Virus record (IMG/VR): IMGVR_UViG_3300017971_000185
Span: 310,001 to 374,000 of that record
Length of the DNA stretch: 64,000 nt
Direction: 5' to 3' (one strand)
Shown here: piece after piece, positions 1 through 64,000 of the stretch
How the letters are laid out: every line of letters starts with the position of its first letter
Numbering within the stretch: position 1 is the stretch's first letter
The notes under the pieces: generated by a model
What the model saw: the letters and a program-made list of their open reading frames with translations, nothing else
The model's database searches: none
What the model was told of the DNA's origin: nothing
Position numbers and translations under genes: made by a program

Positions 1-44
1 TGGTTGCCTCTGCCTTGAGAGACGCGAGGTGTTCTTCCATTGAG

Positions 45-386
45 TCAGGCACAGGCGGACTCCTCTTCTTCGCGGAGATACTGTTGTCCCACGCACTCGG
101 CGAGTTTGCGGTTGTGCTCCTCGGCGTCCCACTCGGTACACAATTTCTCGCGGCCTGTTTCTCTCATCGATCTGTTGTAGTCGCGGACGTGAGCGGGAGG
201 ATTCTTGCGGTGCAATCGTCCTCTGCCCCAAGCCCGAAGTGTGTAGAGACCCGTCACCACGTCGGCGTAGCGCCAGGGTGAGTAGTTACGGGCCTTGCAG
301 AATTTCGTCCACTCGTCCCAAGAGGTACGGTGGAGTTTCTCGGCTGCGTGTATGTCGTCTACGAGTTTCTTGATGTCGATTTGCAT
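45..386 (-). CDS. hypothetical protein, co-oriented downstream of the Pth2-like gene
   Basis: 113-aa ORF with an SD-like GAGGA before the ATG, starting just after the Pth-like stop. Confidence 0.6.
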   Translation of the reverse strand: MQIDIKKLVDDIHAAEKLHRTSWDEWTKFCKARNYSPWRYADVVTGLYTLRAWGRGRLHRKNPPAHVRDYNRSMRETGREKLCTEWDAEEHNRKLAECVGQQYLREEEESACA

Positions 387-392
387 GTTTCC

Positions 393-689
393 TCAGCGCA
401 GCAACGGCAAGCCGCCGACTGCCTTTTTGATGGGTTGACGGTCGGCTACCGGCGGAATGCCGATTGCCATGATCTCTCCGCACCACGGCTCATCGGGTTC
501 CCGAATTGCGTGGTGTGGAATGTTGAAAAGCCGCAGCTTGTCCTCGATGAAGGACAAGTGCGGCTCGTCTCTCGCAGCTAGCGCTACGGCATGTGTCCCC
601 GGAGGCAGTTGCCCCGGCGACGATTCTCCGGCAGCGTGGATGACCATCGCTGCCAGGACGCCCAACGGAAGGTCGCGGCGGACGATCAC
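393..689 (-). CDS. Pth2-like peptidyl-tRNA hydrolase (phage type); true start uncertain
   Basis: Motifs (HY)VIVRRDL, AAMVIHAAGES, IREPD and MAIGI.P match the Pth2 pattern. Confidence 0.65.
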   Translation of the reverse strand: MIVRRDLPLGVLAAMVIHAAGESSPGQLPPGTHAVALAARDEPHLSFIEDKLRLFNIPHHAIREPDEPWCGEIMAIGIPPVADRQPIKKAVGGLPLLR

Positions 690-707
690 GTAGTGCGTCC
701 AGAACGC

Positions 708-781
708 GCGCTGAGAGGGGGTCGAACCCTCGACCTTCCGGGCGAATACCCCGGCTGCTCGGCCTACTGAGCTTCCAGCGC
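708..781 (-). ncRNA. tRNA-like cloverleaf with a non-canonical anticodon loop, in the 5' region of the Pth-like gene
   Basis: Acceptor GCGCTGG/TCAGCGC, D arm GCTC/GAGC, stem CCGGG/CCCGG with loop GTATTCG, T arm GAGGG-TTCGACC-CCCTC. Confidence 0.7.
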
Positions 782-1376
782 TGGCGTCTGCGGAGTCGCC
801 TGGGGCGCTTCCGCGTGAATTCCGAGGTCCCTCAAGGGGCTGACTGTCATTCGGACTTCATCTGGGTCTCGACTCTAAGACCGGCCCCCGGTGGTGTCAA
901 GGCCGCGCGAGTCGCGCTGTAAACTTCTTACCCACGGCTACCAAGGGATCCCGTCCGCGATTCCCGCGTAGAGGTGAGCCGTCTCAGGGCGTGGGCCGTA
1001 AAGGGTGCCGCTACTTTGAAGGAGGCAACACGGACGCCGGTACGCTGCGCAGGCTTGATTTGGTGCTCGGGGTTCTCAAGTATGCTGTCGACCACGGTCA
1101 ACGAGTGGTCTGGAATTAGCGCCGCTTTGGCACCTTGTTGATCAGCCACAGGGCCATGCGCTCCAGAAGTCCCAGCGGTCGTACTCTCAATTGTGTTGTG
1201 GAGCGGGCAAGGATTTTGACGTAATCCCCGTTCGTCAATTGAATGATATTTCCACGTCGGTAGTCGTGGCCGTCAGGATGTGGAATCCAAGGCATCTTGT
1301 ACTTGGGGAGTTGCATAGACCAAATAGAAAGGGCTTCCCCGTGAGGAAGCCCCGTGCTCGATGACGCGGCCAAAAA

Positions 1377-1946
1377 GTGACCGGCCTCGGTGCGGATACC
1401 TGGCCCGTATCCGACACTTCGCGCCCCGCTGCTTTTGGATCTACGATCCGGCCTTACAGCGATTGGGAGGAGTATAGATGGCCTGGGGGGCGCCCGTCAA
1501 CGCGCCTGGCGCGCGAAGGTTGGTCTATTTTGTGCCGATTCGGCGTATTCTGTAGGTGGATGATGGTCGAATTGGAACATCCTCTGGAGTCGATCGCGGC
1601 TGTGATGGCGTTCTCCACTCTAGACATGAAGCGGAAGTCCCAAGCAGCTTGGGAGGGGGATCGTGTGTGGAACAGCATTGCAGTTTCGCCGGACAGGCCC
1701 CCGATTGATTGGTTGTCCGATCCAAGACTCGCGTGGGTTTGGGGTGTCGTCCACGGCTGGGGTCCAGAAGACGAGGACTGGCATAGAGCGGCCAACGTAA
1801 TCGGTTGGGATGATAGCACTCTCGATCGTTTGCGACGACTTCATCGCAAGTACCGGAATCTTCGTGCTAGTCAGATTGTACGTTCCTACATGAAGATGAT
1901 CGGCATTGCAGAGGAGACTGCTCGTGATCTGGGAGATCTTCCATGA
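1377..1946 (+). CDS. hypothetical protein
   Basis: 189-aa ORF coupled to the next ORF by an ATGA overlap at 1943. Confidence 0.5.
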   Translation: MTGLGADTWPVSDTSRPAAFGSTIRPYSDWEEYRWPGGRPSTRLAREGWSILCRFGVFCRWMMVELEHPLESIAAVMAFSTLDMKRKSQAAWEGDRVWNSIAVSPDRPPIDWLSDPRLAWVWGVVHGWGPEDEDWHRAANVIGWDDSTLDRLRRLHRKYRNLRASQIVRSYMKMIGIAEETARDLGDLP

Positions 1947-2308
1947 ATGAACAGAAGCAAACGTGGTTTCCTCTCGACGCCAGCACGACGGAACAGCATC
2001 GTGCTTGGGGGCTTTTGGTGTACCGCAATGACGGACAGACACGAGGGCACGTAGCGGGCACCATTGTGATGGCTCGCATGGGTGAGGCCAGTGGGGTGGT
2101 GTTTGTGCCGCATGAGCTAATGCCCGCGCCTCGAAAGGGATGACAGTCGAGCACATCCAGAGCGCCGTGGTTCACTCCTGGCGCTGCACGGTCTGCAAGT
2201 ACGAGTGGGATGTCTACGGAGGAGACCCCTACGACTACGACCCGGATGAGGAGCCGGTAGGTCCGGTGCCGGACAGTTGTCCTCGTTGCGGGCCTTGGCA
2301 GCCTACCG

Positions 2309-2998
2309 TCACTCGATAGGAGCCCAGGCCCACTCTGCGGTAGCCGTGAATTTCGCCCGGAAGGGGAACGTGATCTGTCGCGTGTCTGCCCTGATTCGTC
2401 TGGGAGGAACGGCGAGGTTGTCCCAATCGGGGAACAGGATGTCCCAAGCCCCTACGTTGCTCTCTTGAGCCATCCAGTCTTCCCAAGTCTCCTCATCATC
2501 GATCACGCGCCCTACTCTCGGCCACTCGGCGTGCTCGATGATCACCCAGGACCAGACCTTGGGGAAGTGCCGGTTGAGCACCATGGTCTCTAGCTTGCTC
2601 TCGATGATGAGAAAGTCACGTCCGCTTACCCGCGTCCGCATGGCTCGCCGCATGCTTTTCAGGGGGTAGCGGATCACTCCAGTCGTGTAGGCTGCGACGG
2701 TGCCCTTCACATCGCGTCGTTCGTGCTGAGCTTTTTCTGCGTCATCGGCAAGATTCTGAAAAGTGCTCTTGTCGGCTTGCGTCACTTGCCGAACAATGTA
2801 GTTGTCTGCGTCGTTCGCCGCAGCGATCAGAGCCTTGACCAGCTTGGGAAGGATGGTTCGCGCCTGATCTTCGAATACTTCTTTCGCGAGCGACTGGAGC
2901 GCCGAAGGAGGGGCTGCCTTCTTGAGCAAAGGAAGCAAGCCTTCCCGAAGTTGCGGTTGTTGCTGGGCGAGCCGGAGAATGCTGCGTCGTAGGCTCAT
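2309..2998 (-). CDS. hypothetical protein with N-terminal LR..I.RLA...P.L...LLPLLK motif
   Basis: 229-aa ORF; motif shared with 60716..61114. Confidence 0.6.
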   Translation of the reverse strand: MSLRRSILRLAQQQPQLREGLLPLLKKAAPPSALQSLAKEVFEDQARTILPKLVKALIAAANDADNYIVRQVTQADKSTFQNLADDAEKAQHERRDVKGTVAAYTTGVIRYPLKSMRRAMRTRVSGRDFLIIESKLETMVLNRHFPKVWSWVIIEHAEWPRVGRVIDDEETWEDWMAQESNVGAWDILFPDWDNLAVPPRRIRADTRQITFPFRAKFTATAEWAWAPIE

Positions 2999-3514
2999 GG
3001 TCCTACTTCACGATCTTCCATAGCCTACCTATCGAGAGGCTGTTTGGGGTAAGGTGTTCTATCATGGTGTTGGAAGCACTACCGAAGACGGAGCGCATTC
3101 GGCGGCTGATAAAGAAGGCGGATTTGGCAGTTGAGCTTGCGAGGCTGTCGCTCCCAGCGCACTCGAGTCTTGAGGAAGTTGAGGAGAAAGCTCTCAAGTA
3201 CATGAGTCTCACGAACAAGGAGATTCAGGCTCGGATTCGGAAGAAGCAGAAGTAACGTGGATTCGTGGGCGTGTGTGTAAGATGAGAGATGCGTGGGACG
3301 TGGAGGGCGAGGAGTCCGTAGCTCTCGTGAAGTGGTGTGACAAGCGGAAGTGCCTCCGAATCGGCGTACCACAAGGCGGCTGCCGAGGAGCTAGCGGTGC
3401 AAACGGGAGAGCAGAAACCCCGATAACGCTCGGGGCCGGCGGCCCGTCTCTACCCGTTTGCGAGGTCGGCTTTGGACGGAGCCGAGGTCAACCTATCCTC
3501 GCTCCAGTATACCC

Positions 3515-3543
3515 TTGCATTTGCTCAGGGAGTCGTGTAGAAG
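3515..3543 (+). promoter_or_regulatory. sigma70-like promoter of the Ile2/Arg/Val tRNA operon
   Basis: TTGCAT-N17-TAGAAG. Confidence 0.55.
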
Positions 3544-3559
3544 GTGATCAGAGGTCAAC

Positions 3560-3658
3560 ATGTTCATCCTCAGCCGTCGAATATCCAAGCCTGTCGCCCC
3601 CGTTCCCAGCGGTATGGGTGTCGTCGTCGTGCGCTTGGCGTTTGACAGGCGACGGTGA
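3560..3658 (+). CDS. leader peptide MFILSRRISKPVAPVPSGMGVVVVRLAFDRRR
   Basis: SD GAGGT; contains ATA, GTC x4, GTT, AGG and CGG, matching the downstream CAT(Ile2), GAC, CCT and CCG anticodons. Confidence 0.7.
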   Translation: MFILSRRISKPVAPVPSGMGVVVVRLAFDRRR

Positions 3659-3691
3659 ACGCCAGGCTCAAGGACCGCGGAACGGGCGTAT

Positions 3692-3765
3692 AGGCCCGTA
3701 GCTCAGTCGGTTAGAGCGTGGGGCTCATAACCCCGTGGTCCTCGGTTCAATCCCGAGCGGGCCTA
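3692..3765 (+). tRNA. tRNA with CAT anticodon, probably tRNA-Ile2 (lysidine type)
   Basis: Cloverleaf AGGCCCG/CGGGCCT, loop CT-CAT-AA; initiator and elongator Met tRNAs are present elsewhere. Confidence 0.85.
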
Positions 3766-3780
3766 CGAAAAGCATTCAAG

Positions 3781-3854
3781 GAGGACGTATCGGCCCAGTC
3801 TCCTAAACTGGCAAGCCGTAATGGATGATGGGGGTTCGAGTCCCTCCGTCCTCA
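3781..3854 (+). tRNA. atypical tRNA-Arg(CCT) lacking a normal D arm
   Basis: Acceptor GAGGACG/CGTCCTC, anticodon arm CCAGT-CTCCTAA-ACTGG, T arm GGGGG-TTCGAGT-CCCTC; D region reduced to TATCGGC. Confidence 0.65.
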
Positions 3855-3862
3855 CTATACCG

Positions 3863-3888
3863 AGGTTCAAATCCTGCCGGGGACGCCA
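3863..3888 (+). pseudogene. orphan 3' tRNA fragment (T loop, 3' acceptor strand, CCA)
   Basis: AGGTTCAAATCCTGCCGGGGACGCCA with no matching 5' half nearby. Confidence 0.5.
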
Positions 3889-3897
3889 AGGAGAAAC

Positions 3898-4170
3898 ATG
3901 AAGAGACGCACGTTCATAGGCAGCCTGTTCGCGGCCCTTGGAGCGATCTGCTTCCCTTGGAAGAGACGCAAGCGCAAGAAGTCTCTAGAGGAGATCAAGC
4001 AGGAGATCCTCATGGAGTACTTTCGTTCTCCTCAAGCACGAGGGAAACTGGCTGTAGGTATGGCTTTCCCTCTCCGAATGCGTCGCAACTATGCAGAGAT
4101 TGGCAAGAGGATCTTTCTTGTGGAGGAATTGCCATCGGGCGCTCTCCCCTTCTACGACAGGGAGCCATGA
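3898..4170 (+). CDS. small protein: Tat-like N-terminus plus a segment resembling a phage major capsid protein N-terminus
   Basis: SD AAGGAG; MKRRTFIGSLFAALG followed by ARGKLAVGMAFPLRMRRNY...FLVEELPSGALPFYD. Confidence 0.5.
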   Translation: MKRRTFIGSLFAALGAICFPWKRRKRKKSLEEIKQEILMEYFRSPQARGKLAVGMAFPLRMRRNYAEIGKRIFLVEELPSGALPFYDREP

Positions 4171-4357
4171 AAGAGCACTGTACCAGACATCTCCGAAAAG
4201 GGATCAAGAAGCCAGCCGTGTACATCCTCGAAGGCGGGCTATGCGAGACTTGTTGGATCGATTGGTGGATCGAAGGACTGCACATCGAGAACCCGAGAGA
4301 ACGAGCCAAAGTACGTCGAGAGACAAAAGCTGCCTTAAGGAGAAGACGCAAGCGAAA

Positions 4358-4434
4358 GGCCGGGTAGCTCAGATGGTTAGAGCACCATCCCGACACGGTG
4401 GGGGTCCTCGGTTCGATCCCGAGCCCGGTCACCA
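4358..4434 (+). tRNA. tRNA-Val(GAC)
   Basis: Cloverleaf with CCA; loop CC-GAC-AC (C33). Confidence 0.9.
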
Positions 4435-4435
4435 C

Positions 4436-4510
4436 GTTCCTGTAGCTCAGCCCGGACAGAGCGTCACGTTCCGAACGTGAGGGGCGTAGGTTCAAATCCT
4501 ACCAGGAACG
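4436..4510 (+). tRNA. tRNA-Arg(CCG)
   Basis: GTTCCTG/CAGGAAC; loop TT-CCG-AA. Confidence 0.92.
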
Positions 4511-5559
4511 CAAGTATACTTTCTGCCGAAACTCACGTAGACAAGAGCGTGTGGAGACGACACAAACCTCTTCAACGAGCTACTGTAGGAGGTAAGCTAT
4601 GGGCATGCCCCAAAAGGGTTCCCGTACGCGCTTGAAGGATGAAGATGCCGTCGTGTCCCTCTTCGTCATGCGCGACGCCAGCTTCTAGTTGTACGTTTCC
4701 GCCATCGGGAGGCACACGGAATTCTTGCTCCTCTCCGAACCGGCTGCCCGCTTCGCCCGGCTCACCCGGCTCGCCTCCAAGGTCCGCCTGGATCTTGCCT
4801 TCGCCGCCCGGCGTGAGAATGACATCATCAGGATGGGATTCTTGTGGGTTTGTGATCTCTGGCACGTTCCACTCTACCAACCAGAGGTATCGGGATTTGC
4901 CAGCATGGCGTGGCGCTCAGCCACACGTCGGGAGCGTCTGAGGCATCGTGGCTTGCCGTCGATGGGTTTGCCGTCGAGGTACACGAGGTAGTCGTCTGTT
5001 CGCTGTTGTTTCACCGGACGAATTTCGTAGCCCTTCCACGTGTACGTGTACGACGTGTTTCCTTTATCCAGGCGAGGGACCCACGTAGCCATGCTTCTCT
5101 CAAGAGAACACAATACGCTCAGTACCGATCCAGATGGTGTAGAATAGGGCAGTGGACGATTACCGCAAGATCGACGCAGCGGTTCCCGTAGCGAGGAAGA
5201 AGAACCTCACCATCCGCATGGCTTGCTTCAGCGAAGAAGAAGCACGAGCACTAGAGGACTACGCGAAGAACAAGTACCCGGATGTTTCGTTCCAATTCAC
5301 TTGGCTCACGTTTTTCGATCCCAATGAAACAGACGCTAACAACTGAAGAAGTGCTACGACAGCGCGTTCAAGGTGCCATCCGCGAGGAGATTCGGTTGCG
5401 CATAGTATGGGAAAATGCGGTAGAGCGTGCCAAGACAGGCGCTCCTGGTGCGCGGCATGCCGAAGAGGACGCTGCGTATGCCCTCGGCCTAGCTCGCAAA
5501 CAAGTGAACGAGCAAATGCGGCAGTTGATGGAGCACTGTCGCCGGAGGTACGGATACGG

Positions 5560-6489
5560 CTAGTAGAGGTTTCTGATCTCAGGCGCAGCCGTGAACAGGC
5601 GGCAATGCGTTCCCGGTGTATAGTACCGTAACTGCAAACCGTTGCGAGCTAGTGCATGGTGGACGGGAGGATCCGAGATGCGCGTCGTGTTCTGCTGACA
5701 GGCGAACGTCGTTGTCCACGTTGCGTTGAAGGACGGGATGTACTCGTAAGCGGTTCGCGTCACACGGAAGGCTGAGCGGATGGTCTTGATGATTTCGACG
5801 TGGTGAGCATCGAGGGGACCGCTCAGGCGGATGCCTCCTGTCTGTGCGGCAAAGATGCCTCTGTCACGCAGTTTCCCGCCAATGGCCGAGAAGAAGTCCT
5901 TGGTGAACAACCGCTCAGAGAGATTGTTGCTGTCGCCCGTGTCATCGTAGGGCTCAGTGAGATCGGAGATGATCACGTTCCAAGTCTGGTTCTCGTTGAG
6001 CACAGTGGACGCGTCGGAGATGCGGACGGTAACGCGCTCGTCCTCGAATGCGCCGTGTGTCCATTCGGGAAAGAGCACCTTGAAGGTCTCGATCATGTCT
6101 TCATCGATCTCGACCAAGCAGACTTCTTTCACGTCGGGCCACTTGAGCACTTCGCGGAGAGCACAGCCATCGCCGCCACCGAGGATGAGCACACGCCCGA
6201 TGTTCTGGGCCATGACCATGGCCGGATGCACGAGCATGTCGTGGTAGATATACTCGTCACTCTCCGCAACCTGGATGCGCCCGTCTAGAATCAGAGTGCG
6301 TCCGAGGTCCGCGAAGTCTGCTAGCTGGATGAGTTGGTACTCGCTTTGCTTTTCGTAGAGGAGATCGCGGATACCCCACAGAGCGAAGAAGGATTCGCTC
6401 TCTGCCTCAAGAAACCAGCGCGGCTGTCGAGTCTCCAGCAAGTGCGGCAGAGATTCCAACGGACTAAAGATTCGGTTGGCTGGTATCAC
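5560..6489 (-). CDS. speE: polyamine aminopropyltransferase (spermidine synthase family)
   Basis: QSEYQ, LILDGRIQ, YHDMLVHP, VLILGGGDG, VEID and DLTEP motifs; GTG start overlaps the upstream TGA. Confidence 0.92.
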   Translation of the reverse strand: MIPANRIFSPLESLPHLLETRQPRWFLEAESESFFALWGIRDLLYEKQSEYQLIQLADFADLGRTLILDGRIQVAESDEYIYHDMLVHPAMVMAQNIGRVLILGGGDGCALREVLKWPDVKEVCLVEIDEDMIETFKVLFPEWTHGAFEDERVTVRISDASTVLNENQTWNVIISDLTEPYDDTGDSNNLSERLFTKDFFSAIGGKLRDRGIFAAQTGGIRLSGPLDAHHVEIIKTIRSAFRVTRTAYEYIPSFNATWTTTFACQQNTTRISDPPVHHALARNGLQLRYYTPGTHCRLFTAAPEIRNLY

Positions 6490-6691
6490 CAACGGAGTCC
6501 CTCCTTGCGCCGTTGTTCTTGCTCCTCGCAGACGCTCCGAAGCTGGCTCCAATTGCGGATGACGTTGAGATCGTCCAGGGCTTCTTTGGTTTCCTGGGTC
6601 ATCGTGGCTTGGAAAGGCAGCCGATCGTCGTTGCGGAAGCTCTCGCTCGCGTAGTTGAAGGTCGTGATGTTTTGCCGTCTCACACTCTACC

Positions 6692-7120
6692 CTACATCTG
6701 ATGGCCCATCTGGGAGACCACGTTTTGGAACGATTGCTGGAGAAGGGCGTAGAGAATCTCCGCTGCGTTTTCCTTGATGAGCTTTTCGATGCGAATGCCC
6801 GCCATTTGCTTTCCGTCTTCCCAGAATTCCGTCCATTCCTCGGACTCCAGCATTTTCTTGATCTTCGCGCGTGCTTGTTCTTCTAGTACTGAGTGGACGA
6901 TCTGCTGGAGTAGTGGGGGTCGTTCTCTCGCCCGCCCGTACTGATCCTGTTCGGTGTGCCTGTTGAGAAAGGTGTTGATGTGCTCTTGGAGTACCTTTTC
7001 CCACATCTCATCGGGCATCAACTCTGCGAGATCGAGATGGATCTTGTCCTTGAGTTTTTGCGCGAGGGTCATTGCATCGTGGGAAGATTCGTCCTGGGGA
7101 GTGAGGCTGTGGTTTCCCAT
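6692..7120 (-). CDS. hypothetical protein
   Basis: 142-aa ORF in a run of coupled minus-strand genes. Confidence 0.55.
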   Translation of the reverse strand: MGNHSLTPQDESSHDAMTLAQKLKDKIHLDLAELMPDEMWEKVLQEHINTFLNRHTEQDQYGRARERPPLLQQIVHSVLEEQARAKIKKMLESEEWTEFWEDGKQMAGIRIEKLIKENAAEILYALLQQSFQNVVSQMGHQM

Positions 7121-7633
7121 GCAGTCTCTTTACTCCCCTAGCGTGGGGTTGGGAGCAACCTGCGCAACTTCATCCACCAGATGGTCCAGAACCGTAGTTT
7201 GTGGACTACCAGTCCACGTTTGTCCCGTCCTATGATTTTGGCCCAGCCCTTGTCTGTCCAGACGATGGCCCCGTCCTCGAAGAGTTTGTGGGAGGACACC
7301 GGTACTCTGAAGCGGCGTCTATGCATTCTCCTTGCCATGGTGTAGGCTGTGAGGAATGTCCGTTACCTCACTCGTCATCGGGATTGTCGTCGCTGTCGTC
7401 GGGCTTGTGTTCTTCCTTGCTGTCCGATGGCTCCGGGGCTGGCTCGGGGCTGGGGGTGGGCTCATCTTCAGTGTCTCGCGCCCGTGTTCTGATCACCCGC
7501 GCTTTGGGCGGAACCAGGGGCGGACTGGCATCAAGTGAGGCTCTGCTCTTAGCTAGCCGTCCTCGAATGTAGGATCTCGGGCGAACGTTGCGGCTGTAGC
7601 TTGGGGGTCTCATGTACCCCGGCAACGCATACA

Positions 7634-8260
7634 CTAACTATCGTCAGGAGCCGCTGCGATGCGGTAGTTGTCGCTGTTCTTTGGCTTGTGCCTGTCGAGA
7701 AACTCCGCAAACTGTTCGCGCGTGTGTGTTCGTCCGCACTCTCGATCCCAACTACTCAACCTAGCTTGGTAATTTTTCCAGTATTGGTCGAGTTCTTCCT
7801 TGTAGCCTGGAAGATCCGAGATCTCATCTCCCTGAAGCGCTCGGACGATCATCTGCTCCCCGTGTTCGGGGAAGTAGAGGATCTCGTGTTTGGGGTGTTG
7901 CAAGATCTCCTCCAGGTTAGGCCAAGGCCACCATTGGCATGGTAGCTCTCCGCCCCAATCGTCGCTCGTGCCTCCGTTGAGCGCGAACAACCAGCTTTGG
8001 AATTCCTCCAGGTCGAATTTCACGCGAAGCTGCGAGCCGCACTCCGGGCAGTACTCGCTGTCGGCCTTCTTGCAGCAGTCGCGGTATGGCGTTGAGGACT
8101 GGAGAAGCTCATCAGCATACTTGAGGATGAATCCGTGAGCTAGATCCTGAAGGGCATCAATCCCGCGTTCGAATGGAGGACCATGGTTGTCGAAGAACAG
8201 CGTCGCCGTGTGGGCCGACTCCACGTAGCCCATGGTCATACAGATGAGATTGGTTCGCAT
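7634..8260 (-). CDS. hypothetical protein with zinc ribbon (YCPECG)
   Basis: 208-aa ORF. Confidence 0.55.
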   Translation of the reverse strand: MRTNLICMTMGYVESAHTATLFFDNHGPPFERGIDALQDLAHGFILKYADELLQSSTPYRDCCKKADSEYCPECGSQLRVKFDLEEFQSWLFALNGGTSDDWGGELPCQWWPWPNLEEILQHPKHEILYFPEHGEQMIVRALQGDEISDLPGYKEELDQYWKNYQARLSSWDRECGRTHTREQFAEFLDRHKPKNSDNYRIAAAPDDS

Positions 8261-8539
8261 AGGAGAAATCTACCCCACGCGAGCGTACCTGTGAGCCTAC
8301 GAATCTATGGGATGGGGCCCAGCGCCGCGGCGATCACTTCATCCACGTTGTCGTAGGAGAGGTAGAGCGCGTTGTTCTGGTAGGGTACGAGGTACTCGGC
8401 AATCCGACTGGACACTTCCTTGACCATCCGTGCGTGTCCTCTTCGGATGTCCCAGGCCATGAGCTTGATCTCGCCCTCGGTGACAGTGAGCCCATACTTC
8501 TGTTGAATGCCGTCGATGACCTGCTGAGACATGGGGGTC

Positions 8540-8992
8540 CTAGCTGGGGGAAGGGATAGACTCGTTAGGGAAGCAGTGCTGTAGGAGCGGGAGGGGATCG
8601 ATGTTGCGCTCTTTTCTCCAGATACCTACGTGAAGGTGTGAGCCTGTGGTGCGTCCCGAATCTCCCACCGATCCGATGCTCTCACCTGACTTTACTTGTT
8701 CGCCCTTCACGACAGCTATCTGATCCAGGTGGGCATACAAGATCCTGAAGTCGCCTGACTGAATCATGACGTAATTGCCGAATCCGCGGTTTGAGGGGCG
8801 TGTGGCTGTCACTTTTCCGCCCCAGATCGCCCTCACCTCAGTGCCCTTGGGAGCCCCAATGTCCAGGCCCTTGTGCCATCTTCGGCGGTTGCTTGCGATG
8901 GGATCTCTACGCGGCCCCCAAAAAGATGTTATGTGGCCGTCTGTGGGGCAGGAAGGCAACAATTGCAGCCAAAGGAGGATTCCCAGGAACAC
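8540..8992 (-). CDS. M23 family metallopeptidase
   Basis: HKGLD, YAHL and TGSHLH zinc-binding motifs; signal-like N-terminus. Confidence 0.9.
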   Translation of the reverse strand: MFLGILLWLQLLPSCPTDGHITSFWGPRRDPIASNRRRWHKGLDIGAPKGTEVRAIWGGKVTATRPSNRGFGNYVMIQSGDFRILYAHLDQIAVVKGEQVKSGESIGSVGDSGRTTGSHLHVGIWRKERNIDPLPLLQHCFPNESIPSPS

Positions 8993-9057
8993 GTAATCTT
9001 CACTTTCGTCTGGAGAGGTTGTTCACTTTTACTCCCGGTTCGCGTATAAGAGCCTCA

Positions 9058-9771
9058 GTGCATTCAAACTCGCGGGACCAATATCTGCCTTTTCGGAAGG
9101 TGTACGACCTCTACAAGACGATGGTGAGGTATCCTGTGTCGGAAGGTGCGGTCCGGCGTTGGGTCAACCAAGGCAAGATACCGGCGTTCAAGCGAGGTAA
9201 CCGGTGGACGTTCTGCGTCAAGGATCTCGTTCGCTACCACGTGAACAATCTGGGCCAGGGGCCTTCTTACAAGAAGGCTCCCCCGCGCACGACGCGAATT
9301 CGGCCGGTTGCTGATCACGAGCTAGACCCGGTCGAGTGGGAGCCTCACGTCAGGAAGTTTCTCAAGGGACGTACGGTCGTGAGACCACGGCAGATCTGCG
9401 ATCTCGTTGGCGTCGCTCAGGACAGGTTGGGGCCTGAGGTTCGAAACCAGATGGATAGGGTCAAGACGCTGCTCCGGCATCTCGGATGGGAGAGGATGCC
9501 CGAACCCAAGAGCTATGACTGGTCTCCCATTGCGATCGTTCGCAAGGCCAGTGCCAAGAAGCGGGCGCCTGCTCGCACACAGAAACAGATCGAACAACAG
9601 AAACGACAATTGGTACGCCTCCTGAAACGTGAAGGAGGAGCCTATACCGCGGACGAGCTTGCTGAGAAGATGGGGTTGACACGCATTCAGGTTCAACGTC
9701 GTCTTCTTCGTCCGCTGGTCAAGGAAGGCAAAGTCCTCTATATGGGGGCGCAACTCTACTATCACCCCTGA
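9058..9771 (+). CDS. multi-HTH DNA-binding protein (excisionase/MerR-like N-terminus, wHTH C-terminus)
   Basis: VSEGAVRRWVNQGKIPAFKRGNRW; YTADELAEKMGLT...LVKEGKV; start uncertain. Confidence 0.65.
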   Translation: MHSNSRDQYLPFRKVYDLYKTMVRYPVSEGAVRRWVNQGKIPAFKRGNRWTFCVKDLVRYHVNNLGQGPSYKKAPPRTTRIRPVADHELDPVEWEPHVRKFLKGRTVVRPRQICDLVGVAQDRLGPEVRNQMDRVKTLLRHLGWERMPEPKSYDWSPIAIVRKASAKKRAPARTQKQIEQQKRQLVRLLKREGGAYTADELAEKMGLTRIQVQRRLLRPLVKEGKVLYMGAQLYYHP

Positions 9772-9791
9772 CAGACACAGGAACAACAGAC

Positions 9792-10856
9792 ATGCCCAAG
9801 AAGACCAAGAAGCAAAAGACCAAGAAAAAGAAGACTTCCGCCGCGCGAGCCACCAAGGTGAGGAAGCCTCCCAAGAGGAAAACCCCCGGATTGAGCGGTG
9901 CAGAACGAGCCGCCAAGAAACGAGCCGCACGCAAGAAGTTGACTGCGGACAACCGACGCAAGAAGTACGCTAAGCGCACGACGGAGTTTGGCGCACGAAT
10001 CACTCTGACTCGCGCGAAGGGTCTCCTCTCTCTGAATTATGAGGGACAGCGGAACCTCCGTCCCACCAGAGTCGATCAATTCTGTGGCATTCTCCGTCGC
10101 GGGTTGTGGATTGAGTCCGGTGAGCCCATCATCATCGACTGGTTTGGGAACCTGATCAACGGGCAGCATCGGCTGGCTGCCATCGTCAAGACCGGAATCA
10201 CCGCCAAGATCGACATCACCTATGGCGTTCCGCCAAAGGCGTTTGATGTGATCGATACTGGTGCCGTGCGTGCTCTCTACGACATCCTGCCTGTGGAGTT
10301 TCCCAAGCAGGTTTCGGCGCTGTATCGCGTCTACCTGGATTTCAAGACCACCGAGGGAGCGACTTACACCAGCTTTGGTCGACGGAGTGCTTCGGCCTTC
10401 CGTGAGGATCGGACCGGAGCCATCCAGTGGGCGCAGCGGAACGAAAAGCTCTTGACCAAGATCGTCAAGACGTGTCATGTGGACAAGGACGCTCGCGCAT
10501 TGCTCCGTCCTCCCGCAGTGTTTAACGCGTTCTACTTCCTCGTCGCTCGCAAGGCACCCAAGGAAGCGGACACGTTCTTCCGCACTCTGATCGACGGCGT
10601 GGAGTTTGAGTTGAAGGGGCTCGACCCCATCTACCAGCTTCGGCAGAATCTCGTGATGTTCAACGACAAGTACAAGAACAAGCGAGGGACTGCGGTGCCT
10701 CTGTGGATGATCGGAGGCATGCTCATCAAGGCGTGGAATGCCTACATGAAACGTGCGCCCGTTCGCCAGCTTCGGATGATGTCGAGCGAGAAGTGGCCTG
10801 AGATCACGAGTCGGACTACTCGGGCTCGGAAGTCTGCGAGGAAAGCCGCCGCGTAG
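9792..10856 (+). CDS. ParB/Srx-like domain protein with a basic N-terminal tail
   Basis: GEPIIID..GNLINGQHRLAAIV, FDVIDTGAVR. Confidence 0.7.
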   Translation: MPKKTKKQKTKKKKTSAARATKVRKPPKRKTPGLSGAERAAKKRAARKKLTADNRRKKYAKRTTEFGARITLTRAKGLLSLNYEGQRNLRPTRVDQFCGILRRGLWIESGEPIIIDWFGNLINGQHRLAAIVKTGITAKIDITYGVPPKAFDVIDTGAVRALYDILPVEFPKQVSALYRVYLDFKTTEGATYTSFGRRSASAFREDRTGAIQWAQRNEKLLTKIVKTCHVDKDARALLRPPAVFNAFYFLVARKAPKEADTFFRTLIDGVEFELKGLDPIYQLRQNLVMFNDKYKNKRGTAVPLWMIGGMLIKAWNAYMKRAPVRQLRMMSSEKWPEITSRTTRARKSARKAAA

Positions 10857-11529
10857 GCACGTCGATCTCGCCTGAGATCGGGGCCAAGCACGGGGCACCC
10901 TTCGGCCGCATCTTGAGCGGCCCCAGGAGCCGTTTTCCGATCAGGACGGCGGCTTCGATGTCGCCAATGTGGAGCGCCTTCTGGAGCGCCAGAGACGGAT
11001 CTACCTGTCCGTTGGTTCTAGTCAGAACGAGCAAGTCGGCTATGCGCTGCCGGACAGGTGGCTCACGTCTCCAGAAGGATCGTGCGGAGCCACGCATCAT
11101 GTCAGCCACTTGAAGATGGCTGGGTAGGTTCCGTCGTTGGGGAAGAGAAAGCAGAATCTCACGTTGGTGAACGTGCCTGTCAGAGTGCGGCCCCATTGGT
11201 CTCGACAGGTCACTGTGGAAATCATCGTGCCCTCGATCCAGTAGTTGCCGTCTTCGCAGAATCCTGAGTGTGCGGCATGACCCGCAAAGCTCGTGTAGGA
11301 GATATCCGTCCGCACGTTGTCGCCGGGTTCTCCAATCCTCGCAAACCACTGCGCCTCTTGGAGATAGAAGTCTCCGGTTTTGATGATCTGTTCGGCCGTC
11401 GTAAACGCGTGTTGGTGGCGATACGTGATCGGAGTGGGTGGGTGCGGTGTCATGTTTCCCTCGACTGCGGACGCACCACGGCTGTCGGAGAGAGAAAGAT
11501 CTCCGTCGCGAACCCAGACAACTGACTAC

Positions 11530-11739
11530 CTACTTCTTCTCCTCGGCCTTCTTTTCGTCGGCCTTTTTCTCCTCAGCTTTTGCCTCCGGCTTCGCGTCGG
11601 CCTTCTTCTCCTCGGCCTTCTCTTCGGCCTTTGCCTCAGCTTTTGCGTCGGCTTTTTCGTCAGCCTTTTTCTCTTCCTTGGCCGTCTCGGGACAACCCGC
11701 GAGCAGCAGTGTGAACAGGGCTACTGTGGTCTTGCGCAT
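11530..11739 (-). CDS. small Lys/Ala/Glu-repeat lipoprotein
   Basis: Lipobox LLAGC followed by KAEEK-type repeats. Confidence 0.7.
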   Translation of the reverse strand: MRKTTVALFTLLLAGCPETAKEEKKADEKADAKAEAKAEEKAEEKKADAKPEAKAEEKKADEKKAEEKK

Positions 11740-11826
11740 GATTTGCTCCTGAGTGGGGGGATACTATAGCCTACCCACCGTACCGCACAAAACTGGCGCT
11801 ATCTCGTCTATCTCTGACCCTTTCCC

Positions 11827-12123
11827 ATGATGAAGTGCAGGTACTACACACTAGCCCTTGCTCTATCGTTCGGCATTCCCGGATGCTCAACTAGCGACGA
11901 TGACGACGATGGAGGCACTGGAGAAACCGGTTCGGAAACAGGCTCGGAGACCGAAACCCCGACCAACGACGGAACGGGAACCCCGACCAACGACGGAACG
12001 GGAACCCCGACCGATGACGGGACAGAGACTCCGACCGATGACGGGACAGAGACCAACACGCCGACCGACGGAACGGAGACCAACACCCCGACTGACGGAA
12101 CGCCGACAGGCAGCGGTAGTTGA
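11827..12123 (+). CDS. small acidic lipoprotein with TPT(N/D)DGT repeats
   Basis: Signal peptide ending PGC; 24-nt tandem repeats. Confidence 0.65.
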   Translation: MMKCRYYTLALALSFGIPGCSTSDDDDDGGTGETGSETGSETETPTNDGTGTPTNDGTGTPTDDGTETPTDDGTETNTPTDGTETNTPTDGTPTGSGS

Positions 12124-12304
12124 GGTTAGCGACAGCGCCGCTTGCTGAGCAGAACGTGGCGGTATGCCCAGAGAACACTGAGCACCGAATTGCGGCCAGG
12201 ATCTCGGGGCAAATGCAGTTTCCGTGAGAGAGTAGCCTCTCTTGCGAGATCGATGGGAAAGTACATTCAGCGTGGTGCTGTGCCTATAATTGTTCTCTGA
12301 TTGA

Positions 12305-12709
12305 GTGTCCGGGAAGCGCAAGCCTAGCGAGTACGGGTTGCATGGAAGAATTCAGCACTCGGTGACTCGCGTGCAGCCCGGAGCGCCTTCGGCGCAGATT
12401 CACGACGTTACGCCCATTCAGCCGATCGTGATCCAGGTGCCGCGCGAGCGCGAGCCTTCGGGGCCGAAAAATTCGCATCATCGAGGACCAGAGTGGTGGT
12501 TTGTGGGGGTTGTGGTCCTGATAGCGGTCATTTTGTCGGGATCGATCTCGGTATATGTTGCATCGCAATTCCTAGATGAGTACTCCAGTCGCATCGAGCA
12601 ACTGGACCAGAAGATCGAGGAGCTGGACCGCAAGATTCAATTGCACGACATGACTCTCACCCGGATCGAGGCCCAGGTTGAACATCTCAACGAACGTCGA
12701 AACCGTTAG
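12305..12709 (+). CDS. membrane-anchored coiled-coil protein
   Basis: One transmembrane segment followed by heptad repeats. Confidence 0.5.
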   Translation: MSGKRKPSEYGLHGRIQHSVTRVQPGAPSAQIHDVTPIQPIVIQVPREREPSGPKNSHHRGPEWWFVGVVVLIAVILSGSISVYVASQFLDEYSSRIEQLDQKIEELDRKIQLHDMTLTRIEAQVEHLNERRNR

Positions 12710-13296
12710 TCCGTGTCCTCGTTGCGGATCTGTGGACTACACACGCAAGCTGGGTTTGGTCATCGCCGGAACGTCGGTCACTGTGTGTAACCTCTGTGCG
12801 CCCTCTGAAATCAAGATCCCTCTGGAAGTCAAAGAGCAAGACATGACCGTGTCCACGGGTGTCTTTCATGCTCGTCTAGATTGGGAGCACGACAACCCGA
12901 TTCGATCGACTTCGTGGGAGCGTCCTGTCTGGCGAAGGATCGTCAACTGGCTCGGGCTTCCGCTGCACCAGATCTAGTCGCGGCTCGGTAAGTCTTTGGG
13001 TCCGAGCGGTTGCGTGATCGCGTTGGGATCCACGTCGTCGTCGTCGTCGTCGCCTCCGCCGACTTCACCAATTGAGAGATTGAAGCCCTCGGATGCGGAG
13101 ATCCTTTGGATGACCAGCGGCGGTAGATCGAACATCTCGACAAGCTCACAGACCGTGTAGCGCTTGTCGCCCACGTCCCAGGAGCGTAGCTCGCGCAGAA
13201 GCCGATCGATCTTGGCTTTGGTGTCCGCATCCATGGGCTCTCTAGAGGGGAATTATAGGCGCGTGAGGCGGTTTTGGCGCGAGGCCCGCGCCAAAA

Positions 13297-13327
13297 TGTA
13301 AACTTCTTGGAGGAATCCGCGTAGAGG
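13297..13327 (+). promoter_or_regulatory. recurrent phage promoter TGTAAACTT-N12-CGCGTAGAGG (ECF-sigma-like)
   Basis: Near-identical copies at 42247, 61162 and 41516, each upstream of an ORF. Confidence 0.7.
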
Positions 13328-13340
13328 GGTTGGAGAGCAA

Positions 13341-14087
13341 ATGGCACGCAAAGCAACAGCACTTACCAAGCCCGATCTCGACGTTCTTGCACTTCCCGAG
13401 GATGTCACCCTTCTTCCCGACAACAGCACGCACCAGCATCGCTTCGACTTCACATCATCGAGCGGTCGCGTCTATCGGGTCGCGCAGCGGAAGTACAACC
13501 CCAAGACTGGCAAGGGCGGCTGGTGGGCTTGCTCGTGCCCGAGTTTCATTCACGGCCGCAAGGGCTCGAAGGACTGCAAGCACCTTCGTGACTTCGGTCT
13601 CCCCGGCAATCACGAGCGTTTCGAGATTGGCGAGATCTCCGTGGGCGCACTCGACGGCGAAGTGGGCGCAACCACGATGAGGGACTCCGAGCGGGCCGGT
13701 CGCAAGTCGGCACAGAAGACTCAACTTCGCGCAATCGCTGGCGGCGAAGGCAAGGTCGTGGACCCGTCGAGCGGCGCGGCAGATCTCAGCCTGCTCATCA
13801 CCGATCCAAACACGTACTCACTTCGGGATGAGATCAAGAAGCTGGGTGGCCGACCCCGTTACCAAAATAGCAAGTTTCAGGGCTGGCTCATGCCGAACGC
13901 AGCGGCCAAGGCCAAGGTCGAGGCCCTTTTGGCAGAGTCGTCCAAGGCGGCTGCCCCGAAGGCTGAATCCAAGGCACTCCCGGCTGTGAAGCCGACCAAC
14001 GTCGAAATGAAGAACGGCCAGATCGTCGTGACCTTCGATGCGAAGGACCAGGCGGCGGTGTTCGCCCTCCTGAGCAAGATCTCCTAG
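13341..14087 (+). CDS. SWIM zinc-finger protein
   Basis: WACSCPSF...DCKHL. Confidence 0.7.
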   Translation: MARKATALTKPDLDVLALPEDVTLLPDNSTHQHRFDFTSSSGRVYRVAQRKYNPKTGKGGWWACSCPSFIHGRKGSKDCKHLRDFGLPGNHERFEIGEISVGALDGEVGATTMRDSERAGRKSAQKTQLRAIAGGEGKVVDPSSGAADLSLLITDPNTYSLRDEIKKLGGRPRYQNSKFQGWLMPNAAAKAKVEALLAESSKAAAPKAESKALPAVKPTNVEMKNGQIVVTFDAKDQAAVFALLSKIS

Positions 14088-14310
14088 CGTCTGTGCTAAC
14101 CTCCCCCCGGCCCGAGTCAATGGTGGCTCAGGCCGGGTTAACTTTTTCTCTGATCTCGCGTATATGACTCCCGCAGGCACACTAGCTCGTGGTAGCTGTC
14201 AGGACCCAATGCTTGGAGGTCGCAAAGCTGCGGCGCGACAACGCAAGGCGATAGCAGGCTTGTTTGGGCTGGAGCTTGCTTCCTGATCGTTTCCGCTGTA
14301 CACCTGGGGA

Positions 14311-14653
14311 TCGGTCGAGAGGATGAGGAGATCGCAGCCGCAAGGCTGAGGAAAGTCCGGGCTCCGTAGAGCAGCGTGCTTGGGAAATCCAAGTCGGGGC
14401 GACCCGCAGGAAAGTGCCGCAGAAAGCAAACCGCCGATGGCCTTCGGGCACAGGCAAGGGTGAAAGGGTGGGGTAAGAGCCCACCGGGTTCCTGGCGACA
14501 GGGATCGCATGGTAAACCCCACGCGGAGCAAGACAAACAGAGAGCGCTGAAGTTGCTCGCCTAGCTCTCGGGTTGTCGCAAAGATGAATGATCGCCACCT
14601 GGCAAGGGCAACCGACCCAGGGACAGAACCCGGCTTACGACCCTCTCGGCCGA
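14311..14653 (+). ncRNA. rnpB: RNase P RNA (bacterial type A)
   Basis: GAGGAAAGTCCGGGCTCC, GGAAAGTGCCGCAGAAA, GGTAAACCCCAC..GGAGCAAG and ACAGAACCCGGCTTA; P1 TCGGTCGAGAGG/CCTCTCGGCCGA. Confidence 0.95.
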
Positions 14654-14749
14654 TTATTTTCCGTAGCGGTTCAAAAACGGAGCGCTCGCTATACGACTTC
14701 AGCGGCTCTTGGAAGAAAACGGTGTCGGCATTGGTCCGGGGGAATCGCC

Positions 14750-15256
14750 CTAGGACCCGGTGCTTCCGAATCCTCCCTTGCCTCGCTCTGTTTCGGGCAA
14801 CTCTTCAACTTGACGAACACCCCTCGGGGTGGCGACGGCAGCGATGACAAGCTGAGCGATGCGGTCTCCATGCTTGACTGAAAACCCGACGTTGCTGTGG
14901 TTGATCAGAATGACGCCGACTTCTCCTCTGTAGTCCGCGTCGATTGTTCCTGGCGCATTGAGCACTGTGATCTTGTGCTTGAGCGCTAACCCTGACCGCG
15001 GGCGTATTTGTGCTTCAAAGCCAGGCGGGAGAGCCATGGCTATTCCGGTGGGTATGAGTCCTGTCGCGCCCGGAGAGATGATGCAATCCTCGCAGCAGGC
15101 GAACAAGTCTAGCCCGGCCGCATTCGGGCTCATTCGTTTCGGGAGAATGGCTGCGTCGTTGAGCTTCTTGAAAAGGACATTCCAAGAGCCGTCATCGTTG
15201 TAGAATTCGCTACCGAGCATGACTGTATATACTCCGGTCGTTTGGGGTATAGGCAC
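14750..15256 (-). CDS. dut: dUTP diphosphatase
   Basis: AGLDL, RSGLA, GTIDADYRGE, RIAQL and RGKGGFGSTG motifs. Confidence 0.95.
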   Translation of the reverse strand: MPIPQTTGVYTVMLGSEFYNDDGSWNVLFKKLNDAAILPKRMSPNAAGLDLFACCEDCIISPGATGLIPTGIAMALPPGFEAQIRPRSGLALKHKITVLNAPGTIDADYRGEVGVILINHSNVGFSVKHGDRIAQLVIAAVATPRGVRQVEELPETERGKGGFGSTGS

Positions 15257-15574
15257 CCATGCGGCAGCCTCTATTTCAGGCCAAGCTGGCGCGCGTTCCT
15301 ACGCTGCTCACGGCTCAGCGGTTTCTGGCTGATCTCTTCGACTACGAACCGGATGAGATGTTTGCAGCGTTGATGTCTGGCGTGGGAGCGCAGCCGTTGC
15401 ATTCTTGGCCTGGCTGGGTCCCAAGGGTCTCGGGTTGGGAGAGTGTTGAGGTTGCCTACGATGAGTTTCGGTTTGTGAGAGCCGACCTGGAGATTCGGGT
15501 AGCCTATGATCGTGGTGAACGGACCTGGACGATCGTGGGTACTCTGTTTGGGGATTTGCCGTGGGTGGTAGTGG

Positions 15575-16090
15575 ATGGCTAGGCCGACCAAAATCATCTC
15601 TGGAGGGCAAACGGGTGTTGATCGTGGCGCGCTCGATGCCGCCATGGATTTGGGCATCGACCATGGTGGCTGGTGTCCGCCAGAACGATACGCCGAGGAC
15701 GGCCGCATCCCTGAGCACTACGACGTAGAGGAAGTGTCAACAGACCACTTCATCGACCACGGATACGACTATGGAGACTACAGGGAGCACTACCGTCTCA
15801 GGACGATGCTGAATGTCAAGACTGCGGACGCGACCCTGATCTTGACACAGGGGCCAGGTAAGCTGACTCCGGGCACGCGATTGACGCTCACCTTCGTGCG
15901 GGGCGCAGGAAAGCCATGCCTCATGCTCCCCTTCGCAGACGAGGATGCCCCGTGGCGTATCAAAACTTGGGTCGAGGATCAACAGATTACGTGCCTGAAT
16001 GTCGCTGGCCCCCGAGAGAGCAAGATTTCGGGCATTCAGGAGAAGACGCGGAGTCTTCTGATGAAGGCTTTTTCTGGCTCCGGCGGGTAG
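15575..16090 (+). CDS. SLOG-superfamily protein (putative molybdenum-carrier family)
   Basis: IISGGQTGVDRGALD, RT..NV..ADATL, LNVAGPRES. Confidence 0.8.
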   Translation: MARPTKIISGGQTGVDRGALDAAMDLGIDHGGWCPPERYAEDGRIPEHYDVEEVSTDHFIDHGYDYGDYREHYRLRTMLNVKTADATLILTQGPGKLTPGTRLTLTFVRGAGKPCLMLPFADEDAPWRIKTWVEDQQITCLNVAGPRESKISGIQEKTRSLLMKAFSGSGG

Positions 16091-16252
16091 GATTGGCGTG
16101 AGCTTGTCAAACCTCCCGTTTAGGGATACAAGGACGCCTGTTCATTTTTGCCTCAAAAGGCGTAAGTAGGAGACAAGCCTTTGTTACACCAAGGTAAGTG
16201 AATCGGAGGCGTCCTAAACGCCGACCAAATCAAACAGGAGAGATAGGAACAC

Positions 16253-16834
16253 ATGCCCGACGACAACTTTGTCCAAGATCTGGAAGATGGCGTTGAGAAG
16301 GATGCTGAAGAACGCAAACGCTCCGACATCCTCAACCGGCTTGCCACGGTGAACCCCACGCTGGAGGATCTCTTCAACGTCTGTCAGAACAGCAAGCTCG
16401 GCGACGTGATGAAGACTTTTACCTTGGACGACCTTGTATCGACGCGCCAGCCGGTCGTTGACGATGATGACGACGATGACGTGTCGGCGCCAGCACCAAG
16501 GAAAAAGCGCGGCAAGAAGAAGGCCGCCAAGAAGACCGCCAAGAAAAAGGTCGCCAAGAAGAAGGTCGCCAAGAAGAAGGCCGCCAAGAAGAAGGTCGCC
16601 AAGAAAGCGCCGAAGACCGGCAAGGCACGCAAGGCTCGTCAAAACTACGATGAGCTAGCCAAGGAAGTTCACGCCTATATGAAGAAGGCTAAGGAGCCCA
16701 TCTCGACTGGTACGATTGTGTCCGAGTTTGGCGTCAGCGGATCGCAGGCGCGCAAGGTGGCTGAGATTCTCGTTGCGGAGAAGAAGGCCAAGCGGCAGGG
16801 CGCGGGACGGGGCACGAAGTACGAGTTGAAGTAG
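16253..16834 (+). CDS. histone H1-like DNA-binding protein with C-terminal wHTH
   Basis: AKKKVAKKK repeats; GAGRGTKY end. Confidence 0.7.
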   Translation: MPDDNFVQDLEDGVEKDAEERKRSDILNRLATVNPTLEDLFNVCQNSKLGDVMKTFTLDDLVSTRQPVVDDDDDDDVSAPAPRKKRGKKKAAKKTAKKKVAKKKVAKKKAAKKKVAKKAPKTGKARKARQNYDELAKEVHAYMKKAKEPISTGTIVSEFGVSGSQARKVAEILVAEKKAKRQGAGRGTKYELK

Positions 16835-16857
16835 CCGCTACACAGCAGATTCAACGA

Positions 16858-16892
16858 GGAAAACCCGGCCAGCGGAGCCGGGTTTTCCGTTT
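16858..16892 (+). terminator. intrinsic terminator
   Basis: GGAAAACCCGGC/GCCGGGTTTTCC hairpin followed by GTTT. Confidence 0.6.
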
Positions 16893-16907
16893 ATAGGTTC
16901 ACCCAAG

Positions 16908-17492
16908 ATGGTGAAACGAGCAGCCTCACTCCTGTTGTGCGCGTGTGCGGTGACGCAAACTCCCTCCACGGCGATTCCCGAGTACAATCGCAAGGAGTGG
17001 AAGCACTGGATCGATGAAGATCGAGACTGCCAGGACACGCGACAGGAAGTGCTGATTGCTGAGTCCGAGATTCCCGTCACCTTCAAGACCGAGCGTCAGT
17101 GCCGGGTCATCTCGGGTCGCTGGGTTGATCCCTACACAAACAAGATGATCACTGATCCGGGGTTGCTCGACATCGATCACGTGGTTGCGCTCCGCGATGC
17201 GCATGATTCGGGCGGCCATGCTTGGGACGCTGACAAGAAACGAGACTTCGCGAACGATCTCTTCGATCCCGCTCATCTGATGGCCGTCGATCGTTCGGTC
17301 AATCGCAGTAAAGGTTCCCGAGGCCCCGATGCATGGTTACCACCAAACCCAGCTTACCGGTGCGAGTACATCCGAAGCTGGGTGGCGATCATGGGGCAGT
17401 GGGATCTGGACATGACGATTCCCGAAGCCACGATGATTGAGTACATGCTCCGCGTCTGTGATTCAGGTTGTGTGCCTCCGTTGCCGCAGTAG
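16908..17492 (+). CDS. secreted HNH-type nuclease (DUF1524-like)
   Basis: DCQDTRQEVL, DIDHVVAL..AH.SG, NRSKG..GPDAWLP. Confidence 0.8.
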   Translation: MVKRAASLLLCACAVTQTPSTAIPEYNRKEWKHWIDEDRDCQDTRQEVLIAESEIPVTFKTERQCRVISGRWVDPYTNKMITDPGLLDIDHVVALRDAHDSGGHAWDADKKRDFANDLFDPAHLMAVDRSVNRSKGSRGPDAWLPPNPAYRCEYIRSWVAIMGQWDLDMTIPEATMIEYMLRVCDSGCVPPLPQ

Positions 17493-17869
17493 AGTTGGTC
17501 ATGCTCATTCCTGACGACGTGAAAGTACTCTGCAAACACTACGAGCAGTATGTTCCGGTGATCAGGGATCTGGTCACCGAGGCCAATGCGATCATCGAGT
17601 CCCAAGGTCTCACCGAGCTTTGGATCGAGGAGTATAGCGAGCCAGAGCCCTCGATGGGGATCACACCGCTCAAGAACGGCCGAGTCGGGGTCATGGTCTG
17701 GGCTCCCGTGATCAAGGAATTCGATCAAGTGCTCGCGTTTCTCCGTCACAAGGACATCGGTCTGTTCCGTGTGCCGGGCGAATCGATCGGTCGTGTCGAT
17801 GGGATCAGGCTGAGTGGCCCTGACTTCATCGTGCTTCGCGATCTCGCAGACATCCTCGGGAAGTTGTAG

Positions 17870-18478
17870 ATGCCGCGTCCGACGAAACTCGTGTTCGTTG
17901 ACCTGGAAACCACCGGGTTCGATGAAAGCTATCACGAGATCATCGAGGTCGCGATCGTTGCTCAGAACAAGATGCCGCTTCTGCATACGAAGGTTCGGCC
18001 AAAGCATCTCGATGAAGCGATGGCGAAAGACCCGGCCGGAACCAAGCAAGCGTTGGAGCTAAACGGCTACAACGAGTTGGAGTGGAAGAACGAACCGACT
18101 TGGGTCGAGATCGCTCCCCGAGTACGAAGTCTCCTGACGGATGTGGTCATCGTCGGGCACCATCCTGGTTTCGATCTTCGCTTCATCAACGCGTGGCTCA
18201 AACGCACCGAGGTCGGGAATGGAGGAATCCCCTACCACGGGATAGACACGGCCACGCTCGCTCACGAGCACTTGATCCCGTGTGGGGCCAAGAGTGTGAG
18301 TCTGGGGGCTACATGCGCGTTTCTCGGCATTTCCAACGTGGGAGCCCACACGGCGCTCTCTGACGCCCTACGCTGCCGGGCCGTCTACTATGCCCTTCTG
18401 CGTGCAGGGCCTCTGAGGCGGCTCTGGTGGCGTCTGGCGGGGCCGTGGAGGCTACGGAGAGCCCATGCTCGACATTGA
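17870..18478 (+). CDS. DnaQ-like DEDDh 3'-5' exonuclease
   Basis: VDLETTG, GH..FD, AHTALSDA. Confidence 0.88.
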   Translation: MPRPTKLVFVDLETTGFDESYHEIIEVAIVAQNKMPLLHTKVRPKHLDEAMAKDPAGTKQALELNGYNELEWKNEPTWVEIAPRVRSLLTDVVIVGHHPGFDLRFINAWLKRTEVGNGGIPYHGIDTATLAHEHLIPCGAKSVSLGATCAFLGISNVGAHTALSDALRCRAVYYALLRAGPLRRLWWRLAGPWRLRRAHARH

Positions 18479-18714
18479 CGCCTGTTTCGACCGGTGGCGC
18501 GCGCGACAAGCGCAGATTGCCCATCTTCTGACGCGGCTGGAGGAAGAGGCCGCGGCTCAGGCGATGCTTCTGGAGGGGTTGCGAACTGTTTGGGTGAAAC
18601 GTGGGTATAGTTTCTCGAAGCTGCGTTTTTCTGCCTATACAACGCAGGAAAGGAGAGACGCGATGTCCAAGATCAAGGTGATTCGCGTCAGCGCCACCGA
18701 ATTCGAGACCGAAG

Positions 18715-19461
18715 ATGGCAAGGTCTTCCCCCACCCGATCCCCTTCCAAGACGGCAAAGTCCCGTCCGTCGAAGAATTCCAGGCGATCCACGACCAGTGG
18801 CGGGAAATCTTTCAATCCCAAGGACTCCTCCCAGGAGCGCCTCCTGGGCCCGGGAAAGACCGCTGAGCTTCTCGGCGTCCACATCAGCACTCTCCGCCGA
18901 TGGGACGAAGACGGCACCCTGGAGGCCGTCAGGACACCCGGAGGATGGCGAAAATACCGCCTCTCCGACATCGAAAGGTTCCAAGGCCGAGAATCTCCTG
19001 AACGTGAAAAACAGGAGATTCGGGCGGTCGCCTATTGCCGGGTCAGCAGCCACGACCAGAAACAAAAAGGAGACCTCGAACGCCAGTCAGATCGCGTCGT
19101 CGCCCACGTCGCCCGCCAAGGCTACAAGCTGGTGGACGCACTCGAAGAAGTCGGCTCGGGAATGTCGGATACGAGACCGAAGCTCCATCGGCTGTTCAAG
19201 CTAGTGGGCGATCACGAGGTCGATGTCGTGGTCGTCGAGCACAAGGACCGCCTGTGCCGGTTCAATTTCGGTTTCCTCCAAGCGTACTTCCAGAGCCACG
19301 GGGTCGAGGTGGAGTGGATCGAGGATGTGCTCGGTAGAAGCTACGAGGAGGAACTTGTGGAGGACATGCTGTCGTTGATGTCGAGTTTCTCGGCTCGCAT
19401 CTACGGCAAGCGCAGCGCGGAGAACCGTCGCAAGAAACGAAAGAAGGAGAAAGCAGCATGA
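18715..19461 (+). CDS. tnpA: IS607 serine-recombinase transposase
   Basis: MerR-like HTH (LGVHISTLRRWD), YCRVSSHDQ, DRLCRF, ELVEDM..SFSARIYG. Confidence 0.92.
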   Translation: MARSSPTRSPSKTAKSRPSKNSRRSTTSGGKSFNPKDSSQERLLGPGKTAELLGVHISTLRRWDEDGTLEAVRTPGGWRKYRLSDIERFQGRESPEREKQEIRAVAYCRVSSHDQKQKGDLERQSDRVVAHVARQGYKLVDALEEVGSGMSDTRPKLHRLFKLVGDHEVDVVVVEHKDRLCRFNFGFLQAYFQSHGVEVEWIEDVLGRSYEEELVEDMLSLMSSFSARIYGKRSAENRRKKRKKEKAA

Positions 19462-19973
19462 CTCCAGCACAGAAGATTCTGAAAGAGATCAAGGAACAAG
19501 GCGTCATCAGGAGACTCAATGTCATCGTGAAATGCGACGGCCCATGGTCTCCTGTGCGAGTGTCCGGGACCGTGCTCCAGTGGGTCACGCACGAGGTAGC
19601 TGAGGTGTGTCGTCAGGACACCGACGAATTGGGTTACGCTTTCCTCGCACCAACCCGCGATGGGGGAGGCTGGTGGTGGCGACGGTGGGACGAGGAAACG
19701 AAGTCCAAGTTGAGGGCCGCTGCGGAACACGGGTTCCGCGTCCAGATCAACCGGGAACTGGGGTGCCTGGAATTCCGTGCTGTCGAGAAAGCTCAGGAGC
19801 AGGCCCTCCGGGATCTGAAAGACCGCAACGAACGTGAAATGCTTCTTCGCATGAGAGGTGAGAAGCTTTTCGGGAAGATCGCCGAGGAACTCAACGTGTT
19901 CTTCCCGGAGGAACGCACCAGGGAGACGTGGGTGCAGATCTGCGTTGCTCTCGCTCTCGCGGAAGGGAAATGA
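19458..19973 (+). CDS. hypothetical cargo protein inside the IS607 element
   Basis: ATGA overlap with tnpA. Confidence 0.55.
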   Translation: MTPAQKILKEIKEQGVIRRLNVIVKCDGPWSPVRVSGTVLQWVTHEVAEVCRQDTDELGYAFLAPTRDGGGWWWRRWDEETKSKLRAAAEHGFRVQINRELGCLEFRAVEKAQEQALRDLKDRNEREMLLRMRGEKLFGKIAEELNVFFPEERTRETWVQICVALALAEGK

Positions 19974-20181
19974 CAATGACCACCTTCAAAGATCTTGATG
20001 ACGTGCAGCTTCTTCAGGCGCTCCAAGATGCCGAGAACGAGGCACAACGTATTCGGCAGGAGATCCGATTCCGTGGTGTTTCAAGATACGGCTCGCTGTT
20101 TGATGCTGTCGGAGACGCCACCCGTGAAGCACTTGACTGGCCATCCATGATGGAGCGGTCTCGGAAATCTGAACTGGACCG

Positions 20182-21609
20182 ATGAAGAAGTCTCGTCACC
20201 TCTACCTCCACCCGGAGACCAATCCGGGCAAGATTGCCGCCCTGGAGGCCCTTCACGTCGAGTACGTCAGGTACGTGCGCATCTGCGTGCAGATCATGCT
20301 CGACAACCAGAGGCTCTCCCTCAAACGGTCGGAGAAGCAAGTCTTCTTCCCGAAGGCCGAGAACCTCACCAGCCAGATCCAGAAGAACGCCCGAGACCAC
20401 GCCATCCAAATCGTGAGTACGTGGGCCAAGGCCACCTACGAGCGTGCCGTCAAGAAGCACCTCACCCGAGCACACAGGTTCGGCCAACTTTCCCAGGACG
20501 AACGACACGCCCTCTGCACGGTTGGAAAGCACCTGATCTCAGTGCCTTGGAAGCACGTCACCCAGGAGACCATCGACGCCTACTGGGCACTCCTGCTCGA
20601 CCCAGAGGTCTCTGGTAACCAGCCACGGGTGTCCGAACGCATCCCGATGCGGATGTCGGAGAACACATGCACACTGGCCGACACTGACGAGGCCATCCAC
20701 GCTCCCATGTGGATCAAGATTTCCACGCTGGTCAGCCGGAAAGTCGTCTGGCTTCCGCTCGCAGGGAATCCCTACGTCAAGTCGGCCAACGACGTGTCGA
20801 AGGGAGTCCACGCAAGGAAAGACAAGCGTGGGCGCTGGAGGTTCGAGGTTGTTGAACGCAAGGAGTGGATCGTTCCCGAACTTCAACCCGATGCGCCCAG
20901 GATCGGTGTCGATGTCGGCCTGAACGTCGTGGCCGCCACCTCGGATGGCCGGACGTTCGGAGCAAGTCTCAAACCCAAGTTCGACCGCCTCTACGAGCGC
21001 GTCAGGAACCTTCGTGCGAACCGTCAACGACAGGGTTTCAAGGAGAACAGCCCTCGGCTCAACCGGCTCGAAGACAAACTCACCAGGATGGTAAAGACGA
21101 TCACCGGGGAGGTGGCCAACAGGCTCATCAAGAGCGCACCCGAAGGCACGGTTTTCGTGATCGAAGACTTGGACCTGCGTGGGTGCCGTGGTCAGAAGAG
21201 GTTCGCGTACCGGGCCCTGGCCCACAGCTTGGAGACGAAAGCGCCCACCTTGAAGGTGAATCCGGCGTACACGTCTCAGACTTGCCCTTCCTGTGGTTAC
21301 GTCTCTCGACGTAACCGATCAGGAACCGATTTCGTCTGCCGCTCATGTGGCAGGCGTTCTCATGCCGACGTGGTGGGAGGGATCAACCTGCTGAGACGTT
21401 CTCAGGACGAACAGGTTGACCTCAACGATCACCATCGAGACGTGAGGGAGTTGCTGCGAAAACGATACCGGGCCCGTAGGGCCGGGGACAGTTCCGCAGG
21501 ACTCTGCCGAAAGGCACCCGCGCCTGAACCGTCAGGCCGGAGGCTCACTACCGGAGTATCTCCCCCGAGGAGAGGACGGCACAGCCTCGAATCCGATGCT
21601 TACCTTTGA
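20182..21609 (+). CDS. tnpB: TnpB RNA-guided RuvC nuclease
   Basis: GVDVG, IEDL, PAYTSQTCPSCG, CRSCG..HADVVGGIN; catalytic D/E/D intact. Confidence 0.9.
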   Translation: MKKSRHLYLHPETNPGKIAALEALHVEYVRYVRICVQIMLDNQRLSLKRSEKQVFFPKAENLTSQIQKNARDHAIQIVSTWAKATYERAVKKHLTRAHRFGQLSQDERHALCTVGKHLISVPWKHVTQETIDAYWALLLDPEVSGNQPRVSERIPMRMSENTCTLADTDEAIHAPMWIKISTLVSRKVVWLPLAGNPYVKSANDVSKGVHARKDKRGRWRFEVVERKEWIVPELQPDAPRIGVDVGLNVVAATSDGRTFGASLKPKFDRLYERVRNLRANRQRQGFKENSPRLNRLEDKLTRMVKTITGEVANRLIKSAPEGTVFVIEDLDLRGCRGQKRFAYRALAHSLETKAPTLKVNPAYTSQTCPSCGYVSRRNRSGTDFVCRSCGRRSHADVVGGINLLRRSQDEQVDLNDHHRDVRELLRKRYRARRAGDSSAGLCRKAPAPEPSGRRLTTGVSPPRRGRHSLESDAYL

Positions 21610-23277
21610 GTAGGTTTTGGAGTACGGTATAAGGTAGGACACAGAGGCACGAATGGACGTTCCCGGTTGAGTGAGGCCAAACTAGATGCCCCGCAAGATG
21701 CGTAAGAGTATCTCAGTAAAAGGACTGACCTATTTTCGACTTCAGCGCTTGGCTGAGGAAAGGGGCGTGGGTATCGGTGGTCTGGTTGAAGAGTGGGCGA
21801 GAGAGGACATGCTCAAGAAGCATCCTCCACAACCGCACATTCTCTACGAGGTTCGGACCGGCCTGAAGGCGGGCACGAGCAAAGACACGATGATCCATGT
21901 CGTTGCTCCCTCGGTAGAGAAAGCGACAATGTGGGCCGAGATGGAATTGCAGGCGGCCACGGGAAGTCTCATCGTCATGCCTTCGCAGCGTCCGTTCAAC
22001 CCGGACAAGATCACCTACGCCCACATCGGCGTAGTAAACTCCAGCGAGCTAGCGGAGATCTGTCGATGACCGATCGAGTACATGCGTTGACCGTGATCCT
22101 TGAACGCGAGTACCGGGATGATGACGTTGAGGCAATCGTCAACGCGATCAAGATGATGCGTGGTGTTCTTGATGTGAAGCCGCACATCATCGAGGACATC
22201 GATTTCTACTCGTCGCGGGAGCAGGCCAAGTTTGAGCTACGACAGGAGATGCGCGAGGTTTTGTGGCCCGGCATTGCGAAGCGGAAAGGGTAACCATGCG
22301 CTTGGCGTGTTTCTGTTGGGGTGTGGCGAAAGATGGCCACACCTTGCATACGAACACCGCTGCACGACAGAAGAGGCGAAAACCGCTCTGGCGGCTTGGG
22401 TAGCGGCGTGCATCAAGGACGCGAACCCCATGTCTGATGAAGAGCCTGAGGATTGGATCTATCAGTGCGAGAACACGGGGAAACGTATCTTGTGTGAGGA
22501 GGTTCCCGTAGTGGTCTACATACCTAGCGGGTCGAGCAACTGGAAGAAAGTGTCCTGCGCGAAGGCTCACGAATCGATCAGGGACGTTTGTCCCAGGTAG
22601 GCCATGCGGACACGAGACGTGCTGCTGGTACTTGTCGCCGGTTTCTGCCTTGGCGTCACCTACACCGTTAGCGTGCTCTACCTATCGCGGAGCCGAGAGC
22701 GTATGCCTGGGACTAAGCCCATGATGCTGTCGTGGAATGGGTCGCCTGTAGACTGCATCCCGCTTTGTGGGTGTTTCACACCGATTCTTGACGATGGTGA
22801 CGTGGCGATCGTGCATGGCTTTACCGTGGCCACAGATCTGAACGCCCCAACATCAGCCAACCCAGCTTTCTTCGCTCGCTGTACGGTCTGCGGCCAAACC
22901 CTGAAGCGTTGGGTTGAGGTTCCTGACCGGTAGAGTGACGGTATGTTTGACGATGAGTCCATGATCGTCGTGCATGTGGGCTACGCATGGGACGGTCAGG
23001 ACGGCTGGACGTTTGCGCTGAGCCCTGAAACAGCGCATCGTCTTGAGGAAACGAAGACCCATCGGGCGACACGAGTTTTCGTTGGGAACGGCAACCCCGG
23101 TGATACAGACCCGAGGCAGTACGCTCACCTAGGCGATGGCGTGGGTCCTGAGAAGAAATGGAAGCGATGGAAGATCATCGCCTCGATGTTGACGGGAATT
23201 CCAGAAGCCGATCTGCCAACGTGCATGTTTCGTCGGATGCCCGAGGACACGTTGCTGGAGACGCTGGAAAAAAGCGC

Positions 23278-23306
23278 TTGACTTTGGCTCTGTCTGTCCG
23301 TACAAC
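23278..23306 (+). promoter_or_regulatory. sigma70-like promoter of the Pro/Arg/Leu/Tyr tRNA operon
   Basis: TTGACT-N17-TACAAC. Confidence 0.7.
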
Positions 23307-23326
23307 TGCATCTGAGGCGGAAAGCC

Positions 23327-23446
23327 ATGACACAAATGCGGAACACACTCGGGTTGAGCACCTACCAGTCATTACTGGCGGGGAGGCTCCCCTTGCGTCC
23401 GTATTTGCGCCCGCTGCCGCCACCCCGACTTAGGGGCGCCCTCTAG
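23327..23446 (+). CDS. leader peptide MTQMRNTLGLSTYQSLLAGRLPLRPYLRPLPPPRLRGAL
   Basis: 24 of 39 codons are Leu, Pro, Arg or Tyr, the amino acids of the downstream tRNAs. Confidence 0.75.
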   Translation: MTQMRNTLGLSTYQSLLAGRLPLRPYLRPLPPPRLRGAL

Positions 23447-23487
23447 GCTAGAGGGCAGGCGACAGCGGGAGAGACAGCCCGCGCACG

Positions 23488-23564
23488 CGAGGCGTAGCGC
23501 AATCTGGTAGCGCGTTCGGTTTGGGTCCGAAAGGATGCTGGTTCAAATCCAGTCGCCTCGACCA
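23488..23564 (+). tRNA. tRNA-Pro(TGG)
   Basis: Cloverleaf with CCA. Confidence 0.93.
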
Positions 23565-23565
23565 C

Positions 23566-23644
23566 GCCCCTGTAGCTCAGTGGACTCAGAGCATCGGTCT
23601 ACGGAACCGAGTTGTCGGAGGTTCGAATCCTTCCAGGGGTGCCA
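23566..23644 (+). tRNA. tRNA-Arg(ACG)
   Basis: Cloverleaf with CCA. Confidence 0.93.
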
Positions 23645-23646
23645 AA

Positions 23647-23724
23647 CGAGGCGTGGCTCAGTCTGGCTAGAGCGCCGCGTTCGGGACGCGGAGAACGGTG
23701 GTTCGAATCCACTCGCCTCGACCA
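23647..23724 (+). tRNA. tRNA-Pro(CGG)
   Basis: Cloverleaf with CCA. Confidence 0.93.
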
Positions 23725-23764
23725 AAGGAGTACAAAGAGGAAGAGGAACAAAGGAACAACGAAA

Positions 23765-23839
23765 CGGGATGTGGCTCAGTCTGGTTAGAGCACCGGTCTG
23801 GGGGACCGGGGATCACTGGTTCGAATCCAGTCATCCCGA
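23765..23839 (+). tRNA. tRNA-Pro(GGG)
   Basis: Cloverleaf. Confidence 0.92.
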
Positions 23840-23870
23840 CGAAGGTAGTGGTCGGGGTAGGATGTGGGTG

Positions 23871-24452
23871 ATGGCGTCCGACCACAAACGATGTAATCGG
23901 TGTGGGACTACAAAACCCACATCTGCTTTTTCCTACAAAACAGTCTACGGAGGTCGGTATCTCCGAACAGCTTGTCGGATCTGTGAGAACAAGAAACGAA
24001 GTGAAAGGAGGAAACGTTCGCCAAGCGCGGCGGACAAAGTAAGAGAGCAAAGACAACTGGATAGAAGATCGCGTATGCGGGCCGCAGGCATCGATTTGCC
24101 AAGATGGATCCTAACGGATTCGCGAGCGTCCGATCGAAAGAAAGGGCTTTCTAACGACTTGACCAAGTCGTTTATCGCAGAACGGATAGCGCAGGGCTGT
24201 TGCTATTGTGGCGACAAGACGATCCGTATGACCTTGGATCGGATTGACAACAACCAAGGACACACCCGAAACAATGTTGTACCGGCCTGCATTCGATGCA
24301 ACTACATCCGAAGGGACATGCCTTTCGAAGCATGGTTGCTTGTCACGGGAGCGATTCGGGAAGCTCGGAAGAGAGGGTTGTTCGGAGAATGGACTGGAAG
24401 AGCACGCAAGCCGCGGATGGCGTCAAAAGCGCGGGTGGTGAAATTCAGGTAA
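23871..24452 (+). CDS. HNH-type homing endonuclease inside the tRNA cluster
   Basis: CNRCG..CRIC; CCYCG..TLDRIDN..GHTRNNVVPACIRCN. Confidence 0.8.
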   Translation: MASDHKRCNRCGTTKPTSAFSYKTVYGGRYLRTACRICENKKRSERRKRSPSAADKVREQRQLDRRSRMRAAGIDLPRWILTDSRASDRKKGLSNDLTKSFIAERIAQGCCYCGDKTIRMTLDRIDNNQGHTRNNVVPACIRCNYIRRDMPFEAWLLVTGAIREARKRGLFGEWTGRARKPRMASKARVVKFR

Positions 24453-24514
24453 ACACGCAGCCTTGAGGTGGCTGTGCCCAACAGGGTTTGAGGGTTCGAG
24501 TCCCTCCTCGCGCA
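24429..24514 (+). tRNA. tRNA-Leu(GAG)
   Basis: Type II cloverleaf. Confidence 0.92.
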
Positions 24515-24526
24515 CGAGCGACATGA

Positions 24527-24602
24527 GCGCAGGTAGCCCAACTCAGGTAGAGGCGCTGGATTTAGGTTCCAGAGGTTGCGGGTTCGACTCCCGCCTTGCG
24601 CA
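24527..24602 (+). tRNA. tRNA-Leu(TAG), short variable loop
   Basis: Loop TT-TAG-GT; no long variable arm. Confidence 0.88.
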
Positions 24603-24610
24603 CGGATTCT

Positions 24611-24696
24611 TGGTCGGTATGCAAGAGGTTAAAGCAAGCAGTCTGTAAAACTGCCGCGTTCGCGCTTCGTGGGTTCAAATCCCTCCCGGCCAGCCA
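24611..24696 (+). tRNA. tRNA-Tyr(GTA)
   Basis: Type II cloverleaf, loop CT-GTA-AA; unusual T1-A72 and G73. Confidence 0.88.
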
Positions 24697-24722
24697 GATT
24701 CGGAGTAGAAAGGAGAAGAAAC

Positions 24723-25898
24723 ATGACACAGAAGCAGCACATCAACGTAGGAACCATCGGACACGTGGACCACGGGAAGACCACCCTCACGGCGGCCATC
24801 ACGATGGTCATGGCAGCGATCAACGGAGGCGAGATCAAGACCTTCGATCAGATCGACAAGGCGCCCGAGGAGCGTGAGCGAGGAATCACAATCAACACGG
24901 CGCACGTCGAGTACGAGTCGGAGACTCGCAACTACGCGCACATCGACTGCCCAGGCCACGCCGACTACATCAAGAACATGATCGTCGGTGCGTCCCAGAT
25001 GGACGGCGCGGTACTGCTTGTGGACGCTTCTCAGGGGCCGCAGCACCAGACGCGTGAGCACGTTCTCCTGGCGAAACAGGTGGGCGTCTCGCACATGGTG
25101 GTGTTCATCAACAAGGTGGATATTGCAGATCCCGAGATGCTGGAGCTTGTAGAGATGGAGGTTCAAGATGCTCTTGCCCAGATGGGCTTCGAGGACACTC
25201 CGTTTATTCGGGGCTCCGCGCTCAAGGCACTGGAGGCCGCGAGCGAGGGGAAGATGGACGATCCCGAGATCGAGCCAGTCAAGGCGCTCATCGCCGCGAT
25301 GGACGAGCACCTTCCGGTGCCCAAGCGAGATCGGGAGAGTCCGTTTCTCATGCCCATCGAGAATGTCCACACGATTCCAGGCAGGGGCACGGTCGTGACA
25401 GGTCGTGTGGAGAGGGGCATTCTCACCAAGGGGCAGACGGTGGAGATCGTGGGTCGGACGGACGGGAAGCCCCTGGCTGCGGTCGTCACGGGAATCCAAG
25501 CGTTCCACAAGGACATCCCCGAGGCGGCGGCGGGTCTCAACATCGGCATGCTCCTACGTGGCATCGATCGGGATGAAGTCCTGCGTGGTCAGGTAGCAGT
25601 TGCTCCTGGCTCCTTGCTTCCTCACGAGAAAGGCAAGGCCGAGATCTTCACACTCACAGCCAAGGAGGGTGGTCGTCACACTTCGTTCTCTGGCGGATAC
25701 AGGCCACAATTCTACTTTGGCGCCACTGACGTGACTGCGGCAGTCGTGCCGGAGGATGGGAAAGTCGTCGAGCCTGGCGATCGGGCCACGGTGGACTTTG
25801 AGCTAGTGAGTCCGGTTGCTTGCGAGCCCGGCATGAGGTTCGCCATCCGCGAGGGTGGCAAGACCGTAGGTGCTGGGATGGTCACGGAGGTAGTCTAA
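24723..25898 (+). CDS. tuf: elongation factor Tu
   Basis: [50 protein letters not shown]; SD AAGGAG. Confidence 0.97.
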
Positions 25899-25925
25899 CA
25901 ACCTGGAGGGCTGAGGCCCTCCTCT

Positions 25926-26012
25926 GCTCGAATGGCGGAATCTTCGGTAGACGCGCACGGTTCAGGTCCGTGTACCCTCACGGGTGTAGGGGTTCGAGTC
26001 CCCTTTCGAGCA
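25926..26012 (+). tRNA. tRNA-Leu(CAG)
   Basis: Type II cloverleaf. Confidence 0.92.
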
Positions 26013-26093
26013 CTAAAGGGGTAATGGAGGCAGATGACCAAAACATGCCAAACGTGTAAATTTTGGAAGCATTCGATGGTGAAGAGAAAAAGC

Positions 26094-26163
26094 AAGCAAA
26101 GGACCCTGTACTTCTCCATTGGTTCTCAAAGCAAAGGACCCTGTACTTCTCCATTGGTTCTCA
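26094..26163 (+). repeat. 35-nt tandem duplication inside a degenerate small ORF
   Basis: AAGCAAAGGACCCTGTACTTCTCCATTGGTTCTCA x2. Confidence 0.85.
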
Positions 26164-26281
26164 GAGGGTACGGGCACGCCGAACCTCCCGAGAGAGGGCT
26201 TCTCGTGGAAAATGACGAAGAGTGGGGGCATCCTCACGGGGCCTTACTTCGGCTGTGTCAACCACGAAGAGTGATTATCGA

Positions 26282-26368
26282 GGCCAGGTGGCGAAGTTGG
26301 TAGACGCAGCGGATTCAAAATCCGCCGCCCTCACGGGCATGAGGGTTCGACTCCCTCCCTGGCTACCA
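26282..26368 (+). tRNA. tRNA-Leu(CAA)
   Basis: Type II cloverleaf with CCA. Confidence 0.93.
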
Positions 26369-26375
26369 CTCTGGT

Positions 26376-26617
26376 AGAATCGAGACATCATGGCAGTCAA
26401 GATGGACCCACTTGGCCGGAGGATCATGAGGTTTTTTCGTCAGCTTGGATATGAGGACGGTACGCAGGTTGCATTGCACGCGGGGTTGCTGGGCTGCCTC
26501 GTGATTTGTGCGCTGTTCATAAATTACTGCGGTGCCAAGCCAACGACCGAAAACGATCCAGCTTCGCGGGCGCGTATTCGACGAGAATCGAGACATCATG
26601 GCAGTCAAGACGGACCC
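26376..26617 (+). repeat. 34-nt direct repeats at 26376 and 26584
   Basis: AGAATCGAGACATCATGGCAGTCAAGA(T/C)GGACCC. Confidence 0.85.
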
Positions 26618-26637
26618 GGCAATTTTTCGTTGCAAGA

Positions 26638-26829
26638 CTATCCTGAGTAACCGTCTTTTCCCCATCCAACGCCGCCAGGAGCCAACATGAAGTTGCTGAC
26701 TCCCATAATTTGTTCCATCGTGCCCTTTGAGTCGCACGCGGCACACTTGGCCGGAGGAGGATCGTTCATCTTCTGGATTTCCTCGACTACGTGTCCGCAT
26801 TTACGGCACTTGTAGACGTAGATGGGCAA
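26638..26829 (-). CDS. FmdB-family zinc-ribbon protein
   Basis: MPIYVYKCRKCGH...CAAC...GWGKDGY. Confidence 0.85.
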   Translation of the reverse strand: MPIYVYKCRKCGHVVEEIQKMNDPPPAKCAACDSKGTMEQIMGVSNFMLAPGGVGWGKDGYSG

Positions 26830-26849
26830 CGATCACACCATACCGAGAC

Positions 26850-26922
26850 GCGCAGGTACGCCAACGGTGAGCGGGCCGACTTAAAATCGGCTGTCCTGCG
26901 GGTTCGACTCCCGCCCTGCGTA
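26850..26922 (+). tRNA. tRNA-Leu(TAA), short variable loop
   Basis: Loop CT-TAA-AA. Confidence 0.85.
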
Positions 26923-26969
26923 CTCCTTGTATACTTTCACCCGGATCTGGCGTAGATTGTCATGTCCAG

Positions 26970-28268
26970 ATGAGAGCGAGGAAGAAACTACGCGCAGCGC
27001 GAGCGCGAGCGCATTGGGAGAGGGTTTCCCAGGCCCGAGCGGAGCAGCGGGAGAAGTCTCGCGTGGAAACAGCAAAACGTGATACTGCCATTCGCAAGGC
27101 TTTCGAAACTAAGTCAGATCGCGCGAAGGAGCTTCTCCTCAAGCACGACATTCTGGGTGAGTTTGGTGCGGCGCTTCTCAAGAAGGCTCCGAAGCTGGCG
27201 GACGAGCGGTACGCTTTTGGTCTTCGGTTTCTCAAGGCGCGTCAGCAATCGTGGGAACGTCCTCTGGAGGACTGGAAGCCCAAGGGGAAGGCCGCCGACA
27301 CGCAGTTCCGATCGTTGGTACGGCATCTCATCGTGAAGTACTCGGTGCCGCAGTTTCTCTACTCCGTCTTCTGGGACGACACTGACGGGTTGCGGCATCG
27401 GGGGTCGTTTTTGTTTTACTATCTCGCTCAGGGAGGTAGCCTGCGAAAGGCAGTCAAGCCGGACTTCTCCTATGAGCTTCGGGGTGAGTGGGTCCATGCG
27501 TATCGGCCGTTGTTGCCCGTGCCGCTCACGAAGCGGATGTGTCACACGTTCACGCAAAGCACGAGCGAGCACACGTTGGTGTCGGCTGTGCGTCATGCGC
27601 AGATCGAAGCGTTCGGCGGCGGCCAGCGGGTTGCGGAGCGAGTGTGCGCGACGCACCTAGGGCGAGATCTGGCTGGGGGGTCGTTGGCAGAGGAGTTTTG
27701 GCAGTCGGTTCTCCAGTGGGTGTGTAACCAGACGATGCTGGACCCGGCGCGGATCGGGAACATCGTGGATTGGGTTCGGCACAGGCGGATGGAGGATGCA
27801 AACACATTCTCCATGAAGGGCCGTACTGCCGTCTCTGTGCTGCGTGAAGTCGAGCGATGGCACACGGACCTGGCTGCGCAACGAGACGCTCTGAAGGGCA
27901 TCTACGAGTCCTCAGGCATCAAGCCCTATCGTGGCGTGCGCAAGGTCAGGCTGCCGACAGGAGCAGATCACAAGGAGATCTGGACCATCACCGAGATCTT
28001 GAACGGTAAGGAGTTGCGCGAAGAGGGACGAGCCCACCGCCACTGTGTGGTGAGCTATGCGCGGAGCATCGAGGATGGCGGAACGTCGATCTGGAGTCTT
28101 CAAGTAGATGGCGTGCGCAGGGTGACGATCGAGGTCAACAATCGCACGCGACAGATCGTACAAGCAGCCGGAAAGTTCAATCGCCGTGCGACTCCGGTTG
28201 AGAAGAAAACCATCGATCAGTGGGTAGCCAAGAACGGGCTTGCCAAGAACAAATGGCTGCGGTGGTAG
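26970..28268 (+). CDS. PcfJ-domain protein
   Basis: FSMKGRT..WH, ELREEGRAHRHCVVSY, TIEV..IVQA.GKFN. Confidence 0.85.
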   Translation: MRARKKLRAARARAHWERVSQARAEQREKSRVETAKRDTAIRKAFETKSDRAKELLLKHDILGEFGAALLKKAPKLADERYAFGLRFLKARQQSWERPLEDWKPKGKAADTQFRSLVRHLIVKYSVPQFLYSVFWDDTDGLRHRGSFLFYYLAQGGSLRKAVKPDFSYELRGEWVHAYRPLLPVPLTKRMCHTFTQSTSEHTLVSAVRHAQIEAFGGGQRVAERVCATHLGRDLAGGSLAEEFWQSVLQWVCNQTMLDPARIGNIVDWVRHRRMEDANTFSMKGRTAVSVLREVERWHTDLAAQRDALKGIYESSGIKPYRGVRKVRLPTGADHKEIWTITEILNGKELREEGRAHRHCVVSYARSIEDGGTSIWSLQVDGVRRVTIEVNNRTRQIVQAAGKFNRRATPVEKKTIDQWVAKNGLAKNKWLRW

Positions 28269-28307
28269 CTTGTCTATCCTGGCGGATAAGTCAGGAGGCC
28301 CCGTGGA

Positions 28308-28652
28308 TTGCTCGGACGACACGCCATTATCGACGGCAACGGCGCAGACGCCGCGTTGCTCGATGATCCAGGGCGCCTTGAGGCGCTCCTGAAGGCTGCT
28401 GTCGAGGAGACCGGGGCGACCGTCCTGAGTTGTCACAGTCACCAATTCGAGCCCCAGGGCGTGACTGTCGCGATTATCCTGGCCGAGAGCCACGCGACCA
28501 TCCACACGTATCCCGAGCACGGCTGCTACATGGCCGACGTGTTCACTTGCGGGAGCCTCGATCCGACCGCCGCTGTCGAAATCCTGAAAACCTCATTTGG
28601 CGGGGACGCCCGTGTTCTCCAGCTATCGCGAGGAGTGACTTCCAATGATTAG
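28308..28652 (+). CDS. speD: S-adenosylmethionine decarboxylase proenzyme
   Basis: HQFEPQGVT..LAESHATIHTYPEHG..DVFTCG; SD AGGAGG. Confidence 0.93.
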   Translation: MLGRHAIIDGNGADAALLDDPGRLEALLKAAVEETGATVLSCHSHQFEPQGVTVAIILAESHATIHTYPEHGCYMADVFTCGSLDPTAAVEILKTSFGGDARVLQLSRGVTSND

Positions 28653-28685
28653 TGCGGGGCTCGGATGTAGCTAGGGCGACTGTAG

Positions 28686-29243
28686 CTACGTTTGCTTCTC
28701 TGTACCATGGTTGAATTTTGATTCGTGTTCGGCGTGTTCGAATGAGAGAACAGTGTGGTCGTGCAGGAAAGCGATTTCTTCGCCTGTTAGTGGCCGGACA
28801 ACGACTCGCGGGCCGTACACGGTTAGCGTATTCTTGCGGTCGGGGACATGAGCCAGGATCTCTCTAGAGCGTAGATGATTCCACATCATGTCGTAGCCGC
28901 AAGCACTCCCGTCTGTGTTTTTGCCGAGATAGATGATGATCTCAGCGTCGGCCAGGATATCCACGATGCCGCATCTCCAGTTGACGATCCAAGACGCGAG
29001 CACTACCTTTGCTCGTTCGGTCAGGTTGTGGAAGTAGGACTGAAGACCTTGAACACGAGAGTCAGGAGAGTCGGGCAGCGGGTGTCTGTCCACCGCGATG
29101 ACTCTGTGTGCGCCGAGGTCAACAAGAGTCAGGGCCATTTTCAGGTCGCCTGCGCCCAAGTCCATTACGGTCTGGCCATGGACGAATCTTCGCACCACGC
29201 GGGCTTGGGGGCTGGATAGGGGGCTGGATAGGCGTCCGCTCAT
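28686..29243 (-). CDS. SAM-dependent methyltransferase-like protein
   Basis: VMDLGAGD, VIAVD. Confidence 0.6.
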   Translation of the reverse strand: MSGRLSSPLSSPQARVVRRFVHGQTVMDLGAGDLKMALTLVDLGAHRVIAVDRHPLPDSPDSRVQGLQSYFHNLTERAKVVLASWIVNWRCGIVDILADAEIIIYLGKNTDGSACGYDMMWNHLRSREILAHVPDRKNTLTVYGPRVVVRPLTGEEIAFLHDHTVLSFEHAEHESKFNHGTEKQT

Positions 29244-29948
29244 GTAAGGCTCAGGTCCACCTGTCGTCGCCCGGCGGGAGGGATTCGAGCCATTTCGTAG
29301 CATCGCACGGGGATACTTGTGGGAGCCCAAGCGCTTCTTTGTGGTGTACGAAGGTGCCATCCTGTCCTAGCGTGGCCTGCCCCCGCTCGACGCACCTGGC
29401 ACACATCGTGCGGGCGACTTCGTGGGCTATTCGGTCTGCGAAACGTTCGGCAGCATCACAGTCTCCCTTGTTCCACACGGCTCGGTTGTTTTGCATCATG
29501 CCTCCGCGAAGGAACGCGATCACTTCGCGAATGCCGTCGAGCCTACCTGTCTTGTACACGTCGCGAAGATGCTGATCTGCGAAGGCAGCGTCTATGTCGA
29601 TGTGCGGTTTCATTGCATCCCCCTTTCTCGTTCGGCTGCTTCCAAAATGGAAGCCATGGCTCCCGAATACGGACCTGATATCCTGTATCTGAACATGGTG
29701 CAGTTGTTGGGATCGTTCGGTTGCCGGAAGGCTTTGCGAGCATTCGCGCACAAGTTGTTCGAAGTCGTTACGCGCTCCCGAATCTGTAGGATATCCAGCA
29801 GCCGTCTGAGTCTGACCAAAAGAAGCCAAGCCCCTCAACAGCAGCAATGTCTTCTTCGGCCATCTGTTCCTTGGCTAGTCAGGTGCGAGAGATCATGGCG
29901 AGTAGCTGCCTGTTTGTTCGTACCATTGTCTCGCATTCCCAGTTGGCC

Positions 29949-30626
29949 CTAGTACCTGTAATTCTTGTGTGGCTTGCGAACGCGCACGAGCCATTCGGAG
30001 TTGTTCTTCTCGTTCACGCCAGGCTTGAGAAGGCCGCCGGGGTCTTTGAGAACGAGACCTTCGATCTCATCCATGTCAACGAGCCGGTTGAAAAGCTCGC
30101 CTGCCTCATCGGCGTTGGCGGGAGTGAAGGTTTCAGCCAGCCAGACGTTCTGTGCGGCTACCAGAGCGACTTTCCGGCCCGTGTCCTCTTCGTACTTGGT
30201 CGGGTTCCCGAGCGTTTCTCGGAGCCGTGAGAGCCTCTCCTGGTAGGCCGTGCCCGTCAGGTAGCTCCCGTTGTGAACGAGGATGTCCCAGAGCACGATC
30301 CGGTCTTTGAGGCTGACCGTTTTAGAGTGCAGGATTTCGCCATCGAATACCTGCCACTTTCCGCGCTCCAGGAGGTCGCTGTCAAGCAGAGACTTGAGTG
30401 CTTGATGCGTCTCCGGGTGCTCGTGAATCAGGTAGAGTTTGTGTTCCTCGCGGTGGCGGCTGCGAAGATGCACTTCGCCATCTGGATCGAGGAAGATAGT
30501 CGTGCGTGTCCCATTGAATTTGAATTGGGCCAGCCAGCCTGGAAATTTCCCCAAGTCGCGGGGGTGGACGGAGCCCTCCGGTCGTGGGGGCCACATCACA
30601 AACATCTTCTTGTATGGGATGCTCAT
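29949..30626 (-). CDS. ATP-dependent ligase-type nucleotidyltransferase, adenylation domain only
   Basis: KFNG, FDGE, WDIL and EGLVLK motifs; no OB domain. Confidence 0.8.
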   Translation of the reverse strand: MSIPYKKMFVMWPPRPEGSVHPRDLGKFPGWLAQFKFNGTRTTIFLDPDGEVHLRSRHREEHKLYLIHEHPETHQALKSLLDSDLLERGKWQVFDGEILHSKTVSLKDRIVLWDILVHNGSYLTGTAYQERLSRLRETLGNPTKYEEDTGRKVALVAAQNVWLAETFTPANADEAGELFNRLVDMDEIEGLVLKDPGGLLKPGVNEKNNSEWLVRVRKPHKNYRY

Positions 30627-31029
30627 GTGGATTGCTTGGAAGGATACCAGCCGCCGCGCGCCAGCGTCTTGAGCCGTTCCTCACGGATGGGTTTGCAGAG
30701 CCAGTGGTCGCACTCGCGCTTTTGGTGCGAACGGCACCCGAAGATCTGGTGAAGGTGCTCCTCGATGTCGGGATACTGTCGAGTCTTGTCGCCCTCGCTC
30801 ACGCGAATGGCAAGGGCAGTCTCGATGTCCCCGTCGCGGAGGCACTGGATGATGTCGGAGATGCAAGAACGCCCGCCACCGTGAAACTCATCCATTCGCT
30901 GTAGCTCAGCGATTTGCTCCTCGGAGACGGGATATCTTGGCTTGTGCATCGTGCTTTTCAGAGAATGGAGAGCGCCCCGGTCCTCCCGAAAACTGAAGCG
31001 AGAGGACCGGGGCAGGAGATGACCACCCT

Positions 31030-31854
31030 CTAACCCTTGCCCTGCAACGTCGCCATCGAGGTTTCGTTGATCAGGGCGAAACACTCGTCGGGATCCTTGC
31101 CGCCAAGGTCCGCCTTCTTGACTTGCGGCACGGGCTTCAGAATCTCCATGATGGCCTGGATCTTCTCGGCAAGCTCACCGTCCGCCTCGCACTCCTCCGC
31201 GATGCCGGGGAGAGCCTCCATGATGCCATCCTTGGCCGTGACCTTGGGACGGAAGATCTGCCCCACGTGCTCGGAGGCTCCGTCCTTGACCTTGACCTTG
31301 GAGAGATCGGCGCCGCACTGGCTGCAAAACTTCACGTTGCCCATCTTGGTGTCGCACTTGGGGCACATCTTGTGGCCGCCAACGAGATTCTGGATGGCTT
31401 CCTGAAGGTCATCCATGTAGCCCAGAGTCTTCACGGCGTCCATGTCGATCTCGATGCCGGAAGTCTCGATGTACTCGGAGAGATCGGCTCCGATCATCTC
31501 CAGCGCCTCTTGCTTCTCGGCCGTGACCGTGATCCGCCGAGTCATGGTGTACTGGAAGGTGCTCTCGTTGCCGCTGCAATTGCACATGTCGGGGCGCTTG
31601 CCCGTCTCTGCAAACTGCTCGCACCACCACTGGAGCAAGTGAGCCTTGACGCGCTTCTCGGCAAGCTCACCCTTCTTCTTGAGATCGTCCTTGATCACCT
31701 TGTACGCCATCGCAATGTCAGCGACTTGGCGTAGCTCCTTGGGAAGATCAACTTCCGCGCGGACCTTGGCGCTCTTGCCCTTGGATTTGGTCTGGGCTGC
31801 CTTTCCTCCGAAGAGGCCATCGACGGCGGCAGCGGTAGCTTTCTTCTTTGCCAT
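31030..31854 (-). CDS. hypothetical protein with a double zinc ribbon
   Basis: CPKC..FCSQCG; SD GAGGAG; phage promoter motif upstream. Confidence 0.65.
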   Translation of the reverse strand: MAKKKATAAAVDGLFGGKAAQTKSKGKSAKVRAEVDLPKELRQVADIAMAYKVIKDDLKKKGELAEKRVKAHLLQWWCEQFAETGKRPDMCNCSGNESTFQYTMTRRITVTAEKQEALEMIGADLSEYIETSGIEIDMDAVKTLGYMDDLQEAIQNLVGGHKMCPKCDTKMGNVKFCSQCGADLSKVKVKDGASEHVGQIFRPKVTAKDGIMEALPGIAEECEADGELAEKIQAIMEILKPVPQVKKADLGGKDPDECFALINETSMATLQGKG

Positions 31855-32405
31855 GTGGTCTTTTCTCCTCTAGAGGCTCTACGCGAGAATGGCCCGATAG
31901 TATACTTTTGGGGGTAAGGTACTTGAAAAGATTGGGGTTTTTCGAGCGCTTTGCTGACGCTCGATCCTTTTGGCGTAGGATAGGACACATGGCCGGTGGA
32001 GGAATCCCAGTCCAGTATCTCATTCCCGAGCGCTACGTGGAGACCAAGGTTTGCCGCTGCGCTGACCATCCCGACGCTCGCGCTTCCTTATTTGAGATTG
32101 CCTTCCGTGTCGCGTGTCCTGTGTGCGGCAAACCAATGGAGCGGATCTCCAAGTGGATTGATGCCTGGACCTTAACTCTGGAGCCTGGTTGGACCGGAGA
32201 CCCGCACCCTCCGAAGGGTGCCGTCTCTATTAAAGGAAGCTGAGCCCGTGGCTCGCACTACCGCCGGTAGTGTGGGGCATGTCGGCAAACAGCGATCACG
32301 TGGTGGGATTGGTACAACGCCAACCAGGCCAGCTATCGGTGGGAGGTCATCAAGGAGGCGGAGTTTCCCGCAAACATGCGCGCGCGAGCGTGATCCAATT
32401 TCTGC

Positions 32406-32434
32406 TTGACTTCCAGCAGGAAGAGGCGTACACC
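32406..32434 (+). promoter_or_regulatory. sigma70-like promoter of the Thr/Asp/Val tRNA operon
   Basis: TTGACT-N17-TACACC. Confidence 0.6.
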
Positions 32435-32482
32435 CGTTCTAGTCGCTCCCCTTGGCAGGACAGCGACGGAAACATTCACGCC

Positions 32483-32578
32483 ATGACGAAACGCACCACA
32501 ACAACAGCTATGCTCAGTGCCCGAGTGGCCCTGCATGGCTTTGTACGTCCAAATATGGACGATACGACCCCGTGTTGA
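32483..32578 (+). CDS. leader peptide MTKRTTTTAMLSARVALHGFVRPNMDDTTPC
   Basis: 7 Thr codons (ACG, ACC, ACA) plus GAC/GAT and GTA/GTG. Confidence 0.75.
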   Translation: MTKRTTTTAMLSARVALHGFVRPNMDDTTPC

Positions 32579-32656
32579 GCGTTTCCCCGGCGTGAACCAA
32601 GACAAAGAGACAAAGCGCCGGGGGCCGCCGGTACGGGCAGGGCTGCCTAGCCGAAC

Positions 32657-32728
32657 GCTAGCGTAGCTCAACGGTAGAGCAGAGCACTTGTAATGCTCAG
32701 GTTGTCGGTTCAAATCCGACCGCTAGCT
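32657..32728 (+). tRNA. tRNA-Thr(TGT)
   Basis: Cloverleaf. Confidence 0.93.
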
Positions 32729-32741
32729 CAGAAAGGAGAAC

Positions 32742-32814
32742 GCCGCTGAAGCACAACAGGTCGTGCGTCTGATTCGTAATCAGGAGGTAGAGGGTTCGAG
32801 TCCCTCCGGCGGCT
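32742..32814 (+). tRNA. tRNA-Thr(CGT)
   Basis: Cloverleaf. Confidence 0.9.
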
Positions 32815-32826
32815 CAAGTTGAAATT

Positions 32827-32899
32827 GCCGATGTAGCTAAGTGGGAAGGCGCCGCCTTGGTACGGCGGAGATTCGTGGGTTCGATTCCCACCATCGGCT
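32827..32899 (+). tRNA. tRNA-Thr(GGT)
   Basis: Cloverleaf. Confidence 0.92.
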
Positions 32900-32901
32900 C
32901 T

Positions 32902-33049
32902 GGGAGACACAGGATCTCGTTTCGAGGTCACAAGCACGGTAAGACGCAGCATTCATAACGCTGAGACTGTGGGTTCAATCCCCACCCCCGCTTTCATGGC
33001 GGGGTAGTCAAATCGCAAGAACACCTGACACACTCTCCTGTGTCCTCCC
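32902..33049 (+). ncRNA. Y-like RNA: tRNA mimic opened in the D loop, acceptor stem closed, CACAAGC/CACTC module
   Basis: Outer stem GGGAGACACAGGA/TCCTGTGTCCTCCC; order 3' D strand, anticodon arm (CAT), T arm, CCCCGC-loop-GCGGGG, 5' D strand. Confidence 0.75.
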
Positions 33050-33094
33050 GACCCTTCCAGACTTCAACCCGCAACCCGAAAGGAGGACAATCTG

Positions 33095-33220
33095 ATGCCT
33101 GACGATGATGACGATGACGATGATCGCTTGCCCGCGTTGGTGAAGTCTGGTCTATCACGCTTGGTTGTCAGCCAAGAGGTCATGGGTTCAAATCCCATAC
33201 GCGGGGCTGGAGGTCCGTAA
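33095..33220 (+). CDS. leader peptide MPDDDDDDDDRL..., reading through tRNA-Asp
   Basis: SD AAGGAGG; 8 consecutive GAC/GAT codons ending 6 nt before tRNA-Asp. Confidence 0.8.
   Translation: MPDDDDDDDDRLPALVKSGLSRLVVSQEVMGSNPIRGAGGP
33131..33206 (+). tRNA. tRNA-Asp(GTC)
   Basis: Cloverleaf, loop TT-GTC-AG, G73. Confidence 0.9.
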
Positions 33221-33284
33221 CTCAGTTGGTCAGAGTGCCGCCCTTACAAGACGGAAGTCGCCGGTTCAACTCCGGCCGGGCCTA
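33211..33284 (+). tRNA. tRNA-Val(TAC)
   Basis: Cloverleaf, loop CT-TAC-AA. Confidence 0.88.
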
Positions 33285-33325
33285 CAAAGGAAGGTTTTGG
33301 AGTATATACAGGAAGGAGCGAAACC

Positions 33326-33865
33326 ATGAACGGAGAAGCATTTGCATTTTCCGACGAATCGCGCAAAGCTCAGTTTGGCGCGACTAAAGTCTGTTCTAGG
33401 TGTCGTAGGGAGCTTCCTGTTGCCGACTTTTCGTATGCGAGCCGTGTAAAGCTCTATGCCTGGTGTCGCGACTGCGCACGGACTTATCAGCGGGAAGTCT
33501 ATCGGACGTTTGAGGGGCAGATGAAGCATCGGGTTCGTGCGGCGCGAGGAAGGGCTCAGCGATTTGGTTTAGATTTCGATCTTGCCGTTCAGGATCTTCT
33601 TGAGTTGTGGGACGAACAGGACGGGAAGTGTGCAATTTCAGGATTGCCCATGGTCATCGATAGCGAAGAGGAGAAAGGGAAGCAAGCGTTTCGTCCGTCC
33701 GTTGACCGCATCGTTCCGAAACGCGGATACGTTCGGGGGAACATTCGGCTGGTGACGACTATCGTAAACTTCGGGATCAACAAGTGGGGTCTCGATCCGT
33801 TTCTTGCCATGTGCGAAGGTGTTGTTCAAACCATAGGCGAAAGGAAGGCATACCATGACTGTTGA
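33326..33865 (+). CDS. HNH-like endonuclease
   Basis: CSRC..CRDC; GKCAISG..PSVDRI....GY..GNIRLV..VN. Confidence 0.75.
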   Translation: MNGEAFAFSDESRKAQFGATKVCSRCRRELPVADFSYASRVKLYAWCRDCARTYQREVYRTFEGQMKHRVRAARGRAQRFGLDFDLAVQDLLELWDEQDGKCAISGLPMVIDSEEEKGKQAFRPSVDRIVPKRGYVRGNIRLVTTIVNFGINKWGLDPFLAMCEGVVQTIGERKAYHDC

Positions 33866-35747
33866 AAACCTGGGGCCTGCTGAAAAGATCATCCAAGCTC
33901 TTTTGACGCACACGGACCATCTCTACCACAACCGACCGGGAATCGTGGTTGCCGACCGGCGTACCACGACTGGCGTGCGGTGGGATCCTGTCACGTGGAA
34001 GGCAGGCGAGAACGGTGAGCGTACCGTCTACCGTTTGGTGAAGGCGGGACGTAAGCAGCGTCGTGTCGAGATCGGCACGATGAACGGCGAGAACCGCAAG
34101 ATCATGAAGGACGGAGCCGAGGTAGGCGAGTACCGTCCGAGCGGCTTGTACCCCGAAGTCGCCATTTGGTTCTACAAGCAAGTTGCCGAAGTGTGGAAGC
34201 TGGACAACGAGTTTGCCGCACGTTGGGCATCGTTCGCGTTCCGTCAGGACCACCGCGATCTCAAGGTCGTTCTGGCCGCCTTCCTCTTGGTCCAGTCGCG
34301 TAAGGGCGATCCCGTCATGGACGGCATGGTCCGTCTGTTCGCGGATGAGGACTACAGGGACGTGGGCGAGGCGATGATCTTGCTCCAAGAGAAGGGCAAG
34401 GATCTCAACCCGAAGCTGTTGCTCCGCATCTGGGAGGTTCTCTCGTTGCCGGAGATCGCGGCTGTCAACCGCGAGCTTGGTTTCGGCAAGTCGGCAAAGC
34501 GTCCATTCCTGGGTCGTTGGAGCAGGGCGGTCGAGAAGTGGCTCCGCTACCGTGAAGAGAACCCGAAGATGCTGGAGGGTCTCGTCAAGGCCGGATTCAG
34601 AACCACGGTGATGACGCTTGCCCGGAAGATCGGCTACAAGCCCACGACTGATCGGTTCTTCGAAGTCCTGCGCTGGAAGCAGAAGCAGGCCGAAGATGGC
34701 CGTCGTGAGATGGCGATTGGCAAGGAAGTCAAGGCGGCCGAGTCTTGGGCGGATCTCGATGAAATGTCGATCTGCGAGATCATCGAGAAGACCAAGCCGA
34801 ATTGGAAGCGGATCGTTGGTTTGCTTCCTTCCGAGGTTGGCGTGACCCGTGCAATCATGGCTGCGGCCATCGAGGCAGGCTCTCTGTCGGACAAGGACAT
34901 CATCATCCTGACGCCGACGTTGGAGGAGCTTGGGCTGCTCAAGGTCCAAGAGATCAAGGAACGTCTCGACTCGGCCCTGGCTCGGGCGAACGACATGCGT
35001 GCGGCCAACATCGCTCGCAACGTCCGTGACAAGGAGACCAAGGAGACGCTGGAGGCGGGTGCCGACAAGGCCGCTCAGAAGGTGGTCGAGGAAGTCGCAC
35101 GCGACATCACCATCGACTTCATCGTTGACATTTCGGCTTCGATGGAAGGCGCCCTGGATGCGGCCAAGCCGCTCATCGCCAAGTTTCTCCAGGCCCTTCC
35201 GGCTGATTACGTCAATGTTGCCGTGTTCAACACGGCAGGCCGTGAGGTCAAGGTCAAGCACAACTCGACCAAGGGCGTCGAGGCCGCTTTCCGCGGCATC
35301 AAGGCCGGAGGAGGCACTGACTACGGTGCGGGTGTGCGGGCAGTCCAGAAGCACGCGACCCCGGAAGGCCACGATCGCATCATGGTCTTCATTGGGGATG
35401 AGGAAGCACGGCCGTTCGATGAGGCTGTGAGGGTGTCGGGTCTCAACCCGGTTGCCTTCGGATTCCTCAAGACGGTTCCCTTCGGAGGAGCCGCAGCGTG
35501 GCGTTATCGGCACTACGGGCCGGACGGCAACATCGCAGTGCGGGAGACGGCTGCTCGTCTCAACATCCCATGCTTCATGATCGATGACCGCACTTTCGAG
35601 GACCCCTACGCAATCACTCGCACTCTCCAGGCTTTGATTGCGGCGACTCCGGTTGGGGAAGTGACTCAGGCTCGTCCGCGTCCGCGCGTGACGCTCGTTG
35701 ATCAGATTCTCAACACTGAGTTGCTTGCTAAGCCCGCATGGGCATGA
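33855..35747 (+). CDS. Ro60/TROVE-like protein with a C-terminal vWA domain
   Basis: Long helical N-terminal region, then MIDAS motifs VDISASM, GGTD and IGDE; TROVE assignment inferred from architecture and context. Confidence 0.65.
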   Translation: MTVENLGPAEKIIQALLTHTDHLYHNRPGIVVADRRTTTGVRWDPVTWKAGENGERTVYRLVKAGRKQRRVEIGTMNGENRKIMKDGAEVGEYRPSGLYPEVAIWFYKQVAEVWKLDNEFAARWASFAFRQDHRDLKVVLAAFLLVQSRKGDPVMDGMVRLFADEDYRDVGEAMILLQEKGKDLNPKLLLRIWEVLSLPEIAAVNRELGFGKSAKRPFLGRWSRAVEKWLRYREENPKMLEGLVKAGFRTTVMTLARKIGYKPTTDRFFEVLRWKQKQAEDGRREMAIGKEVKAAESWADLDEMSICEIIEKTKPNWKRIVGLLPSEVGVTRAIMAAAIEAGSLSDKDIIILTPTLEELGLLKVQEIKERLDSALARANDMRAANIARNVRDKETKETLEAGADKAAQKVVEEVARDITIDFIVDISASMEGALDAAKPLIAKFLQALPADYVNVAVFNTAGREVKVKHNSTKGVEAAFRGIKAGGGTDYGAGVRAVQKHATPEGHDRIMVFIGDEEARPFDEAVRVSGLNPVAFGFLKTVPFGGAAAWRYRHYGPDGNIAVRETAARLNIPCFMIDDRTFEDPYAITRTLQALIAATPVGEVTQARPRPRVTLVDQILNTELLAKPAWA

Positions 35748-35754
35748 GGTCGTC

Positions 35755-36684
35755 ATGGGTTGGAGGGATCTACTTTCGACAGGGGAAGAGAATGTAACTC
35801 TTCCCTGGACCGGTGGTGGGTCCCTCCACTCGGCCTCGCGGGTATTCAAGCTGGACAAGCGACCCCGTGAGTTTGGCTGGTACACCTTCCAGATCAACGG
35901 GACCAAGGCCAACGAGCCCAAGCCAGCAGAAGCCGATCCCGATTTGCTCAAGCACACGGTCGTCGGTTACCTCGTTGGAGATCGTCTAGTACCCGACGAT
36001 ACCCGGATCGATCCCGACCCTGGGAAAATCGTCAACTATTCCGAGAAAGTGTACATTCTTTCCGAGGAATTGGAACGTTTCTCTCGCATTCGTGCGGGAA
36101 GGGTGTATCCTGAGGGTCCGCTCATTTTCCGAGAGCAGGTTTTTCCTCTCGGACCGGAAGATGAAGTAATGGACGCTTTCCTCGACAACCGAAGCGAAGT
36201 ACACAGCATCCCCGGAGTCGTTCCGGCTCTCGATGCTGCCTTTCGAATGGAGGTTTACCAACGCGATCAAGCTGAGAAACGACGCCAGGAAATCGCTCGC
36301 AAACGAGCCGAGGAAGAGGCCCGCAGGCTACAGGAGCAGCGTCGCAAGGAGCTACGCGAAAAGCTCGGAGATGGCCAAGGGCGTCGGGCCATGGCTCATC
36401 AGGGAGACTTCAAGGAAGCGGCTCAGGCAGCGCTCCAAGTGGGCGGTGCCGTGTATCTCGACCACCGCTGCATCCGCGGAGGCGAGTGGGCCGTGAAGTA
36501 TCGTGTCGATGGACACCGACTGGAGTGCGTTTGCACAACGCACATGCAGATCATCGACGCGGGCATTTGCCTGGAGGATCACCACACGGGCGAGAGAGGC
36601 GACACTTACTTCACCCTGGAGAGTTTGCCTGCGGTCATTCGACAAGCCCTCCGCGAAGACAGACTCGTGTATAGGCACGTATGA
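35755..36684 (+). CDS. putative E2-like conjugating protein
   Basis: In an operon with JAB, Ubl and E1; C-terminal IIDAGICL resembles the UBC G.ICL active-site Cys. Confidence 0.5.
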   Translation: MGWRDLLSTGEENVTLPWTGGGSLHSASRVFKLDKRPREFGWYTFQINGTKANEPKPAEADPDLLKHTVVGYLVGDRLVPDDTRIDPDPGKIVNYSEKVYILSEELERFSRIRAGRVYPEGPLIFREQVFPLGPEDEVMDAFLDNRSEVHSIPGVVPALDAAFRMEVYQRDQAEKRRQEIARKRAEEEARRLQEQRRKELREKLGDGQGRRAMAHQGDFKEAAQAALQVGGAVYLDHRCIRGGEWAVKYRVDGHRLECVCTTHMQIIDAGICLEDHHTGERGDTYFTLESLPAVIRQALREDRLVYRHV

Positions 36685-37253
36685 TGGACTTCGACATCAA
36701 AGCTGTTGGTACTGATCTTCTTCTCGTTGGGGGCGTCTGGGCAGGCGACCACAGCACGTACATCTGTGTGTTTCCCGAATTCCACGGGATTCCCGAGGAC
36801 ATCCACGTGCTCAGCATGTCCGGCGATGAGTGGAAGAAGTTGATCAGGCAGTCCGATCTCGTAGAGAAGGAAGTGCTGGAAAAGGCCGAGGACGGGAAAC
36901 TGATCAAGGCCGTTGCGAGGAAGTGTCAGCGCAGCATCGATCAGAACGTCTCCTGGGCGGTCTACAGGCGAGACGAGTTTCGTTGTCGGTACTGCGGCAA
37001 CGACAAGGTTCCGCTCACCGTCGATCATCTCGTTTTGTGGGAGGAGTGCGGCCCATCAATTGAGGACAACTTGGTTGCTTGCTGCCGTCGTTGCAATAAG
37101 ACGCGCGGCAACATGCAGTACGCGGATTGGCTCAAGCATCCGTACTACCGGAAGGTGTCCCAAAACCTGACTGCGCTGACCAGGACCGACAACGAAGAGC
37201 TAGTCGAAACCCTCGATGCGATTCCACGCGTGATTAAGAAGAGGAAGCGATGA
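36681..37253 (+). CDS. HNH endonuclease
   Basis: RDEFRCRYCG..LTVDHL..NLVACCRRCN. Confidence 0.85.
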   Translation: MMDFDIKAVGTDLLLVGGVWAGDHSTYICVFPEFHGIPEDIHVLSMSGDEWKKLIRQSDLVEKEVLEKAEDGKLIKAVARKCQRSIDQNVSWAVYRRDEFRCRYCGNDKVPLTVDHLVLWEECGPSIEDNLVACCRRCNKTRGNMQYADWLKHPYYRKVSQNLTALTRTDNEELVETLDAIPRVIKKRKR

Positions 37254-37636
37254 TCGAAGCAGGCGTAGTCGTGACCGGATGGGGTCCAATGTACTGGCAT
37301 CTGCCGAAGGGAAGGTCCGGCGGCAGCATTCCAGACAGCAGGAAACTGTGGGATGTGTTGTGGGATCTGCGGCAGGAAGCGTTCCTGGGATTCGCCCACA
37401 GCCATCCTGGGTCTGGTAAGCCAGGTCCGTCCATGACCGATCTGACCACGTTTGCTGCCGTGGAGCTTGGGTTGGGACGAAGGCTGACGTGGTGGATCGT
37501 GAATTCTGATTCGATGATCGGTCTGCAATGGGAGGGACCGGAGAAGTACGACTACAACGAGTTTTCTGTGAACACGCCACCATGGGCTCGAAAGCTGATG
37601 GTGCTTTCAGAGAGAGAGGAAGAAAATGGAAGCTAA
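37250..37636 (+). CDS. JAB/MPN+ metalloprotease (deubiquitinase-like)
   Basis: N-terminal E, HSHP......PS.TD JAMM motif. Confidence 0.85.
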   Translation: MIEAGVVVTGWGPMYWHLPKGRSGGSIPDSRKLWDVLWDLRQEAFLGFAHSHPGSGKPGPSMTDLTTFAAVELGLGRRLTWWIVNSDSMIGLQWEGPEKYDYNEFSVNTPPWARKLMVLSEREEENGS

Positions 37637-37883
37637 CGAAGCACGAGTGAACATCACTTACCGCGGCCAAAACGGCGACCTGCCTGACCCGGTGAATAAG
37701 GACGCCACCGAAGCCGACATCAAGTCGTGGGTTACGGAAGCCGTAGCCAATGGGTCGGTTCCGGGCATCCCGGCGGATGCCACCGCGGATTTCACCGACT
37801 TCGTGGTGGACCGTTTTGAGGCCAACCAGGAGCGCGAGTGGTGTTTAATCCAGGTCCGCCCCAAAACCCCATTTGGGTCGTGA
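37626..37883 (+). CDS. ubiquitin-like (beta-grasp) protein
   Basis: 85 aa between JAB and E1; C-terminus RPKTPFG-S. Confidence 0.65.
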   Translation: MEANEARVNITYRGQNGDLPDPVNKDATEADIKSWVTEAVANGSVPGIPADATADFTDFVVDRFEANQEREWCLIQVRPKTPFGS

Positions 37884-38156
37884 TGCTGGGAATCCTTTAT
37901 TGGTTGTTCGGCTTCGCCACAGCTTGTGTGATTCTATGGCCGTTGCGTCGCAAGAGGACGTGGAACGAGAAGGATGGCTGGTGTGGCGACCCGGCTTGTC
38001 AGGTATGCGTGCGTCCGTCAGGGGCGCGGTGGGGGTCCGAGTGACGATTGAGGGAATCGCAGAATGGGCGCATGAGTGGCGCGCATGGCTAGCTCTTGCG
38101 TTCCTGGCAACGGTTCTCTTCCTCTGGGACCGAAGGATCCACAAGTGGAGGAAGCG

Positions 38157-38729
38157 ATGAAGATCACGATCATCGGAGCGGGAGCACTCGGGTCGCACTT
38201 GGTGCAGGCTCTACGGAACGAGGACGTGACCCTCAAGGTCGTGGATCACGACAGGGTCGAGATGCGCAACGTTGCGTCTCAGTTTCACTTCAAGCAGAGC
38301 GTGAGCAAGAAGAAGACCGACTCGCTCAAGCAGGCCATGCAATTCTGCTACGGCCGCAAGATTGAGGTTGTGGGGAACAAACTCACATCCAACAACTGCG
38401 AGCAACTCCTGAGCGGGGCAGATCTCTTGGTGGACTGTCTGGACAACGGAGAGGCTCGTAGGCTCGTCCAGGGCTTTGCCCGGTCCAAGAACGTCCCCTG
38501 TCTCCACGGGGCTCTGGCGGCCGATGGGGGCTTTGGGCGGGTCATCTGGAGCGCCGATTTCGTGATCGATGAGGAGGATGTCGCGGGAGCCGCTACCTGC
38601 GAGGGCGGCGAATTCCTGCCATTCATCGGAATCGTCGCGTTCTACATGGCTTACGCCGTCCAGCGGTTCGTCAAGGACAGCCGGATGACGGGCTACTCCA
38701 TCTCTCCAGCGGGGGTCGAAAAAATCTGA
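38157..38729 (+). CDS. ThiF/E1-like adenylyltransferase
   Basis: IIGAGALGS, DHDRVE.RN..SQ, DCLDN..AR; candidate catalytic Cys in ATCE. Confidence 0.9.
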   Translation: MKITIIGAGALGSHLVQALRNEDVTLKVVDHDRVEMRNVASQFHFKQSVSKKKTDSLKQAMQFCYGRKIEVVGNKLTSNNCEQLLSGADLLVDCLDNGEARRLVQGFARSKNVPCLHGALAADGGFGRVIWSADFVIDEEDVAGAATCEGGEFLPFIGIVAFYMAYAVQRFVKDSRMTGYSISPAGVEKI

Positions 38730-38738
38730 CAGACCCCC

Positions 38739-38767
38739 TTGACAGGCGGCCTTTCTTCCTTCAGACT
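38739..38767 (+). promoter_or_regulatory. sigma70-like promoter of the ncRNA array
   Basis: TTGACA-N17-CAGACT. Confidence 0.55.
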
Positions 38768-38774
38768 GCCGCCC

Positions 38775-38838
38775 TGGCTCGTTCCAAACGCGTAGATCTC
38801 ACAAGCTCGTGACCCAGATCCCGCTCTCGGAAGGACCA
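38775..38838 (+). ncRNA. minimal CACAAGC module without a tRNA domain
   Basis: TTCC..GATCT-CACAAGC-..-AGATC..CTCTC-GGAA. Confidence 0.55.
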
Positions 38839-38845
38839 AAACCAA

Positions 38846-38973
38846 GCCGGACATGACCCGTGGGGGTCACCCGATTTTCCATCGGTAACGATCCGACAGC
38901 ACCACTCGCCCCTCAAGAGGGGCTCACGGATGATGTCCACAAGCACTGCCAGGTTCGACTCCTGGGTCCGGCG
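38846..38973 (+). ncRNA. tRNA mimic type A1 (open acceptor, module inserted in the variable loop)
   Basis: GCCGGAC/GTCCGGC; D, anticodon and T arms; GACA..CACTC-hairpin-..TGTC-CACAAGC insert. Confidence 0.75.
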
Positions 38974-38974
38974 C

Positions 38975-39104
38975 TGAAGCAACCAACCAGACAGGGCTCA
39001 CACGCAAAGTAGCTCATTGGGTAGAGCATCGGTATCGCAAACCGAGGGTAGCTGGTTCAAGTCCAGTCCTTGCAACAAACAAGCTCTTCAACTCGGTTGC
39101 TTCA
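38975..39104 (+). ncRNA. Y-like RNA type B1 (whole tRNA mimic nested inside the module)
   Basis: Outer stem TGAAGCAACC/GGTTGCTTCA; loop ATCGCAA. Confidence 0.75.
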
Positions 39105-39144
39105 CCCATTTTCTGACAATCTTTCTGGCGATCATGCGCAACAC

Positions 39145-39272
39145 GGCGGACCAGGCCCGGTGGGGGCCAACCGACTTACACTCGGCAACGATCCGACACC
39201 AACACTCGCCTCTTTCGAGGCTCCTCGGTTGAATGTCCACAAGCTAGCCTGGTTCGATTCCAGGGTCCGCCT
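39145..39272 (+). ncRNA. tRNA mimic type A2
   Basis: Paralog of A1 with compensatory changes (GGCGGAC/GTCCGCC; CCTGG/CCAGG). Confidence 0.75.
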
Positions 39273-39274
39273 CT

Positions 39275-39404
39275 GAAGCGACCAAACCCGAAAGGGCTCA
39301 CAAGCAAAGAAGCTCATTTGGCTGAGCGTCTCGATCATAACGAGAAGGTAGCTGGTTCAACTCCAGTCCTTGCACTCTGTTCAGCCCCTCAACTCGGTCG
39401 CTTC
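39275..39404 (+). ncRNA. Y-like RNA type B2
   Basis: Paralog of B1; GAAGCGACC/GGTCGCTTC; loop ATCATAA. Confidence 0.75.
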
Positions 39405-39412
39405 CACTATTC

Positions 39413-39556
39413 GATCAACGCCAACAGATCAATCTCACAAGCATTGTTGGTTCGATTCCAACCCCCGCCACTCATGGCGGGGTAGCCAAATGGTAAAGGC
39501 ACCGGTACAAGGAACCGGCGTGAAAACGCAATCAGGTTTTTCACTCGGCGTTGATC
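39413..39556 (+). ncRNA. Y-like RNA type C1 (permuted: T arm, closed acceptor, D arm, anticodon arm)
   Basis: GATCAACGCC/GGCGTTGATC; CCCCGCCA-CTCA-TGGCGGGG. Confidence 0.8.
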
Positions 39557-39612
39557 AACTTTCCCTTCTCGGGTGCGGCTCTCGCGAGCCCCCGATTTTC
39601 ACCCCAACAGTA

Positions 39613-39765
39613 TTGGTCAATGCCAACAGATCAACCTCACAAGCATCATGTTGGTTCGAGTCCAACCTCCCCCACCCATGGGGGAGTAGCCTAACTGGAA
39701 AAGGCACCAGACGTGTAAATCTGGCGTGTAAACGCAATCAAGGTTTCTCACTCGGCGTTGACCAA
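39613..39765 (+). ncRNA. Y-like RNA type C2
   Basis: TTGGTCAATGCC/GGCGTTGACCAA; CTCCCCCA-CCCA-TGGGGGAG. Confidence 0.8.
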
Positions 39766-39769
39766 GTTT

Positions 39770-39853
39770 TTCTCCCCGAGCGACGGCGCTTTCGCCAACT
39801 CCGTCAGGACCGGAAGGTAGCAGCGGTAACGGAGGACCGGGTGCTCGGGGGAA
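39770..39853 (+). ncRNA. ffs: small SRP RNA (4.5S-like)
   Basis: Helix-8 motif GTCAGGACCGGAAGGTAGCAGC inside a hairpin closed by CCCCGAGC/GCTCGGGG. Confidence 0.85.
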
Positions 39854-39905
39854 CGTTTCACCGAGCCGGGGTCGTCGGTGGGCGCTTATCGCCGCGGAGA
39901 GGCGT

Positions 39906-40085
39906 CTGATCCGGTTCCGGGGTTTGGAGTCGCGTCCAAACCTCGGGCCGGGGAACCCCGCATGATGATTTTCCTTGACCCTTTCTTGGAGGTTCGGCAC
40001 ACTCAACACATCGTAATCCCGAGGGCGGTCGCCCCATCTACGGAACCGGCCTCGAATCTCTAACCCCAACCAGAGCACGGATCAG
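39906..40085 (+). ncRNA. 6S-like RNA candidate
   Basis: 180-nt rod: CTGATCCG/CGGATCAG, GGGGTT/AACCCC, central bubble, GGGCCGG/CCGGCCT. Confidence 0.4.
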
Positions 40086-40087
40086 TG

Positions 40088-40156
40088 ATGGACGACGACA
40101 TTAGCGACATTATCCGACATGGGTTCGTAGCTCAGTTGGTTAGAGCGCTGCCCTGA
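40088..40156 (+). CDS. leader peptide MDDDISDIIRHGFVAQLVRALP, reading into tRNA-Ile
   Basis: ATT..ATT ATC ending 6 nt before tRNA-Ile(GAT); stop lies in the anticodon loop. Confidence 0.6.
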   Translation: MDDDISDIIRHGFVAQLVRALP

Positions 40157-40194
40157 TAAGGCAGAGGTCGCTGGTTCAACTCCAGCCGAGCCTA
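40121..40194 (+). tRNA. tRNA-Ile(GAT)
   Basis: Cloverleaf. Confidence 0.93.
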
Positions 40195-40342
40195 CAGATT
40201 TCCGCAGCCAACAACTGCGGGCCAACACGACCGATAGCGGAAGGAATCCAGCAGCGCAGGGGACGACGATTGATATGTAGAATCGGGCCCTGTTTGACAA
40301 TCTCCGCCGAACCAAGTGCTTGGAACAGAAAGTCCCCTATGA

Positions 40343-40419
<77 letters not shown>

Positions 40420-40485
40420 AGGAGATCCATGACGCGCAAGATCACATACGATGAGCGAATGCCAAGGGCAGATCTACAGATCTGC

Positions 40486-40562
40486 ACCGGGATAGCTCAG
40501 GTGGTCAGAGCGGGGGTCTCATAATCCCCAGGTCGCCGGTTCAACTCCGGCTCCCGGTACCA
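40486..40562 (+). tRNA. elongator tRNA-Met(CAT)
   Basis: Cloverleaf with CCA. Confidence 0.88.
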
Positions 40563-40737
40563 TGAGCGAGATTCCAGACTGTCTCAAATCGCTTCCCCCA
40601 GAGGAGCTAGCGAAAGTCAAACCGATTTCGAAGGAAGAAGTAGACGAGGCCCTGCGGCAAGGGGCCGAAGACAGACGACGGGCCGAGAAGTACGTCAACG
40701 CCGTCGTGATCCCCAACATCCCTTTCAGGTAAGCGCC

Positions 40738-41114
<377 letters not shown>

Positions 41115-41597
41115 CTCCTTGAACGGGAGAGTCGTTCGATGGAATTCGTCAGTGCCGAGCTTGGCTTGGAAAGGCCCTCACCTTGTCATCCCGAGCAGTA
41201 CGTCGTCACCATCGGGCGCGCAGACGAGCCCGTGTCATCCGCATCCTCAGCATCTGGTTTGGTTCGCTACGAGATCATCCCGATTTCGAGGAGAACGATC
41301 CCTGGGTCTATCGCCGCATCAACGGGATCACCACGTGCTCGTGCATCCTGTGCTGCAACATCCGTCGAGCCCGAGGGTTCAAAGGCCCTGTGAGGACTCG
41401 TCAAGAGCGTCTTGCCGAGATTGCTCAGCGAGAGCAGCTAGAGGAGATTCCCTAGCTTTTCAGGCCCGGTTGGCGAATGGTCGCAGGCTCGGGTTGCCTC
41501 CGCGCTGATTGCGCGTGCAACTTTCTTTGGAATTTCGCGTAGAGGTTGTCAGGTCAAGCGAGCCCATTCCGTCTAGCAGTCAAGGAGGCAGAAACCA

Positions 41598-42220
41598 TGA
41601 CTACAATCGGCGTCAACAGCTTCGTGACCAGGCAGACGGCAGACAGCGAATTCACGCACTTTGAGGGTGACGGCGGTTTCGAGCGCGTCGGTGAGTTGGT
41701 CCTGGAGCATTTCTCTATGGCCAAGGCTGGCTACCGGGATGGCGTCGTGTTGGTGCCCGTGCCGCCAGATGGCTTCTACTGTGGTGTGGTCACGCTCAAG
41801 GAAGGCGACAGGCTCGTAGGTCGGTACGAGGCTCGGCGTGAGGGCGAGGAGCCTCGCCAGGAAGTCCGAGTCGTGCGTGCTCGTGTTTTTCGGCCTGGTC
41901 CCAAAGGGATGGAGCCGTCTTGGGAAATTCCGGCGGAGGGAGCAGGTAAAGAACCGTGTCTCCATGTGGACGTGGTGCTCTACCGCCGAGACGTTCTTGA
42001 GAGCAACGGAGAGGAGTGTACGGGCTGCGACTGGGACATCGTGAGCATCAACGGGCGCACCACCGATGAAGAAGCTCCCATCGCGCCGATGACTCTCATC
42101 GCCAATCACTTCGAGCTAGACGGCGGGACGGCGACCGGCATGACGCCTGAGAAATTCGAGGCGAAGTTGCGCGAGTCGGTCCTGTATTGGAAGGACAAGG
42201 CTCTGCTGGCGAGCGAGTGA
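41598..42220 (+). CDS. DUF3228-like protein
   Basis: GYRDGV, YEARREGEEP, DVVLYRRDVL, P..PMT..NH..GGT; SD AAGGAGG. Confidence 0.65.
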
Positions 42221-42284
42221 GTTGCGCTTTTCCCGCACTTTCGGTGTGTAAACTTCTTCGCGAAACCCGCGTAGAGGGTGTGAG

Positions 42285-43106
42285 ATGGCACTCGCTCACT
42301 TCAGCAAGCTCGGTCCTGCTCCGTTCACCGTCGCTGACATGATTGGCCCGGATGACGCGATCTACGGTGGCTCGGACCCATTCGAGGGCGTCGAGGGTGC
42401 CCATGACCGTTGCGAGTGCTGCGGCAAGAAGCTGTCCTGGCGAGTGCTTCTCGTTGATGGCGCTGGCAAGCCTCATGTCGTTGGCCGATCCTGCGCCGCG
42501 CAGGCTGAGGATTTGAAGGGTGTTTCGCTACGGGACGCAGAGTTGAAGGCGAAGCGCCGGGTGCTCGACACTTGGATGACGAGCGAGCATGGTGCGGCTT
42601 TTCGCGAGTGGGCATCGAAGGTGCCTCATCCGAAGGGTTGGAGTGGTCGCTCGCTGCTCGATGACCTTCGGTACTGGACTCGACGCAAAGGCGCGGATGC
42701 CCTTCCAAAGATCCGCAAGGCGCTCAAGGCGTTTGGTGCGGGCGATGCTGCTGAGCTACTGGAGGAGGAGCGCAAGGCCGAGGCTCACAGGGAAGCGAAG
42801 AAAAGGCGCAAGGCTGCCTACGACATTCGGTACAGGCTCCGTTCCAAGTTGGAAGAGGAGAAGAGGACGGATCCTTGGGAAGTACATGAGTGGTTCAAGG
42901 CGCGCCATCTGAATGATTTGGACGCGGACCCTGCATTCCTTGCCAAGTACAACGCACAGGAAGAGGCGAAGCTGAGGAAGCTCTATGGTGAGCCGAAGGA
43001 TTGGGATGCACGGTTCGCTGCTCTTGAAGCCATGACGGACGATGAGCTTTGGACCGCGGCCGAGAAGGCTGGTTGGGTGTATCGAGGAAGGCTCAACGGG
43101 TGCTGA
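42285..43106 (+). CDS. hypothetical protein with CECCG/VGRSC motifs
   Basis: 273-aa ORF directly after the phage promoter at 42247. Confidence 0.6.
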   Translation: MALAHFSKLGPAPFTVADMIGPDDAIYGGSDPFEGVEGAHDRCECCGKKLSWRVLLVDGAGKPHVVGRSCAAQAEDLKGVSLRDAELKAKRRVLDTWMTSEHGAAFREWASKVPHPKGWSGRSLLDDLRYWTRRKGADALPKIRKALKAFGAGDAAELLEEERKAEAHREAKKRRKAAYDIRYRLRSKLEEEKRTDPWEVHEWFKARHLNDLDADPAFLAKYNAQEEAKLRKLYGEPKDWDARFAALEAMTDDELWTAAEKAGWVYRGRLNGC

Positions 43107-43123
43107 GCGAGAGGCTCGGTAAC

Positions 43124-43603
43124 ATGCCTTCTGTGGCTGAGCTATCCTTCCAGACGGCGATCTCGCGGACACGTCTCTCGGCTCCCTCGGCTTACTTGCT
43201 GGATCAGGGGTTGCTGAAGGGGCGCATCCTCGACTTCGGCTGTGGGAAAGGCGACCTAGCCAAGTTTCTGGACGGAGACATCGAGGAGTACGATCCCCAC
43301 TATGCCCCGAAGCGGCCACGGGGGAAGTTTGATGTGGTCGTCTGCAACTACATCCTCAACGTTCTTCCCGAGAAAGATCAGCGCAAGGCTCTCCGAGATG
43401 CGCTTTCGTTTCTCCGCAAGGATGGTGTTCTCTACGTGACCGTTCGTCGCGATCTGGAGAAAGAGGCCACCACCACACTCGGGAAACGGCAGTTTCATGT
43501 GGACTTGCGGATGCCGTCCCTTGTGCATCGCCGTGGGCGATTCGAGATCTACGCCATCAGCGCCGAGCATGTGCGTAAATCAGCAGCCAGATGGCGGCCC
43601 TGA
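43124..43603 (+). CDS. class I SAM-dependent methyltransferase
   Basis: ILDFGCGKG, YDP, FDVVVCNYILNV; start uncertain. Confidence 0.8.
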   Translation: MPSVAELSFQTAISRTRLSAPSAYLLDQGLLKGRILDFGCGKGDLAKFLDGDIEEYDPHYAPKRPRGKFDVVVCNYILNVLPEKDQRKALRDALSFLRKDGVLYVTVRRDLEKEATTTLGKRQFHVDLRMPSLVHRRGRFEIYAISAEHVRKSAARWRP

Positions 43604-43609
43604 CGATGC

Positions 43610-43638
43610 TTGACAACGGCCTGGAGACCAGCTACAAG
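43610..43638 (+). promoter_or_regulatory. sigma70-like promoter of the tRNA-Lys operon
   Basis: TTGACA-N17-TACAAG. Confidence 0.7.
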
Positions 43639-43647
43639 GTCTTAGTC

Positions 43648-43680
43648 ATGTCCGGTATCCGTCTGAAACGCAAGACCTAG
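43648..43680 (+). CDS. leader peptide MSGIRLKRKT (probably leaderless mRNA)
   Basis: Contains both AAA and AAG; pairs with the 5' end of tRNA-Lys. Confidence 0.65.
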   Translation: MSGIRLKRKT

Positions 43681-43719
43681 CCCGAGGGAAGTCCCCTTGG
43701 GCTGGTAGAAGTGCGTTTT

Positions 43720-43795
43720 GGGCCGGTAGCTCAGTAGGCAGAGCGGCGGACTCTTAATCCGCAGGTCGAGGGATCGTCACCCTCCCGGCTCTCCA
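43720..43795 (+). tRNA. tRNA-Lys(CTT) with atypical T loop ATCGTCA
   Basis: Cloverleaf with CCA. Confidence 0.88.
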
Positions 43796-43874
43796 ACGAG
43801 GATAGTGCCGAACCTGCATGCAGTCGGTGCCCCTCGGGTGCGGATCGAGTGCAAGGCGAAGATCCGCACCACCT

Positions 43875-43947
43875 GGGCTCGTAGCTCAATCGGTAGAGCG
43901 ACGGACTTTTAATCCGTAGGTTTTCGGTTCGATTCCGAACGGGCTCG
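43875..43947 (+). tRNA. tRNA-Lys(TTT)
   Basis: Cloverleaf. Confidence 0.92.
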
Positions 43948-44580
43948 CTGTTTTTGAAAGAGAGCTTTGAGTGCTGGAGAAGGTTCCTTCGGCGGACTGT
44001 TGAGGATCTCCAGCAGCCGTTTCATCGCGGGCTCGGGAAGCCGGATGATGGGGTCGATGACCCACTTCTCGCTCTCGTCTCGCTCACTCGACATCGCTTA
44101 GAATCTTACCACCCATAGAGCCTGGTTTTAGCGATCTCGATCGCTCGCTGAAGCGTTAAGCCGTCTCCTTGTTCTTTGCGGCCTCCGGCGTCGGTTAGCT
44201 CGACTTGCCAATGCCCGCACTCTTGCCAGATCGTGACTTGGGTACGGCAGCTAGGTCGATAGCTCGGGTTCATCTGGCCCTTGCGCCTGGCATCCTCGCG
44301 GACCGAACGGCAGAAGAACAGATGGAGTGTGTCTTCGATGGTCGGCGTCAGCCTTCCGATTGGGTCGATGCGCATGTGCATGTCCGGTGGTGAAGCAAGT
44401 GGCGTACCGGACGTGATTTCGCGGGCTTAGGTCGCTCAGCGTCGGTTGTGGCGGGGGATTGCCGCCTGCCTGTCGGCAAATTCACCGACAGGGTAGCCAA
44501 TTGGAGAGGGCTCGGGTATAGTCTGGAGCGTGGCGGTGACGCCACGTTCTCACCAACGGCCAAAGCCAAAGGGTGGGTCA

Positions 44581-45780
44581 ATGACCAAGAGCCGCAAACA
44601 GCGACAAGCTGATCAGCTTGGAATGCCGATTGGGACTGCGCGAAGCAAGCTCCAACGGAAGATCATCTGGGACCTTCTGGTTCGCCAGGGGGAAAACCAA
44701 TGCGCTCGCTGCGACGATTGGATCAACTCAGCCGAGGACTTGGCCATCACCCACATCGAGCCCTGGCTCGATAACGACCCAGAGTTGTTCTGGGATCACA
44801 ACAACGTCGCCTTCATGCACCCGACCTGTGCCGAGGAGTATGCATCAGAGAGGGAGGCTGCACGGCGGCAGAAAGAGCGCGACATGGAAATCGTAAGAGT
44901 AGGAATCATCAACGAGCGAGGAGAATGGCTCCCAGGTTGCTTCCACGATGGGAAGGTCTACGTCGTCGGCAAACATGGTAGCCGGTACAGCATCCACTTG
45001 CGCAATCTCACCGGAGAGCGCATCGAGGTCGTGCTCACGGTCGATGGGCGCGATGTGATCACGGGAGAGGAAGGCTCCACGAAGAATCGTGGATACATCC
45101 TTCACGCTTTCGAGACATGCACGATCGAGGGCTGGAGAACGAGCGACGAAACCGTTGCGGCCTTCCGTTTCGGAGCAGACAAGGACAAGGCGTACTCGAC
45201 ACAGCTAGGAACCGGAGCCCATCTCGGGGTGATCGGTGTGGCTGTCTTTCAGGAGTACTTCAGGCCGCAGTCTTCGTTCACCATCCTGCGGAGTTGCGGA
45301 TACTCCAGCGACTCCATACCTGTCGGCGCGAGCGCGGAGAGCGTGAAGATTTCGGCTTCGACAGAGACGAGTGGCGGAGCAACCTATTCTGTTTCGTGCA
45401 ACAACGTCAGCGACGAACCGATGTTGGGGTTCTCCGACGAGTCACGCAGGGCGTCACGCAGGGAGCGAGAGGAGCGGGCTCAGGCCCCGCTCCGTCGTCG
45501 CAGTATGAGGCGGAAACGGTTGGTCGAGGAACAGGAGCCTCGCGAGGAAGTCAAGCTCGGAACCAAGTTTGGAGAGGAGCGTCGGTCGAAGGTAGGCAAG
45601 ACGACTTTCACACGTCGGACTACGGAGGCTGCCTGGACGCTCACCATCGAGTACGACACGTTCAAGAACCTCAAGAGACGGGGCATTCCGATCAAGCGGA
45701 CGCAGCCGAAGAAGGAAGCGCCCACACCGAGTGCCTTCCCTGCCGACAACGAGTACTGCAAGGCTCCGCCGCGGAGGTAG
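44581..45780 (+). CDS. fusion of a degenerate HNH-like domain with an uncharacterised beta-rich domain
   Basis: CARC..HIEPW..NVAFMH; VLTVDGRDVITG..IEGWRTS..AAFRF..GVIGVAVF. Confidence 0.65.
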   Translation: MTKSRKQRQADQLGMPIGTARSKLQRKIIWDLLVRQGENQCARCDDWINSAEDLAITHIEPWLDNDPELFWDHNNVAFMHPTCAEEYASEREAARRQKERDMEIVRVGIINERGEWLPGCFHDGKVYVVGKHGSRYSIHLRNLTGERIEVVLTVDGRDVITGEEGSTKNRGYILHAFETCTIEGWRTSDETVAAFRFGADKDKAYSTQLGTGAHLGVIGVAVFQEYFRPQSSFTILRSCGYSSDSIPVGASAESVKISASTETSGGATYSVSCNNVSDEPMLGFSDESRRASRREREERAQAPLRRRSMRRKRLVEEQEPREEVKLGTKFGEERRSKVGKTTFTRRTTEAAWTLTIEYDTFKNLKRRGIPIKRTQPKKEAPTPSAFPADNEYCKAPPRR

Positions 45781-47468
45781 CATGAAACGTCGAACGTGTC
45801 CCAAGTGTTTGTCTGGCTGGATCACGGTCCGATACGAGAAGACCCACATCCGTGAACGTCTCCGGTACACCTGCACGAGTTGCGGATATACGTGGACGGG
45901 GCCGTGCGCGGACGAGCGTGACTCGATCTGGCCGCCTCCATCTGGTCCGTGGCAGCCTTCCGGGCCATGGCGACCAAGGCCCAAGCGTCGGGTGGTTCGG
46001 ACGAAAGCCGCTCCCGAGATACCCTGTCCTGACTGTGGGTGTACAGGAGCGCACTTCTGTACAGGCAAGCCGTTGCCCGAGGAGACCATCTACGTGCTAG
46101 AGAGGTAGCATGAGAATCAAGGTCGATCTGAAAGTGCAAATAGACGACGGTCCCGTGAAGGAGTCCACTCTTCGCATGGGGGACAGGGACTACCCTGCGG
46201 AGCAGATTGCTCCTCTCACGGTCGCCGCCGTTACCTACACGATCAACCAACTCCTCGACCAAGATGTCCTGGTTGTGGGACGCGAGCCTTCTTTCGAGGA
46301 GCTTCGCAACGTGTTGCACAGCAGTCTGCATCCGTCATCTGAGGAAATGCGCAAGATTCGGAAGGCCGTGGAGGAGAGCCATGCCACAGATCGCAATCGG
46401 TGATCCAGACCCGCCCGAGACGCCAGGATCAGGGAAAACGTACATTCCGTACTACCCGTATCCCTTCGTTCCGTTCCCGTACATTCCATTCGTGCCCGAT
46501 CCGTATCCGTGGACGCCAGTGCCGAGGGAGAACAGGTGCCCCAGATGCGGGATCAAGTGGGAGGGAGTCATGGGCTATGTTTGCGGAGATCCCAACTGCC
46601 CCATGCAGCCGCGCATCACGTGGTGAAACGGGGTAGACTCCCCACATGCTCGATCGGAAAGAGCTACAGCACTGGCTCAGCGCGAGTATGACCTTCTACG
46701 CCGGGGCCTCCTGCGCAGCGTTTGCGTTCGGGGAACACTTTGAGGGGTTCGTGGGAGTCGCCCTGATCTTGGTGACCTTCGTGGTGTTGGTGACGATGAA
46801 AGGTTCCGACAAAGATGCCGACAAGGACGTTCAACGGTAACGAGATCGAGTGGCTCATGCAGTCGGATCGCGTCGTCCAGACGACGCCCGTGGAGGGGCT
46901 GGAGGGCGGTTACCAGATGAAGGAAGTGGTCGTGGATCATCCAGATGGAAAGCTCTATCGGTTCACGTACTACTACGACACCGAGCACGGCATGACCATG
47001 AGCAGCGAAGAACCTGACGGGAAATTCGAGGCTATCGAAGTCAAGGCTGTTCCTATCACGACGTATCGCTACGAGCCGGTGTAGGCATGTCACAGGATCG
47101 GTTTGTTACCTTCGACAAGCGCAAGCCGACGCGCGATGAGGTCGAGTCTGTGCTTCGCAACTACTTCGATGAAGCTGCGGACATCAAATGGGCCGACGAT
47201 CGCTGGATTGCTACTCTCCCCGGCAAGTGGAGTTTTCCGTTTGTCGAGATCGTTGGGTATTCGCCCCGACCGCGGGAGATAGCGGAGCGTTGGATCGAGG
47301 TCTATGTCGGGAAGCGGTCTAAGGTAGGAAACCTGGACGTGATCACGCGCCAGCAGGATGAATACACCAACGTTCTCGCTGACGGGCTGGCGCGGATGTT
47401 TGCTCGGTATTGGGAAGGCAAGCTGGACGACGGGTCCTAGACACTCCGGCGGCGGCTGAAGAAAGGGC

Positions 47469-47497
47469 TTGACGGGCCGCCTAACGTCCGCTACAAG
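47469..47497 (+). promoter_or_regulatory. sigma70-like promoter of the tRNA-Glu/Asn operon
   Basis: TTGACG-N17-TACAAG; same GCTACAAGG..GTCATG layout as the Lys operon. Confidence 0.7.
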
Positions 47498-47506
47498 GGT
47501 GTTGTC

Positions 47507-47593
47507 ATGTTGAGTCGTCTGAATACCAGCCCGCGCAGGCCCGCTCTCGTTGAACGAGAGCGCGAGGCTGAAGTACGCCTGCGCGGGGAGTAA
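47507..47593 (+). CDS. leader peptide MLSRLNTSPRRPALVEREREAEVRLRGE
   Basis: 5 Glu codons (GAA and GAG) in the 3' half. Confidence 0.75.
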   Translation: MLSRLNTSPRRPALVEREREAEVRLRGE

Positions 47594-47645
47594 CACAGAC
47601 GGTTCCAGACAACAGAGACCGCTGCCCCGCGCAGGAGCTTCACGC

Positions 47646-47718
47646 GCGGGCATCTTCCAAATGGTCAGGATCTCGGCCTTTCAAGCCGAAGATACGGGTT
47701 CAAGCCCCGTTGTCCGCA
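47646..47718 (+). tRNA. tRNA-Glu(TTC)
   Basis: Cloverleaf, loop CT-TTC-AA. Confidence 0.88.
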
Positions 47719-47721
47719 CCT

Positions 47722-47794
47722 GTCCCTGTCGTCTAGTGGCCTAGGATTCTGGAACCTCACTCCAGAGACGCCGGTTCAAATCCGGCCAGGGGCG
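47722..47794 (+). tRNA. tRNA-Glu(CTC)
   Basis: Cloverleaf, loop AC-CTC-AC. Confidence 0.85.
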
Positions 47795-48446
47795 CAGCAT
47801 CCAACATTCCCATGATCTCGTACCAGAGGTCTGCATTGCGAGTCCCAATGGTTAGAGTGCCGTGGTAATCCTGTCTTCGAATCCGACGTTTGCTTGAACT
47901 AGGAAGAACAACCCACGTCCGCTCGTTTTTCAACCTCGAAAGGTTTAGACGGCGTTTCCACCAACGAAGGTGTTTCTCAACATCGTAACCCGGAGCGATA
48001 CACAGTCGGATTGTGAGATCCTGATTCCGCAACCCGAAGCCTCGGAGCCATTTCAGGAAAACTTCGTGTATTCGGGGGTCCATGTTAGACATTGAGAGAT
48101 CGCCAGGTTCTCTCTTGGACCCTTCACCCCAATACAACCCCAGCCCCAACATTAGGAGGTCACGTCCCGTTCCATTTCCAAGGCGATCGGCACCCATTCG
48201 TCGCTGTTTTGTGCGAAGGGCTTTGCGAAGCGCCTGACGTTTCTTGTTCGACCGTCGAAGCGCACGGCTCTGAGGAGCGCGCGCATTGTTGTCGATTTGA
48301 TCGCGTTGCTCCGGCGTAAGTTCGATGTCGTGGCACCAGCGGTGGACGCTGCCGGGCGAAACTCCTAAAGCCTTCGCAATCTGTTTCATGGATCCCCCAC
48401 GTAGCCGCATTTGCCGAGCCTTTTCATGTTCTTCTGGCTTTGCCAT
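47757..48446 (-). CDS. HTH plus LAGLIDADG-like protein, antisense within the tRNA operon
   Basis: SMKQIAKALGVSPGSVHRW; LGLGLYWGEGSK..SNMDP. Confidence 0.65.
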   Translation of the reverse strand: MAKPEEHEKARQMRLRGGSMKQIAKALGVSPGSVHRWCHDIELTPEQRDQIDNNARAPQSRALRRSNKKRQALRKALRTKQRRMGADRLGNGTGRDLLMLGLGLYWGEGSKREPGDLSMSNMDPRIHEVFLKWLRGFGLRNQDLTIRLCIAPGYDVEKHLRWWKRRLNLSRLKNERTWVVLPSSSKRRIRRQDYHGTLTIGTRNADLWYEIMGMLDAAPLAGFEPASLE

Positions 48447-48496
48447 CTCAAACCCACGATACCCACCTACACACCATTGGTCCGAGGGTTCTTTTT

Positions 48497-48572
48497 GACT
48501 CCGTAGCTCAGTCTGGCCAGAGCGGGAGGCCGTTAACCTCTGCTAGCGTAGGTTCGAATCCTACCGGGGTCG
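48497..48572 (+). tRNA. tRNA-Asn(GTT), atypical copy
   Basis: Loop CC-GTT-AA; G1-C72. Confidence 0.85.
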
Positions 48573-48583
48573 CCGATTCACAT

Positions 48584-48656
48584 TCCAGGGTAGCTCAGTT
48601 GGCGGAGCGTCGCACTGTTAATGCGAATGTCGTGGGTTCGAGTCCCACCCCTGGAG
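48584..48656 (+). tRNA. tRNA-Asn(GTT)
   Basis: Canonical U1-A72, G73. Confidence 0.93.
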
Positions 48657-48705
48657 CTATTAAGACCTTACCAGACTTTACTGCGATATGGAGTAAACCA
48701 TCATC

Positions 48706-49506
48706 ATGGGCAGCAAAAGCTCACTTGGGGACCGCATGAAGCGATACGAGCAAGTGCCGCGCACATCGCTCACGCCCCGGACTCCCATGATTATCCGCAT
48801 CGATGGGCGGGCGTTTCACACGTACACGAAGAACATGCAGAAGCCGTGGGACCCGGTTCTGCGGGATGCTCTCACGGCCGCTGCACAGGAGCTTCTGCGC
48901 GAGATTGCTGGAGCGAAGCTGGCTTACCTCCAGTCGGACGAGATCTCTGTGCTCGTGACCGACTACGACAAGCTCACGTCGCAAGCGTGGTTCGACAAGG
49001 TGGCCCAGAAGATCTGCTCCGTGTCGGCGTCTATCACCACAGCCGTCTTCAACCGCGGCGTACTGGAGACTTTCCTTGGGCGCTACGATGTTCGCGAGTT
49101 GAAGGGGGCTGACGGCAGTCTCGACACAGCGATGCTTCCTCCTCCGGCACATTTCGACAGCCGATGTTTCGTGGTCCCGCGTGAGGATGTCACCAACTAC
49201 TTCGTGTGGCGCCAGCAGGACAGCACGCGAAACTCCGTCTCGGCTCTCGCGCAATCGCACTTCTCACATGAGGAGCTACAAGGCAAGAAGTGGGGTCAGA
49301 TGCAGGAGCTACTGTTCCAGGAGAAGGAGATCAACTGGAACGACTGCGAGACCTGGCAGAAGCGTGGTTGGTGTGTCTTGCGGAGCACTGTGGAGATCGA
49401 ACCGGGCAAGATGCGAGTGATCGTTGAGCCGGACCTGGAGGTCCCTGTTTTCTCCAACTATCGCGCGTACATCGAGAAGTATCTTCATTTGGACACGGAC
49501 GCCTAG
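48706..49506 (+). CDS. thg1: tRNA(His) guanylyltransferase Thg1-like protein
   Basis: IIRIDGRAFHTYT, YLQSDEIS, FDSR, YFVWRQQD..RNS. Confidence 0.92.
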   Translation: MGSKSSLGDRMKRYEQVPRTSLTPRTPMIIRIDGRAFHTYTKNMQKPWDPVLRDALTAAAQELLREIAGAKLAYLQSDEISVLVTDYDKLTSQAWFDKVAQKICSVSASITTAVFNRGVLETFLGRYDVRELKGADGSLDTAMLPPPAHFDSRCFVVPREDVTNYFVWRQQDSTRNSVSALAQSHFSHEELQGKKWGQMQELLFQEKEINWNDCETWQKRGWCVLRSTVEIEPGKMRVIVEPDLEVPVFSNYRAYIEKYLHLDTDA

Positions 49507-49526
49507 TCGTTGGGGTATATCTAGGC

Positions 49527-50132
49527 ATGGAGACAGGAATCCGCGTTCCCACACTCGGTTTCATCACTGGCGGCACCGGGGAGTCGAACCTCGGAATCCC
49601 TCCGCAGGAGTACGAGACGTTCGCATACGATTCCGCACTTCTGAGGGCAGGGATCCAAAACTTCAACGTCATGGAGTACACGTCGGTGCTTCCGAAGGAG
49701 CTACACGGCAACATCCATGACATCAGTCAGGTTTCGCGTCACTTCCACCATGGCGGTGTCTTGGAAGTGATCATGGCCGGCACGGGGGCTGCTCAGAAGG
49801 ACTACGCCGCCATCGCTACGGGCATTGGGATCTGTTGGGCTCGCGAGCGTCCTCCCACGGGACGGGATTGCGACTCGGAGATCATTGGTGGGTTCGCGGC
49901 CGAGTTTGTCCAGCGATACACGGCCCAGATAGATGCTCAGATAGCCCAGGCCGAAGCCCACATGTGGCTCACGAAGTCCCTGACCCATGAGTTGAAGATC
50001 CGCAAGCTCTTCAAGCACGGGGAGTTTGAGTTTTTCGTCAACTGGACGAACATCAGCGAGCGATTCGGCTACTGCCTCACGGCTCTGGGCTTCTTGAATT
50101 TCATGTGGACAGAGCCGATTGGGTTAGTTTAG
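49527..50132 (+). CDS. pyruvoyl-dependent arginine decarboxylase-like protein
   Basis: GTGES, YDSALLRAGIQNFNVMEYTSVLP (T-S cleavage site). Confidence 0.8.
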   Translation: METGIRVPTLGFITGGTGESNLGIPPQEYETFAYDSALLRAGIQNFNVMEYTSVLPKELHGNIHDISQVSRHFHHGGVLEVIMAGTGAAQKDYAAIATGIGICWARERPPTGRDCDSEIIGGFAAEFVQRYTAQIDAQIAQAEAHMWLTKSLTHELKIRKLFKHGEFEFFVNWTNISERFGYCLTALGFLNFMWTEPIGLV

Positions 50133-50141
50133 GATTCCAGC

Positions 50142-50663
50142 ATGAGTTACATCATGGTCGATATCGAGGCCGATGGCCCGATCCCTGGCGACTACTCGAT
50201 GATCTGCTTCGGGGCAGTAGTCGTGCGTCCGGGGTTGAAGGACACGTTCTACGGGACCTGCAAACCGATCTCAGACAAGTGGGTCCCCGAGGCTCTAGCC
50301 GTCAGCGGGTTCTCTCGCGAACAGACGTTGGCCTTTGACGATCCCGAGGGGACGATGCGGGAGTTTGCTTCGTGGCTCAAGGTCAGGAGCGAAGGAAAGC
50401 CTCGCTTCATCGCGGACAACAACGGTTTCGACTGGATGTTCGTGTGCTGGTATTTCCAGCACTTCTTGGGGAACAACCCGTTCGGTTTCTCGTCCACGAA
50501 TCTGGGATCGCTCTACAAGGGGCTCGTCAGGGACGTTCGCAAAAACTTCAAGCATCTGCGGAAGACCAAGCACACACACCACCCGGTCGATGACGCCAAA
50601 GGCAACGCTGAGGCTCTGCTCCACATGAAGGAGAAGATGGGTCTCAGGATCCCACTGGACTGA
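50142..50663 (+). CDS. DEDDh 3'-5' exoribonuclease (Rv2179c-like)
   Basis: VDIEADGP, FDWMF, HHPVDDA. Confidence 0.85.
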   Translation: MSYIMVDIEADGPIPGDYSMICFGAVVVRPGLKDTFYGTCKPISDKWVPEALAVSGFSREQTLAFDDPEGTMREFASWLKVRSEGKPRFIADNNGFDWMFVCWYFQHFLGNNPFGFSSTNLGSLYKGLVRDVRKNFKHLRKTKHTHHPVDDAKGNAEALLHMKEKMGLRIPLD

Positions 50664-50673
50664 AGCCGTCATT

Positions 50674-51330
50674 ATGCTGAGCCATAAACGGATGTCGCTA
50701 GACGCGCTCGATGTCACTCCGGCGGAGATGGCGGACATCTTTCGAGAGAACCCCAGTTTGTATGCGATGTTGAAGGGCTATGTAGGGGAGCGGAAGCTAA
50801 GAGACTTTCTTTTGGAGCATGAGGACGTGGATGCCTGCGAGAAAATGGATGATCACAATCGAGAACATAAGTACGATTTGCAGGTTCGGTATCGCGGGCA
50901 GCACTTCAAAGTTGAATCGAAAGGGATACAGACGAACACGATCCGACGTACAGGATTGCCTTCGGTACATTGGGGGGCGTGGCAGTACAACACCAGCAAT
51001 CGCCGACAGATCCGAGTTGGAGGGGTTCGGCTTGACACGTCGAGTATTCCGTTTGGGATGTGTGACGTGGTGGCCGTCCCTTTATGGGATTTTCATGGCC
51101 GCTGGGAGTTTGCATTTGTACTCAATCGGGATCTGAAGCCGTCGAATTCTCAGTCCTTTCCGCACGAGGTTCGCCATCTGTTGGTTGCGACTTCGCAGCG
51201 TATCCGATACCCTCTCGTGGAACCATATCGCTCTGAGCCCTTCTCTCTGTTTGATGAGCTTTTTGCGGGGAAGTGCGCGGAAGCCAAACACACGGTGCTG
51301 GGTTTCTTTGGAAAGGAAGCCAAGGCATGA
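50674..51330 (+). CDS. PD-(D/E)XK restriction-endonuclease-like protein
   Basis: LKGYVGE, YDL..KVESK. Confidence 0.6.
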   Translation: MLSHKRMSLDALDVTPAEMADIFRENPSLYAMLKGYVGERKLRDFLLEHEDVDACEKMDDHNREHKYDLQVRYRGQHFKVESKGIQTNTIRRTGLPSVHWGAWQYNTSNRRQIRVGGVRLDTSSIPFGMCDVVAVPLWDFHGRWEFAFVLNRDLKPSNSQSFPHEVRHLLVATSQRIRYPLVEPYRSEPFSLFDELFAGKCAEAKHTVLGFFGKEAKA

Positions 51331-52400
51331 CCAGCCCGTATAGAAGCCCGACCGGACTCGACTACGAGCAGCGTGTGAAGGATCTGATGGAAGCCTGGGC
51401 TCCGCCGCATGCCAAGATCTAATGAAGCGGGGATGGCGTTTGAGCGATGGGCAAGGTCTTACCTGGGTCCGCAACGACAAGCCAGGACTCCTCTTGTCCG
51501 ACGAGAAGGCGAGAAGCCTCTACAACCGACGCACGCACATCGAGAGCGGTCTCCGGTCAGCGGGAGACTATCGGGACTGGCAACAATGTGATCGGCTGGA
51601 GAAGCAGCTAGAGGAGTTGCCGACCTACGAGGAAGCAGGACGGGATCGCAGCGTACCTCCAGATCCGTGGTGAGAACGATGAGCCATTTCCGATGTCCGC
51701 GGTGTTCGTTTACCTACCCTGACGATGGTCAGGTTTACTTGTGGCCCAATGTGGGAACAGGAACAACCTGGCACCTATACAAGTGCCCAGGGTGCGAACG
51801 TTTGTTTGCTTGTGAGATGCCAGGCGGCTACATCCCTGAAGCGGCAAAGAACGATCCGACAATCGAGGTTGTCGAATTCAAGGACTTGACCGCGCCAGGT
51901 ACGCGCTAGCAACTCTCTCGGCAGAGGCCCTGTGCTGCCCTTTGTGCTTTCGCTTGCGATAGGGACGCAGGGACTTTTGCTTCTTGGACGGGATGACTGT
52001 TCCGCGTCCAGCGCCAGCTAGCCCCGCCTGCCCCATTTCCTTGCGCTCTTTGTGAAGAGCCTTCTCGATCGCCTGTTGGTCGATCGACTTCGGCTTCTTC
52101 CGTTTGCCGGGGCCAAGTTTGGTCCGCCGAGCCCGAGCACGATCTCTACGGCTGCGGCGTTCCTTCTTGCCCGCAGTGGCCATGGCCTACTCGGGAACGG
52201 CTTTGGTGCAGCCCTTGGTTCTACAGACTAGCTCCCCCGTTTCGTCACGAGCCATTTTGTAGCCACAAGCCTGACAGGTTTCGGCTGCTTGTTTGGGGAA
52301 GTTGTTGATGTCTTCGGCCGCGATCTGTTTCGCGGGTGCTGTACCGGTTTTGAGAAACGCCATGTGGTCCCTCCCTACCAGGGGTTGTGTGATAGACGGA

Positions 52401-53033
52401 CTACTCAGAGTCCGGGTTGCTATGGTGGGCGACTACAGCATGGCAAAATTCCACTAGGCAATCGTCTGTAAAGCGATTCTTGGCGAAATTAGCGATGCAT
52501 GCTACGAAGCGCACGTTTCCTTTGACGTAGCCGAGGGCGTTCTCAATGCGATCCAGGCTAGGCTTCCAGGGGTCATTTTTGCGTTGTTCCCATGCCACCA
52601 CGGTCGGCGGCAACGTCAATTGGATTCCAGAGATTGCGCAGCGGCCTTGCTGTTTTTCCCACAGGGTCTTGAGGTAAGGAAGATCGATATTGACATGATG
52701 TTTTCGCTGTCGAGCTTTGCGTAAGAAGTATCGAAAGGGCGAGAATTCATCGCGACGATTGTCCGCGCGAAGCCTGCTTGTATCGCAGTCGGGCTTGAGA
52801 GGCGCAGCGCCGTGCGCGCCAAAACACTTCAAGGTGCAGTAGAATTTCCGATGGGGGTTGCGTTTTCGCTGGCGTTTGATTTCAGAGGGATCTTTCTCGA
52901 ACAATCGCCCGCAACCGTCACAGGAGATCTGTTCTAACAAACGCAACCGTGTGACTGTAGGCTGCTGTCGGAACGCTGTCAAGCCTAGTCCGCCTATAGA
53001 GGCTCCTATGTAGTAGGCCGCGAAGAACGCCAC
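52401..53033 (-). CDS. HNH-like endonuclease
   Basis: GRCAISG..PSLDRIENALGYVKGNVRFV..AN; start uncertain. Confidence 0.75.
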   Translation of the reverse strand: MAFFAAYYIGASIGGLGLTAFRQQPTVTRLRLLEQISCDGCGRLFEKDPSEIKRQRKRNPHRKFYCTLKCFGAHGAAPLKPDCDTSRLRADNRRDEFSPFRYFLRKARQRKHHVNIDLPYLKTLWEKQQGRCAISGIQLTLPPTVVAWEQRKNDPWKPSLDRIENALGYVKGNVRFVACIANFAKNRFTDDCLVEFCHAVVAHHSNPDSE

Positions 53034-53047
53034 ATAGGAGGCGCCAG

Positions 53048-53608
53048 ATGGGCTGGAACCCGTTTCGAGTATTCAGAAAGAACCGCAAGCTGAGCAAAAA
53101 CTTCCTCAAGTGGGCGGGCCAGGACACGTACCTGTATGACGATAAGATCCCTTCGGATCCCCAGAAGTCTCTGGATCTTGCCAAAGCGCTTCTGAAGAAA
53201 GCCGGGTACAAATTCTGTCGGCGCAAAGGCACCTTTGAGCACGGCCGCAAGTTCACCATGACGCTGCGTAGGCGGATTGCACTTTCCGCCAATTGGGACA
53301 AGTACAGCACGGCCAAGCAAGCTGAGATTCTGTGGCACGAGCTAGTACACGTTCGCCAGCGCAAGAGATGGGGTCACGCGAAGTTTCTGCGTCGGTACAT
53401 AACGGCCGAGGGACGCTGGCTCATCGAGGTTCCTGCCTACAGGGAGTCGATCCGGGCCAAGAAGGCCCTGGAGAGCTATAGCTCCAGCAAGGTCAAGAAG
53501 TACGCCGAGTGGAAGGTAGATTCCCTACGCAAGAATTACAAGCTGGGAAGGCTCCACAAGGGCCAGTATGAGAAGGAGACCGAGAAGATCTGGATGAGAG
53601 AGGCGTAG
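53048..53608 (+). CDS. zincin-like metalloprotein (HExxH)
   Basis: ILWHELVHVRQ..IEVPAY. Confidence 0.65.
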   Translation: MGWNPFRVFRKNRKLSKNFLKWAGQDTYLYDDKIPSDPQKSLDLAKALLKKAGYKFCRRKGTFEHGRKFTMTLRRRIALSANWDKYSTAKQAEILWHELVHVRQRKRWGHAKFLRRYITAEGRWLIEVPAYRESIRAKKALESYSSSKVKKYAEWKVDSLRKNYKLGRLHKGQYEKETEKIWMREA

Positions 53609-53661
53609 AGTCCAACAGTCAACAGTGGGCCGTACAGCGCGGCCTGGACAGGAGACAGACC

Positions 53662-54117
53662 ATGAGTACGCGAGGCGCAGTAATCGCGGGCAACGACAGT
53701 GTACTGAAAGCAGTACAGAGGGAACGTGCCGCAAAGGCAGGGATCGACACAGAGTACGAGACGCAATTCGTGCTCGAAAGGGACCGCAACCTGCCTTTAC
53801 GGTTCTGGGGGGACAAGATAGGCAGCGGGGTTCGCCAGTTTGAGGACGACAAGGGTTGTGACCGCGGCACGGAAGTGATCATTTATGCCACAACCTCTGG
53901 CAAGATCGTCACTGAGGTTCACCAGTGGAATAATGACCCAAACGGTGAGAGCCGGAGCAGACGCGATGCTGCGGCCCATTCTCGACCGGAAGATGCCCTG
54001 GAGTGGCTCAGGCAGGACGGAAAAGGGTCTCTAGGCCCCGCTAGCAAGGCAGCATGGCTAGAAGCGTGTGAGACGTTTGAACCACTCAAACGCTTTGCCG
54101 TGGAAGATGTGGACTAG
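53662..54117 (+). CDS. hypothetical protein
   Basis: SD AGGAG; repeated leader hairpin upstream. Confidence 0.6.
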   Translation: MSTRGAVIAGNDSVLKAVQRERAAKAGIDTEYETQFVLERDRNLPLRFWGDKIGSGVRQFEDDKGCDRGTEVIIYATTSGKIVTEVHQWNNDPNGESRSRRDAAAHSRPEDALEWLRQDGKGSLGPASKAAWLEACETFEPLKRFAVEDVD

Positions 54118-54125
54118 GATTTAGA

Positions 54126-54400
54126 CGCGTTCAAGTCCCATGCGCCTTAAGGCGTATCGAGATTAGACGGGCCAACAGCATGGATCCGGCTTCTGAGCCC
54201 GATCTCTAGCGTTCTGCGGGTTATGATCGTATGGATCGTGCCTGCGGAGTGAACGTGTCGGCATATCGCTAGGAGATATGACTAAGACTCAGCTATCCAT
54301 GACCAAGCAATGAGATAGGTGTTGTGGCCTCGTCGGAAGCACCTGAAATCATTGGCTTTTCCAAGCAACACCTTGACTCATGCTTTGGTCTTGAACCGTT
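54126..54400 (+). ncRNA. unidentified, highly structured RNA of about 270 nt
   Basis: GTTCAAG/CTTGAAC closing stem; CATGGAT/ATCCATG, ATCTCTAGCG/CGCTAGGAGAT, AGGTGTTG/CAACACCT; G-U pairs favour the + strand. Confidence 0.5.
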
Positions 54401-54468
54401 TCTTATCAAGACGATAACATAAAAAGTCCTGGCGCTGGCCCCCGCACGATCATATAATCCAACTTGTT

Positions 54469-55014
54469 ATGGCTTACGGTGCCATACAGGATCGCTTCTG
54501 GAAGCATGTCCGCAAACAGTCTGATGGCTGCTGGGTCTGGACGGCATCTCTTGATGATGGGTACGGACGGTTCCGTATCAGTCCCTATGAGCGTGTCTAT
54601 GCGCATGTGTGGCTGTATGAGCGCGAGATAGGAGCTGTCCCAGATGGGTACGTCGTTGACCACACATGCCGCAACCGAGCCTGTGTAAATCCCGCTCATC
54701 TGGAAGCCGTGACGAGCGCTGAGAATACGAGACGGGGAGCCTCCACGCCAGGGCAGAACGCTCGTAAGACCCATTGTCATCGGGGTCACGAGTTTACAGC
54801 CGCCAACACCATCTGGAAGGGGAGTCGGCGGAATTGCCGCGAATGCCGACGACTGGACAGAGAAGCTAAGCGGCAAGCTGTCCAGAAGCGACAACCCAAG
54901 CGTCCTCACGCGGCCCAGATCGCAAGAGATCGCAAGAAGGGGCTGACTTGGCAGGAGATCGGTGAGAAGTACGGGGTCGCTGAATCAACGATTCGGAAGT
55001 ACGCCAAACGTTAG
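54469..55014 (+). CDS. HNH homing endonuclease with C-terminal HTH
   Basis: CWVWT..GYGRF, DHTCRNRACVNPAHLEAVT..EN, THCHRGH. Confidence 0.9.
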   Translation: MAYGAIQDRFWKHVRKQSDGCWVWTASLDDGYGRFRISPYERVYAHVWLYEREIGAVPDGYVVDHTCRNRACVNPAHLEAVTSAENTRRGASTPGQNARKTHCHRGHEFTAANTIWKGSRRNCRECRRLDREAKRQAVQKRQPKRPHAAQIARDRKKGLTWQEIGEKYGVAESTIRKYAKR

Positions 55015-56265
55015 CTAGCCTATTGAACGATGGGGTTAGAACGTGGGTCGTACAGCGCGGCCCGAAACAGGAGACAAACAATGAGAAACCCCACCGGTTG
55101 TGATGTCGTGCTTCGTTGGTTCCTAGCGCACCGAGAGGAGCGTCGTGCCTTGCTTGCTAAGTTGCCTCCCGAGGAGAAACCCAAGGAGATCCGGGTAGGT
55201 CTCGGAGGCAGGTTTCCCGTCGTGTTTACGGATGATTGCCACGATTGTCCGCACCGGAAGTGATTGATGGGTTGGGCTGATCGAAGCATTGCCGTCAAGG
55301 CTGTTCAAGGCCACGGCAAGAAACGTCGCTTCTTGATCGGAAACAACCGTGGAGGCATCAACGGCTGGGTCAGTCGCAACGGCGTGTTTGGGGTCGTTAC
55401 GAAGGTCGCAGATTGAGGCTATAGGTAGCGGTTGGTATGGACCCGTCCCTGAGACACGAGCCGGTTCTGGACGGCAGCGAGGAGCCGTACAAATTCATCG
55501 TGCGGGCTGAGGGCATCCCCTCGCGGGGTTCTGCCGGATCGGTCCTCGCGATCACAGGTCATGTCTGTCGGCACTGTGGGTGTCTCTACGACCCTGTGGT
55601 GGAGGCGATTTGCGCGACGCGATGGTTCCGGGCAGAGGAACGGAGACGCCATGTCTGACGAGGTCTCGTGGCCCAGCTCGTTAGATATCGATTGCTCTAT
55701 CTCATGCCATCTGAGGGCACCCGCTACGAAAGTGCCTCTAGTGAGTTTCGCACGTTGCGGGGTTTGATCGTCTTCATCAAGAAGATACAAGAGGACGGAG
55801 GATCGGTGCGAAGTGTCGAAAAATGGGAACAGACCGAATGGACCCCACAGGAGTTGCGGATGGTCCGGTCTTTGTTGGGTGTGGAGTTGCCGGGTAGAAT
55901 CAAAACATGAGCCTCCTTCATGATCTACTCGACGCCTTACCCGAGTGGGAACGAAAGCATGCCCTTGCCCGTCTCGATCATGAGCTTTCTCCTGCTGCAC
56001 AGGAGGCCGATTGGATTGTCATAGAGCAGCCTTACGGGACTGTTCTGCATCCCGGTCCGCAGGCGGAAGCCGACCTGTATCGGAGACGGTGTGATACGCG
56101 CCGTCGCGTTTACGAGGAGCTAGTCAAGGAGCTAGGTGTTGAGGACAAGCTAGCGATCGAGCAGGACCCGCGATGGAGATACCCGCTCGGAGATGGCATT
56201 GAGCCTTCTGCGCCGGTCCTCTTGGGTCGCGTGTGGGTAGTGGTTGACGCTCGGTAAGGTGTGGC

Positions 56266-56880
56266 ATGGCAATTACTCGGAGGGCTTTTGGCAAGCTGCT
56301 TGGAGCAGTAGGGGCGGCGCTCGGCACCGGCTTCGTTCCGTTGGATGTCCTGGCGCGTCCCTCTGTTCTGGAATCGCTCTTGCCGTTTGTGGGCACCTAC
56401 GAATTCCGTCGTCTCATTCCGCGTGAGAATTCGATTTACGGAGCCGTTTCCAACGATGGCTCAGAGATCTGGAAAACCATTGAAGGACGTGATCCTGAAT
56501 CAGGGATTCGCACACCCGGCACCCGCGAAACTACCACCCTTGCCAAAATGCTTGCGGGAACGTTCAAAACCTCACCAGACGGGACATTCGCCGTTGTCAT
56601 AGTTGGTCCCGGTCTGGCAGGCCACGCCAAGAACGTCCGAACGAAAGGCGTGCAAGTGGTGGTCGAGAAATCACAGCCGGACCGTGATGTGTTCGTGATT
56701 GCCGGACTCAACAAGCCGATCAAGGCTCTCGAAGATCTCGATCCGCGATGCCTGGCACGAGTCACGTTGGGGCATCATGGGCCTTTCATCGGAGCCACAC
56801 GCGACGATTACCCCACAGGATGGAAGGCTTCTAGGCCCTGGGCTCCAGTCCTGTTGTACCGGCCCGATCGGGGCAGTTGA
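56266..56880 (+). CDS. hypothetical protein with a Tat-like signal
   Basis: MAITRRAFGKLLGAVGAALG. Confidence 0.5.
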   Translation: MAITRRAFGKLLGAVGAALGTGFVPLDVLARPSVLESLLPFVGTYEFRRLIPRENSIYGAVSNDGSEIWKTIEGRDPESGIRTPGTRETTTLAKMLAGTFKTSPDGTFAVVIVGPGLAGHAKNVRTKGVQVVVEKSQPDRDVFVIAGLNKPIKALEDLDPRCLARVTLGHHGPFIGATRDDYPTGWKASRPWAPVLLYRPDRGS

Positions 56881-56883
56881 CGC

Positions 56884-56912
56884 TTGACAAGGGCTCAGAG
56901 GGCGCGTAGAGT
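56884..56912 (+). promoter_or_regulatory. sigma70-like promoter of the Arg/Ser/Gly/Ala/Trp/Cys tRNA operon
   Basis: TTGACA-N17-TAGAGT. Confidence 0.75.
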
Positions 56913-56927
56913 CTCCCTGAGGTCAAA

Positions 56928-57080
56928 ATGTTTACCCCAGTCCAAACCATCGTTGAGAACGCACGCTACGCAGCACCCGCCATTGCGGCTGCCGCCGCGG
57001 GATCGTGTGCCTCCGATTGGTCAGGACTCGGTACACGGCCCAGTAGTGGTGCTCTGTCCAGGCAGAGACGCTCCGTTTAG
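56928..57080 (+). CDS. leader peptide MFTPVQTIVENARYAAPAIAAAAAGSCASDWSGLGTRPSSGALSRQRRSV
   Basis: SD GAGGT; 11 Ala, 7 Ser, 4 Gly, plus TGT, TGG and AGG/AGA. Confidence 0.75.
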   Translation: MFTPVQTIVENARYAAPAIAAAAAGSCASDWSGLGTRPSSGALSRQRRSV

Positions 57081-57085
57081 CACGC

Positions 57086-57161
57086 GGGGCACTAGCTCAA
57101 AGGACAGAGCTTCCGGCTTCTAACCGGACGGGTGCGGGTTCAAATCCCGCGTGCCCTACCA
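57086..57161 (+). tRNA. tRNA-Arg(TCT)
   Basis: Cloverleaf with CCA. Confidence 0.92.
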
Positions 57162-57200
57162 CTACTGGGCGGAACCAAGGACGCCGCCCAACGACAACCT

Positions 57201-57289
57201 GGAGCGGTGGCCGAGTCTGGCTGAAGGCATCGCCCTGCTAAGGCGACATACCCGCAAGGGTATCGAGGGTTCAAATCCCTCCCGCTCCG
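57201..57289 (+). tRNA. tRNA-Ser(GCT)
   Basis: Type II cloverleaf. Confidence 0.93.
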
Positions 57290-57298
57290 CAAAATCAA

Positions 57299-57385
57299 GG
57301 AACGGTGGCCGAGTCTGGCTGAAGGCGCTCGACTGGAAATCGAGTGTAGGGAAACCTACCGGGGGTTCAAATCCCTCCCGTTCCG
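57299..57385 (+). tRNA. tRNA-Ser(GGA)
   Basis: Type II cloverleaf. Confidence 0.93.
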
Positions 57386-57402
57386 CCCGAAAGGAGAATC
57401 TA

Positions 57403-57641
<239 letters not shown>

Positions 57642-57673
57642 ACATTTTCACAACAACCCAAACCAAGAACCAA

Positions 57674-57762
57674 GGAGAGTTGGCCGAGTCTGGCTGAAGG
57701 CGTCGCATTCGAAATGCGAAGTGGGTGAAAGCTCACCAGGGGTTCGAATCCCTTACTCTCCG
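57674..57762 (+). tRNA. tRNA-Ser(CGA)
   Basis: Type II cloverleaf. Confidence 0.93.
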
Positions 57763-57767
57763 CCCAC

Positions 57768-57838
57768 GCGCGCGAAGTGTTATGGCTGCACGCTTCCCTG
57801 CCTAGGAAGAAGTAGGGGTTCGATTCCCCTTGCGCGCT
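57768..57838 (+). tRNA. tRNA-Gly(GCC)
   Basis: Cloverleaf, U73. Confidence 0.88.
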
Positions 57839-58100
57839 CGAAAGGAACAAGCCATGAACGAAGGAGGCAAGTAAGGAAAAACTGGCGTCAGTGCCGCCTA
57901 GAACGAAGGGAAGGAAGCTGCACAGTCGAGCACACATGCTGGTTGCCTGAGAAAGTGGTCAAGGTGGGGAAGGTCGTGAAGGTCATGGGGGCAACCTGGA
58001 AGATCACCGCAGCGTGGACAATCCTTTCGTACCGGCCCGACTGGCGAAGGGCTATCCGAAAGCATCGGCACGAAACAGGAGACGATCAACCGAAGAAGTC

Positions 58101-58172
58101 GCGTGTGTAGCTCAGTTGGCAGAGCATCAGCTTCCATGCTGAGGGTCGCGGGTTCGATCCCCGCCACATGCT
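58101..58172 (+). tRNA. tRNA-Gly-type body with a 6-nt anticodon loop (probably a defective Gly(CCC))
   Basis: TCAGC-TTCCAT-GCTGA. Confidence 0.65.
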
Positions 58173-58191
58173 CGAAAGGAAGAACATGAAC

Positions 58192-58264
58192 GCGGGAGTA
58201 GCTCAACTGGTAGAGCGTCAGCCTTCCAAGCTGAATGTAGCGGGTTCGACCCCCGTCTCCCGCT
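58192..58264 (+). tRNA. tRNA-Gly(TCC)
   Basis: Cloverleaf. Confidence 0.93.
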
Positions 58265-58267
58265 CAA

Positions 58268-58340
58268 GGGGCCTTAGCTCAGTTGGGAGAGCGGTGGCTT
58301 TGCAAGCCACAGGCCGCCGGTTCGATTCCGGCAGGCTCCA
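58268..58340 (+). tRNA. tRNA-Ala(TGC)
   Basis: G3:U70. Confidence 0.93.
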
Positions 58341-58559
58341 CGGAAGAACATGAGTCAACGAATCAACCATCGTCGGGAAGGAAAGAGGCATCAAGACAAC
58401 GGGCCTCGATGGAAGAGCAGAAACCCCATGGCGGGGGCAAACTCGACACACGTAGCACGCGCACGAAGGGGATGGCGAAACATCCTACGACGGAGGAAAA
58501 GGCGAAAGATCAAAGATGTGATTCAGCAGCATCTAGCCGAGATGGGGTAGTAGCGAACA

Positions 58560-58934
58560 ATGGCACAGATCACCAAAGAACAGGTCATTGACTATCTGGG
58601 GGCCCTCTCGCCTTCGGAAATGGCTATCCTCATCGAGAACCTGGAAGAGACGTGGGGCATGGAGATGTCCCGGCCAACTCAGCAAGCACCGAAGGTCGAG
58701 CAAGAGAAGGAGGAAGAACAGACGGAATTCGAGGTCATACTTGAGAGTTTCGGAGACAAGAAGATCGACGTGATCAAGACCGTTCGCCAGGAGAAGCCGG
58801 GGATGGGTCTCAAGGAAGCAAAGGAGTTTGTCGAGTCTGCGCCGGTTACGATCGGTGAGGCGCTCTCAAAGGAGGAAGCAGAGGAAGCCAAGGCCAAGCT
58901 GGAGGAGGCAGGCGCAACGATCACGATCAAGTAA
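58560..58934 (+). CDS. rplL: 50S ribosomal protein L7/L12
   Basis: EEQTEFEVIL..GDKKIDVIK.VR...GLKEAKEFVESAP..SKEEAE..KAKLEEAGA. Confidence 0.95.
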   Translation: MAQITKEQVIDYLGALSPSEMAILIENLEETWGMEMSRPTQQAPKVEQEKEEEQTEFEVILESFGDKKIDVIKTVRQEKPGMGLKEAKEFVESAPVTIGEALSKEEAEEAKAKLEEAGATITIK

Positions 58935-59007
58935 GGGGCAGTAGCTCAGATGGGAGAGCGCGTGTCTGGCAGACACGAAGTCAGGGGTTCGATCCCCCTC
59001 TGCTCCA
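58935..59007 (+). tRNA. tRNA-Ala(GGC)
   Basis: G3:U70. Confidence 0.93.
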
Positions 59008-59013
59008 CAATCA

Positions 59014-59072
59014 AGGGACGTAGCTCAATGGAAGAGTGCCGGAAGCTGCGGGTTCGAATCCCGTCGTCTCCA
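59014..59072 (+). ncRNA. anticodon-arm-less tRNA-Ala-like RNA
   Basis: Acceptor with G3:U70 and A73; D and T arms present; only GCCGGAAGCT between them. Confidence 0.65.
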
Positions 59073-59086
59073 CAAAGGCAAGCAAC

Positions 59087-59644
59087 ATGAGGAAGGACAA
59101 ACACACACGGACATCGAAGCTGTTGTCCATGCTTCTGCGCCATCGGCCAGAGGCCGCGGGTCTCGTGTTGGATGAGGCCGGCTGGGTTGGTGTGGATGAG
59201 TTGCTCGCGGGAATCGGGAACAAACGAGGATTCGAAGTGACTAAAGACTTGCTTCGGCAAGTCGTAGATACCAACAACAAGAGGAGGTTTGAATTCAACG
59301 AAGACGGGACCAAGATTAGAGCCAGACAAGGCCATAGCGTGCGTGTGGATCTGGGGCACGAAGCCCAGGAGCCGCCCGAGTACCTGTACCACGGAACGGC
59401 AACTCGAAACCTCGCAGCGATTCGCGAGGGAGGGCTTCAGAAGATGAGCCGACACGCGGTTCATCTCTCACTCGATCTACCAACGGCAACCAGTGTTGGA
59501 TCTCGGCACGGGAAGCCAGCCATTCTCAAGATCCGGGCGAAGCAGATGCACGATGATGGCCACGTGTTCTACCTGACGGAGAACAAGGTCTGGTACACCG
59601 ACAACATCCCCGTCGCCTACATCATCTTTCCAGAGGACTCGTGA
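59087..59644 (+). CDS. kptA: RNA 2'-phosphotransferase
   Basis: SKLLSMLLRH.P, KRRF, IRARQGHS, LYHGT, R.AVHLS. Confidence 0.95.
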   Translation: MRKDKHTRTSKLLSMLLRHRPEAAGLVLDEAGWVGVDELLAGIGNKRGFEVTKDLLRQVVDTNNKRRFEFNEDGTKIRARQGHSVRVDLGHEAQEPPEYLYHGTATRNLAAIREGGLQKMSRHAVHLSLDLPTATSVGSRHGKPAILKIRAKQMHDDGHVFYLTENKVWYTDNIPVAYIIFPEDS

Positions 59645-59719
59645 GGGGCAGTAGCTCAGTTTCGGGAGAGCGCCACGTTCGCAACGTGGAAGTCAGGGGT
59701 TCGATTCCCCTCTGCTCCA
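59645..59719 (+). tRNA. tRNA-Ala(CGC)
   Basis: G3:U70. Confidence 0.92.
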
Positions 59720-60034
59720 CAATATTTCGTCACCATCGAAAAGGACAGAAGGAACAACATGTAATCATCAACAAGGAGGTCGTCATCATGCGTACCGTAT
59801 ATGCAGACCTGAACATGCGTAACCGAACCCGTGACTGGAAGATCCCGCTCGGAGGCAATACCGTTTCCCTGCGTGCGATTGCAAAGCCGGGCACGGTGGT
59901 CCGTGTGACTGACGACGATCTAGAGGTCGAGGCTATGGTCGAGATCCGCAACGGGATGCTCGTTGCGGACGCCCGCTGGAACACGCTGGCGTATGTCCAC
60001 TAGACCAGGCCCGGCTAAGCAAGGAGGAAAGCGT

Positions 60035-60067
60035 ATGGAACACGAACGATGGCGAGGCTGTCCGTAA
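60035..60067 (+). CDS. leader peptide MEHERWRGCP
   Basis: SD AAGGAGG; TGG and TGT codons; stop lies in the loop of a GCTGTCC/GGACAGC hairpin, just before tRNA-Trp and tRNA-Cys. Confidence 0.7.
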   Translation: MEHERWRGCP

Positions 60068-60075
60068 GGACAGCT

Positions 60076-60148
60076 AGGGCGTTAGCTCAGTTGGGAGAGC
60101 GACGGACTCCAAATCCGTAGGTCGCGGGTTCGATCCCTGCACGCCCTG
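60076..60148 (+). tRNA. tRNA-Trp(CCA)
   Basis: Cloverleaf. Confidence 0.93.
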
Positions 60149-60152
60149 CCGC

Positions 60153-60224
60153 GGCTCCGTAGCCAAGTGGGAAGGTAGCGCTCTGCAAAAGCGCCATTCG
60201 TCGGTTCGACTCCGACCGGAGCCT
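60153..60224 (+). tRNA. tRNA-Cys(GCA)
   Basis: Cloverleaf, U73. Confidence 0.93.
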
Positions 60225-60295
60225 CCGCGATGAAACAACCGAACGACAACTAGCCCCCAGGGGTCTCGCTGCTCCTGGGCAACAGGAGCAAGACG

Positions 60296-60730
60296 ATGAC
60301 CAGCCTGGCATACAAGACTACCTACGACACTCTGACTACCGAGGGTCTCCCGAAGCGGGGGACTCGTGACTGGTACCTGGCAAAGCGAGCCAGGAAGCTG
60401 GGAAGGGTGAAGGGTCGGGGGCGAGTCGCCAAGTTTCGAGAGATCGCGCGGTACAAGCCCGTGTTGATTGCTGATCTTATTCTTGGGCGATTGCCCCGTA
60501 TCCTAGAGAGCGAATTCTGGTTCTACGTCTGGCACGTGGACGGTTTGTGCGTCTACTGCAAGGCCAAGCTCACCAAGCAAAACCACACTCTGGATCACGT
60601 AATCCCGCGTGCCCAGGGCGGTGGTCAGCTTGGTCGCCAGAACCTCATGCCCTGCTGTCAGGCGTGCAACTGGACCAAGGCCGACAAGCCTCTATTGGTG
60701 TTCCTGTCCGAGCGACTAGAACACCTTTAG
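60296..60730 (+). CDS. HNH endonuclease
   Basis: CVYC..TLDHVIPRAQGG..NLMPCCQACN..K. Confidence 0.85.
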   Translation: MTSLAYKTTYDTLTTEGLPKRGTRDWYLAKRARKLGRVKGRGRVAKFREIARYKPVLIADLILGRLPRILESEFWFYVWHVDGLCVYCKAKLTKQNHTLDHVIPRAQGGGQLGRQNLMPCCQACNWTKADKPLLVFLSERLEHL

Positions 60731-61114
60731 GATCTCGTTGATCGTGGCCTGCGTGTACTCTTCGACCGCATCACGGCCGGCAGACAGAGTATCGGGGCTA
60801 TTCGCTCCGGCGTCTCGATGCTTGTAGCCTACACGCTTGAGATTCTCCAGCGACTTGTGGACTGCACGCGCGAGCGCCTTGCCTAGCTTGTCGATCTCAT
60901 TGTTGCCTTTCACCAAGGCGGCGGTGAGATCGCGAGCGGCATCATGGGTGCCTTCGTAGTCCGAGTCGAGGCCCCATGCTTCGGGCTTGCTACGGTAGAT
61001 GCTCGGATACTGCGCTTGCTTGAGCAGCGGAAGGATCGCTTCTTGGATATTGGGGTTTTCGTGAGCCAGCCTGATCAACTGGCCGCGGAGGCTGCGTTTG
61101 CGTGTGCCTGCCAT
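60716..61114 (-). CDS. hypothetical protein with N-terminal LR..LIRLA...P.....LPLLK motif
   Basis: Motif shared with 2309..2998. Confidence 0.6.
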   Translation of the reverse strand: MAGTRKRSLRGQLIRLAHENPNIQEAILPLLKQAQYPSIYRSKPEAWGLDSDYEGTHDAARDLTAALVKGNNEIDKLGKALARAVHKSLENLKRVGYKHRDAGANSPDTLSAGRDAVEEYTQATINEILKVF

Positions 61115-61205
61115 GGTCTACCTACGGTGCGCGATAGGCGAATTAGGCGCGGGGTTTGCGCTGTAAACTTCTGTGGGAATCCCGCGTAGAGGGTCGGAGA
61201 GAGGA

Positions 61206-61598
61206 ATGGCAAGAACCACTTCAGATCCATGCGGCCGATGCGGCGGAAGCGGCTATCTTCCGCAGTATCGTCATGTCGAGGGCGGTGTTTGCTTTCGGTG
61301 CCGGGGAAGCGGCATTGATCCTGGGGGTCGCCGTGGGGGTCGCCGGGCCAAGAGGCTCTCAGACGAAGCCAGGGGCTTCCTGGCGGCGTTGGTGGAGAGC
61401 AGAATCTCGCTGCCCCCGCAAGAGCCGGAGCCGCTGGACGAGCTTCTGGGCGCTGGGCTCGTTGCTCCCGTGAGGGTGGTGGACAAGACCGGGAAAAAGC
61501 GCTCCGAGTACTACGCGACGGAGCGTGGGCACGAGAGCTATCAAAAGGCTGTAGAGGCGGGGTTGATTCGGGCCCGGCCAGGGGAATGGGTGCAGTGA
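61206..61598 (+). CDS. DnaJ-type CxxCxGxG zinc-finger protein
   Basis: CGRCGGSG..CFRCRGSG; directly after the phage promoter at 61162. Confidence 0.65.
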   Translation: MARTTSDPCGRCGGSGYLPQYRHVEGGVCFRCRGSGIDPGGRRGGRRAKRLSDEARGFLAALVESRISLPPQEPEPLDELLGAGLVAPVRVVDKTGKKRSEYYATERGHESYQKAVEAGLIRARPGEWVQ

Positions 61599-62586
61599 TG
61601 AAGATCCTTCCGTCCTATTTGAGAGCGAAAGCCCTCGATGCGCTGGCACGGCTTGACGGCTTGCCGCCTTACGATGGGCCTTCCAACATCTGTCGGAACG
61701 ACGGCTACTACGCGCAGTCCATCGAACAGACGTTTGGCATGTCCATCGTGGATCTGCGCAAGAGTGTGGAGAGAGACAATGGATGACGTAGCTCGAATTC
61801 GTGAGGCGCAGGAGCATCTCTACGTTGCTGTCCTGCAATCGCTCAAGACGGATGATGACATCATCATGGGGCACGTTCGCGATGCTCTGGATCAACTGGA
61901 TCAGGTTCTCGGCGGCAACTATCCGGCGCGAACCCGTGAGATGCTCGAAAGGAAGGGGCTGAGATGAGCGAGTCACCGAGAGGTAGTATCAAGTCTCCGA
62001 TTCGTCCGTTTGGCGACGCTTATTGGGAGCGAGTCGAGCGCAGCAGGGACGGACAGACAGGAGCCGAATGTTGTCTTTGCGGCAGACCGGGACGTGGTGT
62101 TGGTCGTTTCTTCATCGCGATTGATCTGGGCGATCATTCGCTCTATCCGGCCACTTTCGACGTGGATACTCTGGGTGGAGACTTCTCTGTTGAGCGCGTA
62201 GGGAGCACTTGTGCTCGGAAACTTCGCGGGCTCGGGGCGCTACGCGACGTAGACGGAAACCCTGTGGATTGAGACCCGGATCAGGCGTAGAATCCACTGA
62301 TGCTGCGCCGATTCCGACAGTGGGTTCGCCAATGGCTCGACGTTCCGACTGTGGGGCGTGAGTCCGAGGACTTTGCTCGGAGTGAGACAATGGCTGTAGT
62401 GGGTGCTCTGGTGCAGCAGTGTCCCTCGTTGATCTACTATCCTGAGCTTATTCGCTTCATGGTCGGCGGCATCGGCGGCATCAACGGAATCTACGAGTTT
62501 ACCCACGTGGCGACTGGCCGCTGGGTCTGGACCGGAGGCCGCTGGGTTCACGAGTCGCGGCAGAAACCGGGTCTGAAGGTGGTGAA

Positions 62587-63312
62587 ATGACACAAGACGA
62601 GCAGAGACAACAGTTGTTCGATGCGCTGCCCGGTGACATCCGTCAGCAGTTTCATGATCTTCTACAGAGTCGCCAAATTTCCATCTACTGGTCCGATGGC
62701 GAGTACGGCGCGAGACCGTTGACGCATAGTGAAATGTCGGCCATTCTCGATCTCTTGATCGACTCGATCGGATCGGAGGTTGCGCTTCGCTTCACGAAGG
62801 AAGCGAGGTTCCGGTCTCCGCGGGATGAACCAACCGGGGAGGAGTTGGAAGAGGTCATCAAGGCGGGATGGGACCGCACGAAACTCTGGCCCTCGCAGAA
62901 GCCGGAGCCCGTGGAGATCACGGACGTGAGAGCAAAGCTCTGGCAGAGAGGGCAGCTTGCTTCCTATCTGTACTCGACAGATTGGCAATTCCAGAACGAA
63001 GACCGTCCCTTTATCGCTGTGTCTCGTTCTCCAGGGTATCTGGCGCACCTAGAGACGGGGGTTCTTGACGCACAGTCCTACGAAGGGCTGCTGCGCCAGA
63101 TAGACTTCGGCCGGTGGGGGTTTCCATTCGACGGCGTGGTGTACGAGCGTTTTTTCAATCGGGGTTCGCAGGTCTGGTTCAAGATCAGAGGATCGTTCAA
63201 TTTTTGGCGAAAGTACTGGCCTGATGACGACGTGTTGATGAAGGCTCGCAAAACCGTTCTGCCTCCGGGGGCAGAGATCAACGATGGTGACAGGGGCAGG
63301 GGCAGGGGATGA
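62587..63312 (+). CDS. hypothetical protein
   Basis: 241-aa ORF with an ATGA overlap. Confidence 0.55.
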   Translation: MTQDEQRQQLFDALPGDIRQQFHDLLQSRQISIYWSDGEYGARPLTHSEMSAILDLLIDSIGSEVALRFTKEARFRSPRDEPTGEELEEVIKAGWDRTKLWPSQKPEPVEITDVRAKLWQRGQLASYLYSTDWQFQNEDRPFIAVSRSPGYLAHLETGVLDAQSYEGLLRQIDFGRWGFPFDGVVYERFFNRGSQVWFKIRGSFNFWRKYWPDDDVLMKARKTVLPPGAEINDGDRGRGRG

Positions 63313-63636
63313 CCAAAATTCTCCGCTTTCTCCGTTTCTTTTCCCTGCGCTGTTATCCGTTTTTGGCTTGTAGCAGGCATGGGCGTTGCTGGACACATTC
63401 GGAGTGGGCAGACGATGGAGATCACAGACGAGATCGGTAGGGAGATCTGGAACAAGCTGATCGAGCACTGTGGCGCTCGCGACATGCCTGAGTGGGAGCT
63501 TGCCAGTACGTTCACTCGTGCGCTTCGTGAGTACTTCATAGAGCGTCGTGAGAAGGTCGGCCGTGCTAGCTGGCCTTTCGAGTGGCGCTTTCAAGGAGTG
63601 CTAGGGTTTCGCCACCAAGACGGCGATGGGTTCTAC

Positions 63637-64000
63637 GTCAACTACCTCCGGCTAAAGCCGGAGGCTTGTACCTGAGATCTCCCCATGGAGTTGTCCCGAT
63701 ACCTTGATCTCCTGACGGAGACCGTTTGGCCGATTGACTGCGGCCCTGGCACGGATGTTCCGCGCCGCGATGATGTCGGCAGGCCCAGCGTGCCCGCACG
63801 ACTCACAACAAAACCTGTCCCTCGTCGGCCTGTTCTTCCTCGAACAATGCCCGCACTCAGGACAGGTCTGGCTCGTGTACGCGGGATCGACGGCAACCAC
63901 GGGAACCCCAGCCAACAACGCCTTGTACTCGATGAATGCGCGCTGTTGATGAAAGGACCAGCCGTGCAGTCGTGCTCGCTGTCGGCGGCGGGCCGTTACC
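63637..64000 (-). mobile_element. tnpB: IS200/IS605-family element: right end and tnpB C-terminus (partial; continues beyond the window)
   Basis: VDPAYTSQTCPECG..CESCG..ADIIAARNI; terminal hairpin CCTCCGGC-TAAA-GCCGGAGG next to a GTCAAC end. Confidence 0.85.

Follow-up and report, generated by a model that had tools for sequence, protein, structure and literature searches.

Phage-encoded tRNAs have been known for more than 50 years, and their role is debated between codon compensation and evasion of tRNA-targeting defences. The leader-peptide principle has so far been described for biosynthesis, synthetase and resistance genes. In the Enterobacteria, thrL, a short ORF of 21 codons that include a run for Thr (and Ile), lies in front of thrABC within RNA that can form alternative helices, and in E. 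coli it has a GC hairpin and U-tract terminator. The pheM leader attenuates the E. coli synthetase operon pheST via a classical terminator, and the tna leader TnaC, which is Rho-dependent, uses its nascent peptide to sense free tryptophan. In T-boxes the uncharged tRNA is bound directly, via a specifier codon and the T-box sequence and without translation, and in the translational attenuation of erm and cat genes a drug-induced stall frees the ribosome-binding site. Leader peptides in front of tRNA genes were not described in any paper found by a literature search, which was not exhaustive.

We have analysed a stretch of 64,000 nucleotides (the window) of a 497-kb phage genome, in which a Thr-rich ORF, here called the Thr leader, precedes three tRNA-Thr genes (Table 1). 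The phage is abundant at sediment and seawater sites, and a search for RNA-seq runs that contain this sequence found none. Like thrL the Thr leader is a short ORF with a run of Thr codons, set among helices that are predicted to be alternatives, and the speed of the ribosome at these codons is presumed to be what is sensed; its orthologues open with MKR (ATG AAA CGC) and some of them also contain Ile (MKRTTTITTTAT...). Unlike thrL, it has 31 codons, lacks the GC hairpin with U-tract and precedes tRNA-Thr genes. With pheST it shares a cognate-rich leader by which charged tRNA would be sensed and a decoding component of the same amino acid regulated, but the regulated genes here would be the tRNAs themselves and the terminator is absent. 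Along similar lines, the stop-codon region of the leader would be decisive as in TnaC, also without an intrinsic terminator, whereas the sensing would be of tRNA supply through codon runs and no rut or boxA-like element was identified. As in a T-box, a cis element would read the state of one tRNA and control the decoding genes of that amino acid; in contrast to T-boxes, the element has a conserved ORF in which cognate codons abound. The likeness to erm and cat leaders is that a stalled ribosome would remodel the downstream RNA without a terminator, with the accessibility of a site as output, although it would be tRNA supply that causes the stall, and what becomes accessible would be the 5' end of the tRNA precursor. 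Of the features of ribosome-mediated attenuators, a conserved short ORF with codons cognate to the presumed regulated product is found here.

The sequence-only reading had called this ORF thrL-like. As a cognate Thr-codon leader it is strongly supported by the comparative data below, but it has neither a match to the ThrL family nor a terminator. Rfam detected no Thr_leader (RF00506) and no T-box in positions 32380-33140 (761 nt, E <= 10), and no leader, riboswitch or T-box (RF00230) in 39 kb of the tRNA island (E <= 0.1); the scans returned only tRNAs, an SRP RNA and sub-threshold noise. Five phage leader peptides had no match to Pfam PF08254 or to NCBIfam TIGR02077 and NF007329, in runs where the E. 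coli ThrL control scored 38.4, 48.6 and 34.9 bits. These negative profiles rule out membership of the Thr_leader family, and "thrL-like" may describe how the leader works, not its family.

Table 1. Coordinates of the putative leaders, predicted RNA helices and tRNA genes discussed in the text (window positions).
Feature	Position	Strand	Details
Promoter-like element, Thr leader	32406-32434	+	-35 TTGACT 32406-32411; 17-nt spacer; -10 TACACC 32429-32434
5' hairpin P0	32442-32467	+	stem GUCGCU/AGCGAC; loop CCCTTGGCAGGA at 32449-32460; pair probability 0.99
Thr leader ORF	32483-32578	+	31 codons + TGA; ATG at 32483; TGA 32576-32578
Thr codons of the leader	32486-32488; 32495-32506; 32564-32569	+	ACG; ACC ACA ACA ACA; ACG ACC
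Hairpin H1	32541-32551 with 32556-32567	+	inside 3' third of ORF; predicted probability 0.89
Stem P1, stop-sequestering	32569-32581 with 32626-32637	+	predicted probability 0.78; encloses P2
Hairpin P2	32584-32593 with 32615-32624	+	probability 0.94; CCCCGGCG (32585-32592) / CGCCGGGG (32616-32623)
Spacer segment	32640-32651	+	GGGCTGCCTAGC; two alternative predicted partners
tRNA-Thr(UGU)	32657-32729	+	ARAGORN; Rfam tRNA 74 bits
tRNA-Thr(CGU)	32742-32815	+	ARAGORN; Rfam tRNA 59 bits
tRNA-Thr(GGU)	32827-32900	+	ARAGORN; Rfam tRNA 64 bits
Asp leader	33080-33130	+	SD AAGGAGG 33080-33086; ATG 33095; eight Asp codons 33101-33124
tRNA-Asp(gtc)	33131-33207	+	followed by tRNA-Val(tac) from 33211
Pro/Arg leader unit	23278-23446	+	promoter TTGACT-N17-TACAAC 23278-23306; ORF 23327-23446, end ...RLPLRPYLRPLPPPRLRGAL
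Ile leader	40088-40120	+	MDDDISDII...; runs into tRNA-Ile(GAU) at 40121
His leader	40738-40786	+	MLTTAHTDDEPHHHTY...; runs into tRNA-His(GUG) at 40787
Lys mini-ORF (weaker case)	43648-43680	+	MSGIRLKRKT; 39 nt before tRNA-Lys(CUU); one AAA, one AAG
Glu leader	47507-47593	+	...ALVEREREAEVRLRGE; 52 nt before tRNA-Glu(UUC) + tRNA-Glu(CUC)
Arg/Ser-rich ORF tail (weaker case)	56928-57080	+	...RPSSGALSRQRRSV; ends 5 nt before tRNA-Arg(UCU)-Ser-Ser-Ser
Trp/Cys leader	60021-60067	+	SD AAGGAGG 60021-60027; ORF 60035-60067, MEHERWRGCP

The peptide translated from the Thr leader ORF of the window is MTKRTTTTAMLSARVALHGFVRPNMDDTTPC. Seven of its codons are for Thr, and the three kinds used (ACG, ACC and ACA) are the exact cognates of the anticodons CGU, GGU and UGU of the tRNA-Thr genes, the first of which, tRNA-Thr(UGU), begins 78 nt 3' of the ORF. 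Among 31-residue segments of the long ORFs of this genome, whose mean Thr content is 6.1%, 1.1% have at least 7 Thr. All that the earlier reading had stated about the sequence itself was correct (the ORF, the Thr codons, the tRNA genes and the motif positions). It had also taken the Asp and Val codons of the leader as a match to the later Asp and Val(TAC) tRNAs; this is unnecessary, and neither the Asp nor the Val codons need an explanation; tRNA-Asp has its own eight-Asp leader. Upstream of the ORF there is a promoter-like element whose position and hexamers are kept in the orthologue alignments, and from which transcription would start near 32441. On its + strand the 497-kb genome has only three matches to the pattern TTGAC-N16-18-TA[CGT]A[CA][CAT], including this element and that of the Pro/Arg leader. 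The first position of the stretch delimited by the sequence-only reading, 32406, is the start of the TTGACT of the -35-like hexamer.

The comparative genomics suggested as a check bore the leader out. The same unit was found before tRNA-Thr(tgt) in 18 other phage and metagenome contigs, always with three tRNA-Thr genes downstream. The metagenome pattern search gave 120 stretches, of which 16 were kept as orthologues after requiring a downstream tRNA-Thr; the stop-region block is invariant among the orthologues because it served as the search pattern. The frame is open in 19/19 sequences, with 30-32 codons, in-frame indels only and the same ATG context, and a second reading frame is likewise open in 17 of the 19. 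These 19 sequences are related to one another. On average they have 7.8 Thr per leader (5-10 in the orthologues), against 6.1% in the proteins of the genome. Their Thr codons are ACG (51), ACC (48), ACA (46) and ACT (4), very different from the genome background of 45/27/14/14% in the same order (chi-square p = 5e-11). Thr content is kept among the leaders, while the sequence of the peptide is poorly conserved.

The RNA of the Thr leader is predicted to fold into several helices. In P0 the stem changes across orthologues and the loop is nearly invariant. The 3' strand of H1 reaches into the C-terminal Thr codons (ACG and the first base of ACC, 32564-32567), and this hairpin has compensatory changes among the orthologues (helices 3 and 4 of the covariation analysis). 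The hairpin that had been noticed behind the stop codon is real; it corresponds to P2, and it covaries (CCCGGCG/CGCCGGG vs. CCCCGGTG/CACCGGGG). The equivalent of P1 is 96% paired in orthologue group i and has a different register in group iii, and the changes in P1 among orthologues are one-sided only. For the spacer segment, folding the leader alone predicts pairing with the middle of the ORF (ca. 32506-32521), and including the tRNA predicts pairing with the first 13 nt of tRNA-Thr (32657-32669, probability 0.98). Among the orthologues, three pairs covary in the closing helix (helix 2) that joins the ORF middle to the spacer, and 8 of the 19 have an anti-acceptor match of 8 bp, the window itself having just 5 contiguous bp. 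These predictions are only suggestive of a spacer that switches partners (ORF middle or tRNA 5' strand), and the duplex energy between the last 45 nt of the spacer and the tRNA (mean z = -0.9) is uninformative.

In the alignment of the leader domain 94.9% of the cells were paired, compared with ca. 40% in slid controls, and nine pairs had compensatory changes vs. 3.9 in shuffles (0/500). A similar helix architecture was also found in a second orthologue subgroup and in the window, and in the 3' half of the ORF the amino-acid changes follow the compensatory base changes. At the level of sequence comparison this shows a single covarying multi-helix RNA domain, comprising the 3' part of the ORF, the stop codon and the spacer. 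The sequence-only reading had proposed a different partner for the stop region, pairing GTTGAGC (32574-32580) with GCTCAAC of the tRNA-Thr D arm (32666-32672). The complementarity is present, and a 7-mer complementary to the D arm is expected in 0.8% of shuffled leaders, but the pairing probability is ca. 0 in the transcript ensemble. This stem was rejected in the window, where the stop region pairs locally within P1. In the relatives, the partner of the stop region is a dedicated segment, GCTCAAC(A/G)CGG, that lies 3' of the hairpin and 5' of the tRNA. It was the idea of a D-arm stem that led to the conserved P1 stem in relatives.

Cognate-rich mini-ORFs are also found before the Asp, Pro/Arg, Ile, His, Lys, Glu, Arg/Ser and Trp/Cys tRNAs of the same genome, most of them conserved in relatives; together with the Thr unit, this makes at least nine putative amino-acid-specific leaders in the tRNA island of this phage. 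The frame of the Asp leader runs on into tRNA-Asp, as it does in all of at least 13 distinct Asp-rich orthologues, and nowhere else in the six frames of the 497-kb genome are eight Asp found in a row. The Pro/Arg leader ends 41 nt before the tRNA-Pro/Arg/Pro/Pro genes, with codons (CCA, CCG, CCC and CGT, CGC, CGA) matching the anticodons UGG/CGG/GGG and ACG, and is kept in another genome, G003. Orthologues were detected for the Ile leader, with M..SDISDII, in L006, L103 and L157, and for the His leader, with HTD..E.HH(H).YG, in L005, L122, L167, L217, L224 and G003. The Glu leader is conserved in G003 as ...ALVEREREGE..., and the Trp/Cys leader, which ends 8 nt before tRNA-Trp and tRNA-Cys, has the G003 orthologue MERNDNNKNFWCNWCPQGEEIG. 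The Lys mini-ORF and the Arg/Ser-rich ORF tail are weaker cases. The first has the G003 counterpart MFVMKRKHKL, and a different Lys leader, MK[RQ]K..GPK, recurs in L009, L019, L030 and L031; the second contains AGT, TCC, AGG and AGA codons, with the G003 counterpart ...SSCASSRRV. We did not find a convincing leader before the Leu, Met, Ala, Asn, Phe or Val tRNA heads of the window, nor a Gln-rich one at the two tRNA-Gln genes of the genome, just outside the window. The Gly region has 6 Gly in 10 residues (p = 0.014) without an ORF with a defined start codon. A 66-aa ORF at 4167-4367, with an Arg-rich tail before Val/Arg tRNAs, was dropped as a leader and judged a real small protein because a conserved CxxC...CWIDWW homologue is present elsewhere in G003.

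On balance, we think that the Thr leader is probably a translated, ribosome-stalling sensor of charged tRNA-Thr whose output goes through the folding or processing of the tRNA. Its Thr codons, each cognate to one of the downstream tRNA-Thr, would make the transit of ribosomes depend on those tRNAs, and the position of the ribosome would decide which helices of the RNA domain form. The helices formed would in turn decide whether the 5' flank and the acceptor strand of the first tRNA fold freely and RNase P cuts; the predicted domain reaches within a few nt of tRNA-Thr(UGU). A homeostatic direction is likely, in which scarcity of the charged cognate tRNA would stall the ribosome and give more phage tRNA. 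Translation of the Thr leader, stalling on it, the regulated step and its direction are inferred. In folding with ribosome masks, using anchor-derived reference cloverleaves, the mean cloverleaf probability was 0.46 with a stall on the Thr run vs. 0.33 with the ribosome at the stop codon. The effect is modest; it had the same direction in 15/19 sequences, which are mutually related, and was negligible in the window (0.32 vs. 0.26). The direction of regulation is not derivable from these data: with the stall late in the Thr run, the ribosome would sit on the 5' strand of the closing helix as well.

A classical transcription attenuator, with a leader that senses Thr-tRNA and premature termination as output, either at a terminator lacking the U-tract or by Rho, is unlikely. 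In the Rho version, which would resemble tna, the ribosome would expose or hide a rut-like stretch. Right after the stop codon, which itself lies within a stem as would suit control at translation termination, there are indeed several GC-rich helices predicted to exclude one another; the P2 loop is A/C-rich and G-poor, and the host may use terminators without U-tracts. However, a U-tract after a stem was found in none of the 19 Thr leader sequences, no terminator was detected by a generic sigma-70/terminator scan in any of the leader-tRNA intervals, and the terminator-like sites in the tRNA island are at chance (18 vs. 17.1 expected). The A/C-rich loop has only 20-30 nt, the remainder after the stop codon being predicted to pair, whereas a rut region is a C-rich, G-poor unstructured stretch of ca. 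70 nt. Moreover, the Asp, His and Ile leaders enter the tRNA and the Trp/Cys and Arg/Ser ones stop 5-8 nt before it, which leaves no room for a terminator. Classical attenuation was dropped as first choice for the lack of a terminator between leaders and tRNAs. For this reason, and because the sister leaders enter or nearly reach the tRNA, the step regulated by the stalling sensor would most likely be precursor folding or 5' processing and not transcription termination.

A little less probable still is an element acting only as RNA, a structured 5' leader of the tRNA precursor serving as a processing or stability signal, with an untranslated ORF whose Thr codons would be a by-product of ACGAC/GUCGU stems or simple repeats. 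It would fit with the absence of a strong SD before the Thr leader (there is merely a purine-rich GGAA ca. 12 nt upstream of the ATG, unlike other genes of this phage, which do have good SDs). In covarying helix 1 some of the Thr run is paired with Val codons, the 3' half of the ORF is constrained at the nucleotide and not the peptide level, and the leader folds modestly better than shuffles (z = -2.0). Yet the first Thr run lies outside any helix, the ATG, frame, length and in-frame indels are all conserved, and the three Thr codons are balanced against the bias of the genome. It would also leave unexplained the perfect SD with eight Asp codons, the HHH ahead of tRNA-His, the W and C ahead of tRNA-Trp/Cys, and a Gln run ahead of tRNA-Gln in another phage.

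We consider it improbable that the mini-ORFs are translated without sensing tRNA, either as functional peptides or as a ribosome load protecting a long untranslated tRNA transcript, with a composition unconnected with tRNA supply. Two mini-ORFs have perfect SDs, and in several Thr leaders a hydrophobic stretch comes after a basic N-terminus, as in small membrane peptides. What is conserved, however, is the cognate content and not the peptide, the enriched residue tracks the downstream tRNA for nine amino acids in three genomes, and several of the mini-ORFs have no stop codon before the tRNA.

If the Thr leader is a stalling sensor, the tRNA island as a whole could, more tentatively, be a demand-sensing network with a cognate mini-ORF for each cluster, in which stalling would be converted directly into tRNA maturation. 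The conversion could take place by keeping ribosomes out of the tRNA or by a switch between the leader-spacer and anti-acceptor helices. Cognate-codon leaders have the look of an internal sensor that adjusts the supply of phage tRNA to the demand. If such sensors are a part of phage tRNA genes, the output of these genes would be regulated per amino acid and not constitutive. The network would be a new regulatory class, a terminator-free, translation-coupled control of tRNA folding or processing that extends the leader-peptide principle to tRNA genes, and would let the phage replace host tRNAs that become limiting, e.g., after attack by host anticodon nucleases. The regulated variable would be the charged cognate tRNA in the infected cell, directly testable with simple reporters. 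Nine leaders in one genome and dozens of natural variants in relatives make a ready comparative data set, and cognate leaders could help to annotate transcription units in the tRNA arrays of huge phages.

Cognate enrichment was significant by label permutation in the window (p = 0.003, with a statistic designed post hoc, after the data had been seen), in LR745208, a distant 485-kb phage (p <= 5e-5), and in G003 (p = 3.5e-4); to the last two the test was applied unchanged, their translations having been seen beforehand. By Fisher's combination the window gave p = 0.078. Despite this value, the post hoc statistic and the 39 runs of at least 4 Thr in the six frames of the 497-kb genome, chance, that is, a Thr-rich frame and a hairpin falling upstream of tRNA-Thr genes in a GC-rich genome, is effectively refuted by the comparative data, namely the conservation in 18 further contigs, the enrichment replicated in two other genomes, the structural covariation and the Thr codon usage. 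Over 298 dereplicated tRNA-upstream regions (95 related loci) the cognate signal was weak (z = 2.6), with 18 regions at p < 0.05 vs. 14.9 expected, and a universal presence across huge phages was rejected on this basis; cognate leaders appear to be clade-restricted or sporadic. The equivalents in LR745208 are non-homologous. Its Glu leader, ...SERERESDSERT, stands before Glu-Asp-Glu tRNAs, and its Thr leader lies behind a perfect TTGACA-N17-TATACT promoter, and its ORF is predicted to pair with the spacer to a point 2-3 nt short of the tRNA (z = -2.7).

The Thr-codon-rich ORF noted by the sequence-only reading before the tRNA-Thr genes is confirmed as an observation, far beyond what chance would give, and every sequence element that the reading described was found in its place. 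The Thr leader is a short ORF upstream of tRNA-Thr(UGU), (CGU) and (GGU), with seven Thr codons (two ACG, two ACC and three ACA), and the left border that had been drawn for it coincides with a promoter-like element (see the table). The window, bases 310001-374000 of one 497,194-bp contig, has a G+C content of 57.8%, and holds 44 of the 46 tRNA genes of the genome, nearly all on the plus strand. Genes for EF-Tu, a Thg1-like enzyme, Tpt1/KptA and an L7/L12-like protein are interspersed among the tRNA clusters. The closest records to the window are uncultured huge phages and, given these tRNA and translation genes, the Thr leader therefore sits in a huge-phage translation island. The sequence is present in sediment and seawater metagenomes.

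The two closest relatives, reached via the neighbouring 630-aa protein, have the same Thr-Thr-Thr-Asp-Val tRNA array, each with an orthologous ORF at the equivalent place. A 20-nt conserved block spanning the stop codon (invariant by construction, as it served as the search pattern) retrieved 2 further viral and 16 metagenome contigs with a tRNA-Thr(UGU) 70-110 nt downstream. Some 17 different peptides of 30-32 residues are encoded by the 19 sequences (alignment A2); each is Thr-rich and ends in ...GD..(P/S/A)C, and each begins with MK(R/H) apart from the window's own (MTKR...). The leader frame is open in all 19, with indels exclusively in multiples of three (a second frame is also open in 17), and holds on average 7.8 Thr, compared with 0.6 and 1.4 for the two alternative frames. 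Within the Thr-rich part it is the Thr content that is conserved and not the order of the residues. ACG, ACC and ACA, the Watson-Crick cognates of the anticodons CGU, GGU and UGU, are used near-equally (51, 48 and 46 times) and ACT is avoided (4), while the long ORFs of the phage use the four at 45, 27, 14 and 14%, respectively (p = 5e-11). In a relative (locus L006, 7306-7354) tRNA-Thr genes two and three are separated by a hexanucleotide repeat that translates, according to frame, as (Thr-Pro)n, (Thr-Asn)n or (His-Gln)n; this might be a Thr leader inside the array or a mere simple repeat.

Single-sequence folds and the consensus folds of two subgroups of orthologues (A3 and A4) agree in their layout. 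Thr codons (ACGAC) are predicted to pair with Val codons (GUCGU), a hairpin (H1) to form within the 3' third of the ORF, a stem (P1) to sequester the stop-codon region while enclosing one or two GC hairpins (one of them, P2, already noted from the sequence), and a closing helix to connect the middle of the ORF to the spacer that immediately precedes the tRNA. The 3' part of the ORF and its stop codon lie in a covarying RNA domain that reaches the tRNA: in A3, 94.9% of the cells are paired versus 34-46% with partners slid, and compensatory changes occur in nine pairs versus 3.9 in shuffles (as high in 0 of 500). P1 is 96% paired in A3, with one-sided changes only. In the window the equivalent elements are predicted with probabilities of 0.78-0.99. 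Further upstream there is a 5' hairpin of variable stem and nearly invariant loop, CCCTTGGCAGGA, for which RNAalifold proposes a G.U-rich helix, lacking covariation, with the stop region. The loop might bind a protein or an RNA, or take part in a pseudoknot. The sequence-only reading had the stop region pairing with the D arm of the tRNA, for which the probability is about 0, the partner of the stop region in the window being 32626-32637. In several relatives it pairs with a separate GCTCAAC(A/G)CGG segment, and since this segment resembles the D arm, it explains the complementarity seen there. The central interpretation, a thrL-like leader, is supported by comparative genomics; two of its details are not.

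With the tRNA included in the fold, the predicted partner of the window's spacer 32640-32651 is the 5'-terminal 13 nt of tRNA-Thr (probability 0.98); when the leader is folded alone, the spacer pairs with the middle of the ORF. In the orthologues, a stretch 4-24 nt upstream of the tRNA can pair with its 5' acceptor strand, forming an 8-bp helix in 8 of 19 (shuffle p 0.00-0.03 each) and averaging 6.6 bp, versus about 4.4 bp across the window's remaining tRNAs. When the RNA that a ribosome would cover was masked during folding, the cloverleaf probability averaged 0.46 with the ribosome stalled on the Thr codons, 0.33 with it at the stop codon and 0.38 without a ribosome, the direction being the same in 15 of the 19 sequences, which are related to each other, with almost no effect in the window itself. 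The link between the Thr leader and the tRNA is thus suggestive only.

Asp is the strongest sister case: its run of eight Asp is unique across the six frames of the genome, and the frame likewise continues into tRNA-Asp in every one of at least 13 distinct Asp-rich orthologues. The sister leaders are ORFs that invade, abut or closely precede tRNA genes, their codons matching the anticodons downstream, and most are conserved in the 619-kb relative G003 and also in other contigs. The Thr-type promoter has just one further copy close to a tRNA, in front of the Pro/Arg leader. In G003 the two tRNA-Gln genes have a leader as well, MALWLQQQQI. A distant 485-kb phage, LR745208.1, has no leader sequence in common with the window, and here a perfect sigma-70 promoter followed by MRFFTTTRTRTAGLTRKG precedes three tRNA-Thr genes as in the window, a Gln run precedes two tRNA-Gln genes, MNQHLHHHCY precedes Tyr-Cys-His, and Glu-, Arg-, Ser- and Ala-rich frames stand before matching tRNAs. 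In the predicted fold of its Thr leader the ORF again pairs with the spacer, stopping 2-3 nt short of the tRNA (z = -2.7), and the stop codon lies in the apical stem.

Features of the translation island, its leaders and nearby elements (window coordinates unless a locus is named)
Feature	Position	Sequence or start	Remark
EF-Tu	24669-25898		tRNA island
Thg1-like tRNA-His guanylyltransferase	48706-49506		tRNA island
Tpt1/KptA RNA 2'-phosphotransferase	59036-59644		tRNA island
Protein with ribosomal L7/L12 C-terminal domain	58635-58934		95 bits; ends directly at tRNA-Ala(GGC)
Promoter-like element	from 32406	TTGACT-N17-TACACC	
5' hairpin loop	32449-32460		
Thr leader ORF	32483-32578		
Stop codon	32576-32578	TGA	
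Stop region	32574-32580	GTTGAGC	
Hairpin P2, arms	32585-32592, 32616-32623		
D-arm segment	32666-32672	GCTCAAC	within tRNA-Thr(UGU)
Asp leader	33095 (ATG)	AAGGAGG; eight Asp codons	frame runs into tRNA-Asp
Trp/Cys leader		MEHERWRGCP	second perfect AAGGAGG upstream; ends 8 nt before tRNA-Trp/Cys
Pro/Arg leader		Pro- and Arg-rich ORF	41 nt before Pro-Arg-Pro-Pro
Ile leader		MDDDISDII...	runs into tRNA-Ile
His leader		...EPHHHTY...	runs into tRNA-His
Glu leader		...EREREAE...	52 nt before tRNA-Glu
Lys leader			weaker case; 39 nt before tRNA-Lys
Arg/Ser leader			weaker case; ends 5 nt before tRNA-Arg
~150-nt repeated element	about 38850-39002, about 39150-39302		before tRNA-Ala(CGC) and one tRNA-Met
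Related sequence in relatives	L005 about 16100-16310; L006 about 17400-17620; L226 (-) about 6130-6333		
66-aa ORF	4167-4367; L228 (-) about 3300-3497	CxxC and CWIDWW motifs, basic tail	

As a statistic we took the highest count of the cognate residue over 10 consecutive residues, whatever the frame, in the 200 nt preceding each tRNA head; random genome segments served for calibration, and significance came from permutation of the tRNA labels. The statistic was settled on once the window had been inspected and was not altered afterwards. It gave p = 0.003 for the window, p <= 5e-5 for LR745208.1 and p = 3.5e-4 for G003. Over 298 dereplicated regions (95 related loci) the excess was small (z = 2.6) and concentrated in the closest relatives; therefore, cognate leaders are lineage-restricted, and within a genome only some tRNA clusters are covered.

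The first three codons of E. coli ThrL are the same as in the phage leaders. However, thrL is followed by a textbook terminator, whereas the phage leaders have none and precede tRNA genes. The curated ThrL and Thr_leader models matched the E. coli control and none of the phage leaders, which would work like a leader-peptide attenuator but do not belong to the ThrL family. For Thr-type leaders, a rival explanation would be termination without a U-tract, or via Rho; no U-tract follows any stem of the Thr leader and a generic scan found no terminator between it and the tRNA. Since a terminator would have no space in five of the nine leaders, we favour precursor processing or folding as the output, and it is on this that the leaders would probably act. 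The leader ORFs would be translated, ribosomes would slow on the cognate codons when the charged tRNA is scarce, and their position would control the folding or RNase P processing of the adjacent tRNA precursor. Negative feedback is favoured on physiological grounds only. The direction of regulation is not derivable from sequence: a ribosome stalled late among the Thr codons would mask the 5' strand of the closing helix as well. The feature would be best described as ribosome-mediated leader control that serves the tRNA genes of a phage and is multiplexed across many amino acids. The literature searched (coverage was incomplete) contained no report of a leader peptide in front of tRNA genes, whether of phages or of cells, this silence being absence of evidence and not proof of novelty.

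Several other elements accompany the tRNA clusters. The ~150-nt repeated element is not a cognate leader; related sequence stands before single tRNAs of other identities in the relatives. The 66-aa ORF is conserved and probably encodes a real small protein rather than being a leader; in each of the two genomes it terminates within a tRNA gene or immediately upstream of one (tRNA-Val in the window, tRNA-Ala in G003). Between tRNA-Thr(GGU) and the Asp leader there is a sub-threshold tRNA-like element (32933-32993; Rfam 27.5 bits versus 29) without an ARAGORN call; at the equivalent position ARAGORN calls an extra tRNA-Thr in two compared loci (L101 and L103), and a tRNA with undetermined anticodon in G003, the contig source of L101. 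Another tRNA-like match (59014-59072, Rfam 44.2 bits, only 59 nt), also without ARAGORN call, lies directly 3' of tRNA-Ala(GGC). Two tRNAs have abnormal anticodon loops: the one at 58101-58173 (Rfam tRNA 58.8 bits) is assigned an anticodon of 2 bases, 'cc', and one of LR745208.1 (L002 12332-12406) an anticodon of 4 bases, 'ttta'. They may act in frameshift decoding, or ARAGORN may have miscalled them. The only minus-strand tRNA of the window is a tRNA-Asn (706-781) with anticodon ATT, that is, with A at position 34. The phage also encodes a bacterial-type small SRP RNA (39767-39859, plus strand; RF00169, 57.7 bits, gathering score 40), and just upstream there is a weak YrlA/Y-RNA-like match (39649-39705; 28 bits, below threshold). 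The 630-aa ORF adjoining the Thr-Asp-Val cluster (33855-35747) has a vWA domain and is widespread in huge phages, so that a Ro60/Y-RNA-like module formed with the YrlA-like match is conceivable.

Follow-up and report, generated by a model that had tools for sequence, protein, structure and literature searches.

Part of a 497-kb IMG/VR contig from an uncultivated huge phage, the 64,000-nucleotide stretch of DNA analyzed here (the window) carries 44 predicted tRNA genes (ARAGORN), one of which, tRNA-Asp(GTC), is preceded by a short open reading frame that starts with a run of aspartate codons and reads into the tRNA itself. On balance, we favor the explanation that this mini-ORF is a translated leader that senses the tRNA it precedes and controls it by negative feedback through tRNA folding. 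The components of this reading differ in strength. Judged from its sequence, the Asp leader is very probably a functional translated element and probably a sensor of its cognate tRNA, and the sign and mechanism of its effect on tRNA yield, deduced from the geometry of the locus, are put forward tentatively.

All elements of the Asp leader lie on the plus strand. A Shine-Dalgarno (SD) sequence, AAGGAGG (33080-33086), is followed after an 8-nt spacer by the ATG start codon (33095-33097), by CCT as codon 2, and by the proposed sensing segment, the Asp run GAC GAT GAT GAC GAT GAC GAT GAT (33101-33124; five GAT and three GAC), so that the encoded N terminus reads MPDDDDDDDD. Two further codons, CGC TTG (33125-33130), separate the last Asp codon from position +1 of tRNA-Asp(GTC) (33131-33207; ARAGORN; Rfam tRNA, 61.6 bits), the proposed regulated product. 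The frame runs through this tRNA and ends at a TAA (33218-33220) within the next gene of the array, tRNA-Val(TAC) (33211-33285; ARAGORN and Rfam). The entire mini-ORF (33095-33220) thus comprises 41 codons plus the stop, with just the first 12 codons outside the tRNAs. Direct reading, the ORF list, ARAGORN and Rfam confirmed in every detail the SD, the ATG CCT start, the eight GAC/GAT codons and the entry into tRNA-Asp two codons later that a preliminary description of this DNA had reported. That description had also mentioned the stop inside tRNA-Val; its position was correct, but the stops of related leaders lie anywhere from +19 to +297 relative to tRNA +1, indicating that the 3' end of the mini-ORF, and with it the stop in tRNA-Val, is incidental.

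Upstream of the SD, base composition and folding delineated a C-rich, G-poor, unstructured stretch (33027-33079). Across 12 variants of the leader, the 50 nt 5' of the SD contained on average 39% C and 18% G, compared to 26.5 and 30%, respectively, upstream of all tRNAs. This tract could be a standby region for ribosomes or a Rho-loading (rut-like) tract.

The Asp run is the longest homo-amino-acid codon run adjoining any tRNA of the 64-kb window. Tandem Repeats Finder (TRF) recognized in it just 2 to 2.8 copies of a 6- or 9-nt unit (a GATGAC repeat), showing that it is not a long microsatellite. GAY runs are also present inside genes of the window, and strong SD-like motifs are fairly frequent, with 38 on its plus strand; the window alone therefore does not decide whether the arrangement arose by chance. 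Comparison with relatives settled this question, since an SD, an in-frame ATG and an Asp-rich run recur in front of tRNA-Asp in 14 distinct leader variants from related huge-phage contigs (the window, L003, L004, L017, L040, L045, L047, L051, L052, L055, L056, L067, L084 and L085).

As an anchor for collecting relatives we used the adjacent 630-aa vWA-domain protein (33855-35747), by which 32 loci on viral contigs were retrieved with no requirement for Asp codons. These loci contained ten distinct tRNA-Asp genes, including that of the window (L001), and four of the ten had a leader, namely, the window, L003 (AAGGAGG, ATG, MADDDDDDRL before the tRNA), L004 (MNIENDDCDDVDDTY before tRNA-Asp) and L017 (AAGGAGG, ATG, MDAPDDCDDRT). 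The leaderless tRNA-Asp genes were second tandem copies, lay 7 nt past another tRNA, or belonged to the more distant phages L007, L024, L025 and L029. Since tRNA-Asp genes of the wider clade can thus be leaderless, as are most tRNAs of the window, the device is optional. Retrieval via the tRNA-Asp body alone yielded four phages, and all four had a leader.

We also scanned for Asp-rich runs at most 30 nt from a tRNA-Asp, using a pattern that forces D-D-x-D-D. Viral contigs contained 6 matching stretches and metagenomes 28; genome contigs gave 2, neither of them convincing. The viral matches came from this clade only and added L040 (MEDDDDADDSY), while the metagenomes, in which about 20 of the 28 stretches share the synteny Thr-Thr-Thr-leader-Asp-(Asp)-Val, added MPDDDDDDDDRF, MNDDNDDDADDTY, MNDKNDDCDDVDDIY, MNDNESDDADDSDDTY, MNDNSDSDDVDDTY, MNTADDADDADDTY and MNDVDSDDADDSDDTY. 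Two leaders missed by the pattern, L084 (MDDDDDVHDPN) and L085 (MDSDDSDDRDLY), were found via the tRNA body. In a control scan for Asp runs before tRNAs with other anticodons, no mini-ORF with SD and ATG appeared; the matches were acidic C termini of ordinary proteins beside tRNA-Thr, one start-less case at a tRNA-Asn and two non-tRNA sequences. Over the whole viral collection scanned, the arrangement was thus confined to this clade and to tRNA-Asp.

Several candidates were not counted as members: L046, L050 and L060 (EDDSDD) as well as L044 have no start codon, and L057, on a 1.1-kb contig, has an ATG without an SD. With two further proteins of the window as anchors (44530-45780 and 26970-28268), only the same phage was retrieved and no relatives were added. 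No close relative emerged when 31000-35000 was compared by BLAST with deposited phage genomes, the best match being Virus Rctr197k, with 69% nucleotide identity in the vWA gene only.

According to the preliminary description, absence of the GAY run from relatives would make it a simple repeat. The run is kept in the 14 variants, some of which were found without selecting for Asp codons. In 14 of 14, an AAAGGAG-type SD lies 6 to 9 nt 5' of the ATG, the ATG is in frame and forms an invariant column of the alignment, and the last Asp codon is a GAT placed two codons before tRNA +1, at positions -9 to -7 (or -8 to -6); eight of these variants came from the D-D-x-D-D pattern, so that their invariance is partly by construction, and all 14 are phylogenetically related rather than independent trials. 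The leaders are 9 to 16 codons long and contain 5 to 8 Asp codons, their length varies by whole codons, and the third positions of the Asp codons alternate between C and T, while the tRNA bodies and the remaining nucleotides diverge. Between the leaders of the window and L055, for example, we counted five synonymous changes and one nonsynonymous change, and the tRNA bodies of the two differ strongly. By these features, the Asp leader carries the signature of a translated frame.

Leaders of this kind were also found in front of other tRNAs. When we surveyed 194 tRNAs whose spacers measured 44 nt or more, the cognate residues encoded by the last 14 upstream codons summed to 320, compared to 279 ± 13 under label permutation (p = 0.0006), an excess owed to conserved leader families. 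When strict criteria for SD and ATG were applied, 23 of the 36 candidates belonged to the Asp (13), Ile (6) and Lys (4) families, and in those 23 the cognate residue was the commonest or tied for the commonest. The Ile leader of the window, MDDDISDIIRH (40088-40120, plus strand), abuts tRNA-Ile(GAT) (40121-40195), with its last Ile codon at -9 to -7. Other phages carry MEKEDSDISDIIY, MEDSDSDIGPIIY, MGAPDSEIAIPS and six further versions, giving ten distinct versions with that of the window, among them MDDSDISDITY in L067; an 18-nt stretch is identical between the window and L004. A His leader, MLTTAHTDDEPHHHTY (40738-40786, plus strand), starts 5 nt past the stop of a 56-aa ORF and abuts tRNA-His(GTG) (40787-40864), and the L003 phage harbors ..RHTDADEAPHHHLM before its tRNA-His. 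A scan for P-H-H-H before tRNA-His found only these two phages, making the His family a narrow one. Lys leaders precede tRNA-Lys(UUU) in five phages, e.g., MKRKNKPGKAGPKR and, with its stop codon, MSKKGEKKRTAP. The parallel existence of Ile, His and Lys leaders strengthens the link between a leader and its cognate tRNA. The Lys leaders are basic, and the Ile and His leaders start D/E-rich; since Asp and Glu thus abound also outside the Asp family, acidity may have a role of its own.

A poly-Thr family was rejected. Directly before tRNA-Thr, L040 has an (ACC)n repeat (6823-6876, minus strand) and L004 a (CACCAA)n repeat (approximately 3306-3354), microsatellites of uncertain frame that encode poly-Thr in one frame; read from the sole ATG of L040, the run falls in the Pro frame, and a start codon is missing from L004. 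Two other mini-ORFs of the window adjoin tRNAs. At 60021-60067, AAGGAGG is followed after 7 nt by an ATG and a 10-codon ORF (MEHERWRGCP, then a stop) that ends 8 nt before the pair tRNA-Trp (60076-60150) and tRNA-Cys (60153-60226). It contains exactly one Trp and one Cys codon, both rare residues, and may be a leader stopping ahead of the tRNA pair; none of the fetched loci has an ortholog. In addition, an SD (AAGGAG) shares nucleotides with the encoded CCA terminus of a tRNA-Met that looks like an initiator (40343-40419; 1:72 mismatch and three G-C pairs in the anticodon stem), and the ATG at 40429 opens MTRKITYDERMPRADLQICT (region 40420-40485), which runs into the next tRNA-Met (40486-40562). 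This tRNA-abutting peptide is kept in L048, L067 and L072 (..TTYSERMPE.SDM..) and shows no obvious enrichment of the cognate residue.

Codon choice within the leaders pointed in the same direction. Asp leaders used GAT and GAC at 52:28 (65% GAT), compared to 99:151 in the genes of the window (Fisher p of about 1e-4), a count in which the retrieval pattern forces one GAT per leader and the variants are interrelated. The nine Ile leaders counted used ATT and ATC at 19:5 (79% ATT; genes, 33:156), the His leaders CAT and CAC at 6:2 (75% CAT; genes, 28:75), and the Lys leaders before the tRNA with the UUU anticodon AAA and AAG at 12:6 (67% AAA; genes, 40:253). All four families hence favor the codon that is rare in genes, the reference being the genes of the window and not the relatives' own usage. 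The favored codons are wobble read or isoacceptor specific, as would be expected of a sensor of tRNA supply.

From this arrangement we infer translation, stalling and the direction of the effect on tRNA yield as follows. Ribosomes would load at the strong SD and decode the 5 to 8 Asp codons, mostly wobble-read GAT. If charged tRNA-Asp is scarce, the ribosome would wait within the Asp run, where it would also cover the SD and the ATG and thereby prevent reloading. A bacterial ribosome covers roughly 12 to 15 nt 3' of the P-site codon. Whichever Asp codon of the run occupies the A site, the front of the ribosome would extend no farther than the first bases of the tRNA, and when that codon is an early one, RNase P would have 11 nt or more of free 5' leader; under scarcity, the pre-tRNA could thus fold and be cut out by RNase P. 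If tRNA-Asp is plentiful, ribosomes would enter the tRNA body and unwind the acceptor stem and the D arm, so that maturation would be delayed or prevented, the acceptor stem starting to unwind one translocation beyond the last GAT. The net outcome would be an isotype-specific negative feedback on the phage tRNA supply. Lys leaders end at tRNA positions 8 to 10 and Ile leaders in the D loop, so that translating them would likewise invade the 5' part of the tRNA. As cleavage by RNase P is irreversible, passage of ribosomes may only delay maturation and leave the yield as it is. More broadly, it is conceivable, and for the moment speculative, that huge phages run an isotype-specific tRNA homeostat, in which the leader measures the charged level of a tRNA, even at the level of the codon that its anticodon alone reads, or reads worst, and a shortage releases the phage's own tRNA copy from its precursor. 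Such a shortage could be caused by host anticodon nucleases or by tRNA depletion defenses hitting Asp, His or Lys tRNAs.

The acidity of the encoded peptide bears on this scheme. No stronger trigger of intrinsic ribosome destabilization is known than an N-terminal poly-Asp chain (10.1101/2021.02.02.429294). Because such chains abort elongation by themselves, many ribosomes may abort within the run whatever the level of tRNA-Asp, with less run-through into the tRNA, and, to judge from the acid-rich starts of the Ile and His leaders, this property may be put to use. A leader that is translated but does not sense could even rely on it entirely: ribosome loading would protect the long, otherwise untranslated tRNA precursor, e.g., from Rho or RNases, and the acidic run would eject the ribosomes before they reach the tRNA. 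MP-D8 is an extreme N-terminal D/E-rich sequence of the kind that aborts elongation (10.1101/2021.02.02.429294), the D/E-rich starts recur in the Ile and His leaders, and the C-rich, G-poor upstream tract resembles rut sites. Ejection does not explain, however, why Ile, His and Lys codons are enriched before their own tRNAs or why rare codons are preferred; moreover, the Lys leaders are basic, not acidic, and the interrupted Asp codons of the L004 type (DDCDDVDD) would be weaker in destabilization. We therefore regard a nonsensing leader as unlikely, although it is the strongest competitor of the sensing leader.

The upstream tract also raises the question of a Rho-dependent transcription attenuator, in which a ribosome stalled on the Asp codons would block Rho loaded at the C-rich tract, so that tRNA-Asp and the array are transcribed, while behind a fast ribosome Rho would terminate. 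The leader-peptide systems tnaC and mgtL act via Rho, the tract lies 5' of the SD in 12 variants, and the terminator scan found no terminator-like site on the plus strand, leaving no intrinsic terminator. Known rut sites, however, lie downstream of the leader ORF or overlap it rather than preceding the SD, the structured tRNA that follows immediately is a poor substrate for Rho-mediated release, and the ATG of L003 lies only about 40 nt past the preceding tRNA. Attenuation by Rho thus appears slightly less likely still than a leader that merely ejects ribosomes. The spacer of L003 is likewise too short for a promoter of its own, and we assume that the leader is cotranscribed with the upstream tRNAs; a promoter scan found no sigma-70-like site.

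If the repeats were read as RNA rather than by ribosomes, they might serve as T-box-like specifier codons, their pairing partner being either the anticodon of free tRNA-Asp or the downstream pre-tRNA. The complementarity between the repeated triplets and the anticodon and the 18-nt identity between the Ile leaders of the window and L004 would suit this idea. Against it, an Rfam cmscan of 32300-33700 (E ≤ 1) returned tRNA-type matches only and no T-box, the leader alone (z of 0.24) and the leader with tRNA-Asp (z of +1.03) folded no better than shuffled sequences, and RNAalifold identified no conserved pair (0) across the leader alignment. A predicted pairing of 33057-33067 with the D-arm region of tRNA-Asp was dismissed as chance, since inspection of L003 and L004 revealed no evident counterpart. 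The SD, the in-frame ATG, the whole-codon indels and the synonymous third positions all point to decoding by ribosomes, and we judge sensing at the RNA level to be highly improbable. A tmRNA or another tRNA-mRNA hybrid was rejected as well, as ARAGORN predicted no tmRNA and the ORF, with its canonical SD and ATG, is located 5' of a complete tRNA.

We attach equally little probability to a tRNA-sequestering minigene of the lambda bar type, which would deplete the host of tRNA-Asp through drop-off of peptidyl-tRNA-Asp while the phage supplies its own. The strong SD, the very short effective ORF and the hungry or abort-prone codons near the start are what such a minigene would have (PMC2490762; 10.1101/2021.02.02.429294), but phage and host tRNA-Asp would be sequestered alike, minigenes of the bar type stop early while the frame of the Asp leader stays open for 41 codons, and the fixed two-codon distance to the tRNA would be left unexplained. 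Least credible of all, and largely refuted by the comparative data, is a nonfunctional slippage repeat that has by chance an ATG and an SD in frame, since for all the short GATGAC repeat, the common SD-like motifs and the microsatellites before tRNA-Thr in L040 and L004 that have no convincing start codon, 14 divergent variants keep SD, ATG, frame, Asp content and tRNA distance, and the viral collection holds the arrangement only in this clade and only before tRNA-Asp.

The sensing leader recalls several known systems and coincides with none of them. With the attenuation leaders of trpL, hisL, pheL, leuL and thrL, and with pheM of pheST, it has in common a short SD-led ORF with clustered codons for a single amino acid upstream of a related gene, ribosome speed as the signal, and the use of sensitive or rare codons. 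Unlike these leaders, it would control a tRNA itself (tRNA-Asp, with tRNA-Val 3' of it) and not a biosynthetic operon or a synthetase, its ORF reads into the regulated RNA, and it is phage borne. It also has no terminator or antiterminator hairpins, just 6 nt lying between the Asp run and tRNA-Asp, and thus lacks the defining structural feature of classical attenuators. T-box riboswitches similarly sense a specific tRNA in a 5' leader via a codon-anticodon relation; as structured RNAs, they bind uncharged tRNA with no ribosome involved, and the genes under their control encode synthetases or transporters. The leaderless polycysteine short ORFs (sORFs) of mycobacteria are another parallel, as a homo-amino-acid tract in a tiny ORF acts as the sensor and the stalled ribosome occupies the RNA and alters the folding of its neighborhood, with no terminator involved; in that case, the stalled ribosome opens up a structure that conceals the next gene's ribosome-binding site (10.1101/834739). 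The neighboring structure of the Asp leader is, in contrast, a tRNA that needs folding for its processing, and the leader has a strong SD.

The leaders of intrinsic ribosome destabilization (mgtL, and N-terminal D/E-rich sequences, for which a D/E(-P)-rich segment among the first residues is characteristic; 10.1101/2021.02.02.429294) share with MPDDDDDDDD an N-terminal acidic run in a very short regulatory ORF, but their destabilization depends on the nascent chain and Mg2+ and not on a tRNA, and they do not account for the Lys, Ile and His sisters. Lambda bar minigenes and hungry-codon effects (PMC2490762) resemble the Asp leader in being phage-borne, SD-led mini-ORFs with an effect specific to one tRNA species; a bar minigene, however, has 2 to 8 codons and a stop, acts through drop-off of peptidyl-tRNA, and is unlinked to a tRNA gene. 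HDV-like theta ribozymes (PMC10879173) are cis elements that adjoin phage tRNA genes and have been proposed to time tRNA release, but they are self-cleaving and involve neither an ORF nor codon sensing.

Our literature search returned no account of cognate-codon leader ORFs ahead of tRNA genes. In the general view, promoters or bulk processing control the tRNA genes of bacteria and phages, and we know of no feedback loop described as specific to one tRNA species. Leader peptides are textbook sensors of charged tRNA, known to us for amino-acid and synthetase genes and not for tRNA genes. New here are the tRNA gene as the target, the fact that ORF and regulated RNA overlap, and the dispensing with a terminator, while the logic is that already known from attenuators and polycysteine sORFs. 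If the reading is true, this would be the first tRNA gene autoregulated through translation of its own precursor and a form of terminator-free attenuation in which a structured RNA folds and is processed in competition with the ribosome; phages with a large complement of tRNAs would then actively balance individual tRNAs, which would suggest a phage answer to host defenses that target tRNAs. Gene callers overlook this class of mini-ORFs because of the overlap with tRNA genes. With about 50 nt of leader plus the tRNA, the Asp leader is directly testable in a laboratory host or in a cell-free system.

The gene content around the tRNA arrays fits a phage that manages its own translation. Among the arrays are encoded a full three-domain EF-Tu (24669-25898; E = 3.6e-60), a Thg1-family tRNA-His guanylyltransferase (48706-49506), a TnpB/Cas12f-like protein (20182-21609) and a ThiF-family protein (38076-38729). 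EF-Tu and Thg1, together with at least 44 tRNAs, suggest that the phage invests heavily in translation.

Several further sequences in and around the arrays deserve mention. Between tRNA-Thr(GGT) and the Asp leader, a weak tRNA-like sequence (32933-32993) scores 27.5 bits with the Rfam tRNA model, below the gathering score, and is not called by ARAGORN; L040, L084 and L085 have a fourth tRNA-Thr in this position, and although no ortholog could be assigned, the sequence probably represents a decayed tRNA. In L004 (approximately 3430-3700) and L040 (6880-6990, minus strand), the space between the Thr cluster and the tRNA or leader after it contains a conserved element about 100 nt long, which is also present upstream of the fourth tRNA-Thr in L084 and L085. 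It includes the hairpin GCCTCG-TAGA-GCGAGGC and, after it, ..CAGGCGACCGGGCGGCCTGKGGGA.., and might act as a small RNA, a promoter or a processing signal. Two stretches of some 150 nt (38850-39002 and 39150-39302), alike in their frame translations, precede tRNA-Ala(CGC) at 39003 and tRNA-Met at 39303 and look like a duplicated upstream element. ARAGORN also reported a tRNA with an irregular 2-nt anticodon (58101-58173) and a lone tRNA-Asn(ATT) (706-781, minus strand) in the window, and a tRNA with a 4-nt anticodon (CTCG) was seen in L022; these are possibly nonstandard decoders or miscalls. Finally, two ORFs resembling HNH-type or zinc-ribbon endonucleases adjoin tRNA clusters, one (36681-37253) matching Pfam HNH (E = 1.4e-8) and the other (33326-33865) having CxxC pairs and no significant family, and both may be homing endonucleases that shuffle tRNA cassettes.

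What the first reader, a model, noticed from the sequence alone, without database searches (positions are those of the whole stretch)
33855..39765. Ro60/TROVE-like vWA protein plus ubiquitin-like conjugation operon coupled to an array of tRNA-mimic RNAs
Seen: a translationally coupled run of a 630-aa helical+vWA protein, an E2-like protein (DAGICL), HNH, JAB peptidase, an 85-aa Ubl ending FG-S and a ThiF/E1. It is followed immediately by a promoter and seven related structured RNAs. Established: Ro60/Rsr binds Y RNAs, bacterial YrlA RNAs carry a tRNA-like domain with a closed acceptor stem, and bacterial E1/E2/JAB/Ubl systems conjugate proteins in phage conflicts (CBASS Cap2/Cap3, Bil). Inference: a phage ribonucleoprotein in which the Ro-like protein holds tRNA-shaped baits and acts as an RNA-guided E3-like adaptor, so that proteins binding the bait (for example anticodon nucleases) are Ubl-tagged or sequestered. 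JAB would trim the terminal Ser to expose Gly.
Basis: partly seen in the sequence, partly recalled or inferred. Interest (0 to 1): 0.9.

Follow-up and report, generated by a model that had tools for sequence, protein, structure and literature searches.

The report
Ro60-like, ubiquitin-like and tRNA-shaped RNA module
A huge phage carries a conserved gene set (a Ro60-like ring/vWA protein, a small ubiquitin-like protein with its activating, candidate conjugating and trimming enzymes) flanked by tRNA-shaped non-coding RNAs. The same proteins and RNAs recur together in hundreds of cyanobacterial genomes, so this looks like an undescribed RNA-linked protein-tagging system.

Summary
Window 33855-38729 encodes a 630-aa helical+vWA protein, a 309-aa Cys protein, an HNH, a JAB peptidase, an 85-aa protein ending FG-S and a short ThiF E1. 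They are followed at 38790-39766 by six structured tRNA-like RNAs plus one fragment.

- **vWA protein:** its AlphaFold model matches phage and Xenopus Ro60 best, but no sequence method reaches TROVE.
- **Ubl:** 51 homologues share RPKTPFG followed by 0-60 variable residues. JAB and E1 motifs are invariant.
- **E2:** this assignment rests only on topology and an invariant Cys.
- **RNAs:** there are two classes, permuted (YrlA-like T arm, closed acceptor, D arm) and non-permuted. Both sit in a conserved "clamp" and show strong covariation (94-96% paired; 39/40 and 35/36 pairs compensatory).
- **Phage synteny:** the order vWA, E2-like, JAB, Ubl, E1 holds in about 55 of 64 huge-phage loci, and clamp RNAs flank the operon in about 38 of 44.
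- **Cyanobacteria:** the decisive result is that cyanobacteria carry clamp RNA, Ubl (ending YG, no JAB found in the two loci profiled), vWA homologue, E2-like and E1 in the same order, with or without tRNA arrays (432 loci).

So the RNA-protein linkage is real. The "RNA-guided E3 that tags anticodon nucleases" mechanism remains untested. I found no description of this system in the searched literature.

The parts
32905..33045 (+). Clamp-type tRNA-like RNA just upstream of the operon. It has a P1 stem, CACAAGC, an anticodon-like arm (CAU), a T arm, a closed acceptor hairpin and a D-like arm.
   Evidence: Fold z = -3.4, 0/200 shuffles. Sequence read. Only a partial R1 match at 32968-33093, 23 bits. 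The weakest of the RNA parts.
33326..33865 (+). Endonuclease VII/HNH-like homing endonuclease, overlapping the vWA start. A variable passenger.
   Evidence: PHROG endonuclease VII, E 7e-22. Found in only 3-4 of 64 related loci.
33855..35747 (+). Ro60-like protein: N-terminal beta domain (~26-95), alpha-solenoid (~100-415) and a C-terminal vWA domain with an intact MIDAS (D425, S427, S429, T488, D515).
   Evidence: Pfam VWA_2. AF2 pLDDT 81. Foldseek top hits are Ro60/TROVE. MIDAS residues invariant. More than 1800 homologues.
35755..36684 (+). E2-like candidate: beta-rich N-domain (1-145), long helix (157-229), and a C-terminal helix + 4 strands + Cys loop (DAGIC272L) + helix.
   Evidence: AF2 pLDDT 88. 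C258 and C272 invariant in 53 homologues. No significant fold or family match. Cyanobacterial homologue sits next to E1 (hhalign 78%, E 1.7e-5).
36681..37253 (+). HNH homing endonuclease inserted in the operon. A variable passenger.
   Evidence: Pfam HNH, E 1.4e-8. Present at this position in only a few loci.
37250..37636 (+). JAB/JAMM metallopeptidase, predicted to trim the Ubl precursor and perhaps to deconjugate.
   Evidence: Prok-JAB E 1.9e-4, PADLOC JAB. E...HxH...S..D motif conserved in 52 homologues.
37626..37883 (+). Ubiquitin-like protein precursor ending RPKTPFG-S.
   Evidence: 51 homologues share RPKTPFG, then 0-60 variable residues. No profile hit. Beta-grasp fold not tested.
38157..38729 (+). 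Minimal E1 (ThiF adenylation domain, 190 aa) with an invariant Cys148.
   Evidence: Pfam ThiF E 3e-25. PADLOC E1-E2 E 4e-13. NCBIfam ThiF/MoeB/UbaA. GxGxxG, DxxDN and TC motifs invariant in 44 homologues.
38846..38975 (+). tRNA-like RNA with a 7-bp acceptor stem, D- and anticodon-like hairpins, a ~60-nt variable-arm insert (GAUCCGA, CACUCG, CACAAGC) and a T arm. First copy.
   Evidence: Fold z = -3.1. Repeat with 39146-39275, with a compensatory acceptor change.
38974..39106 (+). Clamp RNA with a non-permuted tRNA-like core (ARAGORN tRNA-Ala cgc, 39003-39076).
   Evidence: Seed of model R2, 153.7 bits. Family covariation 95.9% paired.
39146..39275 (+). Second copy of the long-variable-arm tRNA-like RNA.
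39273..39407 (+). Second clamp RNA with a non-permuted core (ARAGORN tRNA-Met cat, 39303-39375). The anticodon stem is fully compensated relative to the first copy.
   Evidence: Seed of model R2, 163.8 bits.
39411..39559 (+). Clamp RNA with a circularly permuted tRNA-like core: T arm, closed acceptor, D arm, anticodon-like arm, GNRA hairpin.
   Evidence: Fold z = -5.7. Rfam YrlA partial hit, E 0.013. Seed of model R1. Family covariation 93.8% paired.
39613..39766 (+). Second permuted clamp RNA.
   Evidence: Fold z = -4.0. Rfam YrlA partial hit, 28 bits, E 3.9e-4. Seed of model R1.
57491..57645 (+). A further permuted clamp RNA, 18 kb away in another tRNA cluster.
   Evidence: R1 54.9 bits. Fold z = -5.1.

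Best explanation
This is one conserved system, not a chance neighbourhood. It combines a Ro60-like alpha-solenoid+vWA protein, a dedicated ubiquitin-like conjugation cascade, and Y-RNA-like non-coding RNAs.

The cascade has four parts:
- a Ubl ending in Gly;
- a minimal ThiF-type E1 with an invariant Cys;
- a Cys-bearing E2-like protein with a beta-rich N-domain;
- in phages, a JAB peptidase that removes residues after the Gly.

In the RNAs, a conserved two-helix "clamp" (P1/P2 plus the strands yACAAGCA and CA(A)CUCGG) presents a tRNA-shaped module, either normal or circularly permuted.

Proposed working (inferred):
1. By analogy with Ro60-Y RNA particles, the Ro-like protein, probably with the tightly coupled E2-like protein, binds the clamp.
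2. The tRNA-shaped module engages tRNA-recognising factors.
3. JAB matures the Ubl, E1 adenylates it and forms a thioester, and it passes to the E2-like Cys.
4. The Ubl is conjugated to a protein held on or near the RNP.

The biological role is tied to tRNA supply, surveillance or repair, under translational stress or phage-host conflict.

Shown here: the parts, their conservation, the catalytic motifs, the RNA structures and the co-occurrence across phages and cyanobacteria.

Inferred: RNA binding, Ubl transfer, and the identity of the targets.
For: Conserved gene order:
- vWA, E2-like, JAB, Ubl, E1 in about 55 of 64 huge-phage loci at 40-78% identity, with only the HNH genes varying.
- vWA and E2-like are separated by 7-40 nt in about half of the loci.

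RNA linkage in phages:
- Clamp RNAs lie within 2.5 kb downstream of E1 in about 30 of 42 loci, and just upstream of vWA in about 8 more.
- 7 of the 8 clamp-bearing RNAs in the 64-kb window flank the operon (two further tRNA-like RNAs in the array were not modelled), while 44 tRNAs are spread over many clusters.
- An RNA-first scan of viral contigs recovered 17 of 22 contigs already known to carry the vWA gene.

Independent lineage (cyanobacteria):
- Order there is clamp RNA, 66-aa Ubl ending YG, clamp RNA, vWA homologue (hhalign 97.9% and 98.6%), E2-like homologue (78%, E 1.7e-5), short E1 (37% identity).
- In 80 loci, Ubl is present in 74, E2-like in 66 and E1 in 62. Clamp RNAs were found in at least 26 of 36 loci scanned.
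- In Nostoc and Calothrix there is no tRNA array, only the clamp RNAs.

RNA structure:
- 93.8% and 95.9% of cells are paired, against 34-50% for slid controls.
- 39/40 and 35/36 pairs show compensatory changes.

Ro60 likeness.

Enzyme motifs invariant.

Ubl processing signature: in phages a variable tail follows the Gly and a JAB is present. In cyanobacteria there is no tail, and no JAB was found in the two loci searched with the JAB profile.

Context: Tpt1, Thg1, RNase T, a ligase, EF-Tu and RNase P RNA are in the window.
Against: - No sequence method places the helical domain in TROVE: no Pfam hit, hhalign 13-18%, and hmmsearch against 9kop gives only E 0.1. Foldseek TM-scores are low (0.22-0.33) and the model pTM is 0.49, so a closed ring is not shown.
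- The E2 fold is unproven: the best UBC hit has E about 1, probability 0.2, and there are no Prok-E2 Pfam hits in 53 members.
- The Ubl beta-grasp fold was not modelled. Homology between the cyanobacterial and phage Ubl is not significant (hhalign 6%).
- The RNAs lack the published GNCGAA Ro-binding motif and score far below the YrlA gathering threshold (28 vs 69 bits).
- Some clamp RNAs lie far from the operon (window 57491; L135).
- Within the phage clade, co-occurrence could partly reflect inherited synteny.
- There is no experimental evidence of any kind.
Confidence: 0.55

Rival explanations
1. Sulfur-relay reading. The Ubl and E1 form a ThiS/MoaD/TtuB/Urm1-type sulfur carrier pair. The Ubl C-terminal Gly is thiocarboxylated and donates sulfur for thiolation of the neighbouring tRNAs or tRNA-like RNAs. 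JAB only matures the carrier. The Cys protein and the vWA protein are RNA-binding accessory factors.
For: - The best named matches of E1 are ThiF/MoeB/UbaA adenylyltransferases.
- The module sits in or beside tRNA arrays.
- The 66-85-aa Ubl with a C-terminal Gly resembles the small Ubl sulfur carriers with C-terminal Gly. Dual-use Ubl/E1/JAMM systems are known in Thermus and archaea (own knowledge; PMC2948915, PMC3980101 listed).
Against: - No rhodanese domain on E1.
- No TtuA/Ncs6-type PP-loop family appeared in the operon proteins or among the 25 families listed (of 38 matched) for the window's larger ORFs.
- The Ubl ends in a single Gly after Phe/Tyr, not GG.
- The PADLOC matches of E1 are to conjugating Cap2-type E1-E2 proteins.
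- An invariant Cys protein is tightly coupled to E1 (overlapping genes in cyanobacteria), as an E2 would be.
Confidence: 0.12
2. Neighbours-only reading. The clamp RNAs are unusual tRNAs or pre-tRNAs of the mobile tRNA arrays, with leader-trailer pairing and motifs serving as processing signals. The protein module is a separate cargo of the same mobile region, for example a defence or anti-defence Ubl system with a vWA sensor. It does not bind the RNAs.
For: - Two cores are called tRNAs by ARAGORN and Rfam.
- Clamp RNAs also occur away from the operon (window 57491; L135).
- Long tRNA arrays are known mobile units accompanied by homing endonucleases (PMC8421152).
- Known bacterial Ubl pathways act in phage defence (PMC11601596).
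Against: - In Nostoc and Calothrix the clamp RNAs flank the Ubl gene with no tRNA array present.
- The order RNA, Ubl, RNA, vWA is kept between lineages whose proteins are only 24-37% identical.
- The permuted cores with closed acceptor stems cannot be aminoacylated as transcribed.
- The acceptor mismatches are conserved.
- Among real tRNAs in the window none carries the CACAAGC motif.
Confidence: 0.15
3. RNA-as-substrate or RNA-as-switch reading. The tRNA-shaped RNAs are not baits for other proteins. They are either the regulated object or the trigger. Either their cleavage or modification state gates the Ro-like protein and switches Ubl conjugation on, as damaged tRNA switches on the Rsr-YrlA-RtcB operon. 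Or the Ubl is transferred onto the RNP's own proteins to control their stability.
For: - Ro60-Y RNA logic, in which Y RNA gates access to the Ro cavity (PMC4201824).
- RNA-repair genes (Tpt1, Thg1, ligase, RNase T) in the window.
- Long tRNA arrays are induced under translational stress (PMC8421152).
- Anticodon-like loops vary widely between copies, as expected for sensors of diverse tRNA-directed attacks.
Against: Nothing in the sequence distinguishes this from the bait/adaptor version. No regulator or CARF-like sensor was identified next to the module.
Confidence: 0.15

Closest known systems
Ro60 (Rsr)-Y RNA ribonucleoproteins, including YrlA and phage Ro60 (Thermus phage phiLo 9KOP/9L5Y; mycobacteriophage Bxz1 gp220)
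   Same: - Alpha-helical solenoid followed by a vWA domain with a MIDAS.
- Best structural matches of the model.
- Non-coding RNAs encoded beside the gene.
- An RNA with a T arm, closed acceptor stem and D arm in the YrlA order.
- Setting among RNA-repair genes (PMC7824862).
   Different: - No TROVE signature by Pfam or HH-suite.
- An extra N-terminal beta domain in the phage form.
- The RNAs have a different conserved stem and motifs, with no GNCGAA.
- The RNAs carry complete cloverleaf-like cores, some not permuted, and come in arrays.
- No Ro60 system in the papers searched is linked to a Ubl cascade.
Bacterial ubiquitin-like conjugation pathways: Bil (Ubl, E2, JAB, E1), type II CBASS Cap2/Cap3, 6A-MBL, Bub/6E
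   Same: - Separate Ubl, E1 and JAB genes plus a Cys protein in the E2 position.
- E1 matches Cap2-type E1-E2 profiles (E 4e-13) and the 6A-MBL cap2_3 model.
- The Ubl precursor is trimmed to a C-terminal Gly.
   Different: - The E2-like and Ubl proteins match no known family profile.
- E1 is a bare 190-aa adenylation domain.
- A Ro60-like vWA protein and structured RNAs are constant partners.
- Found in phage genomes as well as bacteria.
- None of the described families includes vWA or RNA components (PMC11601596).
vWA-MoxR FtsH ternary conflict systems with a Ubl-conjugation set (Kaur et al. 2020, PMC7159879)
   Same: A vWA protein genomically coupled to E1, E2, JAB and Ubl.
   Different: Those systems have MoxR and FtsH ATPases, a RING E3, a Ubl-E2 fusion and caspase-like effectors, and no RNAs. 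None of these is present here.
[quoted passage not shown]
   Same: In Leptolyngbyales plasmids and in the huge phages the module abuts arrays of 26-44 tRNA genes with HNH homing endonucleases.
   Different: - The papers read do not mention the protein module or the clamp RNAs.
- In Nostocales the module occurs without an array.

Membership tests
Ro60/TROVE (Pfam PF05731) | Sequence match to the TROVE profile or to bona fide Ro60 orthologues | tested here: not met
   - No Pfam TROVE hit at E<=1, and none in the precomputed domains of 120 homologues.
- hhalign against 30 Ro60 orthologues: 13-18% probability, E 1-2e-3, although collinear over 298 columns.
- hmmsearch against 9kop: E 0.11 in the helical region.
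Ro60/TROVE (Pfam PF05731) | HEAT-like alpha-solenoid ring closed by a C-terminal vWA domain | tested here: inconclusive
   - Foldseek top PDB hits are Ro60 (E 5e-8, 2.7e-6, 1.3e-4) over 440-567 columns, ahead of vWA-only hits.
- TM is only 0.22-0.33 and pTM 0.49, so ring closure is not shown.
Ro60/TROVE (Pfam PF05731) | Intact MIDAS in the vWA domain | tested here: met
   D425-x-S427-x-S429, T488 and D515 are invariant or nearly so across phage and distant homologues.
Ro60/TROVE (Pfam PF05731) | Binds Y RNA / misfolded RNA | not testable with these tools
   Only adjacency of structured RNAs is shown.
YrlA / bacterial Y RNA (Rfam RF02553) | Reaches the family's gathering score | tested here: not met
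   28.1 and 22.8 bits against a threshold of 69. Only model positions 29-81 match.
YrlA / bacterial Y RNA (Rfam RF02553) | tRNA-like module in the order T arm, closed acceptor stem, D arm, enclosed by a stem formed by the 5' and 3' ends | tested here: met
   - Alignment to the YrlA consensus and MFE folds.
- Covariation in 38 sequences.
- Holds for the permuted class only.
YrlA / bacterial Y RNA (Rfam RF02553) | GNCGAA(N)G Ro-binding motif near the 5' end (PMC4201824) | tested here: not met
   - The consensus of 38 RNAs has CCA...yACAAGCA at the 5' side and CACUCGG at the 3' side, with no CGAA.
- A GAUCCGA resembling the vertebrate GGUCCGA occurs only in the two long-variable-arm RNAs.
Bil-like bacterial Ubl conjugation | E1: ThiF adenylation domain with a conserved catalytic Cys | tested here: met
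   ThiF E 3e-25. GxGxxG, DxxDN and T147-C148 are invariant in 44 homologues.
Bil-like bacterial Ubl conjugation | E2: UBC fold with a catalytic Cys | tested here: inconclusive
   - Invariant C272 lies in a loop after a helix + four strands and before a helix.
- The best UBC structure hit has E about 1.
- No Prok-E2/UQ_con hit in 53 members.
Bil-like bacterial Ubl conjugation | Ubl: beta-grasp protein with an exposed or exposable C-terminal Gly | tested here: inconclusive
   - The C-terminal Gly signature is very clear.
- No profile match.
Bil-like bacterial Ubl conjugation | JAB/JAMM peptidase with an intact metal site | tested here: met
   - The motif is conserved in 52 phage homologues, with weak profile hits.
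- No JAB was found with the JAB profile in the two cyanobacterial loci searched. The Ubl needs no trimming there.
Bil-like bacterial Ubl conjugation | Thioester intermediates and Ubl-target conjugates | not testable with these tools
   Needs biochemistry.
Functional tRNA | Cloverleaf with a paired 7-bp acceptor stem with free ends, and a canonical anticodon loop | tested here: inconclusive
   - 39003-39076 and 39303-39375 score 54 and 40 bits as tRNA but share mismatches at 1:72 and 6:67. They are buried in a 9-bp outer stem.
- The permuted RNAs have closed acceptor stems and lack U33.
TtuB/TtuC- or Urm1/Uba4-type sulfur relay | Partner PP-loop thiouridine synthetase and/or a rhodanese domain | tested here: not met
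   - None found in the operon proteins.
- None in the 25 families listed out of 38 for 40 window ORFs.
- Not an exhaustive search of the 497-kb genome.

The most novel reading that the evidence does not exclude
An RNA-scaffolded ubiquitin-like ligase. The Ro60-like ring and the E2-like protein assemble on the clamp of tRNA-shaped RNAs. The interchangeable tRNA-like cores have varied anticodon loops, permuted or not. They act as specificity modules that recruit tRNA-directed proteins (anticodon nucleases, modification or charging enzymes, translation factors) for Ubl tagging or sequestration. This would be a programmable, RNA-guided protein-tagging system shared by huge phages and cyanobacterial mobile elements.
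Probability: 0.15. Interest if true: 0.92.

Novelty: new variant of a known kind. Interest (0 to 1): 0.85.

Why it matters
- It would be the first link between the two ancient systems, Ro60-Y RNA particles and ubiquitin-like conjugation. Their bacterial roles are only now being worked out.
- It offers a tractable bacterial setting (Nostoc, Anabaena and relatives) to ask what tRNA-like Y RNAs are for.
- The module is abundant: more than 1800 protein clusters in huge phages and 432 cyanobacterial loci among species-representative genomes. Yet its Ubl and E2-like proteins and the helical domain of its vWA protein escape all profile libraries tested, so it is currently annotated as hypothetical.
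- Its attachment to mobile tRNA arrays suggests a role in keeping translation running under attack or stress. That bears on phage-host conflict and on how huge phages take over translation.

Tried and rejected
- **DNA search:** megablast of the operon against GenBank phages found no match. tblastn found only Virus Rctr197k, where the gene is an unannotated misc_feature.
- **Sequence route to TROVE:** all of the following failed or were marginal.
  - phmmer/hmmsearch against the PDB.
  - hhalign against Bxz1 gp220 alone (4%) and against 30 Ro60 orthologues (13-18%).
  - Pfam scan of nine distant 520-610-aa relatives plus one other hit from the 1.84-billion-protein search gave no bridging TROVE or DUF2828 hit.
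- **E2-like protein:** Pfam, PADLOC, NCBIfam and PHROGs gave nothing. Foldseek on the full-length model gave nothing significant.
- **Ubl:** a PDB profile search and a Pfam scan of 51 members gave nothing. hhalign of phage against cyanobacterial Ubl was not significant.
- **Small ORF 37873-38160:** not conserved, so rejected as a gene.
- **Other Dolichospermum ORFs:** the 76-aa ORF and the 332-aa ORF are unrelated to the Ubl and vWA families.
- **Phage tail-assembly reading (lambda K/I-like JAB+Ubl):** considered because of weak PHROG and Pfam hits. Rejected because of E1, the Cys protein, the genomic setting and the cyanobacterial plasmid or chromosomal copies.
- **Genome-contig scan:** A single cyanobacterial protein was used instead, so only close cyanobacterial relatives were sampled.

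Full report
**Setting.** The window is part of a huge phage genome. It is identical over the operon to IMG/VR UViG 3300017971_000185 (497 kb) and 3300018065_000011 (372 kb). It holds 44 tRNA genes, a class A RNase P RNA (14315-14653) and a small SRP RNA (39767-39859). Its larger ORFs include EF-Tu, Tpt1/KptA, Thg1, RNase T, an ATP-dependent ligase and a TnpB-like protein. GC content is about 58% with positive GC skew, and almost all genes are on the + strand.

**The proteins.**
- Pfam recognises only the vWA domain of the 630-aa protein, the HNH, weakly the JAB, and the ThiF domain. PADLOC places the ThiF protein next to Cap2-type E1-E2 proteins. NCBIfam places it next to ThiF/MoeB/UbaA.
- The 309-aa and 85-aa proteins match nothing in Pfam, PADLOC, PHROGs or NCBIfam.
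- Gene junctions are ATGA overlaps, 11-nt overlaps or a 7-nt spacer, except for 273 nt before E1.

**Is the 630-aa protein Ro60-like?**
- The family is large: more than 1800 clusters, all metagenomic, on contigs up to 618 kb.
- An AlphaFold2 model (pLDDT 81, pTM 0.49) shows a beta domain (~26-95), about 20 helices (100-415) and a vWA domain.
- Foldseek against the PDB ranks first the Thermus phage phiLo Ro60 (9kop, E 5e-8; 9l5y, E 2.7e-6), with Xenopus Ro60 (2i91) at 1.3e-4. These align 440-567 columns, whereas vWA-only hits align about 200.
- BFVD gives helical+vWA proteins of giant viruses, including DUF2828 proteins.
- TM-scores are low (0.22-0.33).
- Sequence methods do not confirm TROVE:
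  - no Pfam hit;
  - hhalign against 30 true Ro60 orthologues (seeded with mycobacteriophage Bxz1 gp220) reaches only 13-18% probability, although the alignment is collinear over 298 columns;
  - a broadened profile touches 9kop at E 0.11 in the helical part.
- The MIDAS residues are invariant.
- Verdict: Ro60-like architecture, not a demonstrable TROVE member.

**The Ubl cascade.**
- Fifty-one homologues of the 85-aa protein all carry RPKTPFG, followed by nothing, one residue, or up to about 60 unrelated residues. This is the signature of a Ubl precursor trimmed to a C-terminal Gly.
- JAB keeps E...HxH...S..D in 52 homologues.
- E1 keeps GxGxxG, DxxDN and a Thr-Cys pair in 44 homologues.
- The 309-aa protein (pLDDT 88) has a beta-rich N-domain, with weak OB-fold-like hits to S17, eIF1A and the LysRS N-domain. 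It then has a 70-residue helix and a C-terminal helix, four strands, loop with invariant C272, and helix. That is the order of secondary-structure elements of a UBC core.
- However, Foldseek gives no significant match, and the best UBC hit has E about 1. I treat "E2" as plausible, not shown.

**The RNAs.**
- 38790-39766 contains two ~300-nt repeats and two ~150-nt RNAs about 200 nt apart.
- Each 300-nt repeat holds two RNAs:
  - a tRNA-like RNA with a 7-bp acceptor stem and a ~60-nt variable-arm insert;
  - a "clamp" RNA, in which a 9-bp outer stem P1 and a 5-bp P2 enclose CUCACA(A/C)GC, a complete cloverleaf and CAACUCGG.
- ARAGORN and Rfam call these two cores tRNA-Ala and tRNA-Met, with the same two acceptor mismatches.
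- The 150-nt RNAs have the same clamp, but the core is circularly permuted: T arm, acceptor stem closed by a loop, UA, D arm, anticodon-like arm, GNRA hairpin. Rfam's YrlA model aligns exactly this T, closed acceptor, D segment (28 and 23 bits, E 4e-4 and 0.013 on the short region; gathering score 69).
- Covariance models built from the window copies find 38 permuted and more than 45 non-permuted full-length relatives in related loci.
  - 93.8% and 95.9% of cells are paired, against 34-50% for slid controls.
  - 39/40 and 35/36 pairs show compensatory changes, including P1 and P2.
  - These alignments are fitted to the models, which favours pairing, but the margin is large.
- Conserved unpaired strands are yACAAGCA and CACUCGG. 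The published Y RNA motif GNCGAA is absent.
- Further copies lie at 32905-33045, just upstream of the operon with a third permutation, and at 57491-57645.

**Linkage in phages.**
- In 64 loci from huge-phage contigs, the order vWA, E2-like, JAB, Ubl, E1 is kept wherever the contig allows. Identities are 40-78%. HNH genes and other inserts come and go.
- By my tally:
  - about 30 of 42 loci with room have a clamp RNA within 2.5 kb after E1;
  - about 8 more have one just before the vWA gene;
  - 5 have none at the thresholds used.
- A pattern scan of all viral contigs for the RNA, filtered with the model, gave 22 contigs, of which 17 were already in the vWA list. The ~40-kb prophage hits were ordinary tRNAs.
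- Five RNA-bearing stretches had no operon genes within the few kb fetched.

**Linkage outside phages: the key result.**
- tblastn of E1 against plasmids found short ThiF genes in Dolichospermum flos-aquae pAfl69 and Kovacikia minuta pA (37-38% identity).
- In Dolichospermum:
  - the gene before E1 is a homologue of the E2-like protein (hhalign 78%, E 1.7e-5, including the GICL...F.L.SL motif);
  - across the record origin lies a 479-aa protein homologous to both the helical part (97.9%, E 3.5e-13) and the vWA part (98.6%, E 6e-16) of the phage protein;
  - upstream on the same strand are two full-length clamp RNAs (44 and 42 bits) flanking a 66-aa ORF ending RPEAVYG-stop.
- Kovacikia has a tRNA array (about 31 genes), Ubl, clamp RNA, vWA homologue, two extra ORFs, E2-like and E1.
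- A scan of species-representative genomes found 432 cyanobacterial loci. In the best 80 (Leptolyngbya, Nostoc, Calothrix, Scytonema, Chroococcidiopsis and others):
  - Ubl is present in 74, E2-like in 66 and E1 in 62, in the same order;
  - clamp RNAs are present in at least 26 of 36 loci scanned.
- In Nostoc linckia and Calothrix there is no tRNA array, only the two clamp RNAs around the Ubl gene.
- No JAB was found in the two loci searched with the JAB profile, and the cyanobacterial Ubl ends exactly at Gly. This complements the phage pattern of tail plus JAB.
- Homology of the two Ubl families is suggested only by position, size and the [FY]V[VI]DR...RP...[FY]G motif. hhalign is not significant.

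**Interpretation.**
- The constant set is clamp RNA + Ubl + Ro60-like vWA protein + Cys protein + E1. It is kept across lineages whose proteins are about 24-37% identical, and it is independent of tRNA arrays. It is therefore very probably one functional system.
- The most economical mechanism combines what is established for its two relatives:
  - Ro60 binds the stem of Y RNAs, whose other module recruits partners (PMC4201824, PMC12135203).
  - Bil/CBASS-type E1/E2/JAB sets conjugate a Gly-terminated protein to targets (PMC11601596).
- I therefore propose an RNP on which Ubl conjugation takes place, linked to tRNA surveillance or defence of translation. Binding, transfer and targets are inferred.
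- Rivals are a sulfur-carrier role in tRNA thiolation, mere co-transfer of unrelated cargo, and RNAs acting as sensors or switches.

**Known or new?** Jumbo-phage TROVE proteins, phage Ro60 and bacterial Ubl pathways are known (PMC7824862, PMC12135203, PMC11601596), and vWA proteins occur with Ubl sets in FtsH-ternary systems (PMC7159879). I found nothing describing this combination, these RNAs or these protein families, including in the two papers on cyanobacterial tRNA arrays. One key review (Burroughs and Aravind 2016) was not available. I rate it a new variant built from known kinds, with high interest.

**Limits.**
- Nothing here is experimental.
- The tally of RNA positions was made by hand from the result tables.
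- The cyanobacterial sample is restricted to close relatives of one query.
- The Ubl fold and the E2 fold remain unverified because structure and fold-search quotas were exhausted.

Noticed in passing
window 14315-14653 and 39767-39859: The phage encodes a class A RNase P RNA (247 bits) and a small SRP RNA (57.7 bits). The SRP RNA starts one base after the last tRNA-like RNA.
   Followed up: no
window, larger ORFs (not mapped individually): Pfam families present include EF-Tu (E 4e-60), Tpt1/KptA, Thg1, RNase T, ATP-dependent ligase, cpYpsA SLOG, spermidine synthase, pyruvoyl arginine decarboxylase, a TnpB-like protein and a resolvase. This is a translation and RNA-repair gene set.
   Followed up: partly
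window 58101-58173 and 706-781: ARAGORN reports a tRNA with a two-base anticodon (cc) and a minus-strand tRNA-Asn with anticodon ATT. Both are unusual.
   Followed up: no
window 37873-38160: An ORF of 95 codons with a hydrophobic stretch fills the Ubl-E1 gap and ends in an ATGA overlap with E1. It has no counterpart in any other locus.
   Followed up: yes
L149-L228 (cyanobacterial genomes): The vWA homologue is 85-97% identical across distant cyanobacterial genera (Leptolyngbya, Nostoc, Calothrix, Scytonema, Chroococcidiopsis). This suggests recent horizontal spread of the module.
   Followed up: no
L225 4400-4475; L217 4396-4470 and 6124-6198; L148 5051-5123: The cores of cyanobacterial clamp RNAs carry different anticodon triplets (CUA, read by ARAGORN as tRNA-Pyl; CUU; UGG; UGA; CAU). 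The tRNA-like part is variable while the clamp is constant.
   Followed up: partly
L148 7168-7893 and 7973-8833: Two extra ORFs lie between the vWA homologue and the E2-like gene in Kovacikia. They are found in only 4-5 of 80 cyanobacterial loci. Their function was not examined.
   Followed up: no
L146 820-2314 (Dolichospermum pAfl69): A HEPN-domain gene and a 332-aa gene lie on the opposite strand between the vWA homologue and the E2-like gene. An IS1634 transposase follows E1.
   Followed up: no
L135 3259-3412 (contig 3300037470_001039): A permuted clamp RNA very close to the window's (128.6 bits) has no operon gene within the 5 kb upstream of it.
   Followed up: partly
L065 (Virus Rctr197k, KX853510): This is the only GenBank phage with the vWA gene. 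There it directly follows a 36-gene tRNA array, and a ThiF-like gene lies about 7 kb downstream. The vWA gene is annotated only as a misc_feature.
   Followed up: partly
window 33855-35747, residues ~26-95: The phage vWA protein has an N-terminal beta-rich domain. It is missing from the cyanobacterial homologues and from about nine distant 520-610-aa relatives.
   Followed up: partly
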